From the IMG/VR virus record IMGVR_UViG_2711768037_000005, positions 3,040-67,039 of that record: a stretch of DNA of 64,000 bases. One strand, given 5' to 3'. This document shows, one piece after another, positions 1 to 64,000 of this stretch; within the stretch, counting starts at the first letter, position 1; the number at the start of each line of letters is the position of its first letter. The DNA is from a virus. Taxonomy: Duplodnaviria; Heunggongvirae; Uroviricota; Caudoviricetes. The translations under genes were made by a program, and so were the position numbers. Below the pieces are notes generated by a model that searched no databases, was not told the origin of the DNA, and saw nothing but the letters and a program-made list of their open reading frames with translations.

Positions 1-11
1 GGAACTCTCCA

Positions 12-680
12 ATGACCAAGATCTTTGTGGTTGGCGGCACAAAGGGCGGGCCTGGCAAATCCACCGTTGCCCAGCAAATTGCCGTTTGCCTGAAAGTCAA
101 AAAGAAGAAGAAGGTTTATATTACCGATATAGATATTCAGCGCACGACAACGAGCTGGTGTGAAGACCGTCGACAGAACGAAAACCTTGAGCTGATTCCT
201 TTTGCATATGTTCAGGATGACATCATTAAGCATCTAAAATCGCTTCAGGGTAGAGCTGAGTTTGTAGTGGTAGATGCTGGTGGCTTCGACTCCGAAATTC
301 AGCGACAAGCGATGCTGATGGCTGACGTTATCATTATCCCGCTGCGTCCTAAGCGTCGTGATTTGAAATCTTTACGTGACATCGATCCTATTATCGACAA
401 TGTTCGCAATGTAAACGATAAAGTGAAGGTCCGTGCGGTCATGAACCAGTGCCCGGCTTTGCCATCACAAGTGTCTCGCATTCTGGCGGCTAAAGAGATT
501 GTCGAGACGTTTGGCATCGAGCCTGCGCCTGTCAATCTATATAACCGCAACGTCTACGATGATGCGGAAGAGTCTGGTCGTTCTATCTTTGAAATGACCG
601 GTAGCGAGCGCGACAAAAAGGCGGAAGCCGAGTTTGAAGAATTTGTAGATTATCTATTGAGTCTGGAGGAAGAAGAATAA
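12..680 (+). CDS. parA: ParA/ParF-type partition ATPase
   Basis: 222 aa; N-terminal deviant Walker A VVGGTKGGPGKST typical of ParA/MinD ATPases; small size fits type Ib partition ATPases; stop overlaps start of next ORF (TAATG). Confidence 0.75.
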   Translation: MTKIFVVGGTKGGPGKSTVAQQIAVCLKVKKKKKVYITDIDIQRTTTSWCEDRRQNENLELIPFAYVQDDIIKHLKSLQGRAEFVVVDAGGFDSEIQRQAMLMADVIIIPLRPKRRDLKSLRDIDPIIDNVRNVNDKVKVRAVMNQCPALPSQVSRILAAKEIVETFGIEPAPVNLYNRNVYDDAEESGRSIFEMTGSERDKKAEAEFEEFVDYLLSLEEEE

Positions 681-1039
681 TGTCCATGAAAATGGGTGAC
701 CTAGCAAAGCGCAAAGAACCAGATGCACTGGCCAAGAACACAACTCCTTTGCGCCAACCAGTCAGACCACAGGGACGCCCGACTCGTGGCAAAGAGAAAA
801 TTAAAAGCCGCACAATGTCGCTGGAGGACGAATACTTTGAACTTCTGGAAATGATGAAGTGTATCCCTCGCTTCGAGAAGTTCACCCGTTCTGATGTGAT
901 TCGCGCAGCCATTTTCCATCTGGCAGAGAAGTCACCGCAGGAAATCGAGGACATTGTGAAACTTAACGAGGCGATCACAGCTGCCGATGTAACGATGCGT
1001 ACCGATGAAATCAAGCGAGAACTCATGAAAAAAGGCTGA
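680..1039 (+). CDS. small partition partner, ribbon-helix-helix-like (ParG-like) DNA-binding protein
   Basis: 119 aa; basic disordered N-terminus then short strand/helix segment (TMSLEDEYFELLEMM...SDVIRAAIFHL); translationally coupled to parA; call by position and composition. Confidence 0.5.
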   Translation: MSMKMGDLAKRKEPDALAKNTTPLRQPVRPQGRPTRGKEKIKSRTMSLEDEYFELLEMMKCIPRFEKFTRSDVIRAAIFHLAEKSPQEIEDIVKLNEAITAADVTMRTDEIKRELMKKG

Positions 1040-1069
1040 CAACTTCCGGTCTGGCAGCTTCAATCAGAA

Positions 1070-1120
1070 CCTGTTTCTGTATATAAATAATAAGTAACTT
1101 ATTATTTATACGGAAGCAGG
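1070..1120. repeat. 51-bp imperfect palindrome (CCTGTTTCTGTATATAAATAATAAGT / ACTTATTATTTATACGGAAGCAGG), copy 1; terminator-like hairpin after the par operon
   Basis: arms read directly from sequence; followed by TCTTTTAAAAG; closely related second copy at 47792-47847. Confidence 0.6.
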
Positions 1121-1228
1121 TCTTTTAAAAGAAACCCACCAGAACAACTCCCTTCCGTTTTCACTTCCAAAAACTGACACCAGTCGCTATCATCCGCTCA
1201 TTGCAATAAGTAAGTAACAACCTACCTG

Positions 1229-1978
1229 GTGAGCCACATGAGCCAAATCTTTTTCGATACCATCGACAACGACCAGTACGACTTCATGACAGAGTGGAAT
1301 ACCGCTGTTATGGACAAGTGGGTCGCTGAAAACATTGGTTTGTCGCGCTGTAAAGACGAGGCTGAACTCTTCGAGACGAAGTGGTTTGATTACCGCGACA
1401 TGCATCCTCTGATGGCCACCTGTCTTTTTACGGAGGCATACAAACGTCAGTACTCAAATATCATGCTGACGCACGGTCGTGAACACTTTGAAACAGCTCC
1501 GTTCACCACCGGGTTAAAACGCCTGCCTTATCAGGAGTTGTCGACTGCTAATAAAACGTCGCTATGGAAAGCACGCCAGTTTGCGGATCGCTATTGCTGC
1601 TCATACGACTACTTTATCTCCACCGTTCTTTCCGCAGCTGCACGACGGCTGTGGGACAAGCTGCCGCGCCCACAGCATTTATGGCAGCCAGAGCTGGTTG
1701 AGATATTCGAAGAGAAATTAGCCAGACGCGCAACAACACGTCTAGATGATTCTCTGATTAGCTTTAAGCATATGGGAGACATGCAGTTCAACCCGATTCA
1801 GGAAAGCTATTTTGAGTGGATTCTGGAGCGTTTGCGCACTATCCCTCGCAGCAAGCGCATACGCGCAATTTTCTCCGCTATCTGGTTAATGGAAATCGTT
1901 CCAGAACGCCTTATTTCCGCCCACTTTCCAGAAGAACTGGAAGAAGCACGGCGGTTTATTGATCCCCTATCTAATTAA
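1229..1978 (+). CDS. hypothetical protein
   Basis: 249 aa ORF; no recognisable motif. Confidence 0.5.
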   Translation: MSHMSQIFFDTIDNDQYDFMTEWNTAVMDKWVAENIGLSRCKDEAELFETKWFDYRDMHPLMATCLFTEAYKRQYSNIMLTHGREHFETAPFTTGLKRLPYQELSTANKTSLWKARQFADRYCCSYDYFISTVLSAAARRLWDKLPRPQHLWQPELVEIFEEKLARRATTRLDDSLISFKHMGDMQFNPIQESYFEWILERLRTIPRSKRIRAIFSAIWLMEIVPERLISAHFPEELEEARRFIDPLSN

Positions 1979-2021
1979 CTAATGCTAGAAAACAATTTGT
2001 TTAAAAAACAAAGGAAAGCAC

Positions 2022-3362
2022 ATGACAGAACTTTGCCATACAGGACGCGGGCTGTCCGAAGAATTTGATGAAGATTTTCAGAACAGATTGACGGCCTATT
2101 TTTGTCGTGATCACGAGTTTCTTACTCGTGCGGGAGATCTTGTTGTGCCTAGCCAATTTGCCAATGCGGCCAATGCCATATTGGTTAATATGGTTTCGGG
2201 CTATTATCGTATGTACAAGAGCGCGCCCTCTTCATCTGCAATTCTGGATATGCTTAAGCGTGCGAAACGCGATAAGACTATCCGTGAGGAACTATTCGCC
2301 GATGTTGTTGCTGCGTTTAAGCGCATTCTTGCAGAAAAATTGTCCGATACCTCGTACATGGTTGACCAGGTATCAACCTTCGCAAAAAGCGTAGCGTTTG
2401 ATGATGCTCTGATTAAGGCTGCTGAACTGAAAGAGAAAGGCGACTTTCAGGGGGCGATGGCAATCATGGCCAAGGTTCAGCAGATTGGATCGAACGAAGC
2501 GACCGGAATCTATGACTACTACACCTCCGCAAGTGAGCGATTGAAAGCGCGTGAATATGAGGCTTCAGAGGAGTATGTGCCAAACAGCATTACAACTGGA
2601 CTCCCTCTGCTCGATAGGTTGCTGTACCAAAAAGGCTGGGCGAAGCGTGAAATGGTGCTCTTCATGGGGTTCGCTAAATCCGGTAAATCGACCGCAATGG
2701 GTGAGTTTTCCATAAACGCAACGCTTGCTGGCTACAATGTTCTGTATCTCTCGCTGGAGGTTCACACCAACATTTTGTCCGACCGTTTTGATGCAAGATT
2801 GTCGGAGACGGAAATGTCCAAGTTGGTGGAACGGCGCGATGAAGTTCATCGTAAGTTGGCAGAGTTGGGAGCCTCTAAGGGGATTGGTAGTTTGTGGGTT
2901 GTTGAGCGTCCGTCAGGAAGTATGTCACCGGCAGATCTGGACCGTATGCTTAACAGTATGAAAGCCAATGGCATGGTGCCTGACATGGTTGTTGTCGACT
3001 ACGCAGATTTGATGCGTGCCAGTTATGACCTTCGTGATGATCGCGCCAACATTCGTAGTATCTACACCGATTTACGTGCTCTTTATGACAAGCATAACGT
3101 TGCTGGGATCACGGCATCGCAGACAAACCGTGAAGGTGGCGCGTCAGAAGTTGCCACAATGATGCACGCTGCTGACAACATCGAAAAAGTACGTATTGCT
3201 GACCTGGTAATAACGATCAATAAAACCGAAGAAGAAGAAGCGAAAGGAGAGGCTCGTCTCTACTTTGCCGGTTCACGTAACCAGCAGGGAGGGATCAGCA
3301 TTCGCGTTAAACAAAACCTCGAACAAATGCGCTTCATTCAGCGAATCTTAGACGTTACCTAA
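2022..3362 (+). CDS. DnaB-family replicative helicase (RecA-fold C-terminal domain)
   Basis: 446 aa; Walker A GFAKSGKST followed by LYLSLEV (DnaB 'SLEM'-like), Walker B-like MVVVDYADL; immediately upstream of primase; conserved AAAGGAAAGCACATG initiation region. Confidence 0.7.
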   Translation: MTELCHTGRGLSEEFDEDFQNRLTAYFCRDHEFLTRAGDLVVPSQFANAANAILVNMVSGYYRMYKSAPSSSAILDMLKRAKRDKTIREELFADVVAAFKRILAEKLSDTSYMVDQVSTFAKSVAFDDALIKAAELKEKGDFQGAMAIMAKVQQIGSNEATGIYDYYTSASERLKAREYEASEEYVPNSITTGLPLLDRLLYQKGWAKREMVLFMGFAKSGKSTAMGEFSINATLAGYNVLYLSLEVHTNILSDRFDARLSETEMSKLVERRDEVHRKLAELGASKGIGSLWVVERPSGSMSPADLDRMLNSMKANGMVPDMVVVDYADLMRASYDLRDDRANIRSIYTDLRALYDKHNVAGITASQTNREGGASEVATMMHAADNIEKVRIADLVITINKTEEEEAKGEARLYFAGSRNQQGGISIRVKQNLEQMRFIQRILDVT

Positions 3363-3443
3363 AAAATAAGCGTGGAGAACACCTCCACGCTTGATTCATT
3401 GGTGAAACAACTTTTCTTTTGCCAAACCACAAAAGAAAAACAC

Positions 3444-4625
3444 ATGAGCCTTTATGTTATATCAACATTTAGGTTGGTCACAATATTGCCTGTTAAAAGT
3501 GGAATTATCGTGAGCGAGCTGAAAGAGCTAATTGCCGAATTAGATTTTGAACAATGGTTGGATACTGAAGGTATCGTTTATCGACGTGGAGGCGTGAGTG
3601 CTCGCGGTCGTGAAGTGAATATCAAGGAGTGTCCGGTATGCGGCAGCTCCAACTGGAAGGTATATTTCAATCTGACCAGTGGCGTCGGCAAATGCTTCGC
3701 TGGTGATCATCCCGAAGAGATTCAGTTCAATAAGCTGGTCTTCCTCAAGCACTACAGCGGTAAATCACGACGACAGTTCGAGGAATATGTGCAGAACGCT
3801 CTTCTTTCCCAGGGGTGGGCACCAAAGAAAGAAGAGATAGTGCTTGCAAGCACAGTCGAGTTAGAGGGACCACTTGCACTCCCTCGTCATTACGAACTTC
3901 CTATAGATGGCCGTCTTCCAGACTATCTGGTTGAACGAAACATATCGCCTGAAATGGCAAAGTATTTTGACCTACGATACTGCGTCGAAGGCAAGCACGC
4001 TTATGTAGATCCGTATACAGATCAGGTTAAAGGACAGATATTCGATATGCGAATACTGATACCGGTTTACGATCTGGATGGGGTAATGAAGACATTTCAG
4101 GGACGAGACATTACCGGTACAGCAGAACGCCGCTACCTCTTTCCTATGCAGCTTCCAGCTTCAGGTAAGTTTCTCTACAACGGCCATAATGCAGTCGGCA
4201 AACAGACTGTAGTTGTCTGTGAGGGGGCGTTCGATGTTATGGGGGTTAAACGAGCTATTTTTTACGAAGAAACATTACGTGATTACGTGGAACCAATAGG
4301 AACGTTCGGGATGCATCTATCTGGTAACACCACTCAGGATGCAGAAGATCAGTTAGGCGCGTTCCTGACGCTCAAGGCGCGTGGGTTACGTAATGTGATC
4401 ATGATGTGGGATAGTGAAAAGCAAGCTATACGCAACACTATGGCCGCAGCCAGGCGACTGACCAGTATCGGTCTTAATGTCAAAGTTGCGTGTTTGGGTG
4501 AGGAAGGACTCGACCCGGGCGGTGCAACGCCAGAACAAATTATCAAAGCCTATTATCGGGCAAAACCGTATACCAAACAGTTGGAGTTGCAAAGCAAGAT
4601 TTTGGGCATTAAGGCGCTATCGTAA
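3444..4625 (+). CDS. DNA primase (zinc-ribbon + Toprim)
   Basis: zinc ribbon CPVCGSSNW...KCFAGDH; Toprim motifs VVVCEGAFDVMG and MMWDSEKQA; start placed at ATG 3444 after the conserved AAAAGAAAAACACATG region (ORF track extends to 3372). Confidence 0.65.
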   Translation: MSLYVISTFRLVTILPVKSGIIVSELKELIAELDFEQWLDTEGIVYRRGGVSARGREVNIKECPVCGSSNWKVYFNLTSGVGKCFAGDHPEEIQFNKLVFLKHYSGKSRRQFEEYVQNALLSQGWAPKKEEIVLASTVELEGPLALPRHYELPIDGRLPDYLVERNISPEMAKYFDLRYCVEGKHAYVDPYTDQVKGQIFDMRILIPVYDLDGVMKTFQGRDITGTAERRYLFPMQLPASGKFLYNGHNAVGKQTVVVCEGAFDVMGVKRAIFYEETLRDYVEPIGTFGMHLSGNTTQDAEDQLGAFLTLKARGLRNVIMMWDSEKQAIRNTMAAARRLTSIGLNVKVACLGEEGLDPGGATPEQIIKAYYRAKPYTKQLELQSKILGIKALS

Positions 4626-4700
4626 CAAGCGCCGCCAAAATAAGTAGATGGTTACTTATCTTTCTGTAAGAATACTTTCATCTGTTAGCTAGGAGTTGGT

Positions 4701-5483
4701 ATGAAAGACGAAATTCAGAAATTAGCCTGCGACATCATTGATAAAACTGGTTTAGAAATCAGCGAGAGCAATCGGCTAGACATCATTGAAAAAGCCGTCA
4801 ATACGGCAATGGATCATATCGCCACTCGTTTGGTCGAGATCCCGCTACCGGGGCTACCTTATCTGAAGGTTAAGTTGTGCGTATGGGGCGAACCTGCACA
4901 TGCACGACGTTCTGCATTAGTTGTTTTTGTACGCAAAGAAAACTTACGAACTCTAAAAGTGCAGGTTGGGGCGTGGTTTGATGGCAGAGTCATCTATACA
5001 GATACCATTATCTGTCCTCCAGGTGACGAACATATTGAAGCCGTCATTCGAGAATCAATTCGAGCTATGCGCAGTTTAGCTTTGCTGGAAGACAAGCAAA
5101 ACTTTGAAGATTACTTGCTGTCGGTAAAAGCTGAACCAACATTGTCTCTGAAAGCCGATTTCGTAACTCCGACAAACCTGTTGGATGTTTTGATTAATAA
5201 AGGTGCTAGTGATGCCGTAAATGTAATCAGGGAGAGCGAATATTCGACTCTTTGCGACATGTGCAGAAGTCAGTTGGATCTTGTGCATATCGTTGTTGAT
5301 GCGGGGAAGGCATGTGATGGAGTAATAGCGGAATTTGCTGGGAAGATGGTCAGGATTGCTAACGAATTACCGATGATAGAGCAAGAGGCTAAATCATACG
5401 CCACCAATCATGTCACAGAGCTTCTTGCCCCCTATCGCTTAGAAAGCGATCAGCGCAAGATGATTAGCTGGGGAAGTTGGTAA
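4701..5483 (+). CDS. hypothetical protein
   Basis: 260 aa ORF, RBS GGAG upstream. Confidence 0.5.
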   Translation: MKDEIQKLACDIIDKTGLEISESNRLDIIEKAVNTAMDHIATRLVEIPLPGLPYLKVKLCVWGEPAHARRSALVVFVRKENLRTLKVQVGAWFDGRVIYTDTIICPPGDEHIEAVIRESIRAMRSLALLEDKQNFEDYLLSVKAEPTLSLKADFVTPTNLLDVLINKGASDAVNVIRESEYSTLCDMCRSQLDLVHIVVDAGKACDGVIAEFAGKMVRIANELPMIEQEAKSYATNHVTELLAPYRLESDQRKMISWGSW

Positions 5484-5550
5484 GCTCTCTGTGTGTCGTT
5501 TTTTACGCAAATAATGATAGGTAAGCACAAGATTATTTCTGGCGGTAATT

Positions 5551-6021
5551 GTGAAAGCTGATTTGTCAAAAATCCCTTCTATTTCAGGAAATAACGGTTA
5601 TTCACTTCGTTGTGAGGAAGTAAAGATAAACGGTGAGTCGGCATATTGCAGCTATTCCGTTTGCCAGCACACCATTCTTGCCTTCAAAGAAAACCGTCTT
5701 CCTCGAACTTCTTTCCAGTCGTGCGCAACCGCTATTAAAGCAGGCAAATGCAAGGCGTTAAAAATGATGGTTGAAGAGATTCGTAAAGGAGAATCTCTGT
5801 ATTTCGAAGATATGACCGCACTCATTAAGGAGGTTGAAGAACGGAATAAACAAGCCAGAACTATAAAACGAAAACGTGACAGTGTAACGATTAATGACAT
5901 GGTTAAGAAGAGCGCCACATCACAAACAACGATCACTGACGTGTATGCGGCGTTGCTTGAAGAAACAACAAAAGAAACACATGAGCAAATCGATCAACAT
6001 ATGGAGGCAAAACAACAATGA
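5551..6021 (+). CDS. hypothetical protein
   Basis: 156 aa ORF; stop overlaps start of ligase gene. Confidence 0.45.
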   Translation: MKADLSKIPSISGNNGYSLRCEEVKINGESAYCSYSVCQHTILAFKENRLPRTSFQSCATAIKAGKCKALKMMVEEIRKGESLYFEDMTALIKEVEERNKQARTIKRKRDSVTINDMVKKSATSQTTITDVYAALLEETTKETHEQIDQHMEAKQQ

Positions 6022-7340
6022 AAAAGTTGATCGCACTTAAGCATAAGCTGGACGAAATGAAAGCTATGGGAACCAATGCAAAAAAAGAGGCATTGGCCAA
6101 CATGGATGACTTTGAACAAAGCATGGTTTCATTGATGCTCAACCCTTTCATCCGTTTTGGGGTAAAGAAATACAAAGTGGCAGAGCCGCTTAGTGAGTCC
6201 GTCCCAAGTGACGAAAAAGCCATTGATATACTGAATAAGCTGGCCTCTCGCGAGCTGACGGGGAACGCAGCAATAGCAGCTGTTGAGTCTATCGTGGCGT
6301 CAATGTGCGCCGATGGGCAGGACGTGTTCCGTCGTTTCCTCTTAAAAGACCCGAAAGCAGGTGTTGGGATTAGCCTATGCAACAAGGTTTTTGAAAATCC
6401 CATTCCGAAATTCGAGGTGCAGCTGGCGTCACCGTATAAAGAAAAAGGCGACAAATACCCCTTCAAGCCAAATGCTAAAGCAAAATGGCCGATGATTGGC
6501 AGTCTTAAGCTCGATGGTTTGCGAGTAATTTGCGAGGTTATTGTTGACGAGGAAGAGGTTAACTTCCTTTCTCGTACTGGTAATCCAATCACGTCTCTCG
6601 ATCACCTAAAGCCAGCCATGCTCGAATTAGGCAAACTTTCAGGCCACAAACACATCTTCTTCGATGGTGAAGGAACTGCCGGTTCATTTAACCAGTCCGT
6701 ATCTGCATTGCGCAAAAAGAACGTGCAGGCAATTGGCGCTATTTATCATGTTTTCGACTTCTTCCTACCGGAATGGCGAGCACAGGCTAAATCCAAAGAG
6801 TATGCAAAGACAGGTATGAAGCTGAAAGAGCGCCTGGCTATGCTGGTGGCGTTGTTCAAAAACGATCGCAGTGAAGGCTACACACAAGACATTCACCTGC
6901 ATCCGTTCTATATCATCCATAGCCACGAAGACTTCATCGAACGCTTCATGAAACGCCTGGACGATAACGAAGAAGGGGAGATGGGCAAAGATCCGAACTC
7001 TGTTTACGAGTTTAAACGTACCCGCAGCTGGTGGAAGTTAAAAGACGAAGATTCAGAAGATGGTGAAATTATCGACTTTGAGCCGGGCGATCCGGACTCT
7101 GGTTTTGCCAACACGCTTGGAAAAATTGTTATTCGTCTTGAAAACGGCGTCATCGTTCGTGCGAGCGGTATTAAGCATAAATATCTGGACGAGATCTGGA
7201 ACAACAAAGAGAAGTACCGTGGTCGTATTGTTGAGGTTCATTGTCACGAGAAAACACCGGATGGCAGCTTACGCCACCCACGACTGAAATGGCCGCGTTG
7301 CTTACGCGATACAGAAGATCGAATCGGAGATAAAGAATGA
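6018..7340 (+). CDS. DNA ligase (ATP-dependent type, by size)
   Basis: 440 aa; adenylation motif GSLKLDGLRV (KxDG); size fits phage ATP-dependent ligases rather than ~670 aa NAD-dependent LigA. Confidence 0.65.
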   Translation: MKKLIALKHKLDEMKAMGTNAKKEALANMDDFEQSMVSLMLNPFIRFGVKKYKVAEPLSESVPSDEKAIDILNKLASRELTGNAAIAAVESIVASMCADGQDVFRRFLLKDPKAGVGISLCNKVFENPIPKFEVQLASPYKEKGDKYPFKPNAKAKWPMIGSLKLDGLRVICEVIVDEEEVNFLSRTGNPITSLDHLKPAMLELGKLSGHKHIFFDGEGTAGSFNQSVSALRKKNVQAIGAIYHVFDFFLPEWRAQAKSKEYAKTGMKLKERLAMLVALFKNDRSEGYTQDIHLHPFYIIHSHEDFIERFMKRLDDNEEGEMGKDPNSVYEFKRTRSWWKLKDEDSEDGEIIDFEPGDPDSGFANTLGKIVIRLENGVIVRASGIKHKYLDEIWNNKEKYRGRIVEVHCHEKTPDGSLRHPRLKWPRCLRDTEDRIGDKE

Positions 7341-7517
7341 TGCTCGGCTGGATGATTGCATTTTTAGCAGTTGGTTTTTTCATAGGTATTGTGGTGATGT
7401 CCAGTTGCATCAATGACTACATTAAAAGCGGTGTTATAGAAAGACGCGGTCGTATTTATCGCATTGTAGAAATAACCAACACCCTGAAGGAGATTAAGGA
7501 TGATCGTATTAAGTAAA
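7338..7517 (+). CDS. small membrane protein (59 aa)
   Basis: ATGA overlap with ligase stop; N-terminal hydrophobic helix MMLGWMIAFLAVGFFIGIVVM; C-terminal motif GRIYRIVEIT shared with neighbouring small ORFs; below the 60-aa ORF-track cutoff. Confidence 0.4.
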
Positions 7518-7860
7518 CGGGAGAAGGAAACGCTTCATGAAATCAGTAAGTGGCCGGAGTTCCCTGAGTACTGGAAGCCTAAAACGCGAGCTTAGTTAGA
7601 GCGTTTAGGGTTGGTTGCAAACGTTTCTGAAACGTGGTGTTCGGCCAACTACCAGTTAACTGATAAAGGGAAAGTATTGCTACAGCAATTAGTAGAATCA
7701 GGAGCGTTAAAATGATTCCATATATCTCATTAGCTTTTATGGGGCGCTTCCTTATCGGCTTCGGCATCTGTCGTGACTTAATTAAGCAGGAACTTAAAAC
7801 CAAAACACTGTGCATCGGAAAGCGTGTGTATCGGGTAGTTCATGAAACAAAGGTTAGAAA

Positions 7861-8151
7861 ATGAGCAATTTAACTTCTTGGGACCGGTGGTTGGCCACCT
7901 ATTTCTTAGCGGCCGGAGTCGCATTCGCCTTTTACGTAGGTCAGTTAGTCGTAAAACTGTTGCTGATTAAATTTGCTAGTCATAAACGTATCGATGATGG
8001 TCTGTGGCGTCTTGGCACCCTGGTGGAAACTCGCTACGGGCAACTTAAGGAGAACGAAACCATTACTATCCAAGCGAAACGATTCACTGCCACCATCACA
8101 AGAACACCTAGTCGTAGAGTGGCCTTGATCAAAAAAGTTACAACCGAATAA
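7861..8151 (+). CDS. small membrane protein
   Basis: 96 aa; predicted N-terminal TM helix (YFLAAGVAFAFYVGQLVVKLLLI). Confidence 0.45.
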   Translation: MSNLTSWDRWLATYFLAAGVAFAFYVGQLVVKLLLIKFASHKRIDDGLWRLGTLVETRYGQLKENETITIQAKRFTATITRTPSRRVALIKKVTTE

Positions 8152-8918
8152 AAACATATCGATAAGTGTTTACTTACTTATCCTTTGTGTATAAGATGAC
8201 TTTGTTTTCGTTGAGACGCGACTGTTTGAACTTAAATACAAGTGCAAACGAAGAAGTCTATCTGGCAGTAGCCTAATAAGCCAAACACCAGCGAGGTCAG
8301 TTTCCAGCCTCGTTACCGAAATGGGACACACTGAGCGAGTGTGATTGCAGAACGCAGGAGGGAACATGAGTGTTCCCTCCGATGAAGTAACAAAATGGGC
8401 GGTCGGTATATTTTCAACTCCATATGACTCCCGGATTCTTAGCCACTGACCGCCCATTCTGTTACGTCATTTTGTTCAATTATGTCGTTTATACTGGGTT
8501 AAAAAGCGGCGACGTAGCCCGGCTGGTATGGTTAGCCAGCACACAACGTTGAGGCCATTACATTTTTATCAATTCTAAGGTTCTATTCACAGAGATACCG
8601 GCGAGCGTTGATATGTAACATGTTGGGCAAACATTTAATCGGAGTAGTGGCCTCAACATTGTGAAGACGGGATTGTTGTGTAGGTTTAACCACTGTTGCC
8701 TGTTTTCACAACAAATGATTCCATACATCACATTGTATAAATTACAAAGTAGGTGCTGTCCTCAGAAACATCATCTACTTAAAGATTTAGCCTTCTATTG
8801 AGCGAAGTCGAAAGCGTCTGGCACTAACGAAAAGTGCAAGTAGCGGTGCGTTTCCTGGCAGAAACTAACACCGCCGCGATTAGCACTGTTGAGTAATAAA
8901 TACTGTCAGTGCTGAATT

Positions 8919-8993
8919 GATGGTGTAGCTCAGCGGTAGAGCAGTTGGCTGTTAACCAACTGGTCGGTGGTTCGAATCCACCCACCATCGCCA
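8919..8993 (+). tRNA. tRNA-Asn (anticodon GTT)
   Basis: cloverleaf traced by hand: acceptor GATGGTG/CACCATC, D-arm GCTC-AGCGGTA-GAGC, anticodon arm GTTGG-CTGTTAA-CCAAC, T-arm GGTGG-TTCGAAT-CCACC, encoded CCA. Confidence 0.85.
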
Positions 8994-8998
8994 ATTTA

Positions 8999-9085
8999 GG
9001 GGAGTTAGTCCGTAGAGGTAGCGGTGTAGACTGTAAATCTACTGTCATGGCGACTCGGGTGGTTCGACTCCATCACTCCCCACCA
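8999..9085 (+). tRNA. tRNA-Tyr (anticodon GTA), long variable arm
   Basis: acceptor GGGGAGT/ACTCCCC; anticodon arm GTAGA-CTGTAAA-TCTAC; long variable arm; T-arm GGTGG-TTCGACT-CCATC; encoded CCA; D-arm atypical. Confidence 0.7.
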
Positions 9086-9089
9086 AATT

Positions 9090-9165
9090 GCCGGTTTAGC
9101 TCAGTTGGTAGAGCGGCTGCCTTGTAAGCAGGATGTCAGCGGTTCGAGTCCGTTAACCGGCACCA
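9090..9165 (+). tRNA. tRNA-Thr (anticodon TGT)
   Basis: acceptor GCCGGTT/AACCGGC; D-arm GCTC-AGTTGGTA-GAGC; anticodon loop CTTGTAA; T-arm AGCGG-TTCGAGT-CCGTT; encoded CCA; one mismatch at the base of the anticodon stem. Confidence 0.75.
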
Positions 9166-9656
9166 ACATAATATTGAGAACATTGGCGTAACGGGTTCAT
9201 ATCCCAATTTATGAATAAATGTTGCGTTGCCGCGTGACAACCAGTGTTCTCAACATTGTGGTGAATGCACAGGCTGATGTGCCGCAACTACAGTAGTGCG
9301 CGCTTTGCGGGGCTTGCTACAACCCTGTGTCGGAGATCAGCGCCGACCATCACAATTTGGCTCTCTTGCAACAGCATAACGCTGAAATATGTCCAATCTG
9401 GTGCGGCCTGTTCACCCGCCGTTAGCTCCACGAAACGGAGCGCACAACAGGAAAGAGCATTGAGAACCGCCGACTGCCCTGTTTGAAGCGTAAGTCCGTG
9501 CAAACGTCATACAGTGCTCTTTTCGTTGTGGTTGATGCGCAGACTGATGCGCGGAAAGAAATGCCCCAGCGACACACGAGGCGAGTTCACACACTGCATT
9601 GCAGTCAGTAGCCGGGGTCGCTAAGCCGGAGATCAGTACCGGTAACCACAACAATT

Positions 9657-9743
9657 GGAGAGTAGGGAGCATGGTGCTCAAGCGGTCTTGAAAGCCGTCC
9701 CATTGCGCAAGCGATGATGGTTCGATTCCATTACTCTCCGCCA
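9657..9743 (+). tRNA. tRNA-Ser-like (anticodon TGA), type II with long variable arm
   Basis: acceptor GGAGAGT/ACTCTCC; anticodon arm GCGGT-CTTGAAA-GCCGT (two G-U pairs); T-arm GATGG-TTCGATT-CCATT; encoded CCA; D-arm short and atypical, so could be degenerate. Confidence 0.55.
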
Positions 9744-9744
9744 G

Positions 9745-9824
9745 ACACAGCGTTGAGCGGTTTGGCCTTTTAATCAACCAGATTAAGACTCCGCTAACAT
9801 AAACCAAACCGCTCAACGCTGTGT
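9745..9824. repeat. perfect 21-bp inverted repeat hairpin (ACACAGCGTTGAGCGGTTTGG ... CCAAACCGCTCAACGCTGTGT) immediately 3' of tRNA-Ser
   Basis: arms read directly; ~38-nt loop; one of a family of (A/G)TTGAG...CTCAA hairpins in the tRNA region. Confidence 0.7.
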
Positions 9825-20700: not shown

Positions 20701-21274
20701 TAAAGCCTCACGTCCGTTTGAGATGAACCCCAAACGTTCGGCTGAAATTAACGTACTCATGACGCGGATGGCGGCTGAAATGGGCTTAGGTGATGAACTA
20801 ATCCGCCCCAGCATTGGTATTAAGCCGAAAATCATGATCATTCTGGACAATGCGAACGGCAATGATACTCGAACCGGTTACTTCATGGAAAACGGATACG
20901 ACGATTTTAAGGCCAAGCTATTGACGGCTGGAGATTTACGCATGGGCGATCTCTATGTCACAGGAGTTTGCAAGAAGGTTAAAGACAAAGAAAAAGACTA
21001 CACCAAAGACGAGATCGGCCAGTTCACCGACTTTATGCGTGAAGAGATCAATCTGGTGCGTCCGACCTATGTGCTGACGTGTGGCAGCCGGGCAACTTCA
21101 TTGTTTAACAACAAAAACAAGCCATCCGATTTGGTCGGCAGGAAGGAGTATCTTCCAGACCTTGACGTTACTGTCTTTTACGGGTTTAACCCCAACATTC
21201 TTTACTTCAGACCTGAAGAGGGAGAACGACTAGAAGCTATATTAGCCGACGTAGCAGAAACTATTAAGACGTGA
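17756..21274 (+). CDS. dnaE: DNA polymerase III alpha subunit (DnaE-type, PHP + polymerase core)
   Basis: 1172 aa; N-terminal PHP-like segment MVRTDFSLGESALK; conserved GLIKLDVLGL block; length typical of DnaE. Confidence 0.9.
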   Translation: MKALMVRTDFSLGESALKAENAVKIAREAGYTAVISADSMNIASVIPLQRAAGDDMAVICGVKLNIVDDPTYEHRAKLAKESKRCMESLERGRNYSFTALIKNEQGYRDICELMTVANTREQFYFVPRLSLEQLVSTYAKGNIILLTSDIGSVFQRNDFAKIISTLITAGGKDNFYSVVYPHPTPFYDQINVRAMKVASALKIEPVAFYPAYYESIDDADIKDIAHMVTNNIKIDQPHRLRIPHQRDNAINGRRHLLEALKTFSVRMDVPVTAAMASTTQDTIIDACTWRWHELPPALPKMADDEPATLMKLAVAGLRKRLTTKEFGYTPPASENRVYVERLKYEMDTLTRLGFCGYFLMVRDLMNHSRETGIPVGPGRGSSAGSLVAWCIGITNVDPIRHGLLFERFINPERLDLPDADLDFSQARRHEVIEYLNERYGEDYVAGIPNFTYLGAASALRDTARIYGVESADMAVSKELKNVEDDSLPLEELREQLASLDKYATKYPDAFNAACKLQSLMRGFGRHAAGMIVAGVPLTERTPVERRGDARCIAFDKRYCEAMGLIKLDVLGLATLDLLDSAKRYIKESTGEDINLDAISLEDRKVLDGFAAGYTQGVFQLESGPMRKLLKDLGGGIEPMSFKTVVATTALFRPGPIQSGMLDDYVSVAKGFMTPESLHPVLDELTAETNGVILYQEQTMNATRLLAGFTMAEADGVRSAIGKKNMEKMKSMGEKFIVQAQAGWIDVELEDGTTQRIHRAEHFKCEDGTLKTVEEALEYGAKLPINAVRVTASHPGLSEMKAKEIWTAFEKNGAYQFNKSHSVAYSLISYQSMWLKTHYPAEFFAAALTILGEDKHQGLVKDALTYGIRVLPPDVNMSSNRIEIRTLEDGSQVLYAPFSAVKGCSENGCQAIMRAREKVGGKFESLAQFEEAVEKRACNSRVRESLQKVGAFASIEPGSLPATDPERLRDQAELMGNLVIDAVKASRPFEMNPKRSAEINVLMTRMAAEMGLGDELIRPSIGIKPKIMIILDNANGNDTRTGYFMENGYDDFKAKLLTAGDLRMGDLYVTGVCKKVKDKEKDYTKDEIGQFTDFMREEINLVRPTYVLTCGSRATSLFNNKNKPSDLVGRKEYLPDLDVTVFYGFNPNILYFRPEEGERLEAILADVAETIKT

Positions 21275-21282
21275 TCCAATAA

Positions 21283-21308
21283 ACATGGCCTCTATGGCCA
21301 TGTTTTCC
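21283..21308 (+). terminator. rho-independent terminator after dnaE
   Basis: hairpin ACATGGCC-TCTA-TGGCCATGT followed by TTTCCC. Confidence 0.55.
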
Positions 21309-21399
21309 CTTATCCCCTCATATCCCCTATCCTCGAACTCCTTGCCTTATCATCACAATGATATAATCAATATAAAATGATAAGTAAAAAGGAAAGCAC

Positions 21400-21831
21400 A
21401 TGATCACCGATATTTACGAGAAAATAATGTCTGATCTCGAGTTTGACCGAGACAATCTGGAGGAAGTCTGGCGTAGACAACCCCGCCTTTTAATGGAGTA
21501 TGGCTCAAAACTCGCTCATGCAGAAAGAAGTGTCGCAGAGGCAAAACTTAACCTTGAAGCTGTTGAAGCAAAGCTATACGACACAGAGCGTAAGAACTTG
21601 AGTATGAACGGCATTAAGTTCAACGAGTCTGTACTGGACGCTAAGGTTAAAACAAACCCACAGTATCTGTCTAAACGGCAGAAGTTGGATGAAGCACGGC
21701 ACATCGCAGACATATACAAACATGCTGTCGCCGCCTTTTCGCATCGCCGAGACATGATCGTTCAGGCGTCAAAGATGGCCATCGTTGAATTAGAGCGATT
21801 AGGCTCTGAACGCTTTATTACCCCCCGTTGA
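21400..21831 (+). CDS. hypothetical protein (helical/coiled-coil)
   Basis: 143 aa ORF after conserved AAAGGAAAGCACATG region. Confidence 0.5.
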   Translation: MITDIYEKIMSDLEFDRDNLEEVWRRQPRLLMEYGSKLAHAERSVAEAKLNLEAVEAKLYDTERKNLSMNGIKFNESVLDAKVKTNPQYLSKRQKLDEARHIADIYKHAVAAFSHRRDMIVQASKMAIVELERLGSERFITPR

Positions 21832-21948
21832 TTTTTGATAGATAATAAGTAAGTACTGATCTATCATTTAACAACTCAAAAGAGCCACGAATGAACGAAA
21901 GCCCAACGCGCATAGCGCCATCGGCCAAATCACAACAAGGAGAAACAC

Positions 21949-22977
21949 ATGTCTAAGACATTACTTGATTTGCTTAACAAAACTCGTGAAGACATTGCCG
22001 CCAAACGTGGTAACAACGTTGATCTGACTCGTTTAAAAGATGGCGTCAACTATATCCGTATCTTCCCGAATAAAGACGACCCAAACGGTAAGTTCTTCCA
22101 GACTTTCGGTATGCACTACGTTAAGTATCAGAACGAGGAAGGTAAAGAAGCAACCAACGCTTATATTTGTGAGCAACATACTCACGGTCGCGCTTGTCAG
22201 CTATGCGAAATGGTGATGGAAGGTCGCGCTCGTCACAAGGGTAACAAAGCAATGGAAGAACGCATCGGTCAAATGCGTGCCACTCCTCGCTACCTGGTCA
22301 ACGGCATTCTTTCTGCTCGTGAGGATTTCGCAGATGCTGAGAAATGCCAGTTAATCGAGCTGCCGTCTACTGTATTCGATGATATCTGCAAAGCAATCAC
22401 CGAAGACATCGCTGATGATATCGGCAATCCACTGAGCAAAGAGGAAGGCTACGCATTCCTGATTAAACGTACTGGCTCTGGTCGCGATACCAAATATGAC
22501 GTCTCGCCTAAGCGTAAAGTCTACAAAGGCGATATCGAAGATAAATTCTGGAACACCCAGCATGATCTGATCGCATACGCAAATCAGGCTGATGAAACTC
22601 GTCTTCTGTCGACAGTTCGCACTATGGGTCGTCTGATTGGCATCGCTGCACCAACTGCCGCAGCATCTGCACCAGCAATTTCCTCAACCGCGAAAACATC
22701 GGCCGCGGCACTGCCTGGATTTGGCTCTGTCACTGGTCATACGGAGGGTGCGACTGCTGTAGCTACCGCTCACACCCCAGCTTCTGAACCAACCAGTCTG
22801 GTTGATGAAGAAATCCTCCGTGCCGTTGAAACTGAATTTAAACCAGAAGCAAGTTCCGCTGCCGTTGCAGTATCAGTCAAAGAGTCTGAAGCAGTCGCAG
22901 CGACATCTGTAGCAGCCGCATCTGCGACGGAAGATGAAGGTCTGGATGACCTACTGAGAGAGCTGGACTCTCTGTAA
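21949..22977 (+). CDS. single-stranded DNA-binding protein, T4 gp32-like
   Basis: 342 aa; NYIRIFPNKDDPNGKFF resembles gp32 AVIRFLPSKNDEQAPF; zinc ligand cluster CEQHTHGRACQLCE; Ala/Ser-rich linker and acidic C-terminal tail DEGLDDLLRELDSL like gp32. Confidence 0.7.
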   Translation: MSKTLLDLLNKTREDIAAKRGNNVDLTRLKDGVNYIRIFPNKDDPNGKFFQTFGMHYVKYQNEEGKEATNAYICEQHTHGRACQLCEMVMEGRARHKGNKAMEERIGQMRATPRYLVNGILSAREDFADAEKCQLIELPSTVFDDICKAITEDIADDIGNPLSKEEGYAFLIKRTGSGRDTKYDVSPKRKVYKGDIEDKFWNTQHDLIAYANQADETRLLSTVRTMGRLIGIAAPTAAASAPAISSTAKTSAAALPGFGSVTGHTEGATAVATAHTPASEPTSLVDEEILRAVETEFKPEASSAAVAVSVKESEAVAATSVAAASATEDEGLDDLLRELDSL

Positions 22978-23037
22978 TCCCATTACGTGACCAGTAAGGC
23001 GTCTACGGACGCCTTACTTTTTGGAAGGAATGTACCG

Positions 23038-23982
23038 GTGAATTATCTCTTCGTAGATGGCAATAGCCTGGGTTATTACCACCAACAATCTGACAAATTG
23101 CACAACGGCGAAATGGAAGTACAGGCTGCTTTCGGCTTTGTTAAGAACGTCCGTCGTTATGCCTCCATCCTCCATGCCCGACCTATGATTCTTTGGGATG
23201 GATTTAGTGACAAGCGTCGCGACTTTTACCCGGACTACAAAGCAAATCGCGACGACGATCCTGATATGAAAAAGATGAAGGAAGGCTTTGCTATCCAGAA
23301 GCCATACATCCTCAAAATGATGACCGCGCTTGGAGTTACCCAACTCATTGCAAAAGATGCAGAAGCGGATGATCTGGCCGGGCTGCTGGTAGCCAGCATT
23401 GCACCGCAGCCAATCGTTGAACACATCTATCTGTTAACAGGCGATAGCGACTGGCTTCAGTTAGTTCGCGAAAACGTAAGCTGGGTAAGCCTGCGCGAAG
23501 ACGCCAAAAACAAGCAGGTTAATTTTGAGCAATTTGCGGAGCTGACAGGATTCGCTACTCCTCGCGCATTTTTGGAAGCAAAAGCATTACAAGGCGATAA
23601 ATCGGACAACATTAGCGGTGTTGGTGGCATTGGTGCTGGCGGTGCGAAAGAGCTGCTGCATGAATGGGGAAGTGTCGCAACGATGGTACGCGGCATCAAC
23701 GACGGCTCAATCGTGGTTAATAAAGGGCGTCATAAGACCGCCTTCAACAAACTAGCGAAGAATGCCTTCAACGAGAAAACAGGCTGTCGAATGCTCGAAG
23801 CGTTCAAGAGAAACATCACGCTAATGAACCTGATTGAGACGAAGTTTCCGCCTACCGAAATCGAAACAATCAAAGGCAATCGTGACGTGAAAGCATTCGA
23901 GCAACTGTGCTACGAGCTGAATTTCCGTTCGTTCCTTGAAGACCTTGAAGTGTTTGTTCTTCCATTCGAAAGGTATTGCTAA
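23038..23982 (+). CDS. 5'-3' exonuclease / flap endonuclease (T4 RNase H / Pol I 5'-exo family)
   Basis: H3TH motif LQGDKSDNISGVGGIGAGGAKELL; acidic PIN-like N-terminal region; start moved to GTG 23038 because a terminator hairpin (22993-23023) lies inside the longer ORF from 22987. Confidence 0.75.
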   Translation: MNYLFVDGNSLGYYHQQSDKLHNGEMEVQAAFGFVKNVRRYASILHARPMILWDGFSDKRRDFYPDYKANRDDDPDMKKMKEGFAIQKPYILKMMTALGVTQLIAKDAEADDLAGLLVASIAPQPIVEHIYLLTGDSDWLQLVRENVSWVSLREDAKNKQVNFEQFAELTGFATPRAFLEAKALQGDKSDNISGVGGIGAGGAKELLHEWGSVATMVRGINDGSIVVNKGRHKTAFNKLAKNAFNEKTGCRMLEAFKRNITLMNLIETKFPPTEIETIKGNRDVKAFEQLCYELNFRSFLEDLEVFVLPFERYC

Positions 23983-24248
23983 TGCTTAAATCGATTATTA
24001 ATGGCGCTACAACCACCCCTGCCCAACTGGCAAAAGAGATTGTCTTTTATCACGGTGAGTACGCTGTCATCGCACTGCCGTCAATTCTAGGCGCTGCCGG
24101 AATGAAAGCGACAGATCGCGAGTTTGGATTAGTCAGCGAGCAGGTCGTAAAAATCCTCGCTCGTGTATCCAGACTCCTTAACCACGATGCGATTGTATTC
24201 GACGAATCCGTCGCTTTAAAACGAATCAACGAAACAAAAGGAGCCTGA
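23976..24248 (+). CDS. hypothetical protein
   Basis: 90 aa ORF between exonuclease and recombinase. Confidence 0.4.
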   Translation: MLMLKSIINGATTTPAQLAKEIVFYHGEYAVIALPSILGAAGMKATDREFGLVSEQVVKILARVSRLLNHDAIVFDESVALKRINETKGA

Positions 24249-24250
24249 TC

Positions 24251-25324
24251 ATGGCAAAAGCAAAATCCGCACTGGCACTTGCTCTGAAAAAGAAAATCGG
24301 TAGCAACGACGAAATTCAGAAAGTAACTCATTGGATTGATACAGGCTTTCCACCGTTAAACAAAGCTATTTCTGGTCGTTACGATGGCGGCTTCCCATGT
24401 GGTCGTATCGTCGAAGTATTCGGTCCTCCAAGTGCAGGGAAAACGTTCCTTGCAACAGCAGCGATGATCTCCGCTCAAAAACAAGATGGTCTGGCGGTAT
24501 TCCTCGATCATGAAAACAGTTTTGACGTTGGCCTGGCTGTAGCCAATGGCCTGAACGCAGATGAGGATGACGGTCAGTGGGTATACAAGCAGCCTGACAC
24601 CTTCGAAGACTCTGTAGAGTTGATCGGCACAATACTTAAATTGGTACGTGATGAAGAGCTTATCCCTGAATCAGCACCTATCTGTATCGTGGCTGACTCT
24701 CTTGCGTCTATGGTTCCGAACTCCAAAGCCGAGAAGTTCGAAAAGATGGCTGAAGGCACTGCCAAAGACAAAGATCAGCTAAACATGAACGACAATACGG
24801 CACTGGCTCGTGCGACGAGTGCGAACTTCCCTACTCTGGCTTTGTGGGCACGCAAATACAACGCCTGCATCATATTCTTGAATCAGGTTCGCACAAAAAT
24901 CGGTGTAATGTTTGGCGACCCTACTACGTCGCCAGGTGGAGATTCACCGAAGTTCTACGCTTCTGTACGTATCCGTCTTGGTGCATCGGTGATGAAGGAT
25001 GGTAAAGAGAAGATCGGCCAGGACGTAGGCGCAGAGTGCATCAAAAACAAAGTTGCACCACCTTATGGCAAATGCACCTGGAAATTCTACTTCGATCCTA
25101 CTCGTGGCCTCGACGTTATCGAATCGCTCGTCGAGTACATGCTGGAAGAAGGATACCTGCCAAAGAACGCCAGCGGGCGAGTTGAAATTGGTGACAAGAA
25201 ATACACCAAATCGCAGATCGTCGAGATGTATCGGGAGAAGCCACTGGCTGAAATCATTGCGGCTTTGCAGGCAATCGACGACCGAAGAGCAAAAGACAAC
25301 CCCACCGAGTCAGTAGAAGAGTAA
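24251..25324 (+). CDS. RecA-family recombinase (RecA/UvsX-like)
   Basis: 357 aa; Walker A GRIVEVFGPPSAGKT; RecA-like core with Walker B-like ICIVADS. Confidence 0.8.
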   Translation: MAKAKSALALALKKKIGSNDEIQKVTHWIDTGFPPLNKAISGRYDGGFPCGRIVEVFGPPSAGKTFLATAAMISAQKQDGLAVFLDHENSFDVGLAVANGLNADEDDGQWVYKQPDTFEDSVELIGTILKLVRDEELIPESAPICIVADSLASMVPNSKAEKFEKMAEGTAKDKDQLNMNDNTALARATSANFPTLALWARKYNACIIFLNQVRTKIGVMFGDPTTSPGGDSPKFYASVRIRLGASVMKDGKEKIGQDVGAECIKNKVAPPYGKCTWKFYFDPTRGLDVIESLVEYMLEEGYLPKNASGRVEIGDKKYTKSQIVEMYREKPLAEIIAALQAIDDRRAKDNPTESVEE

Positions 25325-25328
25325 ACAC

Positions 25329-25354
25329 AAGGCGTCCATAGGACGCCTTTTTTA
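25329..25354 (+). terminator. rho-independent terminator
   Basis: AAGGCGTCC-ATA-GGACGCCTT followed by TTTTTAT. Confidence 0.65.
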
Positions 25355-25416
25355 TCTCTTGAAAATATATAAGCACTTACTTATTATTTTCGCATAACAA
25401 CCACATAGGAAAACAC

Positions 25417-25617
25417 ATGATCAAAATCTATCTATTGGCAGTAGCCACAGGCCTTTCAGTGGCTCTCATCTACGGTTTACTGGTTCCGTCGCTGATTTCT
25501 ACCAAGAGTGATTTAGCCGTCATGTTTGGAGTTATCGTTGGTTTTGGTGCTCCTGTAATCGGTCTTATTGCTGGTCGTAAGTTTATCAACTCATTAATCA
25601 AAGCAAAGGGGAAATAA
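25417..25617 (+). CDS. small two-helix membrane protein
   Basis: 66 aa, two hydrophobic segments; directly precedes SPFH gene. Confidence 0.5.
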   Translation: MIKIYLLAVATGLSVALIYGLLVPSLISTKSDLAVMFGVIVGFGAPVIGLIAGRKFINSLIKAKGK

Positions 25618-25620
25618 GTA

Positions 25621-26451
25621 ATGAAGAAAGGTTTACTTGCAGTTGCTCTGGCGGCTATTTGCACAATGGGTCTTACTGGCTGCGATCGCGTGGAGCCTGG
25701 ATACGTTGGCATCAAAGTAAACAAATTAGGTGAAGACAAAGGGATTGGTGAAGTAGTTGGCGTTGGTCGCCAATGGACAGGTCTTAACACCGAACTTTAC
25801 GTATTCCCGACCTTCAAACAAATGAAGACCTACGACGAGCCGTTCACATTCCAGATGAGTGACGGTACTGCTATTGGTCACAAAATTGGCGTTGCGTATC
25901 TGGTTAATCGTGACAAGGTAACGACGGTGTTCCAGACCTATCGCAAAGGCGTAGACGATATCACCGAATCAGATCTGCGTCAGAAAATTGCCGACTCTCT
26001 AAACCGTTTGGCAAGCCGTATGACCACTGACTCATTTATCGACGGTGGTAAGGCGCAATTGCTGGACAACGCACTGAAAGATATTCAGAAAGAGATGTCT
26101 CCGGTTGGTATTGAGGTACTGAGCCTGTCATGGGTTGGAAAGCCTGATTACCCAAAAACCGTCATTGAATCTATCAACGCCAAAGTAACGGCTAACCAGC
26201 GTACTCTGCAACGTCAGCAGGAAGTTGAACAGCGTAAAGCTGAGGCGAATATGCTACGTGAACAGGCTAATGGTGAAGCTGATGCTATCCGTGCTCGTGC
26301 GCAAGCAGAAGCCGACGCCATTCGTCTGCGCGGTGAAGCTCTGCGTCAAAACCCGAACGTTATGGAGCTGGAAGCCATCAATAAATGGAATGGCCAGTTA
26401 CCGCAGTACATGACTCAAGGGGCTAACACTCCTTTCATTACAGTGAAATAA
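25621..26451 (+). CDS. SPFH/band-7 domain lipoprotein
   Basis: 276 aa; lipobox LTGC after signal peptide; C-terminal coiled-coil QRQQEVEQRKAEANMLREQANGEADAIRARAQAEADAIR typical of SPFH proteins. Confidence 0.65.
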   Translation: MKKGLLAVALAAICTMGLTGCDRVEPGYVGIKVNKLGEDKGIGEVVGVGRQWTGLNTELYVFPTFKQMKTYDEPFTFQMSDGTAIGHKIGVAYLVNRDKVTTVFQTYRKGVDDITESDLRQKIADSLNRLASRMTTDSFIDGGKAQLLDNALKDIQKEMSPVGIEVLSLSWVGKPDYPKTVIESINAKVTANQRTLQRQQEVEQRKAEANMLREQANGEADAIRARAQAEADAIRLRGEALRQNPNVMELEAINKWNGQLPQYMTQGANTPFITVK

Positions 26452-26468
26452 CTCTCATTAAGAAGATC

Positions 26469-26496
26469 AGGCGTCCAGTTGGACGCCGTTTTATTC
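26469..26496 (+). terminator. rho-independent terminator
   Basis: CAGGCGTCC-AGT-TGGACGCCG followed by TTTTATT. Confidence 0.65.
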
Positions 26497-26546
26497 TCGT
26501 TATTATCACACACAAGAAAACAATTTGTTAAAAGGTTAAGTTAATT

Positions 26547-27371
26547 ATGCCCAACCACATTACAAACGAAATCCGAGTCATAGGTGGTACAAATAAACAA
26601 CGCTTAGATTTCATACGTTCCATAACTAACAAAAAAGGTCTAATTGACTTTAATACCATTTGCAGACGTCCGAAAAGTATAGAAATGGAAGAAAACAATC
26701 ATATCAGGCGCATGGCCTCTGCAATGGCGGGCGAAACAGTTTACGACCACATGTTCGGTGAATTAAAGACTCCAGAACAGGTCGAATTAGCTATGCGTGA
26801 ATCAGGAATGACACGCAAGGAAATTCGCAAAATCAAAGAGCAGGCTCTTATGCGGCTTGAGAATTATCGTCGCTATGGCTATTACTCATGGTTTGACTGG
26901 TCGCGAGCTAATTGGGGAACAAAATGGAATGCCTACAACATCGAAATGCCCGTAAAACGTATCCCTACACGTATTAAGTACGGCCATAATTTCCGCCATA
27001 CACACGTTCGAGCATATGCAAAACGAATCTATAAAAAACGTCTTGCAAGACATGCCGCAACTGGTGGTGAGTTGGTGATTCGCTTTGAAACAGCCTGGTC
27101 TATGCCAAAACCAATTTATCAAGCGATGGCTAGAAAGTTCCCGCACCTTGAGTTTGTAATACGTTATGCAGACGAAGACTTCGGCAATAACTGCGGATTC
27201 ATTTTACTTCGCAACGGCAAATGGGAATATGACTACATTGCACCGGCGAATAACAAACAATCGTCAGAAGAAAAAATCAAATGGCGCAAGTTCGCCTTTG
27301 AGTTATGTTGTCCTGGTATCACTCCACAAGAATACGGTCTAAATGAAGAATACGAATACGCCGGATATTAA
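26547..27371 (+). CDS. hypothetical protein
   Basis: 274 aa ORF. Confidence 0.5.
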   Translation: MPNHITNEIRVIGGTNKQRLDFIRSITNKKGLIDFNTICRRPKSIEMEENNHIRRMASAMAGETVYDHMFGELKTPEQVELAMRESGMTRKEIRKIKEQALMRLENYRRYGYYSWFDWSRANWGTKWNAYNIEMPVKRIPTRIKYGHNFRHTHVRAYAKRIYKKRLARHAATGGELVIRFETAWSMPKPIYQAMARKFPHLEFVIRYADEDFGNNCGFILLRNGKWEYDYIAPANNKQSSEEKIKWRKFAFELCCPGITPQEYGLNEEYEYAGY

Positions 27372-27418
27372 AAAAAATTGTCATTTAGCTTTACGCATGA
27401 AGCATAGAGGTTAATAAG

Positions 27419-28159
27419 ATGAAAAGAAAAATTGAAGAACCAAAAACGACCCTTAATAAACATGGGGAAAAAATTCAAACACATCCAGCGTTCGGTCTTG
27501 TGAAAACAAGCCGTGTTAGCACAACTGGCATTCGCCTATTTGATTCAGAACTGGAACATAGAGACTATATTGAAATAGGCGTTTACGAGGCGGAACTGTC
27601 CTTAGACAATGAACGAACCCGCCCACAAAGAAGTTGCAATAGACGGCCTTTAGTTGAAATTAGACTTAGCCAGGCACAATGGGCTGCTATGGTTAGCAGT
27701 TTTGGAGTGGGCGAAGGTGTGCCATGCACTATTTCATATAAAACCATTGGAGACTCAATTAGAGTTCATGATATTGCCGAGCAAAAAAGTATTCGGCAAA
27801 AATTCAACGATCAAATAAAGGCCGCTACGAATAGTGAGATTGATCGACTTAATCAGCAAGTTTCAGAGCTAGGTGAACTTGTGAAAAAAGGAAGAGCTGG
27901 AAAACGTGACCTTGAAGAACTATATAGAAAACTAGCATCTGCTGTAGCTAACCTTCCTGAAAATCTGTGCTTTGCTACCGAATTAATGCAGGAACAAATG
28001 GATGAAATTGTCTCATCTGGAAAGGCGGAGATTGAGGCGTATGTTGCGGGCACGGTTATGCGTAAAGGGTTAGCAGCATTAGGCACAGAATCATGCATTA
28101 ACGATGATCCTACTGTCTCTATCACCAAAATGGAAAGCGGTAAAGAATTACTGCCATAA
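27419..28159 (+). CDS. hypothetical protein
   Basis: 246 aa ORF. Confidence 0.5.
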   Translation: MKRKIEEPKTTLNKHGEKIQTHPAFGLVKTSRVSTTGIRLFDSELEHRDYIEIGVYEAELSLDNERTRPQRSCNRRPLVEIRLSQAQWAAMVSSFGVGEGVPCTISYKTIGDSIRVHDIAEQKSIRQKFNDQIKAATNSEIDRLNQQVSELGELVKKGRAGKRDLEELYRKLASAVANLPENLCFATELMQEQMDEIVSSGKAEIEAYVAGTVMRKGLAALGTESCINDDPTVSITKMESGKELLP

Positions 28160-28179
28160 ATGCATCTGAGGTACTGACA

Positions 28180-28569
28180 ATGCTTTTAATTCAACCTGGG
28201 TTCGGTTTAAAGATAAAAAAAGGACATATGTTCGGTTTCAAAGAATCGAAACGAAAAATTCTGTCCATTAGATTGCCGTTTATCACCATTCATTGGTTAA
28301 ACAGAGAGTCAACCGATTATTGGTATAAATGTGCTCTGGCCGCATTTAACGACCCTGACTGGTTTATAAAAAACCACCATGCTGTTCGTCAGGCAAAGAG
28401 AAAAGCTAATACGACATACATGAAGGCGTATCGGAAGGCATGGAAAGAACACCGCGATCGATACCAAAAAGACATGGAGAAACTTGAATTGGAAAATATG
28501 GATCTAAGAAGGAAGCTCGGTGAAGCACGGCGAGATATTGAAGCATATAAACGTCTTGTATCGGAGTGA
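28180..28569 (+). CDS. hypothetical protein (basic, coiled-coil C-terminus)
   Basis: 129 aa ORF. Confidence 0.4.
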   Translation: MLLIQPGFGLKIKKGHMFGFKESKRKILSIRLPFITIHWLNRESTDYWYKCALAAFNDPDWFIKNHHAVRQAKRKANTTYMKAYRKAWKEHRDRYQKDMEKLELENMDLRRKLGEARRDIEAYKRLVSE

Positions 28570-28632
28570 ATATATCTTTGCTTTATTTTTTTCAAAGGTG
28601 ATTATTTTCCTATTTATAAGGAGAAGTAAAAC

Positions 28633-29094
28633 ATGGCAGCAATTAAGAAACTCTACGATGCCGCAAACGCGGCTCTGGATGTTATTGATGATGAAGTATC
28701 AAAAGGCTTTCCTGAACCTGATTGGGCGCATCAGCTACGAAACGCTATCGCCGAAATGAATCCACCAAATCCGACAACCGACGAGACAGACTGGCAGCGA
28801 TTTATCCGTATGTACGCTCAGGAAATAGGTCCAACGCCAACGGCAGAGCAAGCAATGCTGCTGAAATACTTCAAAGAGGCGGGAAAGGATTTACCAATTG
28901 ATGACTCAGCATATTGGTTCCACTGCGCATGGCGTAAGTTTGACGTGATATTCACACAAGGCATGGGGAGCAAAGATATGGTTGTGTGGCATCTACTCCA
29001 TATAGACACAGCCGTTGACAGAGTTATTGAACAGTTTTCCCTAAACAAGAAGATTGATCGCCTATTCATAACTAACAAAATAAGTAAACACTAA
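28633..29094 (+). CDS. hypothetical protein
   Basis: 153 aa ORF, RBS AAGGAG. Confidence 0.5.
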   Translation: MAAIKKLYDAANAALDVIDDEVSKGFPEPDWAHQLRNAIAEMNPPNPTTDETDWQRFIRMYAQEIGPTPTAEQAMLLKYFKEAGKDLPIDDSAYWFHCAWRKFDVIFTQGMGSKDMVVWHLLHIDTAVDRVIEQFSLNKKIDRLFITNKISKH

Positions 29095-29112
29095 CCACAA
29101 AAGGAAAAACAC

Positions 29113-29388
29113 ATGAGAGTTTTAGTTCGAATCGTTACCAGCACTGTCTATGACGCATTTCCGCTTTTTATCGTCAAAGCCGATGGCCTTAACGACGAAG
29201 AAACTGACGCGCTGATCCAGCGTATTCTCGTTGAATATACAGGTCATGACGCTGATTCAGTGATGGTTGATGATGATGGTGTTTGTTGGCATAACGGCAA
29301 CTGTTGGTACGTAGAAGAGACTCAACAAATCAGTGATGAAGATGCCGCACATATTGAGCGTATTTTAAGCATCAGCACTTTTGAGTGA
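29113..29388 (+). CDS. hypothetical protein
   Basis: 91 aa ORF after AAAAGGAAAAACACATG. Confidence 0.45.
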   Translation: MRVLVRIVTSTVYDAFPLFIVKADGLNDEETDALIQRILVEYTGHDADSVMVDDDGVCWHNGNCWYVEETQQISDEDAAHIERILSISTFE

Positions 29389-29603
29389 GTTTACAGTAAA
29401 ATTTATATAAGTTAGTATCTACCTATCATGAAGATTTTTATTGAATACTTGTTGCTCATCGTATCAATAGCTTTTGTCATCGACTGCATTTTCACTGGTG
29501 TCATTCGTAAAGTCTTTTCCCCGGTGAACGACGTAGTCATAAACGCTTTGGCTATCGTGCTCGTATTTAATTCAGCATTTGATGTAATCAAAGAGGTGGC
29601 AGC

Positions 29604-29939
29604 ATGAAGGCCATCCCATTCGCGCTGTTGTTCCTTTCTTCGATCGTTGTGGCCGACACCACTGTTTATCAGTGTGAAATGTCTGTAGCCGACGTTAAGA
29701 ATGGCGCTCTTACCGACGTCATAAAAGCACCATATGGAGCGATGGTCGTAGACAGCGGCGACCAGTTCTATGTTGTGCGTGACGATCGAGTATTGTCATC
29801 CCCATATCTCACAAACCGTAATGGCAAATTAACCGGCGTCGGAGAAGACCACTTCGTATACAACAAATACAAGGGCTTCTATGGCGTTCACGCTTCTCAG
29901 CAAAGCTACCTTTTCGATGACTGCAAGGAGGTTGGATAA
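29604..29939 (+). CDS. secreted/periplasmic small protein
   Basis: 111 aa; N-terminal signal-peptide-like MKAIPFALLFLSSIVVA. Confidence 0.5.
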   Translation: MKAIPFALLFLSSIVVADTTVYQCEMSVADVKNGALTDVIKAPYGAMVVDSGDQFYVVRDDRVLSSPYLTNRNGKLTGVGEDHFVYNKYKGFYGVHASQQSYLFDDCKEVG

Positions 29940-30151
29940 TGGCATTAACACTGGCAGGTCTGGAAATCGAGAAAACAAGCGGATACTGGCGTGCTAAGGG
30001 TTTCAAGCAGCCTGGCATTCTTGAGCGTCTGGAACGTGAAGATGGGTATATCGTCCACCAGCGGCGTGAATGGCGTATGTACGATCCAGAAACAGGAAAA
30101 CTGACTACAAAAGCCGGAACACTTTGGGGTCTGTTGAAGAAAATACACTAA
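29939..30151 (+). CDS. hypothetical small protein
   Basis: 70 aa, ATGG overlap with previous stop. Confidence 0.4.
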   Translation: MALTLAGLEIEKTSGYWRAKGFKQPGILERLEREDGYIVHQRREWRMYDPETGKLTTKAGTLWGLLKKIH

Positions 30152-30198
30152 ATGCAAACTGACTGCGGCACGTTCCGCAGTCATATTTCATAGTCGTC

Positions 30199-30731
30199 AC
30201 CGCTGACAGCATACACAATCAACTGCCGCTGATAGCATATCGAGAGTCTATCTCACCGCTCACAGCATACTTTACTCGATTTTTTACCGCTGACAGCATA
30301 CTTAAGACATTGCATGAATAATGTGTACCGGTATGGGTATAACCAGAACAAAATTACCGCTGGCAGCATACGAAGGTCTGACATATGCCATTAATTACCG
30401 CTGATAGCATATCCAAACAAAAATTCCTCAATAAAACACCGCTGACAGCATACGTTCTATCAGGGAGCAGCAGGCAATAAATGCCTTTCACTACAAGCAA
30501 TCAGCGCAATAGCAATAGAATGTTAGTGAGCGCAAACCTATATGGAATGCACTCTTCGAGGTTAGTAACCACTGGGGAGGTATGACAGAGCATTGAGTGG
30601 TGATAGATGATTTACCGCTCACAGCATACGTTCATCTCACTATACCGCTGGTAGCATATCTTTAACCGTTCACAGCATACATTTCAGAAAAATAGCCGCT
30701 GATAGCATACATTTCACCGCTGACAGCATAT
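30199..30731. repeat. downstream iteron array (12 copies of 16-bp ACCGCTGACAGCATAC-type repeat in two groups); incA-like copy-control locus
   Basis: copies counted by eye at about 30199, 30225, 30255, 30286, 30356, 30397, 30438, 30614, 30644, 30665, 30695, 30716; variants CTGATAGCATAT, CTCACAGCATAC; ~160-bp spacer between the groups. Confidence 0.85.
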
Positions 30732-31825
30732 CAAAGCAGTTTGAGACTATTGGAAAGGATCTCAATCATCTTGATATTTTCAGGCGTCAAATTCTGCGAA
30801 AGTTCAGTTATCTTGTTGATAATGTTCTGTTTAGCATCAATTTCCCCGGCTTTCTCATCTGGTTTTTTGGGTTCGATGTCTTCAGGTTTTGGCGGTGCGA
30901 CTTTAAGTTTTGGATTACGGCTGTGAATCTGGATATAGATCGACCGCCCTCGCTTAATCTCGCTGTATTCGAGATAGCCCAAATCTTGGAGAGCTTTTAA
31001 GCCGTTACGTATAGTCTGATTCTGCGAGCTTACATTCCTGCTACTCAAATTGAGTCGCGCACGCAATCGAGCAAGCGATACCGGCGCAGGCTTGGTTGGA
31101 AGACTTTCGATGAAGGTGTACAGAGCCTGTGCTGTTTCTTTGCGTGGTAGCTTATTGATAACCTTTAACTGCAAAAGAACCTTATGGTCAAAGCGATATA
31201 GTTCGGCCAGCTTCGGTTCTGCATAGAACACCACCGTATCTTTCTGCTCGTTGTAGTCCACGCTATTGATGAGGTGCACCATCAGAAGCGAGATCTTGTT
31301 AGAGCCGTCGACGTTCTTTTCTTCATACGTTCTCTGGAAAGACAGAGTTGTACGCATGATCTTCAAAAGACTGTTTGTAAGCCGGTCGCGGAGTGTTTTG
31401 CGGATCTGTGACGATGGATAGCCACAAAACTTCGCAAATTTCGTGATGCTTAACTCGACACGACCATTAGGTTCGCCGTATTCTGCCAGCGAACGCACAA
31501 CGCCCACCCACGTTTTGAAATCATGATCCATGTCCAGGCGAGGACCGGTTATCTTGATATCGGAATAGCCTTCAGAACGGGCTACTTCGAGCTGGACAAG
31601 CTCCTTTGAAGCATCGATCTCATTTGGCTTGTTACGTTTACTGTATTTTGTTCCCTTAAGCGTGGGGACGAACAACCCCAGTCGCATCAACGCAATTGGT
31701 TGGACTGTATTGTTGCTATTAGGGACAAGTTCCCCTGTGTACAATTCAAGGGAACCTTCTTCAAAGTTGTCGATGTTATCTTCTACTTCTTTGTTATTTT
31801 TACCTTTTTTATTTTTTGTGGACAT
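30731..31825 (-). CDS. repA: RepFIB/P1 RepA-family iteron-binding replication initiator
   Basis: blocks NSNNTVQPIALMRLGLFVP, ITGPRLDMDHDFKTWVGVV, AQALYTFIESLPTKPAPVSLARLRARLNLSS, GYLEYSEIKRGRS match RepFIB RepA as remembered; start placed at internal Met (MSTKNKKG) because the longer ORF to 31945 runs through the upstream iterons; RBS AAAGG 7 nt upstream. Confidence 0.85.
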   Translation of the reverse strand: MSTKNKKGKNNKEVEDNIDNFEEGSLELYTGELVPNSNNTVQPIALMRLGLFVPTLKGTKYSKRNKPNEIDASKELVQLEVARSEGYSDIKITGPRLDMDHDFKTWVGVVRSLAEYGEPNGRVELSITKFAKFCGYPSSQIRKTLRDRLTNSLLKIMRTTLSFQRTYEEKNVDGSNKISLLMVHLINSVDYNEQKDTVVFYAEPKLAELYRFDHKVLLQLKVINKLPRKETAQALYTFIESLPTKPAPVSLARLRARLNLSSRNVSSQNQTIRNGLKALQDLGYLEYSEIKRGRSIYIQIHSRNPKLKVAPPKPEDIEPKKPDEKAGEIDAKQNIINKITELSQNLTPENIKMIEILSNSLKLL

Positions 31826-31844
31826 GTGGACACCTTTGTCATTC

Positions 31845-31947
31845 AACCGCTGACAGCATACTTGATTTGCCGCTGACAGAATACCAAAAACAGTTGGCAG
31901 CATACGGTGAACCGCTGACAGACTATCAATTACCGCTGACAGCATAC
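31845..31947. repeat. upstream iteron array (4-5 copies of the same 16-bp repeat); origin-proximal (incC-like)
   Basis: copies at about 31845, 31869, 31911, 31931 plus one partial copy. Confidence 0.8.
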
Positions 31948-31987
31948 ATGAACATGGCTTCAGACCAGTCGTGGCGCGGCTTACAGC

Positions 31988-32060
31988 GATCGGGGATCTT
32001 ATTTGATCTATACAAGGATCTATCTATGGATCTCTTTATTAGGATCTATCCTGTGGATAT
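31988..32060. promoter_or_regulatory. origin-like segment: six GATC sites in ~60 bp with GGATCTAT-type repeats and a DnaA-box-like TGTGGATAT
   Basis: GATC at 31988, 31996, 32005, 32017, 32029, 32043; TGTGGATAT at 32052-32060; position relative to repA and iterons mirrors P1 oriR / RepFIB origins. Confidence 0.6.
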
Positions 32061-32146
32061 GTGAATAATTAAAACAGGCATTTACTACCTTCGGCGCACC
32101 TGGTGGGTTATCGTTGCCTCGGCTAACAATCACAGAAAAATGACAT

Positions 32147-32791
32147 ATGGATCTAAAACGCACGCGCTGGTTTCGTCGTCTTGAAGACGGCTCCTACACT
32201 ATCGAATCAAATTCCAACCTGAATAAGCAGAAATTGCTTTGTGACATCTGCGGTATAGCGGCGAAGTGCCCGATCTACGAAACCAGAATTAAACTTGATA
32301 AGGCTGGTGTGAATTTTCATTTAAACAGTTGCATCAGGTACGTTCCATTACTCGCATTTCGTAAACCGATCATCGGATTGGATGCTCCCTACTTCAACAC
32401 ACTCCGTTCAGGTGTGACGTGGCGAGATCGTTTATCACCAGACAAGCTGATTTGCCTCGTATCCGCAGACACAGGGAAAATCATCCGTTTTGGGAAAGTA
32501 GACAAGGTTTACTCAGGCCCAGTAGACGAAATGTTGCGGAAACACAGCCGGTTTAATCATCTCTGTATGGGTGGTGAGAAAATCGAGAAGGTAGAAGAAG
32601 TGATCCGCAAATCCTACGGACACTTTCTGACCAAAGATAGCCTGCTCACCGCAATCTACATCAGACATGTAAAACGTGAGTTCGACCTCGAATACCACAG
32701 CGAAGAAGAGCTTAACCTTGTTGACCCACGTCCAAAAGCTGGCGTCATAAGCATAAACGCAGCGCGTAAAAAGCCCACTGACGCGCTGTAA
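32147..32791 (+). CDS. hypothetical protein
   Basis: 214 aa ORF. Confidence 0.5.
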   Translation: MDLKRTRWFRRLEDGSYTIESNSNLNKQKLLCDICGIAAKCPIYETRIKLDKAGVNFHLNSCIRYVPLLAFRKPIIGLDAPYFNTLRSGVTWRDRLSPDKLICLVSADTGKIIRFGKVDKVYSGPVDEMLRKHSRFNHLCMGGEKIEKVEEVIRKSYGHFLTKDSLLTAIYIRHVKREFDLEYHSEEELNLVDPRPKAGVISINAARKKPTDAL

Positions 32792-33045
32792 CCCTCCAGA
32801 TCGTATATTGGCGTAGATAGAATCTACGCCCCCTCAAAATAGCTCTCATAGCGTTCTACAGTGATCCTGTCTTATTTTTAGTCATACAGACAAGCAAAGT
32901 TGCGCCACGATAAATAGGTATATACTTACTTATAAATTTTGTATATTAAGGCGCTCGTTTCATTCCTAACATACCGTTATGCATAGTTGTTTACCTCCTC
33001 ATTGCTCTTAGAATTTGTATCAAAATAAACACAAAGGAAAAATAC

Positions 33046-34131
33046 ATGACTTTGCCATACGGCGTCATTTCTGACTGCCACTACCACAAATGGGATGCGT
33101 TCTCCACGACGAACGCTGAGGGGCTTAACTCCAGACTTGAAATACAGTTGGAAGCAACGAAAGAAGCAGCCATCGCCATGAAGAAGGCCGGTTGTAAGTA
33201 CATGTTGGTTGCCGGTGATACATTTCACGTCCGAGGAACTGTGTCCCCTTCTGTTTTGCATTACGTAACTGAAACGTACAAGTGGATTATCAACGAGCTT
33301 GATCTGACAGTAGTAATGCTGGCCGGTAATCACGATCTTGAAACCAACGATTCAGTATATAGCGCCAACGCAGCAGCATCGCTGAGTTCTATCGGCGTGG
33401 TAATCGTATGTGGCAAGCGCCCACACTCAATAAAAATTGGTGATGTAACTGTCCACCTGATTAGCTGGCGTAACAATCATGCAGAGCTTATCAGCGATCT
33501 GAAAGCATTACGTAAGAGCGTAGAAGGTGATAATCATGACGTTGTTATCCATACATCCATTAACAAAGCCATTCCAACAATGCCTGACGTCGGTATCGAT
33601 GCGCAGGAGTTAAAGGATATCGGCTTTCGTCTCGTGCTTAGTGGGCATTACCACAACCACAAAGAGGTCATTCCTGGAGTTATCAGTGTCGGTGCACTGA
33701 CCCATCAAAATTGGGGAGATGTTGGATCTCTGGCTGGTTACATGATCGTAAACCCGGACGGCAGTTTCAGTCACTACGAAACCAGTGCGCCTAAATTCAT
33801 TAACCTAGAAGATTATGTTGCCGATGACCAAATTCGCGGCAACTACGTGCGTTTCCGCGCCGTAATTGAGAACGATGAAGAAGGCATTAAGTACCAGAAT
33901 ATCCTCAAAACAATGGGCGCAAAAGGTGTCGTGTGCAACTTCATCCGTAAGTCATCAATGATGGAAGGTACAGCAAGCACAACGGAAACCAGCAAAATCG
34001 ATAGCTTGGGAGAGTCGGTATCTGCTTATTGCAAGATTGTCCACGATACTGACGGCGGATTTGATCTGAGCAAGTTGGATATTTTGTGTCAGGAAATCCT
34101 CACCGAAGCGGAGAGTTCGGAGTCTGTGTGA
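33046..34131 (+). CDS. SbcD/Mre11-like DNA repair nuclease (calcineurin-like phosphoesterase; T4 gp47-like)
   Basis: 361 aa; metallophosphatase motifs ISDCHYH, LVAGDTFH, LAGNHD, SGHYHN. Confidence 0.75.
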   Translation: MTLPYGVISDCHYHKWDAFSTTNAEGLNSRLEIQLEATKEAAIAMKKAGCKYMLVAGDTFHVRGTVSPSVLHYVTETYKWIINELDLTVVMLAGNHDLETNDSVYSANAAASLSSIGVVIVCGKRPHSIKIGDVTVHLISWRNNHAELISDLKALRKSVEGDNHDVVIHTSINKAIPTMPDVGIDAQELKDIGFRLVLSGHYHNHKEVIPGVISVGALTHQNWGDVGSLAGYMIVNPDGSFSHYETSAPKFINLEDYVADDQIRGNYVRFRAVIENDEEGIKYQNILKTMGAKGVVCNFIRKSSMMEGTASTTETSKIDSLGESVSAYCKIVHDTDGGFDLSKLDILCQEILTEAESSESV

Positions 34132-34360
34132 GGCAAAGTCGTTATGGAAGCTTTCGAGACTTTGCCATCACGATGAAAAGACTTGAACGAGGCCAGACGG
34201 TGATGTTTCACAAGCCCTACCCGCCACAAGGAAATCCCGTAGCGTTTTATCTTGGAAGGTTAACCAGAAAAGGCGTATTGAGGCGCAGATCCTTCCCAGC
34301 GCATACGGAGTTCAGATTGAAAGAAGGCCAAAAACTAACACACGGTATCAGAGGTGTTAT

Positions 34361-36277
34361 ATGAAGTTTTTAAAACTCCAGGTTGAGAATTTTATGGCTA
34401 TCGCCAGCGCGGAGGTCGAGTTAGATCAGCGTGGTTTAGTGCTCATTCAGGGTGTTAATAGTGATGATAGTTCCGCATCAAGTAATGGCTCTGGGAAGTC
34501 AACTCTAATGAATAGCCTGATGTGGTGTCTTTATGGCGAAACAGCTCATGGTGTGAAGGGTGACGATGTGTTGTCTACCGACCATGAAAAGAACTGTCGT
34601 GTTGCAGTAACCATCGAGGATGAAGGCAAGAGATATGCGATCATTCGTCACCGTAAACACAAAGAGTTCAAAAATCGTCTTATCGTTCGTGGTGAAGATG
34701 GCGATATGACGAAAGGCAAAGATGCGCTGACGCAGGAGTTCGTCGAGCGTCTGATCGGTGCATCTAAAGAGGTTTTCATGGCTTCCATCTATGCGAGCCA
34801 AGAAGCTATGCCAGATCTACCTGGAATGTCCGACAAAAACCTCAAAACCATCGTAGAAGAAGCCGCTGGCGTTGACAGACTGACACGCGCCTACGCTATT
34901 GCTCGTGAGCGAGCTAATGCAGCTGCCGCACGTATGGATGTGGTTAAAACCAAATTGGAGTCGACAATCTCGACCATTGAGGCAACACAGTCAGAAATTG
35001 AGTCCGCGAAAGCCTCCTCTGAATCATGGGAACAAGAGCGTTCTAAACGTTATGACGATGCCTTGGCTGGGCTGGCAAGTGCCGAAGTTGAGTTAACGGA
35101 AGTTGAACTTGAGATCCGCACTCTTCCCGAACAGATCCGTGATACCGAGAAGGCAATCGAAAGTGAGCGCAAAAAGTTAGCCTCAAAAGAAGAACATGAC
35201 GCCAAGTTGCTCAAAGTGCGTGGTGCGATAACTGATATTCGGGCAAGCATCAAAGCTACAGAAAATAGTCAGGCTGATGCAATGAACCGCGCGCGTAATT
35301 TTAAGACCAAAGCAGAAGAGGTTGGTACTAAAGTGGGATCACCATGCCCTACTTGTGGCAAAGCCTACTGCGAAGAAGATCTATCAACGGTGAAGGAGAA
35401 TTTCATTGAACAAGCACGTCAGGAAATTGGTCAGGCGAAGACACTTGCAGAGGCAATGGCTAAACACAAAACGAATCTTGAGAAAGCGTTAAGCATTGAG
35501 TCTGCCCTTGTTAAAACGACACCTGATGTAACGGCTATCATTGCCCGGATTGAAGAGCTTACGAAACAACTCTCATCTTTGCGTCATCGTGAGAAGGAGG
35601 TTGTTGCTATTGAGTCTCTTGTGACTCGTGCTCGTACTGAGGTCGATCGTATATCAAAAGAGATTAATCCGTTTATTGCTCTTATCGCCAGACACGAAGA
35701 TAACTTGGTATCCAGTAAGTCTACCTTCAAGTCCTTAAAAGATGAGTTGAAGGCTATTCAGGAACAAACGTTGCTATTGGAAAAAGCTCGTCAGGTCTAC
35801 TCTCCTGCCGGGGTGCGTTCTCATATTTTGACGTCTGTTACGCCTTTCCTGAATACACGCACTGCCGAGTATCTCAATACGTTGTCTGACGGGAATATTA
35901 CTGCTGAGTGGTCGACGATGGATGTCACTAAAAAAGGTGAGTATCGCGACAAATTCAACATTAGTGTGCAGAAGAAAGGTTCAAGTAAGTCGTTCCAGAC
36001 CCTCTCTGGTGGTGAGAAGCGGAAGGTTCGCATTGCGTGTTCTTTGGCATTGCAGGATCTGGTTAGTAACCGGGCGAGTAAAAACATCGATTTGTTTATC
36101 GGCGACGAAATTGACGATGCACTCGATACAGCCGGTCTTGAACGCCTCATGGGTATTCTGGAGTCCAAAGCTCGCGAGCGAGGTACTGTGCTGATTATCT
36201 CCCATAAAGAGATGAAGTCATGGTTCCGGGAAACTATTACGCTGGAAGTTAAAGAGGGGCGCAGCTATGTCGTTTAA
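34361..36277 (+). CDS. SbcC/Rad50-like ATPase (T4 gp46-like)
   Basis: 638 aa; Walker A NGSGKSTLMNSL; central coiled coil with zinc-hook-like CPTCGKAYC; ABC signature LSGGEKRKVRIA; Walker B DLFIGDEIDDALD. Confidence 0.8.
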   Translation: MKFLKLQVENFMAIASAEVELDQRGLVLIQGVNSDDSSASSNGSGKSTLMNSLMWCLYGETAHGVKGDDVLSTDHEKNCRVAVTIEDEGKRYAIIRHRKHKEFKNRLIVRGEDGDMTKGKDALTQEFVERLIGASKEVFMASIYASQEAMPDLPGMSDKNLKTIVEEAAGVDRLTRAYAIARERANAAAARMDVVKTKLESTISTIEATQSEIESAKASSESWEQERSKRYDDALAGLASAEVELTEVELEIRTLPEQIRDTEKAIESERKKLASKEEHDAKLLKVRGAITDIRASIKATENSQADAMNRARNFKTKAEEVGTKVGSPCPTCGKAYCEEDLSTVKENFIEQARQEIGQAKTLAEAMAKHKTNLEKALSIESALVKTTPDVTAIIARIEELTKQLSSLRHREKEVVAIESLVTRARTEVDRISKEINPFIALIARHEDNLVSSKSTFKSLKDELKAIQEQTLLLEKARQVYSPAGVRSHILTSVTPFLNTRTAEYLNTLSDGNITAEWSTMDVTKKGEYRDKFNISVQKKGSSKSFQTLSGGEKRKVRIACSLALQDLVSNRASKNIDLFIGDEIDDALDTAGLERLMGILESKARERGTVLIISHKEMKSWFRETITLEVKEGRSYVV

Positions 36278-37010
36278 ATTAAGCCGCTCGCAGTTTTTGC
36301 AGGTATTTGCAGTGATGCAGTCGATAAAACTGATCAATGGGCATACTTCCAATGGTGCGGCTCCACGTATTCTGTGGGGCAGCAACAATATTGACGGAGT
36401 ACAATTCGCCGCGTTGCTTGGTCTAATATCCGAGACACCATTGATGCAAAGTTTGAAATCACTACCACCTGGATGTATTGCGCCGATCCTGATTAATCCT
36501 TTTGTTGAGGGGGGATATCTTCCCAACGTCGGGCCTGGGTTTATTGCATCCCATGAAACTGAAGATCTTAACATTAATAGCGAAGGGTTCTTTGGGGGAA
36601 TGGGTGCGCATCACTGTATGGCTTTCACGAACCTTATTCGACTTGCCAATAAGCGGGTGGATAGTTTGGCATCGCCAGGTGATGCTTTTACTGGTTTCCT
36701 TATCCAAAGGAGGGATAAAAAGTACAGTGCGGACAAACTACAGTTTGTTGGTAAGTATGGAGAAATGGTAGAAATCGAACTTCAGCTCCCTCATGTTTTA
36801 GCAAACGATAGTGCAGACAGTCGGAGGCTGTTGGGCATCATGCGTCATTTCATAGCAAGTGGCGTTAAACATGCCGTAGATAAACGTGTCACGCAGGAAA
36901 ATGAGTATTCAGACTTTGCAAACTATCCCCAACCAACGTTGCAAACGGCAATAGTAACCAATTCGTTGGAGGCGAGATTATTGGAAAACCCTATATGGGG
37001 AACATGGTAA
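36267..37010 (+). CDS. hypothetical protein
   Basis: 247 aa ORF overlapping sbcC stop. Confidence 0.5.
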   Translation: MSFKLSRSQFLQVFAVMQSIKLINGHTSNGAAPRILWGSNNIDGVQFAALLGLISETPLMQSLKSLPPGCIAPILINPFVEGGYLPNVGPGFIASHETEDLNINSEGFFGGMGAHHCMAFTNLIRLANKRVDSLASPGDAFTGFLIQRRDKKYSADKLQFVGKYGEMVEIELQLPHVLANDSADSRRLLGIMRHFIASGVKHAVDKRVTQENEYSDFANYPQPTLQTAIVTNSLEARLLENPIWGTW

Positions 37011-37019
37011 GGAGACTAT

Positions 37020-37589
37020 ATGAGTAAAAAAATCAGCGTAGTTGGTGTTGATCCCTCAATGAGTAACTTTGGGCTTGCTGTGGGCACTTTAGACCTTGAA
37101 ACGGACGAACTTGAGATTCACGGCCTTACTCTTGTTGAGACTAAAGCGGGGAGTAACAAAAAGACAGTTCGTGTGAATAGCGACGATCTGCGCCGTGCCA
37201 GTGAAATATGGCGTGTTGCGAAGCCAATCATTGATAAGGCAAATATGGTTTTTTGTGAGCTACCGGTTGGGAGCCAAAACTCTCGTTCGCAGACGTCTTA
37301 CGGTATTTGTATCGGTGTACTTGCGTGTGTGGATAAGCCATTGATCCAGGTCACTCCAAACGAAATCAAGCATTTTGTTGGCAATAAACTTACTACATCG
37401 AAAGAAGAGATTATCCAGTGGGCTACGAAAAAACACCCTAAAGCACCGTGGCTGCGTCGTAAGCAATCGGGACAGGATGTTCTCGTGAACAAAAACGAAC
37501 ATTTGGCTGATGCGGTGGCTGCCATCCATACCGGTATGCAAACGGATCAGTTCCGCCAGGTGCGCGATGTTCTTAAGTCTCTCATTTGA
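37020..37589 (+). CDS. RuvC-like Holliday junction resolvase (RNase H-fold)
   Basis: 189 aa; N-terminal VVGVDPS, later CELPV and HLADAVAAIH consistent with RuvC-family acidic catalytic residues; sits next to recombination genes. Confidence 0.5.
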   Translation: MSKKISVVGVDPSMSNFGLAVGTLDLETDELEIHGLTLVETKAGSNKKTVRVNSDDLRRASEIWRVAKPIIDKANMVFCELPVGSQNSRSQTSYGICIGVLACVDKPLIQVTPNEIKHFVGNKLTTSKEEIIQWATKKHPKAPWLRRKQSGQDVLVNKNEHLADAVAAIHTGMQTDQFRQVRDVLKSLI

Positions 37590-37624
37590 TTTCATTGATA
37601 GGTAAGTGCTTATCTATTAACATG

Positions 37625-37655
37625 GGCCACTATATTTAGTGGCCCTCTTTATTTG
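37625..37655 (+). terminator. rho-independent terminator
   Basis: GGGCCACTA-TATT-TAGTGGCCC followed by TCTTTATTT. Confidence 0.6.
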
Positions 37656-37662
37656 GTGATAC

Positions 37663-39978
37663 ATGATAAGCATCGTAAAACGTAACGGCCAAACAGAGCC
37701 GTTATCCGAAGAAAAATACAACCGCGTCGTAATGTATGGCGTAGAAGGCATTCGTGGCGTAAGCGCATCCGCTGTAGCAATGGGAGCTGCGACCAGCATT
37801 TTTGATGGGATGACCACCAGCCAGTTGCATGAGGCTTTGGTTAAATCTGCCGCTGATTTGATCTCACCAGAAGCACCAAATTACTCACAGGTGGCTGCCT
37901 GCCTGAACATTTTTAAAATCCGCAAAGATGCCTTCGGTCGTTACGACTATCCGAACTTCTACCAACACATTGTCAAGAACGTTAACAAGGGCGTTTATGA
38001 CAAGGATTTGCTGACACATTATTCGTTTGAAGAGATCGAAGAACTCGGCAATTACATTAAGCCGAAACGTGACGATCTTTTTGGCTATGCAGCTACGGTG
38101 CAGTTGCAAAGCAAATACCTCGTTCAAAACCGTGTTACAGGTGAGATTCATGAGGGGCCGCAACATATCTATATGCTGGTAGGCATGTGTCTGTTCCAGA
38201 ATTGGGAAGACGACTGCGCTGGCAAAACACGTATGGAGATGGTCAAAGGTTTCTATGACGTTACAAGTACGTTCAAACTGTCTCTGCCTACACCAATCAT
38301 GGCCGGCGTCCGTACTCCAACCCGTCAGTTCTCCAGTTGTGTGCTGATTGAGTCTGGCGATAGTCTGAAAGGGATTAGTGCAGCTTCAGCCGCAATTATC
38401 GACTACGTTTCACGTCGTGCTGGAATTGGTATTGGTTTTGGCCGTATCCGTGCGCTGGGCAGCGAGATCCGCAATGGTGAAGCCACCCATACCGGAGTTA
38501 TTCCATTCCTGAAGCATTTCCAGACGGCTGTTAAATCTTGTTCGCAAGGTGGTGTTCGTGGTGGCGCAGCAACAGCGTTTTACCCGATCTGGCATCTTGA
38601 AGTTGAAAGTCTGCTGGTGGTGAAAAATAACCGTGGTATTGATGAAAACCGCGTTCGCCATCTTGATTACGGCGTCATGAGTAACCGTCTAATGTACCGT
38701 CGACTCGTCAGAAGCGAGAACATCACTCTGTTCAGCCCGCATGATGTGCCTGATATGTACGAAGCCTTCTTCACAGACCAGGATCTGTTTGAAAAGCTGT
38801 ACCATAAATACGAAGCCGATGATTCAATTCGCAAGAAGTCAGTACCTGCCATTGAGCTGTTCTCATCTCTGATGCAGGAACGAGCGTCCACGGGCCGAAT
38901 TTATATTGCGAACGTCGATCATATTAATGAGCATGGCGCTTTCATTCCTGCTCTTGCACCTGTCCGCCAGTCAAACCTGTGCATGGAGATCACTCTACCC
39001 ACTCGTCCACTGGCATTTACCGACGACCCGAACGGTGAGATCGCGCTATGCACTTTATCCGCTTTTAACCTCGGAGCCATCCGTTCACTGGAGTCTCTTA
39101 AAGAGGTGGCGTTCTATGCCGTTGCTGCACTGGATTCGTTACTGGATTATCAAGACTATCCGATGGAGGCAGCCGAAGTGCCTGCCAAAGCTCGTCGTAG
39201 CTTGGGAATTGGTGTAACCAACTTTGCTTATTACCTGGCAAAGAATGGCGTTCGTTATTCTGATACCGCTGGCAATAAACTGGTGCATGAAACGTTCGAA
39301 GCTATCCAGTATTACCTTCTTGACGCCAGCTGCCGACTTGCCGAAGCAAAAGGTGAGTGTGACTGGTTTGAGCAGACCAAGTACGCAATTGGTCAGTTGC
39401 CGATCGACCATTACCGTTCTTCATTAGACGAAAGTGGCGAAACCAACTTTGAGTTAAAGATGCCGTGGGAAGAACTGCGTGAACGTATTGCAAAATACGG
39501 CCTTCGCAACTCCACACTGACGGCACAAATGCCATGCGAGACTTCCAGCCAGATCACTAATTCCACCAACGGCATCGAACCGCCTCGTGGCCCGGTGTCA
39601 GTGAAATCTTCTAAGGACGGCATCGTCAAGATGGTCGTGCCTGAGTTTGAAAAACTGAAGGAACAGTATGAATACCTGTGGGATATGCCGGACAACCGCG
39701 GCTATCTGACAAAGGTGGCGATCATCCAGAAGTTCTTTGACCAGGCTATTTCAGCCAATACCAACTATGACCCTTCTCGCTTTGAAGGCGATAAAGTCCC
39801 AATGATGACGCTACTGTCAGATTTGCTTCTCGCCTACAAGATGGGAGTTAAAACGCTTTACTACCACAACACCAGAGATGGGGCAGGAAAGCGTGATGAC
39901 GACGAACCGCAGAATCCACTGACGCAAGCTGTAGCCGTCGAGCCAGAAGATGAGTGCGACGGGGCCTGCAAAATCTGA
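37663..39978 (+). CDS. nrdA: ribonucleoside-diphosphate reductase alpha subunit (class Ia)
   Basis: 771 aa; N-terminal ATP-cone; long collinear blocks match remembered E. coli NrdA (ISLPTPIMAGVRTPTRQFSSCVLIE, GGVRGGAATAFYPIWHLEVESLLV, C-terminal CDGACKI). Confidence 0.95.
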   Translation: MISIVKRNGQTEPLSEEKYNRVVMYGVEGIRGVSASAVAMGAATSIFDGMTTSQLHEALVKSAADLISPEAPNYSQVAACLNIFKIRKDAFGRYDYPNFYQHIVKNVNKGVYDKDLLTHYSFEEIEELGNYIKPKRDDLFGYAATVQLQSKYLVQNRVTGEIHEGPQHIYMLVGMCLFQNWEDDCAGKTRMEMVKGFYDVTSTFKLSLPTPIMAGVRTPTRQFSSCVLIESGDSLKGISAASAAIIDYVSRRAGIGIGFGRIRALGSEIRNGEATHTGVIPFLKHFQTAVKSCSQGGVRGGAATAFYPIWHLEVESLLVVKNNRGIDENRVRHLDYGVMSNRLMYRRLVRSENITLFSPHDVPDMYEAFFTDQDLFEKLYHKYEADDSIRKKSVPAIELFSSLMQERASTGRIYIANVDHINEHGAFIPALAPVRQSNLCMEITLPTRPLAFTDDPNGEIALCTLSAFNLGAIRSLESLKEVAFYAVAALDSLLDYQDYPMEAAEVPAKARRSLGIGVTNFAYYLAKNGVRYSDTAGNKLVHETFEAIQYYLLDASCRLAEAKGECDWFEQTKYAIGQLPIDHYRSSLDESGETNFELKMPWEELRERIAKYGLRNSTLTAQMPCETSSQITNSTNGIEPPRGPVSVKSSKDGIVKMVVPEFEKLKEQYEYLWDMPDNRGYLTKVAIIQKFFDQAISANTNYDPSRFEGDKVPMMTLLSDLLLAYKMGVKTLYYHNTRDGAGKRDDDEPQNPLTQAVAVEPEDECDGACKI

Positions 39979-40083
39979 CATATGGTGGGGTATAACCCCA
40001 CCTTCTCTTTGATTTGTAAGCCTTGTTTAAACAAATAAGATAACAACTTGTTTAAACACATCAAAAAGCAAAAGGAAAAACAC

Positions 40084-41226
40084 ATGTCATATTCAACGTT
40101 CCGTTTGGGTGCTAATGATGCAACCAAAGAGCCTATGTTCCTCGGACAATCTGTCAACGTGGCACGTTACGATCAGCAAAAATACCGTGATTTTGAAAAG
40201 TTGATTGAACGTCAATTGTCTTTCTTCTGGCGGCCGGAAGAAGTTGATATTTCGAGCGATCGTATCGACTTCAACACGAAGCTGCGGGACCACGAACGTC
40301 ACATTTTTCTGAGCAATCTCCGTTATCAAACGTTACTCGATTCAGTTCAGGGACGTAGCCCAAATGCAACGCTGCTGCCGCTTATCTCTATTCCTGAACT
40401 GGAAACGTGGGTTGAAACATGGTCTTTCTCTGAGACTATCCATAGCCGCAGCTACACCCACATTATTCGTGGCATGGTGGACGATCCGAGCATTGTTTTT
40501 GACGGTATTGTTACGGATGAAGAAATCATCAACCGAGCGATCAGTATCTCTGCTGAATATGACAGGCTTTATGGGATGACCTGCGAGCGCCAGTCGTTAG
40601 GTGAGAAAGAGTTTGAACGTCTGTACGTAAATGAATATGGCTGGGAGCCATATCCTTTGCACCGTCAGCTTTTCCGCACGTTGGTGTCCATTAATGCGCT
40701 TGAGGCGATCCGTTTCTATGTAAGTTTTGCATGTACGTTTGCCTTTGGCGAACGGAAGTTGCTTGAGGGTAACACCAAAATTATGCGCTTTATTGCCCGT
40801 GATGAAGCTCTGCATTGCGAAGGAACTGAACGCATGATCCGCTTCATGCGTACCGGTCGCGAAGGTTTATTGTGGAAAGAGATTGCTGCTGATGAAGAAA
40901 ACGTCATTTACGACACCATGAAATCAGTCGCCGAACAAGAAATGAACTGGGCAGACTATCTCTTCAAAGACGGTTCGATGATTGGTTTAAACGCGGATAT
41001 TCTCAAAACCTATGTAAAATACCGCACCAATCTGGCTATGAATCGTCTTGGCCTGAAGGCTTTATTTCCAGAAGTTACCACTGATCCGCTGGTCTGGATG
41101 AACAAGTGGTTGTTAACCGACACACTGCAAATTGCACCACAAGAGGCAGAGCAAAGCACATATCTGGTAGGTCAGATCGATTCTACCGTGGATAAGGCTT
41201 CTCTAAGCCAGTTTGCAGACCTGTAA
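40084..41226 (+). CDS. nrdB: ribonucleoside-diphosphate reductase beta subunit (class Ia)
   Basis: near-collinear with remembered E. coli NrdB ([33 protein letters not shown]); start at ATG 40084 after AAAAGGAAAAACACATG (ORF track extends to 40048). Confidence 0.95.
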
Positions 41227-41303
41227 ACCGATACAAAGCATTATGTGGCCTGGCAACGCTGGGCCACAATGGATCACAAGAATTAAGAAGGAACAAAACT
41301 AGC

Positions 41304-42182
41304 ATGAACTTTACCAAACTGACTGACCACCTGAAACTTGCCACCGATCGACTCATTGGATTTAAGCCAGAACCATATGAGTTGCATGAAGGTCATGGTG
41401 TAGCTACTGAAAGTATTTACAAGATGGTCGATCAGTTTCATGAACTCTTCCAGCATCCGAGACGCGTTATGCCGACACCAGAGCTGCTTCGTCTCCGTGC
41501 AAGCCTGATTCATGAAGAAGCTGTAGTGGAAGGTATTCCAGCCGCAATGAATGGGGATATTGAGCAACTGCTGGATGCAATGGCCGACTTTTTATACGTT
41601 GGTATTGGTACGATGGTCGCCATCAAAGGTGGTATTTCTACCGGCATGACCTATTACACGCAGGAACAGAGCATTGATCGCTTTATGCAGACAATTTTTG
41701 TGCCTGGTAACACTGTTTTCGATGATATGGCAATGCCATTTCAGGAAGCTCGTGAGGCGTCATGTATGCTCGAAGAGCTGGCAGATAAACTTGAGAACAA
41801 GACTGTTAAGGATTCTGAGCTGATTCAGGAACTGCGCCGTGTCATGAACAAAATCTATGTGGCGTGCATGATGACCTATCGACTGGCTGATTTCCTCGGT
41901 ATCAATGTAGTTGAGCTGGTTGGCGAAATTCATCGGTCTAACATGACAAAATTATGGCCTGCTGATGTCGAGGAACGTCGCCAGGCTGTGGCCAACTGCA
42001 AATACGACTCTTCAGATCTGGGATTCCGCCATGCTGATGGCACCGATAAGATGATCGGTTTTCGAATTTCCGATGGAAAGATTCTGAAGTCTCCAACCTA
42101 TAGTGATGTAGATTTATCCTCCTTTGTTGAGCAAGCTAAAGCCTCTGCAATGTATGAAATGATAAAAAATAATTGTAGGTGA
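41304..42182 (+). CDS. hypothetical protein, possibly all-alpha MazG-like NTP pyrophosphohydrolase
   Basis: 292 aa; acidic helical segment EEAVVEGIPAAMNGDIEQLLDAMADFLYV loosely resembles MazG/HisE EExxE...D metal-binding helices; tentative. Confidence 0.3.
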   Translation: MNFTKLTDHLKLATDRLIGFKPEPYELHEGHGVATESIYKMVDQFHELFQHPRRVMPTPELLRLRASLIHEEAVVEGIPAAMNGDIEQLLDAMADFLYVGIGTMVAIKGGISTGMTYYTQEQSIDRFMQTIFVPGNTVFDDMAMPFQEAREASCMLEELADKLENKTVKDSELIQELRRVMNKIYVACMMTYRLADFLGINVVELVGEIHRSNMTKLWPADVEERRQAVANCKYDSSDLGFRHADGTDKMIGFRISDGKILKSPTYSDVDLSSFVEQAKASAMYEMIKNNCR

Positions 42183-42239
42183 TTATCTATTAGTGTATAT
42201 TTGATTTGCGTATAAAACTCTGGAACGACTATTCTTTTT

Positions 42240-42267
42240 GGTGGCCTATGGCCACCATTTTTTTTAT
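42240..42267 (+). terminator. rho-independent terminator
   Basis: GGTGGCC-TAT-GGCCACC followed by ATTTTTTTTAT. Confidence 0.7.
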
Positions 42268-42342
42268 CTATCTGGCCTTGTTCCCTCAATAAATGTAAAC
42301 TCACGCAATGAATAAGTGGTTACTTATCTTTGTGAGGTTTTT

Positions 42343-43446
42343 GTGTCACTCCTTTTGAATCGTGAGCATACGAACGGTCAGGTAACAAACGCATCGTATG
42401 CAAAAGTTATTGAGACGGTGCTTAAAAGCGGCGTGCAGGCTGATGATCGCACAGGCACTGGTACTTTAAGCACCTGCTACGTTCCCTCTTACTACATGCT
42501 TACTGGTGGGACTGTGCCGCTTATTTCTGGAAAGGCGGTAAATCTTAAGCCACTGCTTGTCGAACTTGAGTGGTATCTGAAAGGCACGGGCAACATCCAA
42601 TTTCTCAAGGATAACGGCGTTAAGATTTGGGATGCATGGGCCGATGAGAATGGCGATTTGGGGCCGGTTTACGGTAAGCAGTGGCGTCGATGGGAAGATA
42701 CCCGCATCGTGAGCCATAGTGAATATCTGAGCAAGATCGCTACTTTCCGTGAACGCGGGTACAAAGTCGAGGGATACCTGGGTATCAGTGAAGATCGCGT
42801 AGTGCTGTCCCGTGAAATCGATCAGCTACAGCGTATTGTCGATACACTGCGCACGAACCCTACCGATCGTCGCATCATGCTTAACGCATGGAACGTAGGC
42901 GAGCTTGAGGATATGAAACTGCCACCTTGCCACTTTGTCTTCTCTTTGTGGAGTCGTGAGCTGGATTTTGAAACCCGTTTAACGATGGCAACTGACATTG
43001 GTCTTCAACACAGTCGCCTCGGTTACGAGTCTATCTACACCAAGATGCTATACGATCTGGAGATGGACGGCAGTGTTACTGAAGCTGAACTGGATGAACT
43101 TGGAATCCCCAAACGCATCCTCAACTCCTGCCTCGTACAGCGTAGCGTAGACACTTTTGTTGGTATGCCATTCAATATTGCTGGCTATGGCATTCTCACT
43201 CATTTTCTCGCGAAGATTACGGGTCACATGGCCGGTGCATTTGTGCATTTTGGCTTTGACGTGCATTTGTACAACAACCACATGGAAGGTGTGTGTGAGC
43301 TAATGAAACGACAGGCTCCAGAGCATTCAGATCCGGTCGTTATTTTCCCTCATGAATGGTCAGAGTTGGATGATTTCAAATGGGACGAGGTTTTAATTCT
43401 TGGCTATGACCCTCTACCGTGGATCAAGGTTCCAGTGGCGGTGTGA
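42343..43446 (+). CDS. thyA: thymidylate synthase with internal insertions
   Basis: blocks DRTGTGTLS, IWDAWADENGDLGPVYGKQWRRW, RRIMLNAWNVGELEDMKLPPCHFVF, VGMPFNIAGY, YDPLPWIKVPVAV collinear with E. coli ThyA; ~45-aa insertion after the catalytic PCH; start set to GTG 42343 with RBS GAGG. Confidence 0.85.
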   Translation: MSLLLNREHTNGQVTNASYAKVIETVLKSGVQADDRTGTGTLSTCYVPSYYMLTGGTVPLISGKAVNLKPLLVELEWYLKGTGNIQFLKDNGVKIWDAWADENGDLGPVYGKQWRRWEDTRIVSHSEYLSKIATFRERGYKVEGYLGISEDRVVLSREIDQLQRIVDTLRTNPTDRRIMLNAWNVGELEDMKLPPCHFVFSLWSRELDFETRLTMATDIGLQHSRLGYESIYTKMLYDLEMDGSVTEAELDELGIPKRILNSCLVQRSVDTFVGMPFNIAGYGILTHFLAKITGHMAGAFVHFGFDVHLYNNHMEGVCELMKRQAPEHSDPVVIFPHEWSELDDFKWDEVLILGYDPLPWIKVPVAV

Positions 43447-43447
43447 T

Positions 43448-43861
43448 ATGGCAAGAGGTATGTATGTCTTATGCGAAATTGAAGGTGTGCTGGCAAATGC
43501 CAGCCATCGTAAATCAGTATCTGACGCGGATGCAGGCCAGCTCATTGCCGGTGATGAACTCATTTTCCCCACCAGCCGTATGTTGCGTGGTTTTGCTCGC
43601 TCAGGGGCTGAAGTGGTGCTTATCAGTAGCCGCTCTGAAACTCTTGAAGCGCCAACTAAACGATGGCTGAAAGATTTTGGCGTTGATTATGACTGGCTTC
43701 ATCTCGTACCGAATGGCACCAGTTATGAGAAGCATATTAAGCGCACATTAGCGGAGCATAAAGGCGATCTGCTTATCGCTGCGCTGGTGCACGATCCTCG
43801 ACTCCGTGCCGCTTTAGCCGACTCTCACCATCGACCGGTCATCTATGAGGTGAGCAAATGA
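43448..43861 (+). CDS. hypothetical protein in nucleotide-metabolism cluster
   Basis: ~137 aa from internal Met (MARGMYVLCEIEGV); overlaps thyA stop; function not assignable. Confidence 0.4.
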   Translation: MARGMYVLCEIEGVLANASHRKSVSDADAGQLIAGDELIFPTSRMLRGFARSGAEVVLISSRSETLEAPTKRWLKDFGVDYDWLHLVPNGTSYEKHIKRTLAEHKGDLLIAALVHDPRLRAALADSHHRPVIYEVSK

Positions 43862-44334
43862 AGATGATCGCTGCTGTTGGCCGTAACTATGAGATCGGCA
43901 TAGCGAATGAACTCCCCTGGCGTTGTTCTACCGATCTGAAGCTATTTAAGAGACTCACCAAAAACGCCACTGTCGTTATGGGGCGTAAAACGATGGAAAG
44001 TCTCAAACGCCCTCTTCCAGAGCGTCATAACCTCGTTTTGACGCGCTCTCATGGCTTTGTACCAAATGGATTCTACCCTGCTGGTGTGGATGATGTGTTG
44101 CGATTACCAGAGCCTGTGTGGGTGATTGGCGGGGAACAAATTTACTCGCTATTCATGCCGCATGTTGAAGAGATTTGGCTCTCCCACATCGGCGTTGATG
44201 TACCAAACGCCGATGCATTCTTCCCGGCAAGCATGATGCGTAACTTAGGCTTTGTGCCTGTTGAAACAGCTTATACCCAACGAGCCAGCGAGGAAGAGCC
44301 TGGCTTTTCGCAGATCGTATACAGAAGGTCGTAA
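43858..44334 (+). CDS. folA: dihydrofolate reductase
   Basis: 158 aa; N-terminal MIAAVGRNYEIGIANELPWRCSTDLKLFKRLTKNATVVMGRKT matches DHFR NADPH/folate-binding region; ATGA coupling to previous ORF. Confidence 0.85.
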   Translation: MKMIAAVGRNYEIGIANELPWRCSTDLKLFKRLTKNATVVMGRKTMESLKRPLPERHNLVLTRSHGFVPNGFYPAGVDDVLRLPEPVWVIGGEQIYSLFMPHVEEIWLSHIGVDVPNADAFFPASMMRNLGFVPVETAYTQRASEEEPGFSQIVYRRS

Positions 44335-44978
44335 TGGATTACCGGATTGGGATCACTGGTGCTCAGGGCAGTGGGAAAACAACCCTGGCTAAATATATCG
44401 ACAAACATTACGGAATCCCTTACGTGGATGCTGGTGTCGGAAGTTTGATGAGCCGCCTCGGTGTTCGAGTAGGTGATTCTATGCCTCTATATGAGCGGCT
44501 TCAGATTCAAATGGAAATAGCAAAGCATATAGAGCTACTTACGCGTGGTGTTGAAGGCTTTGTTATCGATCGCACACCTGCTGATGTTATGGCCTACACG
44601 TTGGATTTGGTCGGCCATACAAATGAAGATCGGTGTATTGAGTTAGCCCTCGATATCGAAAAGTTTTGCCACAAAACTGCTATTTCAAACTTTAACGCCA
44701 TTGCTGGCCTACGTCCGGGGGTCGCTCTCTCAGAGCGAGATTACTTGCGGTCACAACGAGCATCATTAGACCGTCTGTATGTCGCTCGTATTGATGCGTT
44801 GATGTGCGGGGAACTGACAAAAATTCACCTGCATCCGCAAAGGGGAGATCTGCAAACCTTCGTCGTTTCCAACCGGTATCGCACAGTTGAAGCAAGAGCC
44901 AGATCAGTGATGAGAATGCTAGATAACGCTGTAGAAAAGATAGAAAACCGGTTCTGTGGCCGAGTGACCGTTCATTAG
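44334..44978 (+). CDS. P-loop nucleotide/nucleoside kinase-like protein
   Basis: 214 aa; Walker A GITGAQGSGKTTLAKY at N-terminus; location between DHFR and exonuclease suggests dNMP/nucleoside kinase. Confidence 0.5.
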   Translation: MDYRIGITGAQGSGKTTLAKYIDKHYGIPYVDAGVGSLMSRLGVRVGDSMPLYERLQIQMEIAKHIELLTRGVEGFVIDRTPADVMAYTLDLVGHTNEDRCIELALDIEKFCHKTAISNFNAIAGLRPGVALSERDYLRSQRASLDRLYVARIDALMCGELTKIHLHPQRGDLQTFVVSNRYRTVEARARSVMRMLDNAVEKIENRFCGRVTVH

Positions 44979-45039
44979 AAATTGTTCGCCTCTTCGACAT
45001 TGCGACAATAAAACTCTCAAAATGGGTTAAGGATAAAAA

Positions 45040-45459
45040 ATGTTTAGTGAAATGTTGCTTGAAGATGAACTGGATCGGAAAACAACAGAGGCTTTGATTC
45101 GTGTAGCGGACGAACATTCCCGGTCGCTTATGAGCGATCGAGAGGCTCGTCTGGCTATTCGTGCCATATTCGAAACTGCGCAGGGGCTTGTTGGTACACA
45201 AGTGGGTGAAGCCATTAACATCGCCATGTCTCAGTTCAGTGAAGGCAGTAAAAAGCCTCTGTTTCCTATGCATTTGATGCTGGCTGGTGGCACGGTGCTT
45301 TATATCTCTGTTTGTCTGGATAGCAACCAAATCAATATTCTCAACACTGTGTCAGGTAAGTGGAAAGATCCGATTGTCTGTGAAACCAGTGAAGAAACTT
45401 TGAAAAAAGCGGCTCAATTTGTACGTAGCGCACTACTTAAGGGCGCTAAGAAGTTGTAA
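45040..45459 (+). CDS. hypothetical protein
   Basis: 139 aa ORF. Confidence 0.45.
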   Translation: MFSEMLLEDELDRKTTEALIRVADEHSRSLMSDREARLAIRAIFETAQGLVGTQVGEAINIAMSQFSEGSKKPLFPMHLMLAGGTVLYISVCLDSNQINILNTVSGKWKDPIVCETSEETLKKAAQFVRSALLKGAKKL

Positions 45460-45468
45460 GGAGTTCTG

Positions 45469-46023
45469 ATGACAACGATTGTTGCAGGCATCGATATCGA
45501 GTCTACGGGACTGGATTTCCTTGCTGGTCATAAAATTATTGAAATCGCAATTACCCGCTATGAACTGGAGACACAGAGACATATTGATAGTTTTGTAATG
45601 CGGTTCAACCCGCGTCGCAGTATCGATCCGAAAGCGCAAGCGGTACACGGCATCAGTCTTGAAGATTTAGCCGCCGAGCCGTTACTAGCCGATCACGCTT
45701 CATCTGTCGCTTCGTACCTCTCTTCTTCCGATATTTGGATAGCCCACAACGGCGAAGCGTTCGATATTCCGTTTATTAGGCATGAGCTGAAAAGTTACGG
45801 TTTTTCGCTTCCAGACATCCCATTGATTGACACTCTATTTTCCCTGTGGGCCACAGAAGACGGTAAACGTCCCCGCCTTGAAGAGTTGGCCTTCTCTCTT
45901 GGCTTTATATACGATCATGCCAAAGCACATAGTGCCTTATATGACACAAACTTAATGATGCAATGCTTCTTTAAGGCACGTAATAAGTACGGATTTTTTA
46001 AATTACCCTCTGAAATTGTGTAA
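45469..46023 (+). CDS. DnaQ-like 3'-5' exonuclease (DEDDh; Pol III epsilon-like)
   Basis: 184 aa; Exo I VAGIDIESTGLD, Exo II IAHNGEAFDIPFI, Exo III AHSALYDT. Confidence 0.85.
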   Translation: MTTIVAGIDIESTGLDFLAGHKIIEIAITRYELETQRHIDSFVMRFNPRRSIDPKAQAVHGISLEDLAAEPLLADHASSVASYLSSSDIWIAHNGEAFDIPFIRHELKSYGFSLPDIPLIDTLFSLWATEDGKRPRLEELAFSLGFIYDHAKAHSALYDTNLMMQCFFKARNKYGFFKLPSEIV

Positions 46024-46183
46024 AGCAAAAGCCTACTTTAAAGAGAGTTTAAAGTAGGCTTTCTTTTAAAGAACAGTCGCCTTTCAATCATTTCCTGCCT
46101 GTATTTAATACTTTTCCGCCTGACAGGTTTAGTCAAAATGTAGCCATCGAAACGCAAATGTAACCAAACAGAAGGAGACTTAC

Positions 46184-46993
46184 ATGAGTTCGGTTGAAAA
46201 TGTAATGACAAATGATGATCTGGACGAGCTGACAGCCATGTTGCAATCACTTGATGAACCAGTAAAAAAAGCTGCACAGGTTGAAAATACTGATGATATT
46301 GACGATCTGCTGCTCGGCCTCGATGCTGGCGTAGCCATGAGTTCTGATGATGTTGCCGAAGAACTGTTCAATGAAGAAAAAGCAGGTGATTTCAGCTCTG
46401 CTTTAAATGAGTTGGAGTTAGCGCATGAGCCTATAAACGTAATTAACGCTGAAAGTGTTGAATCTGCCGAAAACGAGCCAGAACAATTGGGATTGATTGA
46501 GGTTGAAGACTGTGTTGAGGTTAATGATGAATTAAAAGTTCAACAGTCAAATGATAGCAATACAAATAAAAAAGCTCGTACTGCAAGAGGTCCTCGTTTT
46601 ACTTTAAGTGATAAAGATGATTCGTTTTTCAATAAAGCAGGCTTAGAAAAAGATATTTTCTTAGACGCTTACGATAACGCGCCTGTCAAAGCAAAGGATA
46701 AGATATTAAACCTTCTTAATTGGTTTAGCGGAGGTCCAGATATTAGTGTTTACACGGTAATTTCCATGAGACACCTTCTCACAGAAAAGAAGGCTACAAG
46801 TAATAGTATTAAGATTGCTTTAATGAGCAATCCAGAAAAACCGTATCCGCTTAACACTGCGTCAACTCAGGCTGGGCAAATGATGGCTGTATTTCCAGCG
46901 ACAGGAATTGCTGTTAGAGACGGTGGAAATCTAACATTGAACGAAGAATCACCGATCGTTAAGAAGTTTGTCGCGGAGTACACTATTGGATGA
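46184..46993 (+). CDS. hypothetical acidic protein
   Basis: 269 aa; highly acidic N-terminal half. Confidence 0.5.
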   Translation: MSSVENVMTNDDLDELTAMLQSLDEPVKKAAQVENTDDIDDLLLGLDAGVAMSSDDVAEELFNEEKAGDFSSALNELELAHEPINVINAESVESAENEPEQLGLIEVEDCVEVNDELKVQQSNDSNTNKKARTARGPRFTLSDKDDSFFNKAGLEKDIFLDAYDNAPVKAKDKILNLLNWFSGGPDISVYTVISMRHLLTEKKATSNSIKIALMSNPEKPYPLNTASTQAGQMMAVFPATGIAVRDGGNLTLNEESPIVKKFVAEYTIG

Positions 46994-47069
46994 TGTTCCC
47001 CTACTGAAAATAAAGCCCATAGAGAGCTTTATAGTGCTGGGTACGCTAACCCATACCCAGCACCACAAA

Positions 47070-47115
47070 AACGCGCCAGAGAGCTTCTTGTTCGCATTTC
47101 TGGCGCGTTTTATTT
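47070..47115 (+). terminator. rho-independent terminator (long stem)
   Basis: AACGCGCCAGA...TCTGGCGCGTT followed by TTATTT. Confidence 0.6.
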
Positions 47116-47163
47116 GATTGCCATACATAAAATCAAATGCAAAAATAGGTAATCACTTACCTA

Positions 47164-47769
47164 TTGATAAAGAAGATGATTGCAGCCGAAAAAATCAAAA
47201 AGCGAAAGCGCGACAACTCTCTTCGTGACCTCTGGAGAACACCTGACTGGCTGTTTAATGCCATTCAACGTTATCTGGGAGTGACATTTGATGTTGACGT
47301 TGCCTGCAATAAGGACAATGCAAAGCTGCCTATTTTCATAGGCGTTGAGCGCGATGCTTTGAAATCTGAATGGGGGCAGCCAGGTACAATTGCCTTCCTC
47401 AATCCACCCTACTCCAAAATTTCCCCCTGGATTGATGCGGCTATACGTGAGCAGGCTCGCGGAGTTACAACAGTGATGCTAATTCCTCAATCCCTCGATA
47501 CAAAGTGGTATGAGCGTGCAACAGAGTGTGCGAATGAGACGATTATTCTGTCTGGTGGCCGCGTAGCGTTTGTCGAGCCTGACGTCAATCTGGGTCAGGT
47601 AGAAGTAAACATCAACCCCGGTGGCAGTATGCTCGTTGTTTTTCGCGGATTCTGTCAGGACGCTGGGCACTCTATAAGCAAGATCCCTTTGGACGTCATG
47701 AAAAGTCTGGGAGGGTATGATCCTGCGAATGTGATCAGGAAAAAAAGACCATCAAAGAAGGCAGCTTAG
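47164..47769 (+). CDS. dam: phage-type DNA N6-adenine methyltransferase (Dam-like)
   Basis: 201 aa; catalytic NPPYS motif (FLNPPYSKISPW) with WRTPDW motif upstream; typical small phage Dam. Confidence 0.75.
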   Translation: MIKKMIAAEKIKKRKRDNSLRDLWRTPDWLFNAIQRYLGVTFDVDVACNKDNAKLPIFIGVERDALKSEWGQPGTIAFLNPPYSKISPWIDAAIREQARGVTTVMLIPQSLDTKWYERATECANETIILSGGRVAFVEPDVNLGQVEVNINPGGSMLVVFRGFCQDAGHSISKIPLDVMKSLGGYDPANVIRKKRPSKKAA

Positions 47770-47791
47770 TTTGTTCTGGCGTCTGTAATTA

Positions 47792-47847
47792 GCCTGCTTC
47801 TGTATATAAATAACTACATATTAATTATTAATATACGGAAGCAGGCT
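47792..47847. repeat. 56-bp imperfect palindrome, copy 2 (GCCTGCTTCTGTATATAAATAA / TTATTAATATACGGAAGCAGGC); terminator-like
   Basis: arms read directly; followed by TGTTTTGTATC; related to element at 1070-1120. Confidence 0.6.
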
Positions 47848-47953
47848 GTTTTGTATCAGAGACTCCAGACCTGAACATCACTACAGAATCCACTAGAACC
47901 CCTTCCCAGACGCTTTAAAATCGATTTTATGAACCACTTTAAGGAAAACTAAC

Positions 47954-48184
47954 ATGCCATACCCGACCAATGTTGTTGCGCTCGTAGAGAGCGATTTTCT
48001 GGCTAAGGCTCGTGAAATGATGAAAGATCGCGAGCAGGCTTTCAACTTGTACGAATGGGCAATTAAGTGCTTGCATCTTGGGGAGCATCGCGAACTTGTT
48101 GAACAGCTTTTAGGTGAGTTGATCAACGAGGTGTTTGCCTTGAATGTTCAACTACATGGTCGAGAAAATAATCAATCGAAATGA
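47954..48184 (+). CDS. hypothetical small protein
   Basis: 76 aa ORF with RBS AAGGAAA. Confidence 0.4.
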   Translation: MPYPTNVVALVESDFLAKAREMMKDREQAFNLYEWAIKCLHLGEHRELVEQLLGELINEVFALNVQLHGRENNQSK

Positions 48185-48703
48185 TAGATAAGTACAAACT
48201 ATTCATAAGATAAATTGTAAGTGCTAAGATCTGATAGTTTCCAGTCGTAGACTGGAGACTCGACCTGATGGGTGGGGGTAAGCGTCACTGGCGTCAGGTT
48301 TAAAAAAGCTCACTACCAGCGTAGAACCGGTGCCGTTTAGGTGTCGGGAAAGGGGGAACCAAAGTGAGCGGAGACAAGGGTCACTTTATGATTGTCGAGT
48401 CTGGGGTGTTTCGAGAGGTTGAATCCAGTACTCCCCTTCATAAAGTGTGGGAAGATCTCGGTTCTGGGGTGCTGTCATCCATAACTTCCCAAGTCTAAGC
48501 TGGCAGTAGACTTAGACCATAACTTTTCAGGTTATGAAACGACCAGGTTGGTGAGAGATTTTTATACTCACCTCCCTGGGAGAGTATTACCTGAAAAGAC
48601 AACCTCTCACTTCGTTCGAGGTGAACTTCACTCACTTCGTTCGTTCAGTTCAGGTTTATAAAAACCTGTTCTGGGAAGTAATTTGTTTATTTTAATAATT
48701 ATT

Positions 48704-48728
48704 AACACGCACGCGTGTGCGCACGCGC
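48704..48728. other. 25-bp alternating pyrimidine-purine tract (ACACGCACGCGTGTGCGCACGCGCG), Z-DNA-prone, in rnhA upstream region
   Basis: strict Py-Pu alternation read directly; GC-rich; partly palindromic around ACGCGT. Confidence 0.6.
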
Positions 48729-48768
48729 GAGGAAAAAAATCGGCGCGGCGCTTGATTCAGGAGTTTAT

Positions 48769-49359
48769 ATGACGACGAAGACACCAGCCCGATCGCAAGC
48801 AAAAACTCGCAAAAAAGCCAAAAACAAAAATTCTCCCCGCACCAATCCCACAACGCCTGTCGTAGAGTTCAATCCCCAGCTGAAAACCGTGAAAATCTTC
48901 AGTGATGGCTCTTGCCTTAAAAATCCGGGTGGCCCGGGCGGTTACGGTATCGTTCTTCAGTATCGTGGAGAGGAACGCGAGTTCTCAGATGGTTTTCATA
49001 GCACCACCAATAACCGCATGGAGATGATGGGGGCACTTATCGGGCTGGAGCGTTTGAAATATCCATGCAACGTTATTTTGCACTCTGATAGCCAGTATCT
49101 GAAAAACGGCATGACACAGTGGATGAAATGGTGGAAACGCAATGGATGGATGACTTCTGACAAAAAACCGGTAAAGAATGTTGATCTGTGGAAGCGTCTG
49201 GATGAGGCCGCAAGTCGACATAATGTTCGCTGGAAGTGGGTTAAAGGTCACGCCGGGCATCGTGAAAATGAAATATGTGATCGACTCGCGAAGATCGCAG
49301 CTTTTTCAGCAGCAGATATGCCTCACAAGAAAGATATTGGTTTTGTTTATAACAAGTAG
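48769..49359 (+). CDS. rnhA: ribonuclease HI
   Basis: core [26 protein letters not shown]...[16 protein letters not shown]...[15 protein letters not shown]...[20 protein letters not shown] collinear with E. coli RNase HI; basic N-terminal extension; start at ATG 48769 with RBS AGGAG (ORF track extends to 48715). Confidence 0.85.
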
Positions 49360-49507
49360 TAAGTAAGTGTTTACTCATCACTTTAAATCATGTATCTTAT
49401 CGGCGTCAGGATGACAATGTGTCGGTAAGACACAGTTCCAGGATGGAACAAGAAAGGCGGCTGGCAATCGCCAGCCGCAACTCTTTCTGACACTGGATGG
49501 GGTCCAT

Positions 49508-50002
49508 ATGGCACGTCAAACCTATTTCACTTCTGCAACTAAACGTCCTCGTTCTTTACGTCAAATTTTGGCCGAATTATTTAGCGGTCGTGTTATGTCA
49601 CGTCTTGATGAACTAGAGACTACCGTTAGGTTGCTGAATGAACGTTTAGATAATCAAGCGTCAGTTGTTGCGAACGTGGGGGCGATTGTTGCCTCTGGTT
49701 CTTCACGCGAAGCGAAAAGTACACGGCCTTTAGTGAAGGAGAAAAACAACAAGGACAGTTCGAATGGAAAATTTTCAAAGAAAGAGGCTGAAACCAATGG
49801 CCTACGTTCTCATTATAGTTTCACTGGCGACGGTAGCCGTTCCAGCCGGCCAGAGCCTTTTGATGCCGGATTCATCCATCACCACACCTCCGTCGACGAC
49901 AATTACCACCACTCCAGTAGAGCGTCCTGTCACTCTGGATGGGATGACGGTGGATGCGATACCTCAAGTTCATCCAGTTACTCAGGATCATGTTGTGATT
50001 AA
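49508..50002 (+). CDS. hypothetical protein (C-terminal half low-complexity; extent uncertain)
   Basis: 164 aa ORF; overlapped in another frame by ORF 49764-50015. Confidence 0.35.
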   Translation: MARQTYFTSATKRPRSLRQILAELFSGRVMSRLDELETTVRLLNERLDNQASVVANVGAIVASGSSREAKSTRPLVKEKNNKDSSNGKFSKKEAETNGLRSHYSFTGDGSRSSRPEPFDAGFIHHHTSVDDNYHHSSRASCHSGWDDGGCDTSSSSSYSGSCCD

Positions 50003-50015
50003 GGCGGTTGTATGA
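49797..50015 (+). CDS. small secreted/membrane protein (Thr/Pro-rich)
   Basis: internal ATG with RBS AAGAGG 9 nt upstream; signal-like MAYVLIIVSLATVAVPA; stop overlaps start of next ORF (ATGA). Confidence 0.35.
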   Translation: MAYVLIIVSLATVAVPAGQSLLMPDSSITTPPSTTITTTPVERPVTLDGMTVDAIPQVHPVTQDHVVIKAVV

Positions 50016-50200
50016 ATTTTTTTTCAAATCACATCGGGAAAATTTGGTTGGCGATTCTAATCCTCATGTCTTCTGGTTGGGTATCGAACATTATAAAACT
50101 CGTTTGCTCTGGTGATCTCCAGTTCCAGGCTGGCATGACTCTGGCTCGTGTAGTTGGGATTTTTGTTTTTCCAGTCGGTTCGGTACTTGGTTATTTCTGA
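50012..50200 (+). CDS. small membrane protein
   Basis: 62 aa with two hydrophobic segments. Confidence 0.4.
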   Translation: MNFFSNHIGKIWLAILILMSSGWVSNIIKLVCSGDLQFQAGMTLARVVGIFVFPVGSVLGYF

Positions 50201-50293
50201 CGGCTGTTAGACCAAATGCATTGACCATCTTTGCGTAAGCAATTTATGTAACTAAAAAACAACTTGTTTTAACAAATAACAAAAGGAAAACAC

Positions 50294-50722
50294 ATGTTAG
50301 GTTTCTTCAAAAAGAAAACTCGTAAAGCTGTTATCGAAGTTAAAAAAATGGAGAACCGTGATGCGGTTGAAGCAACCGTGTGGGGCGCGTACATGATCTC
50401 CTATTCAGACGGCACATGTGATGCAAAAGAAATTGCCATTCTTGAGAAGACAATTTCTGCTCTGCCTGAGTTTTCTCCGTTTGCAGGTGAGATTGCCCAG
50501 ATGAGCGCAAACATTCGCTCTCAATACGAAGCATCACCACGCCGAGCTAATGCACAGGCTTTACGTGAGCTGGCTGATGTATCCGGGACCAATGATGCAG
50601 TAGATGTTCTGTGTCTGTGCATTGATATTGCCGATCAGGATGGTATTGGCGAACAAGAGGAGCTGGTGCTGAAAAAGATTGCCCAGGCACTTCAGTTGTC
50701 GCTGGATGCTTATCTCCAATGA
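50294..50722 (+). CDS. TerB-like domain protein
   Basis: 142 aa; all-helical with acidic patches (ISYSDGTCDAKEIAILEK ... DIADQDGIGEQEELVLKKIA) resembling the TerB fold; tentative. Confidence 0.4.
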   Translation: MLGFFKKKTRKAVIEVKKMENRDAVEATVWGAYMISYSDGTCDAKEIAILEKTISALPEFSPFAGEIAQMSANIRSQYEASPRRANAQALRELADVSGTNDAVDVLCLCIDIADQDGIGEQEELVLKKIAQALQLSLDAYLQ

Positions 50723-50878
50723 TCGAGAGATTCCGGCTTGTGATCGTCATTGCTCTTTTGGTGATGGCTGTGTTGGTGGATTTTACGGGAAAGATGATGT
50801 CTGTCATTTCTGATGGCGTCCTTATTGGTCTGGCGATCTACTTCGTTTATCCATTAGTCCGTAAAGCAACGTGTTAAT
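50720..50878 (+). CDS. small membrane protein (52 aa)
   Basis: overlaps TerB-like stop (ATGA); two hydrophobic helices; below ORF-track cutoff. Confidence 0.35.
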
Positions 50879-50879
50879 G

Positions 50880-50909
50880 ACAAGGGCCAGATGGCCCTTG
50901 TGTTTCGTT
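50880..50909 (+). terminator. rho-independent terminator
   Basis: ACAAGGGCC-AGA-TGGCCCTTGT followed by GTTTCGTT. Confidence 0.55.
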
Positions 50910-51016
50910 GACCGAAATAGATAGTTTGCGCCTTTACGTTTAGCTTTCTCCCCTTTTATGCAACATCACAATAAAGCCAATAAGAAAACAACTTGTTTAA
51001 CCATTAGGAAAAACAC

Positions 51017-51586
51017 ATGTGCAAGAAATGCAAAGCGATAGCTGATGAACAAAACGCCCTATTAGAAGAAATGGATGCTAATGAACTGGTCAAAATGTTA
51101 GCCATTCTTCGAGGAATAGAAGACGTTTCCATATTTGAGAGAGTGGTTACAGCACTTAATTTTGAGTCCACCTTTGAAGAGCCAACTCAGGTTGTAGCTT
51201 TAGCACATCATTTCGGTGTTCATTACCTTGCTGAAAAAGAGAGAGCCGATAAGTTGCAAGCGACTTTGGATATGGTGAGCGAGACTCAAGGAACTCATGA
51301 CGGTAACAAAAGTGAGACGATTATTGCCAGCAAAGATCGTGAAATTGCCGGGCTTAAATCCTCTCTAACGATGTTGATGTCTGCATTCAATCTGATGTCT
51401 TCTCAGGCGGGTTATAAAATGCCATCACTAAACAGCGACGATCCGATGGTAGTTCGTCAGCTTTTAGGAGCAATGGCTGACCAACTCGACGACACAAAGA
51501 GTCGCCTTGAAGACATGATGCGTGAGTTAAGCCATCGACATAACCTCGCAACACAACCACACAAAGCCTTTCAAAGCTCTAATTGA
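51017..51586 (+). CDS. hypothetical protein
   Basis: 189 aa ORF after AACAACTTGTTTAA motif and GGAAAAACACATG. Confidence 0.5.
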   Translation: MCKKCKAIADEQNALLEEMDANELVKMLAILRGIEDVSIFERVVTALNFESTFEEPTQVVALAHHFGVHYLAEKERADKLQATLDMVSETQGTHDGNKSETIIASKDREIAGLKSSLTMLMSAFNLMSSQAGYKMPSLNSDDPMVVRQLLGAMADQLDDTKSRLEDMMRELSHRHNLATQPHKAFQSSN

Positions 51587-51640
51587 TCTGATATGGCCGC
51601 ATGATCGGCCATATTATGTTGATAAAAACAAGGATGAAAA

Positions 51641-51922
51641 ATGGCATACGGTACAGGGATCTACAATAATAAGGGAGTTAACGTTACTGGCTTCCTTACT
51701 CCTATTTTTTTTCTTGATCGATTTACAACCACGTCAGGCTCTAAGACTTACCCAAATCCACCACCTGGCAAATCATTACATGCCGTGTGCTCATTGATGC
51801 CTTTAAATAACGATAACCATGTAAATATACCTACACCAACTATCAATATTAACGGCAATACAGTCAGTTGGTCAAATTTATACAAGGGACTTGGATCTTA
51901 TATATATACATATTGGGGATAA
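51641..51922 (+). CDS. hypothetical protein (AT-rich island)
   Basis: 93 aa ORF; strongly AT-rich codon usage unlike neighbours. Confidence 0.4.
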   Translation: MAYGTGIYNNKGVNVTGFLTPIFFLDRFTTTSGSKTYPNPPPGKSLHAVCSLMPLNNDNHVNIPTPTININGNTVSWSNLYKGLGSYIYTYWG

Positions 51923-51928
51923 CAATAA

Positions 51929-52542
51929 TGTTCGGGATGTCAATTACTCAGTCAAATGGTAATGTGTGGATGAGTCCAGAATTTACACCGCAAAATTTGA
52001 TTAATAGGGGGACAATGTCCACGTCTAAAGGTTCTGTTTTTAAGACTTCAATACCGTCAAACAAATCATGTTTTTTCTTTATAAAAAGCAGTAATAAGGC
52101 GAATATGATGTTCGTTCATGAATTTAGAGATGGGTATAATGCTCTCAGACTGAATCAGGTTGGAGGAAACCCCGGAACGATAACAGTTTATGCTTTTTCT
52201 GATATGGTGTTACCACATTCAGGATATGGTATTGCCATGTATAATCGTGCAGGTGAAATGGTATATCACGGTGAGATGATGCCTCTTGATGCAGAGATTA
52301 TCACTATTACAAATCCTCAATTTACCATAAATATGGGATACCCGTGTGCGATAATGCCTGCAATGGTTGGAGTATATAACTACAGACGAACACCTTACGA
52401 CAGACCTGTATACGTAACAATGACAGGCGCAACGGGAAACCAAATATATAATGGTGAATGGTATTCAAGTAATGTTACATGGGATGTAAAAAAACTATAT
52501 ACAAATAAAGTCCTGGTTATAAATACATCCAAGTATGATTAG
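51929..52542 (+). CDS. hypothetical protein (AT-rich island)
   Basis: start set at ATG 51929 just after previous stop with RBS GGGGA (ORF track extends to 51868); Asn/Tyr/Thr/Gly-rich, beta-rich composition. Confidence 0.45.
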
Positions 52543-52645
52543 TCAATGCCTTTATTTTAAGTATTGCCTGTTAATTTCTATTTAGCACCTTTTTATTTTT
52601 GAAATAATTGCATCATTAAACAAATCATTTCTTAATGGTGCAATT

Positions 52646-54331
52646 ATGAATACAGCCCTTTCCATCATGGACGATGCCAGCTCAAACACTGCTATCGACT
52701 ATCGACAGGAAATGAACGTCATCCACGAAATTGTGGCCGAGTGCGAGAAAGAGATCTCCTTCATGTATCAGGTACACGACTTCGTTTATGGCGATGAACG
52801 CCACAACATGATTAATCGCCTGCTTCGACTAAACCACCGACCAGATGAAGATCGCTCACGTTTGAATCGAGTCTGGCTGGATAACGTCGATCTGGAATGG
52901 GTGAAACAGAATATTTGGGCCGAGTACTGGAGGAAGGTCACGGACATGACTAACGTTTTGCTGATCATGCCAGCTTCCCGTCGAGATGAGTGGCGCGAGC
53001 AGTTTATAGAGGGCAAACAGGAAGTCACCAAAACTGACAGAACAGGCTACCAGATGAAGGTTAAAGAGTTCGTTGGTGTACCGGAGTTCAAAGCAGAAAC
53101 GGTCATACCCACGATGCTTAATTTGCTGAATGACAGGCACAAATATCTCTCTGAGCGCGTGTATGGCTTGTTTAAGGCGCTGAGTCCTGCGCACAAGACA
53201 AATAAGACAAACGGTTTCAGCGAGCGGCTGATAATCGCTGACTGCATTTCTGATTTCTGGCGGGACAGCGTTAGCGTGAACTATCGCAAAGAGGACTACA
53301 TCGACGATCTGCGTGTCTTGCTTCATTTCTTCGCGCACAAAGAATTTATTACCATCAACCGCACTGCTGAGGTGTTATCAGCTGCGTATCGGGCAAACGA
53401 CTGCCAGACCGGTGACTGGATGAACGTCGATGGAAATCTGATGCGCGTGAAGATGTTCAAGAACGGCAACGTTCACTTTGAAATACATCCTGACGTGGCT
53501 TGGAAGTTGAATGAGGTGCTGGCTTACAGTATGCCTGCTGCAATCCCCGCGCCATGCCGAACTGCGCCAAAAACACGGGCACCAAAGCAGTTCGGGTTAA
53601 TCCAGAAGACGATCTCCGTGCCGGTTCGCACTGCGCTTCGTGACGGGCGATTAAGCAAAGACAAAGGCGTATGGTACTTCTCTGATTCAGCTCTCCAGAA
53701 GTCGCAGATGGAAGAGCTTGAGCGCACACTGAGCTTCATTGGCGGCGTGCAGGAGAAAAAGCACTGGCAGTTCCCGTATGAGATCGACCATACGCTAAAT
53801 ACGATTGTGGCTACCGGTTTAATACCGGATACAAAATCACACCAGTTCTACCCTACCCCACGCTTGATTGCTGAGTACGTTGCCAGAGCCACTGAATTGA
53901 AGCCTGGTGAGAAGCTGCTTGAGCCTCACGCCGGACGTGGGGATCTTCTGGCCTATATTAACGCCGATCTGGAAGATGTTACCTGTATAGAAATCGCACC
54001 TCTCTTCGCTGATATCCTGCGTGGAAAAGGGTATACGAACACGATTTGCTGCGACTTCATAAAGTGGTCTGAGGACAACGCAGGTTATCAGTTCGACAAA
54101 ATCGTTATGAACCCGCCGTACTCGCTTGGTCGTCATAGAGTGCACACACTGGCTGCGCTGGGGCATCTGAAAGTCGGCGGGCGTCTTGTAGCAGTATTGC
54201 CGGGCACTGCGCCAATACTGGACTGGATGACGATGGATAATTACGTTTATGCCAGAGGGAAGTCGTTTACCAACGAGTTTGAAGACACAGGGATCACAGT
54301 CAGCGTATACGTTTTCAAACGCGTTAAATAA
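52646..54331 (+). CDS. DNA methyltransferase-like protein: N-terminal ~430-aa unknown domain + C-terminal N6-adenine MTase-like catalytic domain
   Basis: C-terminal motifs in order FYPTP (motif X-like), LLEPHAGRGDL (SAM-binding motif I-like), IVMNPPYSLG (motif IV). Confidence 0.5.
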   Translation: MNTALSIMDDASSNTAIDYRQEMNVIHEIVAECEKEISFMYQVHDFVYGDERHNMINRLLRLNHRPDEDRSRLNRVWLDNVDLEWVKQNIWAEYWRKVTDMTNVLLIMPASRRDEWREQFIEGKQEVTKTDRTGYQMKVKEFVGVPEFKAETVIPTMLNLLNDRHKYLSERVYGLFKALSPAHKTNKTNGFSERLIIADCISDFWRDSVSVNYRKEDYIDDLRVLLHFFAHKEFITINRTAEVLSAAYRANDCQTGDWMNVDGNLMRVKMFKNGNVHFEIHPDVAWKLNEVLAYSMPAAIPAPCRTAPKTRAPKQFGLIQKTISVPVRTALRDGRLSKDKGVWYFSDSALQKSQMEELERTLSFIGGVQEKKHWQFPYEIDHTLNTIVATGLIPDTKSHQFYPTPRLIAEYVARATELKPGEKLLEPHAGRGDLLAYINADLEDVTCIEIAPLFADILRGKGYTNTICCDFIKWSEDNAGYQFDKIVMNPPYSLGRHRVHTLAALGHLKVGGRLVAVLPGTAPILDWMTMDNYVYARGKSFTNEFEDTGITVSVYVFKRVK

Positions 54332-54392
54332 TAGGTAAATACTTACCTAATTTGTGTAAGAATGTAGTTACTAAACGATAAGAGAAAAACAC

Positions 54393-55097
54393 ATGAACAA
54401 CCTCCAGTTAGAGCATTTTAACGTCACAGGCCATTCTGATTTTCCTTTCAAGTTTACATTGAAAGGTTATGCAGAGGATGCGGTAGGCCAGATCATTATT
54501 GATAAAGGCATCGTTAAGTTTGAGGGGGATTTTGATGAATCCGCGAAAACATTCATAGACTTCGTTGCCAAACGTTGGAGCGAGCAATGGAAAAACCTGG
54601 AAAAGCGCGCCAATGAGTTTGATCGGTTCATGGATGCAATGGATGCAGCAAAAGAGGCTCTTGATGCCGGGACTCCGTTAGATCTGGAGTCACTTTTCAA
54701 CGGCGAAGTGGCCTCTGCGATGTTCGCCACCATGTTCGCGGGTGAGTTCGTCCGCAGCGGTGCCAAAAACTACCTTGAGCTGGATTACAACGTCCCTGCA
54801 ATTGGCGATTTCGTCGTTACCATCCAACGCAAAGAAGGTAAGACGCCAGGTGAACGCGTCGCAGAGCTTGAGGCCGTTGTGGATCAGCGTAACGGAGAGT
54901 GTGACCGTTTGATCAACGAGCTTCATGCACTTCGGGAAGAAAGAATATGCGCGGGTAGTAATACACGTAATGCAGCGGATATCTACTTCCAGTTAGTTGA
55001 GGAATGCCAGATTCCACCAGGTGGCTCTCTTGTCGATTACGTAAGACATTTAATGGCGGAAGTTAGCTCCAGCCATAAAGATGGTGAGGTGCGCTGA
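54393..55097 (+). CDS. hypothetical protein
   Basis: 234 aa ORF after motif-A palindrome and GAGAAAAACACATG. Confidence 0.5.
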   Translation: MNNLQLEHFNVTGHSDFPFKFTLKGYAEDAVGQIIIDKGIVKFEGDFDESAKTFIDFVAKRWSEQWKNLEKRANEFDRFMDAMDAAKEALDAGTPLDLESLFNGEVASAMFATMFAGEFVRSGAKNYLELDYNVPAIGDFVVTIQRKEGKTPGERVAELEAVVDQRNGECDRLINELHALREERICAGSNTRNAADIYFQLVEECQIPPGGSLVDYVRHLMAEVSSSHKDGEVR

Positions 55098-55477
55098 TGT
55101 TTGGCATTGATGCACAGCGTATAGCAGCTTTTGCAAAAAGCCCTCTTGATAATCTCTTGTCTCGTAGTGAGCAAATGGCGCTGGCAAGGCTTTTTCTTCA
55201 CATTCAAAAACAGGCAGACATTTTCAATAACATGCCTGATCAACCTATTCTGGATGGTCACATCCAGATGGTCATTAACAGTCATGAGAAAGGCTGGGCT
55301 GCAATCGTCCCCTGCACAATTACATACAAGTTGGCGAAAGAGGTTCAAGAGTTTCGAAAAGCCAGTGTCGAATCGGAGTCTACCAAAGCCGCAATAAACA
55401 CTCTTATTCGCATGGGGTTCACATGGAACGGTGGGGCCTACTGGCAAGCACCTCACCCCATTTTATCCGGCAATTAG
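55097..55477 (+). CDS. hypothetical protein
   Basis: 126 aa, start overlaps previous stop. Confidence 0.45.
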   Translation: MFGIDAQRIAAFAKSPLDNLLSRSEQMALARLFLHIQKQADIFNNMPDQPILDGHIQMVINSHEKGWAAIVPCTITYKLAKEVQEFRKASVESESTKAAINTLIRMGFTWNGGAYWQAPHPILSGN

Positions 55478-55507
55478 ACGCTACAAATCCTTCGGCATGA
55501 ATAAATA

Positions 55508-55575
55508 AAGGCCATAAGTTGTGGCCTTAAATAAATTGTTTTCTACCTTTTCTTGTTTGTGAAAATAACCACGAC
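55508..55575. repeat. ~65-bp direct repeat unit, copy A (GC hairpin AAGGCCATAAGTTGTGGCCTT + AAATTGTTTTCTACCTTTTCTTGTTTGTGAAAAT)
   Basis: ~85% identical by eye to copy B at 61781-61853; hairpin plus T-rich tract looks like terminator plus promoter/operator. Confidence 0.6.
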
Positions 55576-55596
55576 TAGAAAACAACGGAGTTAAGA

Positions 55597-56238
55597 ATGT
55601 CTAGTATTTCCGAAGCACATATGTTCGCCGCTGGCGCTCATGGTGGCGTTGGTCAGAAAAGAAAATATACCGGCGAAGACTACATCAACCACCCGGTTGC
55701 TGTCCGAGATATTGTTGCATTGCATGACGGAACCGTGGAGATGCAGATCGCGGCGCTTCTGCATGATGTGGTCGAAGACACCAATGTAACCATAGAGATG
55801 GTTCGTGATCACTTCGGTGAGCGCGTAGCTGAAATGGTTCAGGCTCTGACCAACATTGCAAGGTCAGAAGACGGCAATCGAATACAGCGTTTCATCATCA
55901 ATGTCCGGGAGCTGGAGCAAAATCTCGACATGCAGACGCGCATGATCAAGCTGGCTGACCTGCTCGACAATACCTCTTCTATTGTGAGTCGCGATCCTGA
56001 GTTTTCAGCTATCTACCTTGCAGAGAAAGAGCTGATGCTGGACGTACTTTTTAACGGGAAGGAGATTGGTGCCAACGCTGATGTTGTCGAGTACATGGAG
56101 AGGATAGGTATAGAACACCCGTTGTTATTAAGCGCAAAGGCGAAAGTCACTGAAGGTATTGCGCTTCTGAAACCGGTACACATCAAACGTTATGAAAAAC
56201 ACAAATCGCTGATCTGGAGCGCGTGGGAGGCTGCATGA
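55597..56238 (+). CDS. HD-domain phosphohydrolase, SpoT/RelA-hydrolase-like (small alarmone hydrolase candidate)
   Basis: 213 aa; HPVAVRDIVA...AALLHDVVEDT matches the H...HD motif of (p)ppGpp hydrolase HD domains; no synthetase domain. Confidence 0.55.
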   Translation: MSSISEAHMFAAGAHGGVGQKRKYTGEDYINHPVAVRDIVALHDGTVEMQIAALLHDVVEDTNVTIEMVRDHFGERVAEMVQALTNIARSEDGNRIQRFIINVRELEQNLDMQTRMIKLADLLDNTSSIVSRDPEFSAIYLAEKELMLDVLFNGKEIGANADVVEYMERIGIEHPLLLSAKAKVTEGIALLKPVHIKRYEKHKSLIWSAWEAA

Positions 56239-56777
56239 AGGTAGAAAAAATAGATGTTCTTTCCTTTGTGTTGACAGAGCTGGAGCGTCTCGATCCGGTT
56301 CGAGTGATGATTGAAAACTACGAACCTGGTAAGGGAAGAATCACCATCACCTGCTACGGAAAAGCCTGGACAGCGGCTTGGTTTGCTATGGGCGGTGATG
56401 ATGTGCAGACGTTCATTAAGCGAGTTAGCAACGACTATCTAATCGACAATTTCGACCCTCAACTGCTAAGCACGGTCGACGATGACAACGATGCAAATCT
56501 GCTTTTCGTGAAGTCAGAAATCATAAAGTTACGAAGAGAGAGAGAAATCGACGCCGTACAGGCTCGCGAAATGTGGGACGAGGCGGAAAACGCTGATGAC
56601 GTAAAAGAAAGCTGCTGTTGTTTCGGCGTCGGTAACAAACTGCTGAATCTCTTTGGTGATGATCCGTGGTATGCCGACTGGCCAACTGTACCAAACCCGA
56701 AATACCAGTATCTGGAACGCATTGTGAACGCGGTACGTGAAGGGCTGAAAGAGTTAGACAAGTTAGAGGCATCGTAA
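56223..56777 (+). CDS. hypothetical protein
   Basis: 184 aa ORF. Confidence 0.45.
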   Translation: MGGCMKVEKIDVLSFVLTELERLDPVRVMIENYEPGKGRITITCYGKAWTAAWFAMGGDDVQTFIKRVSNDYLIDNFDPQLLSTVDDDNDANLLFVKSEIIKLRREREIDAVQAREMWDEAENADDVKESCCCFGVGNKLLNLFGDDPWYADWPTVPNPKYQYLERIVNAVREGLKELDKLEAS

Positions 56778-57313
56778 TGAGAGAGAAAATCAAGAACCCG
56801 GTCGTCGTATTGTATAAACGGGAAACCAGCGATTCTTATGCGGTATCCATCACTGATGGAAGCCAGAACATGCACGATGGTCTGCTAATGGCCTCCGTAT
56901 CTCCTGATGATTCGGACTACCCTTTCGCCACTTTCGCTATGGTTGGTTACTACATGGCTGCCGAAATTGAGAAGTTGCGGGCGCAGAGAGACGCATTAGC
57001 GGCGGAGAATGTGGCATTGCGATCTAAGGCTGCGGAACTGGCACATGAAGCGTCAAAAATTTACTCGGCATATAACGCCACTATCACAGAGCCTGACGGG
57101 GATTTTATGGACATGCAGACATTGCATGAAATGCAGTGCATAGAAACCCCAGCCACCGATGCTTTCCTGGCTGAAATTGAACGCAAAGCAATCCGCAAGT
57201 TCATTAACAGCATTGAACACATCCTGCGTGACAAGCTGTCACCGTATGACACCGAAGAGATGCTTGAGGCTATGCGTATTTTTCTGGAAGAACAGGGAGG
57301 TGAGCAAAAATGA
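56777..57313 (+). CDS. hypothetical protein with coiled-coil (lambdoid Ea22-like region protein?)
   Basis: 178 aa; coiled-coil LRAQRDALAAENVALRSKAAEL; family assignment tentative. Confidence 0.4.
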   Translation: MREKIKNPVVVLYKRETSDSYAVSITDGSQNMHDGLLMASVSPDDSDYPFATFAMVGYYMAAEIEKLRAQRDALAAENVALRSKAAELAHEASKIYSAYNATITEPDGDFMDMQTLHEMQCIETPATDAFLAEIERKAIRKFINSIEHILRDKLSPYDTEEMLEAMRIFLEEQGGEQK

Positions 57314-57624
57314 CAATCACAAAACAACGGGTAGAAAAAATCATATATCGCCATGAAATGGGACTGAACAGCGATGTCACTGCCGAAGAGGTTTATGACC
57401 TAGCTGTACTGGCGCTGAATTTATCAAATATCGCAAACCTGAAGCGATACGAGCTTGATATGGATGGTTGCGACTCGTGCGGTCAGGATTGTGGCGCTGA
57501 CATGACTGAAGATCCTGATGGTGATTATGTCCTGTTTGATGACGTGGTTAAGTTGTTTGAATTTGATACAACCACTCAAAAGTTAGAAAGCCCAGCAAAG
57601 GAGTCATCCAGTGAGCAAGATTGA
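57310..57624 (+). CDS. hypothetical protein
   Basis: 104 aa; contains CDSCGQDCG. Confidence 0.4.
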   Translation: MTITKQRVEKIIYRHEMGLNSDVTAEEVYDLAVLALNLSNIANLKRYELDMDGCDSCGQDCGADMTEDPDGDYVLFDDVVKLFEFDTTTQKLESPAKESSSEQD

Positions 57625-58126
57625 CTATCAGGCACTGCGTGAGGCGGCAGAGCGTGCAATTCCGGCAATGGAACGCCTGTTAATGTTGCCAGTTGATGAT
57701 GAGCTGATAAGCGAACAGGAACTTAAAGATAGCGGTGTTGATATTGATGCGCTCAACGCCTTCAAATTTCTGGCCGGACCAGAAACCGTGCTGGCGCTAC
57801 TGGATGAGAGCAACGCATTAGAGGAAACGCGTATCAACGATGTTTGTCGTATTGCAGAACTAACAAAACAACTGGAGTTGGCAAAATCAAAACTCAACGA
57901 GCAGCGTGAGTATTACGAGGGCGTTATCTCGGATGGAAGTAAGCGTATTGCTGAACTGGAAGCGCGGGAAGTTCAATTACCGACTCGCTACGACCTTCGA
58001 TATGGACACCCGATAAATGCAGATGAGCGACATGTCATGATACCTAAAGAAAATGGCAGTTGGCTTTACCTGATTGACCTAGAACACGCATTACGCGTCG
58101 CTGGCATTCGCATCAAAGGAGAGTGA
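57611..58126 (+). CDS. hypothetical protein (Ead/Ea22-like N-terminus?)
   Basis: 171 aa; N-terminus [16 protein letters not shown] resembles lambdoid Ead/Ea22-like proteins as remembered; tentative. Confidence 0.4.
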
Positions 58127-58127
58127 G

Positions 58128-58451
58128 ATGGCCACATCGCATTATGCAATCACCCAGGAAAAAGTATTTCGCTTGCTCGAACGTCTGGAGGCGCTCGCCA
58201 CGGAGGAAGATATATCCCCGGAGATGCTGGTTGAGTGCAGCCGTGTGATATTGCGTCACAAGAACGACATCGCGCGGCTGACATCTGGCGCACCATCCGT
58301 ATCAGCCAGTCCAACGCTTTATTGCAGCTTCTGCAACAAATCCCAGCACACCGTTAAAAAGTTAATTGCCGGGGACAACGTTTTCATCTGCAACGAGTGC
58401 GTGAAAGATTGCAACAACATTATCCAGGAAGATCAAAGGGAATCAGCATGA
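58128..58451 (+). CDS. protein with C-terminal ClpX-type C4 zinc-binding domain (ZBD) fused to a novel N-terminal region
   Basis: C-terminal [39 protein letters not shown] is ~75% identical by eye to the E. coli ClpX N-domain [39 protein letters not shown], including all four Cys; no AAA+ module follows. Confidence 0.75.
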
Positions 58452-59002
58452 AATTTTCCAAATTTTCTGAGTTGGTGAATCGTATTTTGTCCAACAACCA
58501 CAGCCATCGTCGCGATATGGATGTAACGATCGTTGTTCATTCGCCTGGTCGCATCGGTTCAACACCATCAGTTGAGGTTCAGTCAATTCAGGCGGGTTTT
58601 GATTGGGATGCCGGGCAAGTGATGATTTTTCCAGCACAGCCACTGACCACGCTAACACCAGAGCAGGTTGCTGATATCACTGATAGTGTGCGCAAAGGTC
58701 AGTCTTGGCACGCGTATCAGGAATACAAGAAGCATAAAGAGCAGTTGGAAAAATTGTCGATGGAGTTGGAAGCCGCTAAACAGCGGGAAAAAGATCTGTT
58801 TATGGAAAATGTTCGACTTAAGTCAGGTATAGCCGGTCTGATACACCTCGGTATTCGATATGCGGATGTTGAGGTCATGAAAATTGCTGGAGATGCCCAG
58901 CTTTCTACTCCATGCACTGACAGCATCATAAACAGCATTGCAGCAGGCATTTTCACCAAAGAGGGGGGTCAGCACGATGAGAACACTAGAAGTTCGCGCT
59001 GA
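58449..59002 (+). CDS. hypothetical protein
   Basis: start at ATG 58449 with RBS AAGGGAA (ORF track extends to 58397). Confidence 0.45.
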
Positions 59003-59161
59003 AGACGTAATCCCTGGTGATGTGCTCATAACATCTAAAGGTCAACAATGTGCGGTTAAATCTTTTTGGATGGAAGATGACAAAGTGACTCTGTTCGGTA
59101 CGGATGGTTCCGAAACTGATTATGACTACGACGAATTGCTTGTTGTTGAGAGAGCTGCCTA

Positions 59162-59584
59162 ATGACCACCTTAACCAAAGAACAGTTAATCTCCCATGCA
59201 CGCGAAAGCGTTAGTTATCTGGAAGACTTGAAAGGACGTGTTAGTAAAGAAGGTGCGGACTGCAAAGTTGTTATTGAGATGGTTGAACGAGATCTAAAAC
59301 TGGCACGAATTGCACTGGCCTCGCTGGAAGCAAAACCAATAGGTGCTTTCCACATTGCAGAACAGCAGGTCGATGGCACAAGTGACTACATCAAGGATGG
59401 AGAATGGCCTATTGATAATGGAATTATTGAGGTCTACGCCGCTCCACCCGTTCCAGTAGTACCGGAAGAAAAACCAATGCCTAATCCTCTTAGCATGTAC
59501 GCGGTTGATGCTGTTGCCGCTATTGCAGAGGTGAGAGGCTGGAACGCCTGCCGTGCCGCTATGCTTCAGGGAAAAGGAGAGTGA
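59162..59584 (+). CDS. hypothetical protein
   Basis: 140 aa ORF. Confidence 0.45.
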   Translation: MTTLTKEQLISHARESVSYLEDLKGRVSKEGADCKVVIEMVERDLKLARIALASLEAKPIGAFHIAEQQVDGTSDYIKDGEWPIDNGIIEVYAAPPVPVVPEEKPMPNPLSMYAVDAVAAIAEVRGWNACRAAMLQGKGE

Positions 59585-59585
59585 T

Positions 59586-60161
59586 ATGACCACTATAACC
59601 GATAAGAAACAGTATCCAGGCGAGCAATATCTTAATGAGCTGATCACCAACATAGAGTTTGCTGCAAGGGCACCAGTTGAAGTCGTGAGAGCAATGGCAG
59701 CAGAGCTACAGAAGCGGCGCGAAGCTGATAGTGCCGAACCTGCAAGTAATCATGAAGAGTTGCCGCTTGATTATCTCCAAGGTCAAAAAGATGGTCTTGA
59801 ATGGGCTGCGCAGCTTGCAGAAGCAAATCACCCACAAACTGGCGACTGGCTTTACGATGACCCGCTGGAGCTGGCTAAAGCTATCAGAAAAGGTCCTGAC
59901 ATGCCCGAATTCGATGGACCAACTCCGGTAACTCCGGATGGCTGGATAAGCTGTAGTGAGCGAATGCCGAAAAAGAATCAGAACGTACTTATTTCGGTGA
60001 ATTTCGATAGTGATCTGGTTGAGCCGCTAATATGCTCCGCACGCTATACCGGAAGCACCTTTCGGCGAGGAGAAGCAACGATTAAGCCGGGCAATGGTGT
60101 TGAGCAGGTAACACACTGGATGCCGCTACCAGAACCGCCGCAGGAGTCGAAGAGTGAATAA
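59586..60161 (+). CDS. DUF551-like protein (lambdoid accessory-region family)
   Basis: C-terminal DGWISCSERMPKK...VTHWMPLPEPP matches the characteristic W-x-P-L-P-E-P-P end of DUF551 proteins as remembered; start at ATG 59586. Confidence 0.5.
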   Translation: MTTITDKKQYPGEQYLNELITNIEFAARAPVEVVRAMAAELQKRREADSAEPASNHEELPLDYLQGQKDGLEWAAQLAEANHPQTGDWLYDDPLELAKAIRKGPDMPEFDGPTPVTPDGWISCSERMPKKNQNVLISVNFDSDLVEPLICSARYTGSTFRRGEATIKPGNGVEQVTHWMPLPEPPQESKSE

Positions 60162-60375
60162 AGCAGAGTTATTTCAGAAAATATCGGCTCTCGCGACTGA
60201 ATGCCACGCTATAGCATCTGAGCTTGATGTTGGCGATGAACGAACCGAGATGTTCGAAATATACAGTGTGCTGCGCAATCTCTGTCGGCGTGGCTACGCC
60301 ACTCAGGTAGGGCGAATAACTAACCCACTGCTCACCTCCTTTGGTGATGATGACTCGAATGAGGATGAAGAATGA
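60154..60375 (+). CDS. hypothetical small acidic protein
   Basis: 73 aa ORF. Confidence 0.35.
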   Translation: MNKAELFQKISALATECHAIASELDVGDERTEMFEIYSVLRNLCRRGYATQVGRITNPLLTSFGDDDSNEDEE

Positions 60376-61226
60376 TGCATAAATCATTAGCCGGTGAGCT
60401 TCAGGAGGAAGTAGATAATACTACCGTTCTATTGGACGATATTATAAGCATTCTTGCGCTTCTTGAGGCTGGCGATTGGTCAGAACATTGCACTAAAACA
60501 GAGCTAGGCGGTCGGCTTGAAAGAGAGATTACACGACTTATTGATGATGCGCAGGAAGCTACAGTCACTAGTTATGAGTTAATCGCTGAAGCCTGGCGTT
60601 TGATGGATGGACAAGATCCTAAAACCAGCGATTGGCATAGCAAGGCTTCGAAGTATTTAAATTCCGATAGGGTAGAAAAAGTTGATGATGTGAAACCGAA
60701 GCCAGTAGACCACGGTTTCCGCGATAACTGCGAATGCTCTAGTTGCCAGACCACGGCCCGTATTTGTTCCGAATTGACAGATAAGTCCAGCCTAATCTAC
60801 GAAGTTAATGTAGGCGGTAATACATGGGGCGAATGCACAAGAGCTGCATACGTAAGAGCAAAAGACAAGGGTGAATTAACCAGAGTTGTTACCCATCACC
60901 CAAATAATGAGCTTAAAGATCAACAGATTAGAGAACTGGTGAACGAGTTGCGGGATATTGCGGTTCAGTACCACGGAACGCAGCAATTGCGGGAGAAAAT
61001 TGCCAGAGCAGTGAATAACTCGCTCAAAGGTGGACAATTTCAACCGAAACGTATACGAATTACGCATATAGGTGAAAACGGCGTAGAAATCCCCCAATTC
61101 TCTGTTGGGGACATCTTTGATGTGTATGGAGAAGAGTTTGGCGAGCCTCACATCACCATGCCTAGTGGCCATGTTTACTGGCTAAGAGCTATGGAGAAAT
61201 ATGGTGATAAATGGGAAGTGTTATGA
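60372..61226 (+). CDS. hypothetical protein
   Basis: 284 aa; contains CECSSCQ. Confidence 0.45.
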   Translation: MMHKSLAGELQEEVDNTTVLLDDIISILALLEAGDWSEHCTKTELGGRLEREITRLIDDAQEATVTSYELIAEAWRLMDGQDPKTSDWHSKASKYLNSDRVEKVDDVKPKPVDHGFRDNCECSSCQTTARICSELTDKSSLIYEVNVGGNTWGECTRAAYVRAKDKGELTRVVTHHPNNELKDQQIRELVNELRDIAVQYHGTQQLREKIARAVNNSLKGGQFQPKRIRITHIGENGVEIPQFSVGDIFDVYGEEFGEPHITMPSGHVYWLRAMEKYGDKWEVL

Positions 61227-61764
61227 GGGATGCGAAGTTATGACTAAATTTGGAAAGCTGGAAGCTCATTTGCTAACTCGTAACTACCGCCATGATGTGC
61301 ATCCATATAGACAGTGGATCGATGAAAGCGAAGGAGTTGTTACATTCCCTCTATACAGGTTTGATGGGATGTTGGCCGGGTATCAGACATACAGACCAGG
61401 CGCTCCTAAGCAGCATAGCAATCCGAAGATGGCCCGGTATTTCACACGAGCGCACGGCAGACAGCTACTATGGGGAACCTATCTTCCTTTGAAAGATGGA
61501 CCTATATGGATAACTGAGTCGATTTTTAAAAGTGCAGCAGTGCACAACGCTGGCGGAAATTCGTGGGCGCTGTTAGGTTCGACTTTCTCAGCAGGATTAC
61601 GTCGTCAACTGGCAATGCTGCCGTATGACTTTCGTGTTATAGGTGACAATGATGCGGCTGGTGAATCACTTGTGAAGTCTTTCGGAAAAGGTTTTGTGGC
61701 ACCGGATCTTGACGAGCTACAACCACATGAAGTGTCTAATTTGATTTTTAGCCATAGCCAATAA
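61201..61764 (+). CDS. Toprim-domain protein
   Basis: 187 aa; conserved Glu (IWITESIFKS) and DxD (VIGDNDAAGE) spaced as in Toprim folds. Confidence 0.4.
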   Translation: MVINGKCYEGCEVMTKFGKLEAHLLTRNYRHDVHPYRQWIDESEGVVTFPLYRFDGMLAGYQTYRPGAPKQHSNPKMARYFTRAHGRQLLWGTYLPLKDGPIWITESIFKSAAVHNAGGNSWALLGSTFSAGLRRQLAMLPYDFRVIGDNDAAGESLVKSFGKGFVAPDLDELQPHEVSNLIFSHSQ

Positions 61765-61780
61765 GCATCCCTTCTCCATT

Positions 61781-61853
61781 AAGGCCACAACTAGTGGCCT
61801 TAAACAATTTGTTTTCTACGTTTTCTTATTTGAGAAAATCACGTTGCTGGCAG
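61781..61853. repeat. ~65-bp direct repeat unit, copy B (hairpin AAGGCCACAACTAGTGGCCTT + AAACAATTTGTTTTCTACGTTTTCTTATTTGAGAAAAT)
   Basis: paired with copy A at 55508-55575. Confidence 0.6.
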
Positions 61854-62043
61854 CTCATAGGCTTGTTGTTATACATAGCTGTATAGATTATGAGCGTAAA
61901 TTATTAGCAGCTAATTCCTTATTAACTGATTGGCAACGAGGTTACGCTGATCCGTTGGTGATGAATAGTAGCAAAGAGCACAAAATCATCAGCGGTGGTT
62001 GATGTGCGTAACGCGTTTGCACCAAAGGTGCTTCTTTAATGTA

Positions 62044-62063
62044 TACTGTATAGATGAACAGTA
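62044..62063. promoter_or_regulatory. LexA (SOS) box TACTGTATAGATGAACAGTA upstream of the umuD'-like gene
   Basis: matches CTGT-N8-ACAG consensus with flanking TA; sits 19 bp upstream of the start codon. Confidence 0.75.
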
Positions 62064-62081
62064 TTTTGGAGTAAAAACGCT

Positions 62082-62471
62082 ATGGCCTTCCCTTCTCCTG
62101 CGGCGGATTATGTTGAAAGCAGAATTTCTCTTGATCAGCAACTAATCAGGCATCCATCAGCGACCTACTTCATGCGGGCAGCTGATAGTCATCATCGTGA
62201 GGGAATATTACAGGGTGCATTGCTGGTGGTCGATTCCTCACTTACCCCGGTTGATGGTTCTCTGCTTGTATGCGCTCTGGATGGGGAATATCGCGTAAAA
62301 AGATACCGGAAGTATCCACGTCAGCATCTGGAGGATTTAAGAACTGGTAAGAAGGAAGCATTGCCAAAGGATGACGATGGATGCACGGGCAGCAATGCCG
62401 TGTTTGGTGTGATCACTCACATTATCAACGACGCAAGAAGTGGCGAGTTTGATGATTGTCCTGTGATGTAG
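62082..62471 (+). CDS. UmuD'-like protein (LexA/S24 peptidase fold, pre-truncated; P1 HumD-like)
   Basis: 129 aa; begins [30 protein letters not shown], matching UmuD from just after its RecA-mediated cleavage site ([29 protein letters not shown]); Ser and Lys of the dyad present. Confidence 0.75.
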   Translation: [129 protein letters not shown]

Positions 62472-62484
62472 GAGAACTGTTTAG

Positions 62485-62510
62485 GTGGTGCATTGCACCA
62501 CCTTTTTATC
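62485..62510. terminator. bidirectional terminator hairpin between convergent umuD'-like and apbC
   Basis: GGTGGTGCA-T-TGCACCACC followed by TTTTTAT. Confidence 0.6.
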
Positions 62511-63609
62511 ACACTGCGCGGAATGCGATTTCGCTAGGTATTACTTCACCTTGCCAATACATTTGGGCAGCAACGCGATCTGCGAGGTCACGATAAATAG
62601 CCGTAAATTCGCTATCTGGACGACTAATAACGGTTGGTGTTCCGTTATCCAGATCTTCACGAAGTGAGATATGAAGTGGCATTTGGCCTAACAACTGCGT
62701 GTTGTATTTCTCGGCCAGTTTCTCTGCGCCACCGGTGCCAAAAATTGGCTCGTGATGACCGCAGTTACTGCAAATATGCACACTCATGTTTTCGACGATA
62801 CCCAGTACCGGCACTTCGACTTTTTCGAACATCACAATGCCTTTCTTCGCATCGATCAGCGCGATGTCTTGCGGCGTAGTTACCACAACCGCACCAGTTA
62901 CAGGAATGTTCTGCGCCAGCGTCAACTGAATATCACCAGTGCCCGGCGGCATATCGAGAACGAGATAGTCCAGATCAGGCCATAGAGTTTCCTGCAACAT
63001 CTGCATCAGCGCCTTGCTGGCCATCGGTCCACGCCACACCATTGCATTGTCGTCGGTGACCAGATAACCAATAGAGTTGGTTGCCAGGCCATGAGACATG
63101 ATAGGTGCCATGTGAGTACCGTCAGGTGAGGTTGGACGTTGGTTTTCCGCGCCCAGCATGGTTGGAATTGATGGACCATAGATATCGGCATCCAAAATAC
63201 CAACTTTCGCACCTTCAGCAGCCAACGCCAGTGCCAGGTTTACCGCCGTGGAGGATTTACCCACGCCGCCCTTGCCTGAGCTGACGGCGATAATGTTCTT
63301 AACGCCATTAATGCCTGGTTGGTTTTTGACGCGCTTAAGCGTGGCAATGTTGTACGACAGCTTCCAGTCAATAGCCTTTGCGCCAGTGATACGGAGCAGA
63401 TCACTACTACATTGCTCTTTCAGGTCTTCAAAAGGCTTATTCCACACGAAAGGCATGATTAGTTCGACATGCAGTGTGTCATCCATCAACGCAACATGGT
63501 GTAACGCTTTAAGCGTAGTCAGGTTGTGTTTCAGGGTTGGGTGCTGAAAATTAGCCAGCGTACCGGCTACCATTGCTCTCAGGGCATCCGGCGATTTGGA
63601 CTCGCTCAT
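62509..63609 (-). CDS. apbC: Fe-S cluster carrier ATPase ApbC/Mrp (chromosomal housekeeping gene)
   Basis: 366 aa; near-identical to remembered E. coli Mrp over most of its length (AVSSGKGGVGKSSTAVNLALALAAEGAKVGILDADIYGPS, ICSNCGHHEPIFG). Confidence 0.95.
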   Translation of the reverse strand: MSESKSPDALRAMVAGTLANFQHPTLKHNLTTLKALHHVALMDDTLHVELIMPFVWNKPFEDLKEQCSSDLLRITGAKAIDWKLSYNIATLKRVKNQPGINGVKNIIAVSSGKGGVGKSSTAVNLALALAAEGAKVGILDADIYGPSIPTMLGAENQRPTSPDGTHMAPIMSHGLATNSIGYLVTDDNAMVWRGPMASKALMQMLQETLWPDLDYLVLDMPPGTGDIQLTLAQNIPVTGAVVVTTPQDIALIDAKKGIVMFEKVEVPVLGIVENMSVHICSNCGHHEPIFGTGGAEKLAEKYNTQLLGQMPLHISLREDLDNGTPTVISRPDSEFTAIYRDLADRVAAQMYWQGEVIPSEIAFRAV

Positions 63610-63766
63610 CCCGTCTCCTTTATTTTAATTTGCGCAATTATCGCCTTGTAGTGTACTCCAGCTACGACATTTAATCATTTATGAGAAATGCTGTTATCAC
63701 ATGGCAGACATAAGGCCATTTTGTTACTATCAAGCCCCTTTTCACTACAAAGAAGTAATGCCTACT

Positions 63767-64000
63767 ATGACCCAAGTCGCGAAGAAAATTCTGGTGACGT
63801 GCGCGCTGCCGTACGCTAACGGCTCAATCCACCTCGGCCATATGCTGGAGCACATCCAGGCTGATGTCTGGGTTCGTTACCAGCGAATGCGCGGCCACGA
63901 GGTTAATTTCATCTGTGCCGACGATGCCCACGGTACGCCAATCATGCTGAAAGCACAGCAGCTTGGTATCACACCGGAACAGATGATTGGCGAAATGAGT
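63767..64000 (+). CDS. metG: methionyl-tRNA synthetase, 5' partial (runs off window)
   Basis: [44 protein letters not shown] with HIGH-type motif; divergent from apbC as in E. coli. Confidence 0.95.

What the first reader, a model, noticed from the sequence alone, without database searches (positions are those of the whole stretch)
55508..61853. A ~6.3-kb accessory cassette bracketed by ~65-bp direct repeats
Two ~85% identical repeat units (55508-55575 and 61781-61853), each a GC-rich hairpin followed by an AAACAATTTGTTTTCTAC...TTTTCTT.TTTG.GAAAAT tract, flank a block of 11 same-strand genes. These include the HD/SpoT-like hydrolase, coiled-coil Ea22-like proteins, the ClpX-ZBD protein, a DUF551-like protein and a Toprim protein. 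The arrangement suggests a module gained by, or prone to loss through, recombination between repeated terminator-promoter units, and gene content points to host-manipulation or anti-defence roles. About 220 bp after copy B (61860-62040) is ORF-free and may be a remnant.
Basis: partly seen in the sequence, partly recalled or inferred. Interest (0 to 1): 0.5.

Follow-up and report, generated by a model that had tools for sequence, protein, structure and literature searches.

The report
Repeated terminator-promoter units bracket accessory genes
Two copies of a 65-base regulatory unit (a likely terminator hairpin plus a likely promoter) flank a block of 13 accessory genes on an SSU5-like phage-plasmid of E. 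coli, and related plasmids that lost exactly that block through recombination between the two copies show that the unit acts as a recombination handle, much like the PeSL cassettes of T4-type phages.

Summary
The repeat is real. Positions 55505-55569 and 61778-61842 match at 55 of 65 bases; the best match in shuffled sequence was 37 of 65.

The window is an SSU5-like phage-plasmid of E. coli. Each unit has three parts:
- a hairpin, AAGGCCAY..RTGGCCTT;
- a palindrome, AAYAAnTTGTT;
- an extended -10-like TGnGAAAAT.

Copy A lies 27 nt after the stop of the upstream gene in all 33 sequences compared. Homology among them ends exactly at its 3' edge and continues into four different sequences. Copy B always follows the Toprim gene and is complete in only 3 of 22 unbiased relatives.

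Three plasmids lack the whole block and keep one unit. Their crossover points differ (3' edge in two, 5' stem in one), so A x B recombination happened at least twice.

The promoter half is generic: at least 5 copies per replicon, 19 downstream contexts, and presence in P1-like phage-plasmids.

The block is not a discrete mobile module, because its interior is mosaic gene by gene. An anti-defence role is untested (no PADLOC hit). The ORF-free stretch after B is a P1-type lxr-humD remnant.

Closest known kind: PeSL cassettes of T4-like phages. I rate this a new member of a known kind, of moderate interest.

The parts
55097..55477 (+). Conserved left-flank gene (126 aa, no Pfam family). It is the last gene of the DUF4942 / 234-aa / 126-aa array.
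   Evidence: It is present at 85-98% amino-acid identity in all loci fetched with it.
55505..55569 (+). Unit A. Hairpin 55508-55528; palindrome AATAAATTGTT 55530-55540; TG 55558-55559 and -10-like GAAAAT 55561-55566.
   Evidence: It is found 27 nt after the stop of the 126-aa gene in all 33 sequences. Homology among relatives ends exactly at its 3' edge.
55597..56238 (+). HD-domain (HD_4, SpoT/RelA-type hydrolase-like) protein, the first gene after unit A.
   Evidence: Pfam HD_4, E = 9e-19. PHROG 990, metal-dependent phosphohydrolase.
56235..57624 (+). Three ORFs of unknown function: 56235-56777, 56777-57313 and 57310-57624.
   Evidence: No Pfam family. PHROGs 3451, 492 and 3126, all of unknown function.
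57611..58126 (+). Ead/Ea22-like protein.
   Evidence: Pfam Ead_Ea22, E = 1e-22.
58128..58451 (+). Small protein with a ClpX-type C4 zinc finger.
   Evidence: Pfam zf-C4_ClpX, E = 1e-17.
58448..59584 (+). Three ORFs of unknown function: 58448-59002, 58938-59162 and 59162-59584.
   Evidence: PHROGs 6026, 15283 and 5117, all of unknown function.
59553..60161 (+). DUF551-domain protein.
   Evidence: Pfam DUF551, E = 4e-22.
60154..61226 (+). Two ORFs of unknown function: 60154-60375 and 60372-61226.
   Evidence: PHROGs 4220 and 20174.
61201..61764 (+). Toprim-domain protein, the last gene of the block. Copy B always follows its stop codon.
   Evidence: PHROG 849, 'DNA primase'. NCBI names the near-identical protein in relatives 'toprim domain-containing'. 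Its link to B is shown.
61778..61842 (+). Unit B. Hairpin 61779-61803; palindrome AACAATTTGTT 61803-61813; TG 61831-61832 and -10-like GAAAAT 61834-61839.
   Evidence: Together with its flanks it is 89% identical to P1-like elements.
61843..62043 (.). ORF-free remnant. Up to about 61908 it matches the sequence that follows the unit in P1 variants. From about 61909 it matches the P1 lxr-humD intergenic region. The two parts join at a TAGC microhomology, and lxr and upf93.6 are absent.
62044..62063 (+). Perfect LexA (SOS) box, TACTGTATAGATGAACAGTA, in front of humD.
   Evidence: 0 mismatches. Only 0.29 hits with up to 2 mismatches are expected by chance.
62082..62471 (+). humD / umuD-like S24 peptidase, the conserved right flank of the variable region.
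   Evidence: Pfam Peptidase_S24. It is 95-98% identical in relatives and shared with P1.

Best explanation
The two repeats are copies of a small regulatory cassette used by SSU5-like phage-plasmids in their accessory-gene region.

Inferred function of the cassette:
- The 5' hairpin ends or attenuates transcription coming from upstream.
- The 3' part is an extended -10 sigma-70-type promoter (TGnGAWAAT) that restarts transcription into whatever genes follow.
- The palindrome AAYAAnTTGTT over the -35 region is probably an operator for a regulator that I could not identify.

Consequence for the genome (shown): the same roughly 40-65 nt sequence sits at several junctions, so it gives a patch of homology. 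General homologous recombination acts on that patch, through host RecA or a phage function. Exchange between copy A and copy B deletes the genes in between and leaves one, sometimes chimeric, unit. The reverse reaction would insert genes. Exchange with a copy on another replicon replaces the downstream genes.

Shown here: the repeat; its fixed place; the sharp mosaic boundary at its 3' edge; two independent A x B recombinants; and its presence at many junctions and in P1-like elements.

Inferred only: terminator activity, promoter activity, the operator role, and which recombination pathway acts.
For: Repeat and replicon:
- 65 nt, 85% identical, far above chance.
- The window is an SSU5-like phage-plasmid.

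Unit A as a fixed boundary:
- It is present at the same place in 33 of 33 sequences.
- All alignments stay continuous to ...GTGAAAATAA and then split into four unrelated continuations: the HD gene, a gene beginning MSNKIEN, the sequence found in locus L002 (pGS04EC-1), or humD upstream sequence.

Empty sites:
- Three plasmids have one unit and a unit-to-humD distance of 159 nt. That equals the B-to-humD distance in the close relative NZ_CP027369 (locus L004).
- In NZ_CP045191 the left 56 nt are 100% the A context and the right 94 nt are 100% the B context.
- Crossover points differ. NZ_CP045191 and NZ_CP139126 carry 8 of 8 A-type diagnostic bases. NZ_CP075723 carries 1 A-type base and then 7 B-type bases.
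- Frequency: 3 of 150 plasmid records and 3 of 161 complete E. coli genomes that carry the locus.

Hairpin:
- 99.3% of cells are paired across 17 distinct copies, and one pair changes C-G / U-A / U-G.
- More distant copies carry other hairpins at the same place, such as AAGGCTAT..ATAGCCTT and GGCGCG..CGCGCC.

Promoter part:
- TGnGAWAAT is kept in nearly all copy types although the downstream genes differ.
- The closest relative has 3 further copies outside the window, in the same orientation, all in the accessory region after metG.
- 183 instances fall into 19 downstream contexts.

Sharing with P1-like elements:
- The unit occurs in P7, SJ46 and P1 variants.
- The window's B side is P1-type.

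The model matches what was proposed and partly tested for PeSLs (PMC2839356).
Against: - No transcription data. The hairpin is not followed by a clean U-run on the + strand, so it may attenuate rather than terminate. The -35 is poor (TTGTTT at a 19-nt spacing).
- Most variation inside the block has breakpoints within genes and not at units. The unit therefore explains the edges and the whole-block deletion, not the interior mosaic.
- 17 of 22 unbiased relatives carry a cassette without copy B.
- Both observed crossovers lie in short identity blocks of 7-9 nt at the two edges of the unit, not in its longest 19-nt block. This is unusual for simple RecA-mediated exchange.
- The direction of the event (loss or gain) cannot be decided.
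Confidence: 0.7

Rival explanations
1. The two copies are only paralogous regulatory elements kept similar by selection for the same regulator. The variable region turns over by ordinary illegitimate or gene-internal recombination, and the units play no special part as recombination substrates.
For: - Interior breakpoints lie within genes.
- Most relatives lack copy B.
- The promoter half is a generic element at many junctions.
Against: - Two independent recombinants have their junctions inside the 65-nt unit, with perfect A-left and B-right flanks.
- Homology among 33 sequences breaks at exactly the last base of the unit.
- Truncated B copies in loci L027 and L019 have breakpoints inside the unit.
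Confidence: 0.17
2. The unit is a site for a site-specific recombinase, an integron-like or cer/lox-like system. The recombinase could be the tyrosine integrase encoded at window 12092-13195, with the hairpin or palindrome as its core site.
For: - A palindromic core and a hairpin are present.
- The near-identical relative annotates a site-specific integrase that maps to window 12092-13195 by gene order (the window ORF itself was not scanned).
Against: - The two crossovers lie about 50 nt apart, at opposite ends of the unit. A site-specific enzyme cuts at one fixed place.
- The integrase gene is about 43 kb away.
- The genes of the block are not individually flanked by sites.
- The same palindrome sits in front of ribosome-binding sites of core genes.
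- No Rfam family matches.
Confidence: 0.03
3. The single-unit plasmids are the ancestral state. The block was inserted by recombination of a circular or foreign DNA that carried one unit, so the event was a gain and not a loss. The mechanism is the same, run in reverse.
For: - In PeSLs both directions are proposed, and excised circles were detected (PMC2839356).
- A Toprim 3' fragment plus unit B is also found in P1-like elements, which shows movement between replicons.
Against: - All 33 sequences carry A-type units at the A position except NZ_CP075723. That exception is most simply explained as a deletion with a crossover at the 5' edge.
- Empty sites are rare: 3 of about 150.
Confidence: 0.1

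Closest known systems
PeSLs (promoter-early stem-loops) of T4-type phages (Arbiol et al. 2010, PMC2839356; Comeau et al. 2014, PMC4122927)
   Same: - A short intergenic cassette that combines a stem-loop terminator or attenuator with a sigma-70-type promoter.
- Many copies, concentrated in a hyperplastic region of non-essential genes of unknown function.
- Differences between close relatives are bounded by the cassettes.
- The empty site keeps one copy, which may be chimeric.
   Different: - The sequence is unrelated.
- The host element is a temperate phage-plasmid, not a virulent T4-like phage.
- The hairpin lies upstream of the promoter and is joined to a palindromic operator-like motif.
- There are only about 5 copies per replicon, against about 50.
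- The unit is shared between two unrelated phage-plasmid groups (SSU5-like and P1-like).
- Promoter and terminator activity and circles have not been tested here.
Morons of lambdoid phages (extra genes with their own promoter and terminator between genes that are adjacent in relatives)
   Same: - Accessory genes lie between two conserved neighbours (the 126-aa gene and humD) that are adjacent in some relatives.
- The block has a promoter-like element in front and a hairpin behind.
   Different: - It is a 13-gene mosaic array, not one gene.
- The flanking elements are copies of one another and serve as recombination substrates, which is not part of the moron definition.
The single plastic locus of SSU5-like phage-plasmids (Pfeifer et al. 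2022, PMC9600943)
   Same: - That paper states that IS and resistance-gene insertions in SSU5-like elements are concentrated in one locus, often flanked by DNA-repair genes.
- Here, relatives carry IS1 (locus L006), IS2, IS100 or ISEcp1-blaCTX-M-15 in this same interval next to humD.
   Different: I found no mention of the repeated regulatory unit or of the A x B deletion in that paper's passages on its plastic or ARG-bearing loci, or in a 2025 SSU5 preprint I term-searched.
Variable region upstream of humD in P1, P7 and SJ46
   Same: - humD with a LexA box forms the right border.
- Ea22-, EaA- and DUF551-type genes lie to the left.
- The same unit, with a Toprim 3' fragment, is present in P7, SJ46 and some P1 variants.
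   Different: - Canonical P1 (NC_005856) shares only humD and its upstream region.
- The P1 variant MH422554 has lxr and upf93.6 between the unit and humD (pEC15-3 has only about 300 nt there). These are deleted in the window.

Membership tests
PeSL-type regulatory cassette (T4-like phages) | Composite intergenic motif of a stem-loop plus a sigma-70-like promoter within about 100 bp | tested here: met
   An 8-10 bp GC-rich hairpin is followed within 30 nt by a conserved TGnGAWAAT. This rests on sequence only. The -35 is weak.
PeSL-type regulatory cassette (T4-like phages) | Multiple copies per genome, concentrated in a hyperplastic region upstream of non-essential genes or ORFans | tested here: met
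   There are two copies in the window and three more in the closest relative. All have the same orientation and all lie in the accessory region around humD, mrp and metG. This is far fewer than the roughly 50 per genome in phi1 and RB49.
PeSL-type regulatory cassette (T4-like phages) | Insertions and deletions between close relatives are bounded by the cassettes, with a single (chimeric) copy at the empty site | tested here: met
   Three empty-site plasmids show two crossover points, and one has a chimeric unit.
PeSL-type regulatory cassette (T4-like phages) | Promoter and terminator activity shown by reporter assays | not testable with these tools
   This needs lacZ or GFP fusions, or mapping of transcript ends.
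PeSL-type regulatory cassette (T4-like phages) | Excised mini-circles that carry one cassette plus the deleted genes | not testable with these tools
   This needs outward-facing PCR or long reads from cultures or virions.
PeSL-type regulatory cassette (T4-like phages) | Belongs to T4-like myoviruses and shares the PeSL sequence motifs | tested here: not met
   The element is an SSU5-like phage-plasmid. In the phage collection the unit occurs only in SSU5-like and P1-like records, 14 of 50,697. It is therefore an analogue and not a member.
Integron cassette / attC or other site-specific recombination site | One fixed crossover position and an adjacent recombinase gene | tested here: not met
   The crossovers lie at opposite ends of the unit. 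The only integrase is about 43 kb away.
Moron | An extra transcription unit, with its own promoter and terminator, between genes that are adjacent in relatives | tested here: inconclusive
   The flanking genes are adjacent in three relatives, and promoter-like and terminator-like elements are present. However, the insert is a 13-gene mosaic and its transcription is untested.
Known anti-phage defence systems (PADLOC) | Proteins match defence-system models | tested here: not met
   None of the ten proteins tested matched at E <= 0.001.

The most novel reading that the evidence does not exclude
The unit would be more than a passive patch of homology. It would be a portable 'plug' of a regulon. 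In this reading one phage-plasmid regulator binds AAYAAnTTGTT at the -35 region of these promoters and at a second copy just before the ribosome-binding site, about 51 nt downstream in several copies. It also binds in front of at least six core operons. Any gene that lands behind a unit would then be wired at once into the element's own control circuit. Because SSU5-like and P1-like phage-plasmids share the unit next to humD, it would also act as a bridge for gene exchange between these two otherwise unrelated families.
Probability: 0.2. Interest if true: 0.55.

Novelty: new member of a known kind. Interest (0 to 1): 0.4.

Why it matters
SSU5-like phage-plasmids are common in E. coli, Salmonella and Klebsiella. 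They pick up resistance genes and insertion sequences in essentially one locus, and this is that locus. A defined 65-nt unit that marks the left edge of the locus and recombines with its own copies gives a concrete, testable mechanism for how cargo is lost, gained and swapped there. The swapping includes exchange with P1-like elements.

It also extends the PeSL idea. In that idea, regulatory cassettes serve both as expression signals and as recombination handles. It was known only from virulent T4-type phages, and this extends it to temperate phage-plasmids.

The gain is modest. The principle is known, the functions of the cargo genes remain unknown, and promoter and terminator activity have not been shown.

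Tried and rejected
- **Chance or low-complexity similarity:** rejected. Copy B matches 55 of 65; the best match in shuffles was 37 of 65.
- **Known RNA family:** none within 55000-62600 at E <= 1.
- **Known defence system:** no PADLOC hit.
- **Site-specific recombination:** rejected, because the two crossover points differ.
- **A third full copy in the window:** none. There are only the two, even when the unit is searched as 40-nt halves at 78% identity or more.
- **GTDB genome scan with the 126-aa protein:** it gave a single locus, so it added little.
- **Degraded copy B in relatives without B:** their humD upstream region has aaaaatttgttaaaaataacgtt, which could be a deleted derivative of the unit. 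I could not tell it from chance and dropped it.
- **Second LexA box at about 61875:** it has two mismatches in one half-site and did not come up in the pattern search.
- **Literature:** three term searches, and reading within two SSU5 papers, found no description of this unit. One search failed on a term that was too short.
- **Regulator for the palindrome:** I did not try to identify it. No tool result bears on it.


Full report
**What the window is.** The region 55000-62500 matches SSU5-like phage-plasmids of E. coli. The best plasmid hit is NZ_CP027369, at 98.5% identity over 82% of the query. Phages CMS-2020a, PhiR41_1, Cyrano and SSU5 also match. All relatives match both ends of the query but only 52-82% of its length, in several pieces. 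So the ends are conserved and the middle is mosaic.

**The observation.** The repeat finder reports one long direct repeat in the window: 55505-55569 against 61778-61842, 65 nt, 85% identical, no gaps. In 50 dinucleotide-preserving shuffles the best match to unit A was 37 of 65, against 55 of 65 observed. The window has no third full copy, even when the unit is searched as two halves.

Each unit reads as follows:
- a hairpin, AAGGCCAY-loop-RTGGCCTT;
- the palindrome AAYAAnTTGTT;
- TTCTACnTTTTCTTnTTTG;
- TGnGAAAAT.

As RNA, the hairpins fold at -12.1 kcal/mol (A) and -15.6 kcal/mol (B), with z-scores of -2.6 and -4.9.

Between the units lie 13 same-strand ORFs. Each has a Pfam or PHROG match. 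Pfam identifies HD_4, Ead_Ea22, the ClpX zinc finger and DUF551. A Toprim protein matches a 'DNA primase' PHROG. The other eight are of unknown function.

**The flanks.** On the left is a DUF4942 / 234-aa / 126-aa gene array. On the right are a perfect LexA box (62044-62063), humD/umuD-like (62082-471), and mrp/apbC on the opposite strand.

**Comparison with relatives.** I fetched 27 IMG/VR loci and one GTDB locus with the 126-aa protein, and several plasmid regions.
- Unit A is present in all 33 sequences, always 27 nt after the stop codon of the 126-aa gene.
- All sequences align without a break up to ...TTTGTGAAAATAA. From the next base they fall into four unrelated continuations: the HD gene, a gene beginning MSNKIEN, the sequence found in locus L002 (pGS04EC-1), or humD upstream sequence. 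The 3' edge of the unit is therefore the exact left border of the variable region.
- The distance from A to humD ranges from 159 nt to 6577 nt. The window has the longest block in the sample.
- A coverage matrix shows the interior varying gene by gene, often with breakpoints inside genes.
- Copy B is much rarer. Among the 22 unbiased IMG/VR loci that reach humD, 3 have a full copy B, 2 have a copy truncated after about 43 nt, and 17 have none.
- Wherever B occurs, it directly follows the stop codon of the Toprim gene.

**The decisive test.** I searched with the left and right flanks joined, leaving out the units and the block. This found plasmids in which the flanks are adjacent. In pNT1F31-113kb (NZ_CP045191) the order is the 126-aa gene, one unit, 94 nt, then humD. 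The unit-to-humD distance is 159 nt, the same as the B-to-humD distance in NZ_CP027369.

Base by base:
- The 56 nt to the left of the unit are 100% identical to the A context.
- The 94 nt to its right are 100% identical to the B context of NZ_CP027369.
- In NZ_CP045191 and NZ_CP139126 the unit carries all eight A-type diagnostic bases. The switch therefore lies in the last 9 nt of the unit.
- In NZ_CP075723 (Thailand) only the first diagnostic base is A-type and the other seven are B-type. The switch therefore lies in the 5' stem of the hairpin.

Two different crossover points mean at least two independent exchanges between A and B. They also argue against a site-specific enzyme, which would cut at one fixed place. 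Such empty sites are rare: 3 of 150 matching plasmid records, and 3 of 161 complete E. coli genomes that carry the locus. At least 22 of those 161 genomes show both the A-side and the B-side match (183 places in 161 records).

**What the unit is.** The hairpin is maintained. Across 17 distinct copies, 99.3% of cells pair, and one pair changes among C-G, U-A and U-G. More distant copies carry different hairpins at the same place, such as AAGGCTAT..ATAGCCTT and GGCGCG..CGCGCC followed by a T-run.

The 3' half is a generic module.
- The part of the closest relative that lies outside the window has three more copies. They have the same orientation and all lie in the accessory region after metG.
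- A degenerate pattern for the module found 110 stretches in IMG/VR.
- The 183 instances in all DNA held fall into 19 downstream contexts.
- TGnGAWAAT is kept in nearly all types, which is the form of an extended -10 promoter. The best -35 candidate is poor (TTGTTT at a 19-nt spacing).
- The simple sigma-70 scan did not call a + strand promoter here. It called the hairpin as a terminator on the + strand for B but only on the - strand for A.

So promoter and terminator activity are reasonable inferences, not results.

**The palindrome.** AACAAnTTGTT also occurs at six other places in the window, each 17-25 nt before a + strand start codon. In several promoter-module copies a second palindrome sits about 51 nt downstream, just before the ribosome-binding site. 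This looks like an operator family for one regulator, but nothing here identifies the protein.

**Link to P1.**
- Window 61552-61908 covers the Toprim 3' end, unit B and about 65 nt after it. It is 89% identical to one contiguous segment in a P1 variant (MH422554) and in the IncY plasmid pEC15-3.
- Window 61909-62470 matches the P1 humD gene and its upstream region.
- In the P1 variant MH422554, upf93.6 and lxr lie between the two segments; pEC15-3 has only about 300 nt there. In the window the two segments are fused at a TAGC microhomology.
- In the phage collection the unit occurs in only 14 of 50,697 records. All are SSU5-like (SSU5, Cyrano, CMS-2020a, PhiR41_1, pJN2-26) or P1-like (P7, SJ46, P1 variants).
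- The window's own B variant has only one close match among plasmids, NZ_CP124394 at 98.8%.

**Mechanism.** I commit to the following. The unit is a terminator-plus-promoter cassette. It insulates and drives accessory genes (inferred). Because it is repeated, it is also a substrate for general homologous recombination that deletes, inserts or swaps the genes behind it. The recombination outcome is shown; the pathway is inferred.

Caveats:
- The unit accounts for the edges and for whole-block loss, not for the mosaic inside the block.
- Both crossovers lie in very short identity blocks at the edges of the unit.
- Loss and gain cannot be told apart.

**Comparison with what is known.** This is the arrangement described for PeSLs in T4-type phages. 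Those are short promoter/stem-loop cassettes, concentrated in hyperplastic regions, that flank ORFans. A single cassette is left where a gene is missing in a close relative, and promoter activity, terminator activity and excised circles were shown experimentally (PMC2839356; PMC4122927).

The present unit meets the structural and comparative criteria. It is unrelated in sequence and sits in a different kind of phage, so it is an analogue and not a member.

Pfeifer et al. 2022 noted that insertions in SSU5-like elements are concentrated in one locus, often next to DNA-repair genes (PMC9600943). Relatives here carry IS1, IS2, IS100 or ISEcp1-blaCTX-M-15 in this interval, so this is probably that locus. 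I found no description of the repeated unit.

**Verdict.** No defence-system model matches. I rate it a new member of a known kind, of moderate interest.

Noticed in passing
window 1991, 14105, 26519, 40042, 50258, 50987 (+ strand): The palindrome AA(C/T)AAnTTGTT, usually within AAGAAAACAAyTTGTTTAAA, sits 17-25 nt upstream of the start codons of six + strand genes, just before the ribosome-binding site. Eight of the nine hits in the window are intergenic. It looks like an operator or 5'-UTR signal used across the whole replicon. The binding factor is unknown.
   Followed up: partly
L036 15974; L039 (NZ_CP027369 record about 47779); L007 13956: In promoter-module copies after metG, a second palindrome lies about 51 nt downstream of the first, between the -10 element and the ribosome-binding site. 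This gives a two-operator arrangement roughly five helical turns apart.
   Followed up: no
window 30210-31950: Clusters of iteron-like repeats (core CCGCTGACAGCATA) lie on both sides of a - strand gene at 30731-31945. The near-identical relative annotates that gene as a RepB-family replication initiator. This is probably the plasmid replication origin.
   Followed up: no
window 62509-63609 (- strand) and beyond the right end: A host-like mrp/apbC iron-sulfur carrier gene follows humD. In relatives, a complete methionyl-tRNA synthetase gene (metG) comes next. In loci L002, L031 and L032 both are replaced by a DUF4145 gene, and the replacement is again bounded by a promoter-module copy.
   Followed up: partly
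L039 (NZ_CP027369 record 47886-48578): A second HD-domain gene, a paralogue of the first cassette gene with a similar N-terminus (MSIVDKAHMFA), lies after metG. It is also preceded by a (diverged) promoter-module copy.
   Followed up: no
L006 about 10520; NZ_CP107165, NZ_CP053753 and NZ_CP137164: Insertion sequences and a resistance gene interrupt this same interval in relatives. An IS1 end (recognised from memory, not checked with a tool) lies inside the HD gene in L006. One search lists IS2, IS100 and ISEcp1 with blaCTX-M-15 in other plasmids.
   Followed up: partly
window 1070-1110, 21825-21865, 47793-47833: Another intergenic repeat family, CCTGyTTCTGTATATAAATAA..., has three copies at 63-78% identity. 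Its meaning is unknown.
   Followed up: no
L007-L010, L013-L017 and others, about 130 nt upstream of humD: Relatives without copy B have aaaaatttgttaaaaataacgtt at this place. It could be an internally deleted derivative of the unit (palindrome joined to AAAATAACGTT), or it could be chance.
   Followed up: no
window 12092-13195: This 367-aa ORF corresponds by position to the gene annotated as a site-specific integrase in the near-identical relative; the window ORF itself was not scanned. It lies next to a divergent helix-turn-helix regulator gene. It may serve in multimer resolution. It is far from the cassette.
   Followed up: no

Follow-up and report, generated by a model that had tools for sequence, protein, structure and literature searches.

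The locus described here lies within a 64,000-nucleotide stretch of DNA, analysed at its full length and referred to below as the window, and comprises a gene for a small HD-domain hydrolase of the RelA/SpoT homologue (RSH) type, a predicted small alarmone hydrolase (SAH), a second gene that overlaps its 3′ end, and a conserved intergenic element on its 5′ side (Table 1). The ribosome-binding site of the hydrolase gene is graded good, and a promoter scan found no sigma-70-like site upstream of the gene on the plus strand. A RefSeq plasmid carries a 100% identical copy, whose product (WP_053265190.1) is labelled 'HD domain-containing protein', and proteins with 98% identity are on record hundreds of times.

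Table 1 Features of the hydrolase locus (positions are those of the window)
Feature	Position	Strand	Basis or remark
Predicted PaSpo-type RSH hydrolase CDS, 213 aa	55597..56238 (including stop)	+	ATG-to-TGA open reading frame
GGAG Shine-Dalgarno sequence	55587-55590	+	6 nt 5′ of the hydrolase ATG; direct sequence reading
R22-K23 ... Y29 ... H32-P33 codons, QKRKYTGEDYINHP	55660..55695	+	Family alignment, MESH1 alignment
AALLHDVVEDT, residues 52-62: H56-D57 metal ligands and E60-D61 catalytic dyad	55750..55782	+	
KLADLLDN: K118, D121 (fourth metal ligand), N125	55948..55971	+	Invariant in family alignment
Two-gene accessory cassette (hydrolase and downstream gene), ~1.25 kb	55572..56823	+	Three-way DNA alignment, BLAST breakpoints
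Conserved 65-nt intergenic element (hairpin 55508-55528 and T-rich box)	55505..55569	+	Abuts the 5′ end of the cassette
Downstream gene, 180 aa, PF26211 / phrog_3451	56235..56777	+	RefSeq start agrees

An accessory cassette on an SSU5-like phage-plasmid

The region matches non-mobilizable plasmids of about 110 kb from E. coli and its relatives at 97-98.5% identity. The plasmid pOkiPb01698_2 is 99.69% identical to the window over 19.4 kb, with a hydrolase gene that is 100% identical, and its remaining part has genes for terminase, portal, capsid, tape-measure and tail proteins together with ParB partition proteins. Matches were also found to Salmonella phage SSU5 and to three Escherichia phages, namely Cyrano, PhiR41_1 and CMS-2020a. 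The window is DNA of an SSU5-like E. coli phage-plasmid. In the same block of the element as the hydrolase gene lie host-like genes for metabolism and translation (thymidylate synthase, DHFR, metG and tRNAs). An Rfam scan of the window returned tRNAs only, and the tRNA genes on the element are those for Asn, Tyr and Thr.

A three-way DNA alignment showed that Cyrano, a related phage, lacks the hydrolase gene and the gene downstream of it, both of which the window and SSU5 have. The BLAST match between Cyrano and the window stops at position 55571 and starts again at position 56824, with homology resuming inside the open reading frame at 56777-57313, and there is no HD gene in the Cyrano annotation. 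The hydrolase gene arrived with the unrelated downstream gene as one cassette. The 65-nt element next to the cassette is kept in the window, Cyrano and SSU5, and its hairpin was recovered both by RNA folding (z=-2.2) and by a terminator scan. A second copy of the element at 61778-61842 forms with the first the direct-repeat family D1 (85% identity, where chance would give 0 matches), and two differences between the copies fall in the loop-proximal part of the hairpin and preserve its pairing.

The ATG of the downstream gene overlaps the stop codon of the hydrolase gene as ATGA. The 180-residue product matches phrog_3451 (E=5e-89), and searches of the Pfam copy used, NCBIfam and PADLOC with this protein gave no match. 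Its AlphaFold2 (AF2) model (pLDDT 83.5) has no structural neighbour in the PDB with E<0.1 (best E=0.17) and does not show an RSH-like fold. The possibility that the downstream gene is a dedicated partner of the hydrolase was considered and rejected: the phrog_3451 / PF26211 family is common in chromosomal prophages and other plasmids without any HD gene, and in Klebsiella an SAH clade with 53% identity has another location, upstream of the gene for the DUF4942 methylase, and is without this neighbour. The two genes are therefore regarded as co-travelling here. When the hydrolase and its immediate neighbours were searched against PADLOC at E<=0.01, the only match was a marginal one (0.0029) for the open reading frame that starts at 56777.

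Family assignment and active site of the hydrolase

Profile searches placed the protein among the hydrolase domains of the RelA/SpoT family. Pfam HD_4 was matched with E=9e-19 (68.1 bits against a cut-off of 27.2), and the PHROG profile search returned phrog_990, 'metal-dependent phosphohydrolase', with E=4e-54. The NCBIfam model TIGR00691 (spoT_relA) was matched with E=4.7e-25 over positions 1-123 of its 687 only, corresponding to the N-terminal region, and missed its whole-protein cut-off, an expected outcome for a protein that has neither the synthetase nor the C-terminal domains; the match to the SpoT equivalog NF008303 (E=8.5e-17) is likewise confined to the N-terminal hydrolase region. 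Pfam detects no synthetase, TGS or ACT domain in the 213-residue protein, only HD_4/HD at residues 8-135, and in the AF2 model the helices beyond HD_4/HD are part of the SAH fold, so that the whole chain forms one helical domain. A sequence search of the PDB returned RelA/SpoT-family hydrolases only, including A. baumannii SpoT, M. tuberculosis Rel, human and fly MESH1, Lmo0812, RelSeq and bacterial SAHs. The best of these matches are to the long RSHs SpoT and Rel (7QPR, 5XNX, 1VJ7 and 6S2T; E 1e-13 to 1e-14 over residues 10-138), in which synthetase, TGS and ACT regulatory domains control the hydrolase, whereas the window protein is the hydrolase domain alone.

The metal-binding set H...HD...D of RSH hydrolases is complete in the protein (H32, H56, D57 and D121). 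The QKRKYTGEDYINHP segment aligns with the MESH1 segment RRKDPEGTPYINHP and, judged from the alignment, would provide contacts to the substrate phosphate and base as well as the first metal-ligand histidine (H32). The AALLHDVVEDT motif is identical in the SpoT, Rel and MESH1 alignments, and KLADLLDN aligns to the KLAD..(H/Y)N of the same three proteins. In an alignment of 42 homologues, R22, Y24, Y29, H32, P33, H56, E60, D61, T62, K118, D121 and N125 are invariant and K23 and D57 nearly so; the window's protein keeps every one of these residues, leaving the full catalytic set intact. The ED dyad that directly follows the HD pair in RSH hydrolases (HDxxED), which is the criterion separating them from generic HD phosphohydrolases, is present as LLHDVVEDT. 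RSH hydrolases contact their substrate through the R/K that precedes HP, the aromatic residue of the PY/DY motif and the N that follows the last Asp. These positions are filled and conserved in the window protein (R22, K23, Y29 and N125), their binding role being that known for the family.

The AF2 model of the hydrolase, built on the 42-sequence alignment, is all-helical with a pLDDT of 97 and a pTM of 0.92. In a Foldseek search of the PDB, all 50 of the 50 matches listed (E up to about 5e-3) were RSH hydrolase domains or RSH proteins, and the best superposition was with MESH1 (3NR1; TMt 0.82, rmsd 2.6 Å). A generic HD phosphohydrolase was ruled out by the HDxxED motif and by the listed fold neighbours, all of them RSH.

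These results bear out the initial annotation, which had described a stand-alone SpoT-like HD hydrolase lacking a synthetase or regulatory domain and had read AALLHDVVEDT as its metal-binding signature. Both the open reading frame and the motif are present at the positions given in Table 1, with profile matches far beyond chance; the signature is confirmed at residues 52-62 within a fully conserved catalytic set, Pfam shows HD_4/HD alone, and sequence and predicted fold match RelA/SpoT-family hydrolase domains only. Membership of a generic HD clade, which the same annotation had raised as an outcome that would overturn it, was examined and not found, the profile and fold matches being RSH hydrolases. 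The open reading frame almost certainly encodes a single-domain RSH hydrolase (SAH) of the PaSpo subfamily, a statement that takes in the predicted class of chemistry.

Among characterised proteins, the closest in structure is MESH1 (HDDC3; 3NR1, 5VXA, 9CHY), which has the same H..HD..ED..D..N active site at 27% identity and differs in being metazoan, about 179 residues long and a reported NADPH phosphatase. Two features of the phage-plasmid clade, a helical insertion at about residues 159-176 and a helix at the C-terminus, are missing from shorter homologues. The same single-domain fold is found in PaSAH of Pseudomonas aeruginosa (6YVC, 6Z3N), which affords cells partial rescue from Apk1, a (p)ppApp-synthetase toxin, in RelH of Corynebacterium glutamicum (7QOD) and in a (p)ppApp hydrolase of Bacteroides caccae (7SMG); these three share only 21-24% identity with the window protein in structural alignments and are chromosomal, not borne by a phage-plasmid.

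Orthology to PaSpo of phage SSU5, distribution and selection

The closest relative with a published phenotype is SSU5_099 of Salmonella phage SSU5 (gp099, AFL47026.1), annotated as 'putative guanosine polyphosphate pyrophosphohydrolase/synthetase', which is 86.4% identical to the window hydrolase in amino acid sequence over the full length (tblastn). The two proteins are alike in length (213 residues), catalytic residues, genomic position and overlapping downstream gene, and both are encoded by SSU5-like phage-plasmids; they differ by 29 substitutions, concentrated in the C-terminal helices, and in host, which is Salmonella for SSU5 and E. coli here. The gene order common to the window and SSU5 runs from the DUF4942 methylase through small open reading frames to the HD gene and the overlapping downstream gene. 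On this evidence from sequence and gene order, the window hydrolase is taken to be the E. coli phage-plasmid orthologue of PaSpo(SSU5). The SSU5 protein was classed as a PaSpo-subfamily SAH by Jimmy et al. (PNAS 2020, PMC7229694), and orthology to that SAH places the window protein in the same subfamily as a putative member. The hydrolase is in this respect already known, being the close orthologue of a tested and named enzyme; its family has been described well, and elements of this kind are familiar.

In the work of Jimmy et al., PaSpo-SSU5 neutralised all five of the five validated toxic small alarmone synthetases, or toxSAS (CapRel, PhRel2, FaRel2, PhRel and FaRel; their Table 1, PMC7229694). 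These assays used plasmid co-expression with toxicity in vivo as the read-out. Later work has employed PaSpo-SSU5 in the laboratory as a routine antidote for expressing FaRel2 and CapRelSJ46, and a later preprint credits it with 'removing the tRNA modification', citing earlier papers. As to the damage that is neutralised, four of the five toxSAS attach pyrophosphate to tRNA at its 3′-CCA end, a modification that MESH1 and ATfaRel reverse in vitro (Kurata et al., bioRxiv 10.1101/2021.04.30.441581), and FaRel has been characterised as a producer of (pp)pApp. Cross-neutralisation is also known from the PbcSpo subfamily, whose members ATfaRel (Cellulomonas marina) and the SAH of Salmonella phage PVP-SE1 are likewise single-domain RSH hydrolases of a different SAH subfamily from the window protein; both neutralise all tested toxSAS by degrading the toxin product. 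In vitro, pyrophosphorylated tRNA regains its capacity for aminoacylation when treated with ATfaRel, and MESH1 also neutralises toxSAS and de-pyrophosphorylates tRNA. We found no report in the literature of purified PaSpo-SSU5 assayed on defined substrates, of ppGpp hydrolysis by that protein or an effect of it on host ppGpp, of a stringent response reprogrammed through ppGpp by the PaSpo subfamily, or of a phage SAH that aids its phage or phage-plasmid when a toxSAS host undergoes real infection. CapRel systems, which block several coliphages, are encoded by prophages in E. coli, Salmonella, Enterobacter and Klebsiella (PMC9712102), and SSU5-like elements have these same hosts.

The hydrolase gene was found in 36-41 of 5,426 complete E. 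coli genomes and was plasmid-borne every time. The DUF4942 methylase gene, used as a marker of SSU5-like elements, was found in 187-251 of the same genomes, so that roughly 15-20% of the elements in this genome set carry the hydrolase allele group, the counts being made by megablast, which would miss more divergent alleles. Relative to SSU5, dN/dS is 0.20 for the whole gene, 0.14 for the catalytic core and 0.24 for the C-terminal helices; relative to a 78%-identical Klebsiella orthologue, it is 0.06 for the whole gene and 0.04 for the catalytic core. This range (dN/dS 0.05-0.2) indicates that the coding sequence has been held under purifying selection.

Decayed relatives were also found. Two deletion fusions join the hydrolase to an AAA-ATPase and to a protein like that of ORF54393, both without the HD motif (P0010, P0012), and a 139-residue truncated hydrolase (P0011) occurs on 139 contigs. 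A 61%-identical paralogue located next to metG in plasmid NZ_CP027369.1 has NG in place of HD, and a protein cluster related to that paralogue (P0009) has HG; the metG-adjacent paralogue is absent at the corresponding site of pOkiPb01698_2. Since the gene is carried by only ~15-20% of elements and has deleted, truncated and HD-dead variants, any benefit that it confers must be conditional, and the overall picture fits an accessory gene whose usefulness depends on circumstances.

Proposed mechanism, alternatives and natural role

From the chemistry of the family, the hydrolase would hold a divalent metal (Mn2+ in characterised relatives) through H32, H56, D57 and D121, and the E60-D61 dyad would activate a water molecule for cleavage of the 3′-pyrophosphate ester of ribose 3′-diphosphate nucleotides. 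The predicted substrates are (p)ppGpp, (p)ppApp and the pyrophosphorylated 3′-CCA end of tRNA. The phenotype of the orthologue and the ecology of the hosts suggest that the enzyme could act as a contact-independent antidote to CapRel, PhRel, PhRel2, FaRel2 and FaRel, toxSAS that occur on prophages and plasmids in these enterobacterial hosts, where they serve as systems of abortive infection or exclusion. The hydrolase would undo the product of the toxin instead of binding the toxin itself, and so the phage-plasmid could replicate or become established in toxSAS hosts. A PaSpo-type SAH that serves as a broad antidote to toxSAS-type defences is the best explanation overall and probably the correct one; that neutralising toxSAS is also the main natural role of the enzyme is only slightly more likely than not, and a lowering of host (p)ppGpp would be a plausible side activity. 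The initial annotation had proposed that a mobile-element SAH might counter host defence and had left the identity of the substrate as inference. The first proposal is supported by the 86%-identical SSU5 orthologue, which neutralises toxSAS toxins, and by the phage-plasmid nature of the element, and the caution about substrate was appropriate.

The alternative with most in its favour is that the main role of the enzyme is degradation of host (p)ppGpp and that neutralisation of toxSAS is a by-product of promiscuity. With the stringent response damped, the host would go on producing the ribosomes, DNA and protein that plasmid maintenance or lytic growth needs, and the thymidylate synthase, DHFR, metG and tRNA genes in the same block fit such reprogramming. 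The domain has homologues in SpoT and Rel, whose (p)ppGpp hydrolase domains have all their catalytic residues in common with it, and its relatives MESH1 and RelH have been described as (p)ppGpp hydrolases. However, toxSAS neutralisation is the sole phenotype tested for PaSpo-SSU5 in the papers we found, E. coli already has SpoT, and most SSU5-like elements are without the gene, which must therefore be dispensable for their basic life cycle. We regard (p)ppGpp degradation as the main role as possible and, on balance, unlikely.

A main substrate outside the alarmones, either a 3′-phosphorylated metabolite such as NADPH or PAPS, as reported for MESH1, or another signalling nucleotide, is more doubtful still; were it so, calling the enzyme an alarmone hydrolase would mislead. 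The closest structural neighbours of the model include NADPH-bound and PAPS-bound MESH1, and orphan SAHs are reported to be promiscuous (PMC9765508). On the other side, the orthologue rescues cells from toxins that make (pp)pApp and 3′-pyrophosphorylated tRNA, and 3′-pyrophosphate substrates are therefore accepted in vivo.

The ATGA overlap with the downstream gene is a bicistronic layout reminiscent of toxin-antitoxin pairs, and in the faRel operon of C. marina a SAH does serve as the antitoxin, so the hydrolase could serve as a type IV antitoxin against a toxic alarmone synthetase from the same element, in an ATfaRel-like addiction or defence module. The two RSH synthetase motifs (E-h-Q-h-R-T and RxKxxxSxxxK) are, however, absent from all six frames of the whole window, of the other 46 kb of pOkiPb01698_2 and of a related locus (L002), no synthetase is annotated on the matching plasmid, and none of the hydrolase's neighbours has an RSH domain. 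By motif scan and annotation, the element encodes no toxSAS of its own and the hydrolase is an orphan, whereas ATfaRel sits in an operon with its toxSAS. The downstream protein, with no recognised domain in the searches above, no RSH-like fold and a family common without an HD gene, is an unlikely candidate for such a toxin, and the 53%-identical Klebsiella clade does without this neighbour; an antitoxin role is thus largely refuted and very improbable. That the gene is a remnant in decay, without function and a passenger on the mobile element, as the fused, truncated, HG and NG copies on related elements might suggest, is disfavoured to the point of being negligible, as the window copy is full-length and has every catalytic residue and a good ribosome-binding site, and its lineage has a dN/dS of 0.05-0.2.

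The antidote reading can be tentatively extended, at rather long odds, to a translation-protection toolkit, in which the hydrolase, the tRNA genes (Asn, Tyr, Thr) and the methionyl-tRNA synthetase, with the dead metG-adjacent paralogue included in some relatives, might together keep the tRNA pool usable against tRNA-targeting defences such as CapRel-type toxSAS. If this were true, the hydrolase would be a natural anti-defence gene that erases a tRNA modification; we found no report in the literature of a phage gene shown to do so in real infection.

At present the practical value of the assignment is mostly one of annotation, as RefSeq says only 'HD domain-containing protein'. What is new here is the cassette structure, the patchy distribution, the selection, the decay variants and the lack of a resident toxin. 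If the proposed natural role is true, it would provide a first clear example in which a phage or phage-plasmid gets past an abortive-infection toxin by enzymatic reversal of the damage, in the form of 3′-pyrophosphorylated tRNA or ppApp, instead of by blocking the sensor or the toxin, and it would help to explain the host range of SSU5-like phage-plasmids, which are common in clinical Enterobacteriaceae.

Paralogous and decayed relatives of the hydrolase

A second hydrolase copy of 230 aa, sharing 61% identity with the window hydrolase, is encoded by the L002 locus of plasmid NZ_CP027369.1, where it adjoins metG slightly past the point equivalent to the 3′ end of the window. The catalytic HD dyad is replaced by NG in this paralogue (LLNGVIEDT) with the remaining motifs retained, and HG is present at the dyad in P0009, a protein cluster related to it. 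The L002 paralogue may be a pseudo-enzyme that binds without cleavage. No hydrolase paralogue was present at the corresponding site of pOkiPb01698_2, the plasmid matching the window. Three further proteins (P0010, P0011 and P0012), from Enterobacter and E. coli plasmids, are decay derivatives of the hydrolase gene. They include two in-frame fusions, one with an AAA-ATPase N-terminus and one with an ORF 54393-like N-terminus, both missing H32 and H56-D57; a 139-aa truncation was found on 139 contigs.

Locations of the features discussed, in window coordinates unless another locus is named
Feature	Location	Strand	Details
tRNA genes Asn(GTT), Tyr(GTA), Thr(TGT)	8919-9165 (and 9657-9743)		Rfam-confirmed cluster
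561-aa protein, DUF4942 and C-terminal methyltransferase-like region	52646-54331		phrog_6263, 'DNA methyltransferase'
ORF 54393	54393-55097
65-nt element, first copy	55505-55569
ORF 56235	56235-56777	+
107-aa ClpX-type C4 zinc-finger protein	58128-58451		Pfam zf-C4_ClpX, E=1e-17
65-nt element, second copy	61778-61842
apbC, iron-sulfur carrier	62509-63609	-	host-like
metG start (methionyl-tRNA synthetase)	~63766 to window end	+	host-like
Hydrolase paralogue	L002 22530-23219
53%-identical hydrolase clade member	L006 2501-3139		K. quasipneumoniae pKqq_SB1124_3

Other proteins and tRNA genes

The 107-aa zinc-finger protein has a unique N-terminal part and lacks an ATPase domain; it may mimic ClpX or act as an adaptor-interfering protein. 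The DUF4942 protein is conserved throughout SSU5-like elements, and its gene was used as the marker for counting these elements. Upstream of apbC and metG, the reference annotation of the same block lists thymidylate synthase, dihydrofolate reductase, RNase HI, a 3′-5′ exonuclease, a Dam-like methylase and a TerB-family protein. A tRNA-Ser(TGA) gene was called by ARAGORN only, and is overlapped by a minus-strand ORF. tRNA-Gly and tRNA-Thr are reported targets of the FaRel2 toxSAS (PMC11245113), and the element-encoded tRNA-Thr may, speculatively, be relevant to tRNA-targeting defences.

A repeated element and domain shuffling in the accessory region

The two copies of a 65-nt intergenic element, which share 85% identity, flank a variable accessory block of ~6.2 kb in which the hydrolase gene is first. 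Each consists of an AAGGCC-N9-GGCCTT hairpin followed by TTGTTTTCTAC-N-TTTTCTT-N-TTTG-N-GAAAAT, and pairing in the hairpin is preserved despite two loop-proximal differences between the copies. The element is also conserved in both Salmonella phage SSU5 and the related Escherichia phage Cyrano. It may serve as a terminator/promoter or operator module, or else mark a boundary at which cassettes are exchanged by recombination.

Within the 287 positions of PHROG 3451, profile positions 13-101 match the N-terminal 100 residues of ORF 54393 and positions 105-282 match the entire ORF 56235; the two pieces thus correspond to a single protein in other phages. Fusions with further domains (DUF551, PF24881) occur in several ORF 56235 homologues, and this pattern indicates domain shuffling in the Ead/Ea22-like accessory region. 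In Klebsiella SSU5-like plasmids, the 53%-identical hydrolase clade lies upstream, not downstream, of the DUF4942 methylase gene and is without a PF26211 neighbour; the hydrolase gene has thus been placed independently at different accessory-region sites.

Follow-up and report, generated by a model that had tools for sequence, protein, structure and literature searches.

The stretch of DNA analyzed here (the window, 64,000 nucleotides) carries humD, a gene already known, on an element of a known type. The humD cassette spans 62044-62471, from the first base of the LexA box to the last base of the stop codon, and it lies inside an element that sequence comparison assigns to the SSU5-like phage-plasmids. 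There it probably provides a LexA-controlled, pre-activated UmuD' equivalent that acts together with the UmuC of the host. The features used below are as follows.

17756-21274, strand not given: Pol III alpha homologue (DnaE-type) encoded by the element
24251-25324, strand not given: RecA homologue encoded by the element
61201-61764, strand not given: toprim-like gene upstream of humD (RefSeq homologue "toprim domain-containing protein")
61779-61803, plus strand: terminator-like hairpin after the toprim-like gene, 10-pair stem with 5 GC pairs, upstream limit of the humD unit
61909-62461, plus strand: P1-like segment, about 90% identical to P1 87410-87963 (lxr-humD intergenic region and humD)
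62017-62047, plus strand: candidate promoter TTGCAC-N19-TATACT, found by eye, with TTGCAC at 62017-62022 and TATACT at 62042-62047
62044-62063, no strand assigned: predicted LexA (SOS) box TACTGTATAGATGAACAGTA, 17/20 to the consensus
62068-62071, plus strand: Shine-Dalgarno sequence GGAG, 10 nt before the humD ATG
62082-62471, plus strand: humD coding sequence, 129 aa and stop, pre-truncated UmuD'-like protein
62439-62468, plus strand: codons of the C-terminal tail (residues 120-129), conserved among family members, lacking in UmuD and predicted to be disordered
62483-62508, plus strand: intrinsic terminator after humD, 9-pair stem (62483-62503) with 6 GC pairs, followed by TTTTT
62509-63609, minus strand: apbC/mrp-like iron-sulfur carrier ATPase gene, phage-plasmid cargo outside the humD unit
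63767-64000, plus strand: 5' part of metG (methionine-tRNA ligase), phage-plasmid-borne and cut by the window end

Profile searches placed the window protein in the HumD family. The NCBIfam equivalog NF051876 ("HumD family translesion DNA polymerase") matched all of it (residues 1-129 of 129) with 218 bits at a cutoff of 120, and matches were also found to Pfam Peptidase_S24 (PF00717) and to PHROG 811 ("UmuD-like protein", E = 7e-54). Assignment to UmuD proper was rejected, because the score with NF007621, the model for this autoproteolytic Pol V subunit, was 85.6 bits and under the cutoff of 110, and because the protein has neither the N-terminal arm nor the Cys/Ala-Gly self-cleavage site. 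A repressor of the LexA/CI type was rejected as well, since its 129 aa comprise only the S24 domain, with no N-terminal DNA-binding domain; the LexA model gave 28 bits, with a cutoff of 111. Searching the sequences of solved structures returned UmuD' (1i4v and 1umu) at the top with E of about 2e-23, and residues 2-116 of the window protein aligned to residues 1-112 of the UmuD' chain, which are residues 25-136 of full-length UmuD. The AlphaFold model, built on 39 family sequences, had a mean pLDDT of 68 with the core at 70-85 (the other four models had means of 40-50), and Foldseek with this model gave UmuD' 1umu and 1ay9 as top matches; at this modest confidence the model was used solely as support for the S24/UmuD' fold and for the low-confidence tail.

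Direct alignment showed that the window protein was 92% identical to P1 HumD (119/129, no gaps) and 45% identical to E. coli UmuD, whose sequence in this alignment agreed with the PDB chains over residues 25-136. These were the two alignments that the sequence-only reading had proposed, and the P1 identity upheld its view of a pre-truncated UmuD' homologue like P1 HumD. The dN/dS of window humD was 0.06 against P1 humD (dS 0.62) and 0.09-0.11 against the copies of Cyrano and PhiR41_1, and the gene is under strong purifying selection. Judged by these comparisons the window gene is a humD orthologue, with all family features tested here present.

The protein begins where host UmuD begins after self-cleavage, as had been claimed from the letters alone. 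In the direct alignment its residue 2 falls on UmuD Gly25, the first residue of UmuD'. A missing arm encoded in frame further upstream had been named as the finding that would overturn this, and it was rejected: three-frame translation of 61900-62100 showed stops in the humD frame, the nearest being a TGA at 62055, 9 codons up and within the LexA box, with further stops beyond. Because of these in-frame stops, no N-terminal extension of humD can be encoded. Window HumD shares with E. coli UmuD/UmuD' (1umu, 1ay9, 1i4v) the S24 beta-fold, the FPSPAADY N-terminal segment and a LexA-controlled gene. However, UmuD has a 24-residue N-terminal arm and a cleavage site, neither of which is encoded by window humD, and umuD is in an operon with umuC, whereas window humD is not. 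The active-site motif is GDSM in UmuD but ADSH in window HumD, which, compared with UmuD, also contains 4 inserted residues and ends in a conserved tail of 10 residues.

The closest characterized relative is P1 HumD (YP_006569), which likewise has 129 aa, starts at the UmuD' N-terminus, has a LexA box 18-19 nt before its ATG and no adjacent umuC, and is carried by a phage-plasmid. The P1 homology of the window runs from the base adjoining the start codon of lxr to a point 10 nt short of the humD stop, and the annotated LexA site of P1 (87545..87564) is the window box with one base changed. The two systems differ in residue 2 (Ala in the window protein, Gly in P1 HumD) and in the carrier, which is an SSU5-like siphovirus phage-plasmid here and a P1-like myovirus in the case of P1. 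In P1 there is a divergent LexA-regulated lxr gene and a downstream phd-doc addiction module, and both are absent in the window, where a terminator and then the convergent apbC-metG cargo come after humD instead. The P1 arrangement, in which a divergent gene like lxr uses the box as well, was rejected for the window, because the P1 homology stops at the lxr start; no minus-strand ORF of at least 40 aa was found between 61765 and 61988. In later papers that cite McLenigan et al. 1999, P1 HumD is called an "already activated, shorter version of UmuD" that substitutes for UmuD' in UmuC-dependent SOS mutagenesis (PMC7092418), humD is called a LexA-regulated SOS gene (PMC9603915), and the role reported for HumD is that of an equivalent of UmuD' which is induced by SOS and works with the UmuC of the host (PMC7092418, PMC4713147).

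The LexA box TACTGTATAGATGAACAGTA ends 18 nt before the humD ATG and has 3 mismatches in 20 positions to the LexA consensus TACTGTATATATATACAGTA, with the CTGT and ACAG cores both intact. The minimal pattern CTGT-N8-ACAG occurs once in the window, and since about one occurrence per 64 kb is expected by chance, this bare pattern is weak evidence, and the significance of the box rests on the full 20-mer and on comparison with other phages. Apart from TACTGTATAGATGAACAGTA, no site in the 64 kb comes within 3 mismatches of the consensus, and a chance box was rejected because such a 20-mer appeared in 0 of 100 dinucleotide-preserving shuffles of the window. So the SOS box that the first reading had seen in front of the gene was confirmed at this position. 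We then inspected 300 nt upstream of nine other humD homologues, namely those of P1, Cyrano, PhiR41_1, N15 (gp26), phiKO2 (gp23), HK140, HK639, BTP1 and Hafnia phage yong1, and all nine were preceded by a CTGT-N8-ACAG box that departs from the consensus at 2-4 positions. The distance from box to start codon was 14-19 nt in seven of them; in phiKO2 the box lies 44 nt upstream, and in HK140 it lies 262 nt upstream, before a small co-oriented ORF. The region upstream of Cyrano humD is unrelated to that of the window, yet it has a box of its own, TACTGTATGTGTATACAGTA, in the equivalent place, and this box is nearer to the consensus than that of the window. That the box is kept although the promoter contexts are not homologous is the strongest evidence here for functional LexA control, and it suggests by homology that LexA would bind the window site.

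The candidate promoter was found by eye, and a scan of 61700-62700 for consensus sigma-70 promoters gave no promoter-like sites. Its spacer of 19 nt is longer than optimal, and its -10 hexamer TATACT overlaps the left arm of the LexA box; in several other humD phages a candidate -10 hexamer, also picked by eye, likewise lies in the left arm of the box. Because the P1 annotation puts the PhumD promoter inside lxr, which is missing from the window, the promoter given here is only a predicted one. Terminator-like hairpins on both sides make humD look like an independent, moron-style transcription unit, and the downstream terminator directly abuts the 3' end of the convergent apbC. An Rfam scan of the window gave above-threshold hits for just three of the four tRNA genes (8919-9165) and nothing near humD.

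The circular 108,543-bp E. coli plasmid pOkiPb01698_2 (NZ_AP042587.1) was collinear with the whole window (1..64000), with identities of 97-99.7%. The siphovirus structural module of this plasmid comprises terminase, portal, major capsid, tape measure and TipJ, and partition genes of the ParB type are present as well. Its gene for the replication initiator RepB, which lies across the start of the plasmid record, maps by collinearity to about position 31,800 of the window. The large DNA-metabolism set of the plasmid includes DnaE, a DnaB-like helicase, ligase, RecA, NrdAB, ThyA, DfrA51 and RNase H, and dfrA51 is annotated in this near-identical plasmid. The SSU5-like class is marked by a circular plasmid of about 100-110 kb that combines a siphovirus module with genes for plasmid replication and partition and with many DNA-metabolism genes, and all of these were found. 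Compared with phage Cyrano (pLF82), the window was 97-98% identical over humD-apbC-metG and 91-98% identical in shorter upstream blocks. Its authors class Cyrano as an SSU5-like phage-plasmid, with virion formation and induction by ciprofloxacin (PMC9928086), and this response of a relative to genotoxic stress agrees with an SOS-controlled humD. Classed by these sequence features, the window element is an SSU5-like phage-plasmid related to Cyrano/pLF82.

The apbC and metG genes beside humD are part of this element. In pOkiPb01698_2, Cyrano and PhiR41_1 more element genes follow humD-apbC-metG, so the earlier suggestion that humD sits at an element edge did not hold, and the gene is internal to a circular phage-plasmid with apbC and metG as cargo. 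A match to the window apbC-metG was present in all 5,426 of 5,426 complete E. coli genomes, and 225 of its 5,653 matching places lay on plasmids. It was 80-90% (about 85%) identical to 5,420 records, those listed being chromosomes, and at least 95% identical to 218 records, of which the two listed were plasmids (95-99.5%). Chromosomal homology does not begin before about 62513, close to the stop codon of apbC. By these identities the element acquired apbC-metG from a different enterobacterial lineage and carries it as diverged cargo. At the nucleotide level, SSU5 was not among the 30 listed of the 42 records matching the humD-apbC-metG module, so this module may be accessory within the SSU5-like group. 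Phage-plasmid-borne metG has already been described (Tam et al. 2024, as cited in PMC12452169).

A tblastn with an approximate UmuC query found no umuC homologue in either the window or the complete related plasmid, and none of the 131 RefSeq features of pOkiPb01698_2 was a Y-family polymerase. The sequence-only reading, which had seen no umuC-like gene following humD, was therefore correct on this point, and a umuC or dinB homologue within the element was rejected. Since the element is without a Y-family polymerase, HumD has to act via the host.

Taken as a unit, the upstream terminator, the LexA box over a weak promoter, the Shine-Dalgarno sequence, the 129-codon gene and the downstream terminator would make up a self-contained cassette. 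From the position and conservation of the box, host LexA bound at 62044-62063 would be expected to block humD transcription in an undamaged cell, and after DNA damage, when RecA becomes active and LexA is cleaved, humD would be transcribed. Because the 24-residue arm and the Cys24/Gly25 cleavage site are not encoded, HumD should be a UmuD' equivalent from translation onward, and it would not depend on self-cleavage mediated by RecA*, a slow step that holds back Pol V activation. A HumD dimer would then most likely join the UmuC of the host to form a translesion polymerase like Pol V, as is reported for P1 HumD, and from the 92% identity to P1 HumD and the reports on that protein, the delay before translesion synthesis would probably be bypassed. 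Going by established Pol V biochemistry, RecA* would still be required for activating the UmuC-containing complex, and the RecA homologue of the element itself (24251-25324) is a possible contributor to this step.

It is also conceivable, though we regard it as unlikely, that HumD is mainly a polymerase manager, which would modulate Pol III or DinB of the host or DnaE of the element so that replication of the phage-plasmid could continue on damaged templates during induction, with mutagenesis as a side effect. The element encodes its own Pol III alpha and RecA homologues, P1 humD is near hot, a Pol III theta homologue, and HumD has a conserved extra C-terminal tail that UmuD is without, all of which would suit such a role; PMC3384344, PMC3799427 and PMC3901139 describe umuD products as binding Pol III alpha, beta and epsilon and as modulating DinB. 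However, complementation of UmuD' in UmuC-dependent mutagenesis is the sole reported function of the 92%-identical P1 protein (McLenigan 1999, as cited in PMC7092418), and humD is also present in small lambdoid and N15-like phages without a replicase of their own. The contacts described for UmuD as a polymerase manager are made mostly through its N-terminal arms. These arms, and with them the site of most manager contacts, are missing from HumD, which speaks against the manager role.

A much smaller chance was given to humD being a decaying hitch-hiker, that is, an S24 peptidase fragment left by recombination with P1-like elements and having no selected function. The cassette is indeed mosaic, with P1 homology running from the start codon of the lost lxr to 10 nt before the stop, and the Ser60 column (S, T, Y) and Lys97 column (K, M, R) vary in the family; loss of this Ser/Lys dyad is, on the other hand, expected, because HumD no longer needs self-cleavage. 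A dN/dS of 0.06-0.11 against three homologues does not fit decay, nor does the intact ORF, whose length of 126-130 aa is shared by 97 of the 120 best family clusters (92/120 listed), nor the preservation of the LexA box in unrelated promoter contexts. Least probable of all, and practically dismissed here, is a moron at the edge of a chromosome-integrated element lying beside host apbC-metG. When viewed alone, the apbC and metG directly downstream resemble chromosomal housekeeping genes, and in the lambdoid phages HK140, HK639 and BTP1 humD truly adjoins attP or int. But an integrated element with its edge at apbC was rejected, since the whole window including the RepB gene is collinear at 97-99.7% with the circular 108.5-kb plasmid, element genes continue past metG in that plasmid, in Cyrano and in PhiR41_1, and apbC-metG is about 85% identical to the E. 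coli chromosomal copy versus 95-99.5% to plasmid copies. The pre-activated UmuD' equivalent carried by a phage-plasmid was thus kept as the preferred reading.

Other SSU5-like elements carry the same arrangement. In Cyrano (pLF82), PhiR41_1 and CMS-2020a the HumD protein is 96-98.5% identical to that of the window, and in these three and in plasmid pOkiPb01698_2 humD is likewise directly upstream of apbC-metG. The promoter region of humD is mosaic among SSU5-like phage-plasmids, as the unrelated one of Cyrano illustrates. The homologues of N15 (gp26), phiKO2 (gp23), HK140, HK639 and BTP1 are also pre-truncated, with about 127-129 aa where intact and a LexA box upstream, but the N15/phiKO2/lambdoid proteins are more divergent (63-71% identical to the window protein), and their genes adjoin partition genes or attP/int, sometimes with dinI. 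Related humD DNA was detected in 741 of 5,426 complete E. coli genomes, at 667 plasmid and 112 chromosomal places. The protein search gave 448 clusters, many of them named "HumD family translesion DNA polymerase", and those with this name came from Escherichia, Citrobacter, Salmonella, Klebsiella and Enterobacter; among phage records, the family was found in P1-like, SSU5-like, N15-like and lambdoid genomes.

The significance of one more copy is small, as the gene was characterized in 1999 and RefSeq now names it automatically, the product of SSU5-like humD being already labeled "HumD family translesion DNA polymerase". What is added here is local detail only: the carrier is of the SSU5 type, lxr and phd-doc have been lost, and humD lies beside apbC-metG. 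A useful correction is that apbC and metG, though they look like housekeeping genes beside phage genes, mark no integration boundary here, since an SSU5-like phage-plasmid carries them as cargo. Phage-plasmid-borne metG is linked to antimicrobial survival in Shigella (Tam et al. 2024, as cited in PMC12452169). A damage-inducible, pre-activated Pol V subunit beside metG, in an element with dfrA51, may interest researchers of phage-plasmids and resistance evolution.

The C-terminal tail was the sole feature for which we found no published explanation, and its observation may be new. The HumD-type tail GEFDDCPVM covers about 10 residues and is conserved, with no counterpart in arm-bearing UmuD homologues. 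The four aligned proteins of N15, phiKO2, HK140 and HK639 carry a GEFDD tail at their end, variants such as GEFDDTPF, FEFHDNLPF and DEFDEIPCI occur, and the pattern [ED]F[DE][DE] lies within the last 15 residues in 110 of the 120 best family clusters (best 120 of 448). In a sample of 50%-identity representatives with complete core, the tail was present in 5 of 13 pre-truncated and 0 of 40 arm-bearing UmuD homologues (Fisher p = 4.5e-4, a value that ignores shared ancestry). It is predicted to be disordered, with pLDDT below 50 in the AlphaFold model. Its conservation indicates that HumD may be more than an armless UmuD' and may have extra partners.

The tail also resembles the C-terminal tip of SSB (DFDDDIPF), and some variants end in -DDTPF or -DNLPF. 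SSB docks many partner proteins via this tip. The tip is given as DDDIPF in PMC5872125, and the top-ranked literature matches contained no link between HumD and the SSB tip. That the HumD tail mimics the SSB tip is a long shot. If it does, HumD-UmuC might be recruited to SSB-interaction pockets, or HumD might compete with SSB for partners during the SOS response, and the partner set of phage HumD would extend beyond that of host UmuD'.

Finally, the alignment of nine HumD homologues with UmuD allowed the catalytic residues to be compared. In the Ser60 column the proteins of the P1 and SSU5 types have S, whereas N15, phiKO2, HK140 and HK639 have T and Hafnia phage yong1 has Y; the Lys97 column varies among K, M and R across the family, HK639 having M and yong1 having R. 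The catalytic dyad of UmuD is thus not conserved in the HumD family, which fits a protein that no longer cleaves itself.

Comparison of the segment upstream of humD with P1 showed that the 173-bp leader (61909-62081) shared approximately 94-96% identity with P1, and the identity of the humD coding region (62082-62468) was lower, at 87% with a dS of 0.62. The higher identity of the leader would mean either constraint on non-coding DNA despite the loss of lxr, the divergent LexA-regulated gene beside P1 humD, or a mosaic cassette whose segments differ in age. Farther upstream, the 3' half (61552-61764) of a toprim-like gene 5' of humD was homologous to a gene annotated as "upf93.6" or hypothetical that lies near lxr-humD in certain P1-like phage-plasmids (P7, SJ46 and MH422554). 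On nucleotide homology, the 61552-61764 region appears to have been swapped between P1-like and SSU5-like elements. Just before the start of P1 homology at 61909, we also found AGCTGTATAGATTATGAGCG at 61880-61899. It has 10 bases (CTGTATAGAT) in common with the LexA box lying 160 bp farther downstream, all in the left half of that box, and has no ACAG arm. This partial match could be a recombination scar or could have arisen by chance.

The phage Cyrano (pLF82), another SSU5-like phage-plasmid, has its own humD copy, but the region upstream of it (L003, the Cyrano record, 5960-6001) was wholly unlike that of the window. It contained its own LexA box, TACTGTATGTGTATACAGTA, matching the consensus at 18/20 positions, and the candidate promoter of Cyrano humD, TTCAAA-N17-TATACT, looked better than the candidate in the window.

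Alignment of nine HumD homologues with E. coli UmuD (alignment A3) indicated that the S24 catalytic dyad is variable in this group. The column of UmuD Ser60 held Thr in N15, phiKO2, HK140 and HK639 and Tyr in Hafnia phage yong1, and that of UmuD Lys97 held Met in HK639 and Arg in yong1. Both dyad residues, S36 and K73, were retained in the window HumD, although its active-site motif was ADSH as against GDSM. In the same alignment, the HumD family had a conserved C-terminal tail that is predicted to be disordered (residues 120-129 in the window HumD, encoded by 62439-62468). Neither UmuD nor any of the 40 sampled arm-bearing UmuD-like representatives had this tail, which is similar to the SSB C-terminal tip DFDDDIPF and for which we found no published explanation.

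Other genes of the element were as follows.

8919-9743, + strand, cluster of four tRNA genes (Asn-GTT, Tyr-GTA, Thr-TGT and Ser-TGA) carried on the phage-plasmid
17756-21274, + strand, the element's own Pol III alpha homologue, 1172 aa
24251-25324, + strand, the element's own RecA homologue (Pfam RecA, E = 2e-42)
58128-58451, + strand, ClpX zinc-finger protein, 107 aa (PF06689 ClpX C4 zinc finger, E = 1e-17)
62509-64000, apbC (- strand) and metG (+ strand), carried as a complete pair

The RecA and Pol III alpha homologues bear on any model of HumD and Pol V during induction. The ClpX zinc-finger domain recognises the UmuD arm, the N-terminal 24 residues removed in UmuD', and adaptors such as SspB. 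In the 107-aa protein, PF06689 was the sole Pfam match, at the C-terminal end (residues 65-101), and Pfam gave no AAA+ module, so to speak a free zinc finger, which could act as a putative decoy for ClpX substrate delivery.

Identity between the apbC-metG pair and its chromosomal counterpart in E. coli was only about 85%, so the pair was captured from another lineage. Copies with at least 95% identity were present in 218 E. coli records, and both of those among the matches listed were plasmids. In Shigella, antimicrobial survival has been tied to carriage of metG on phage-plasmids (Tam et al. 2024, as cited in PMC12452169).
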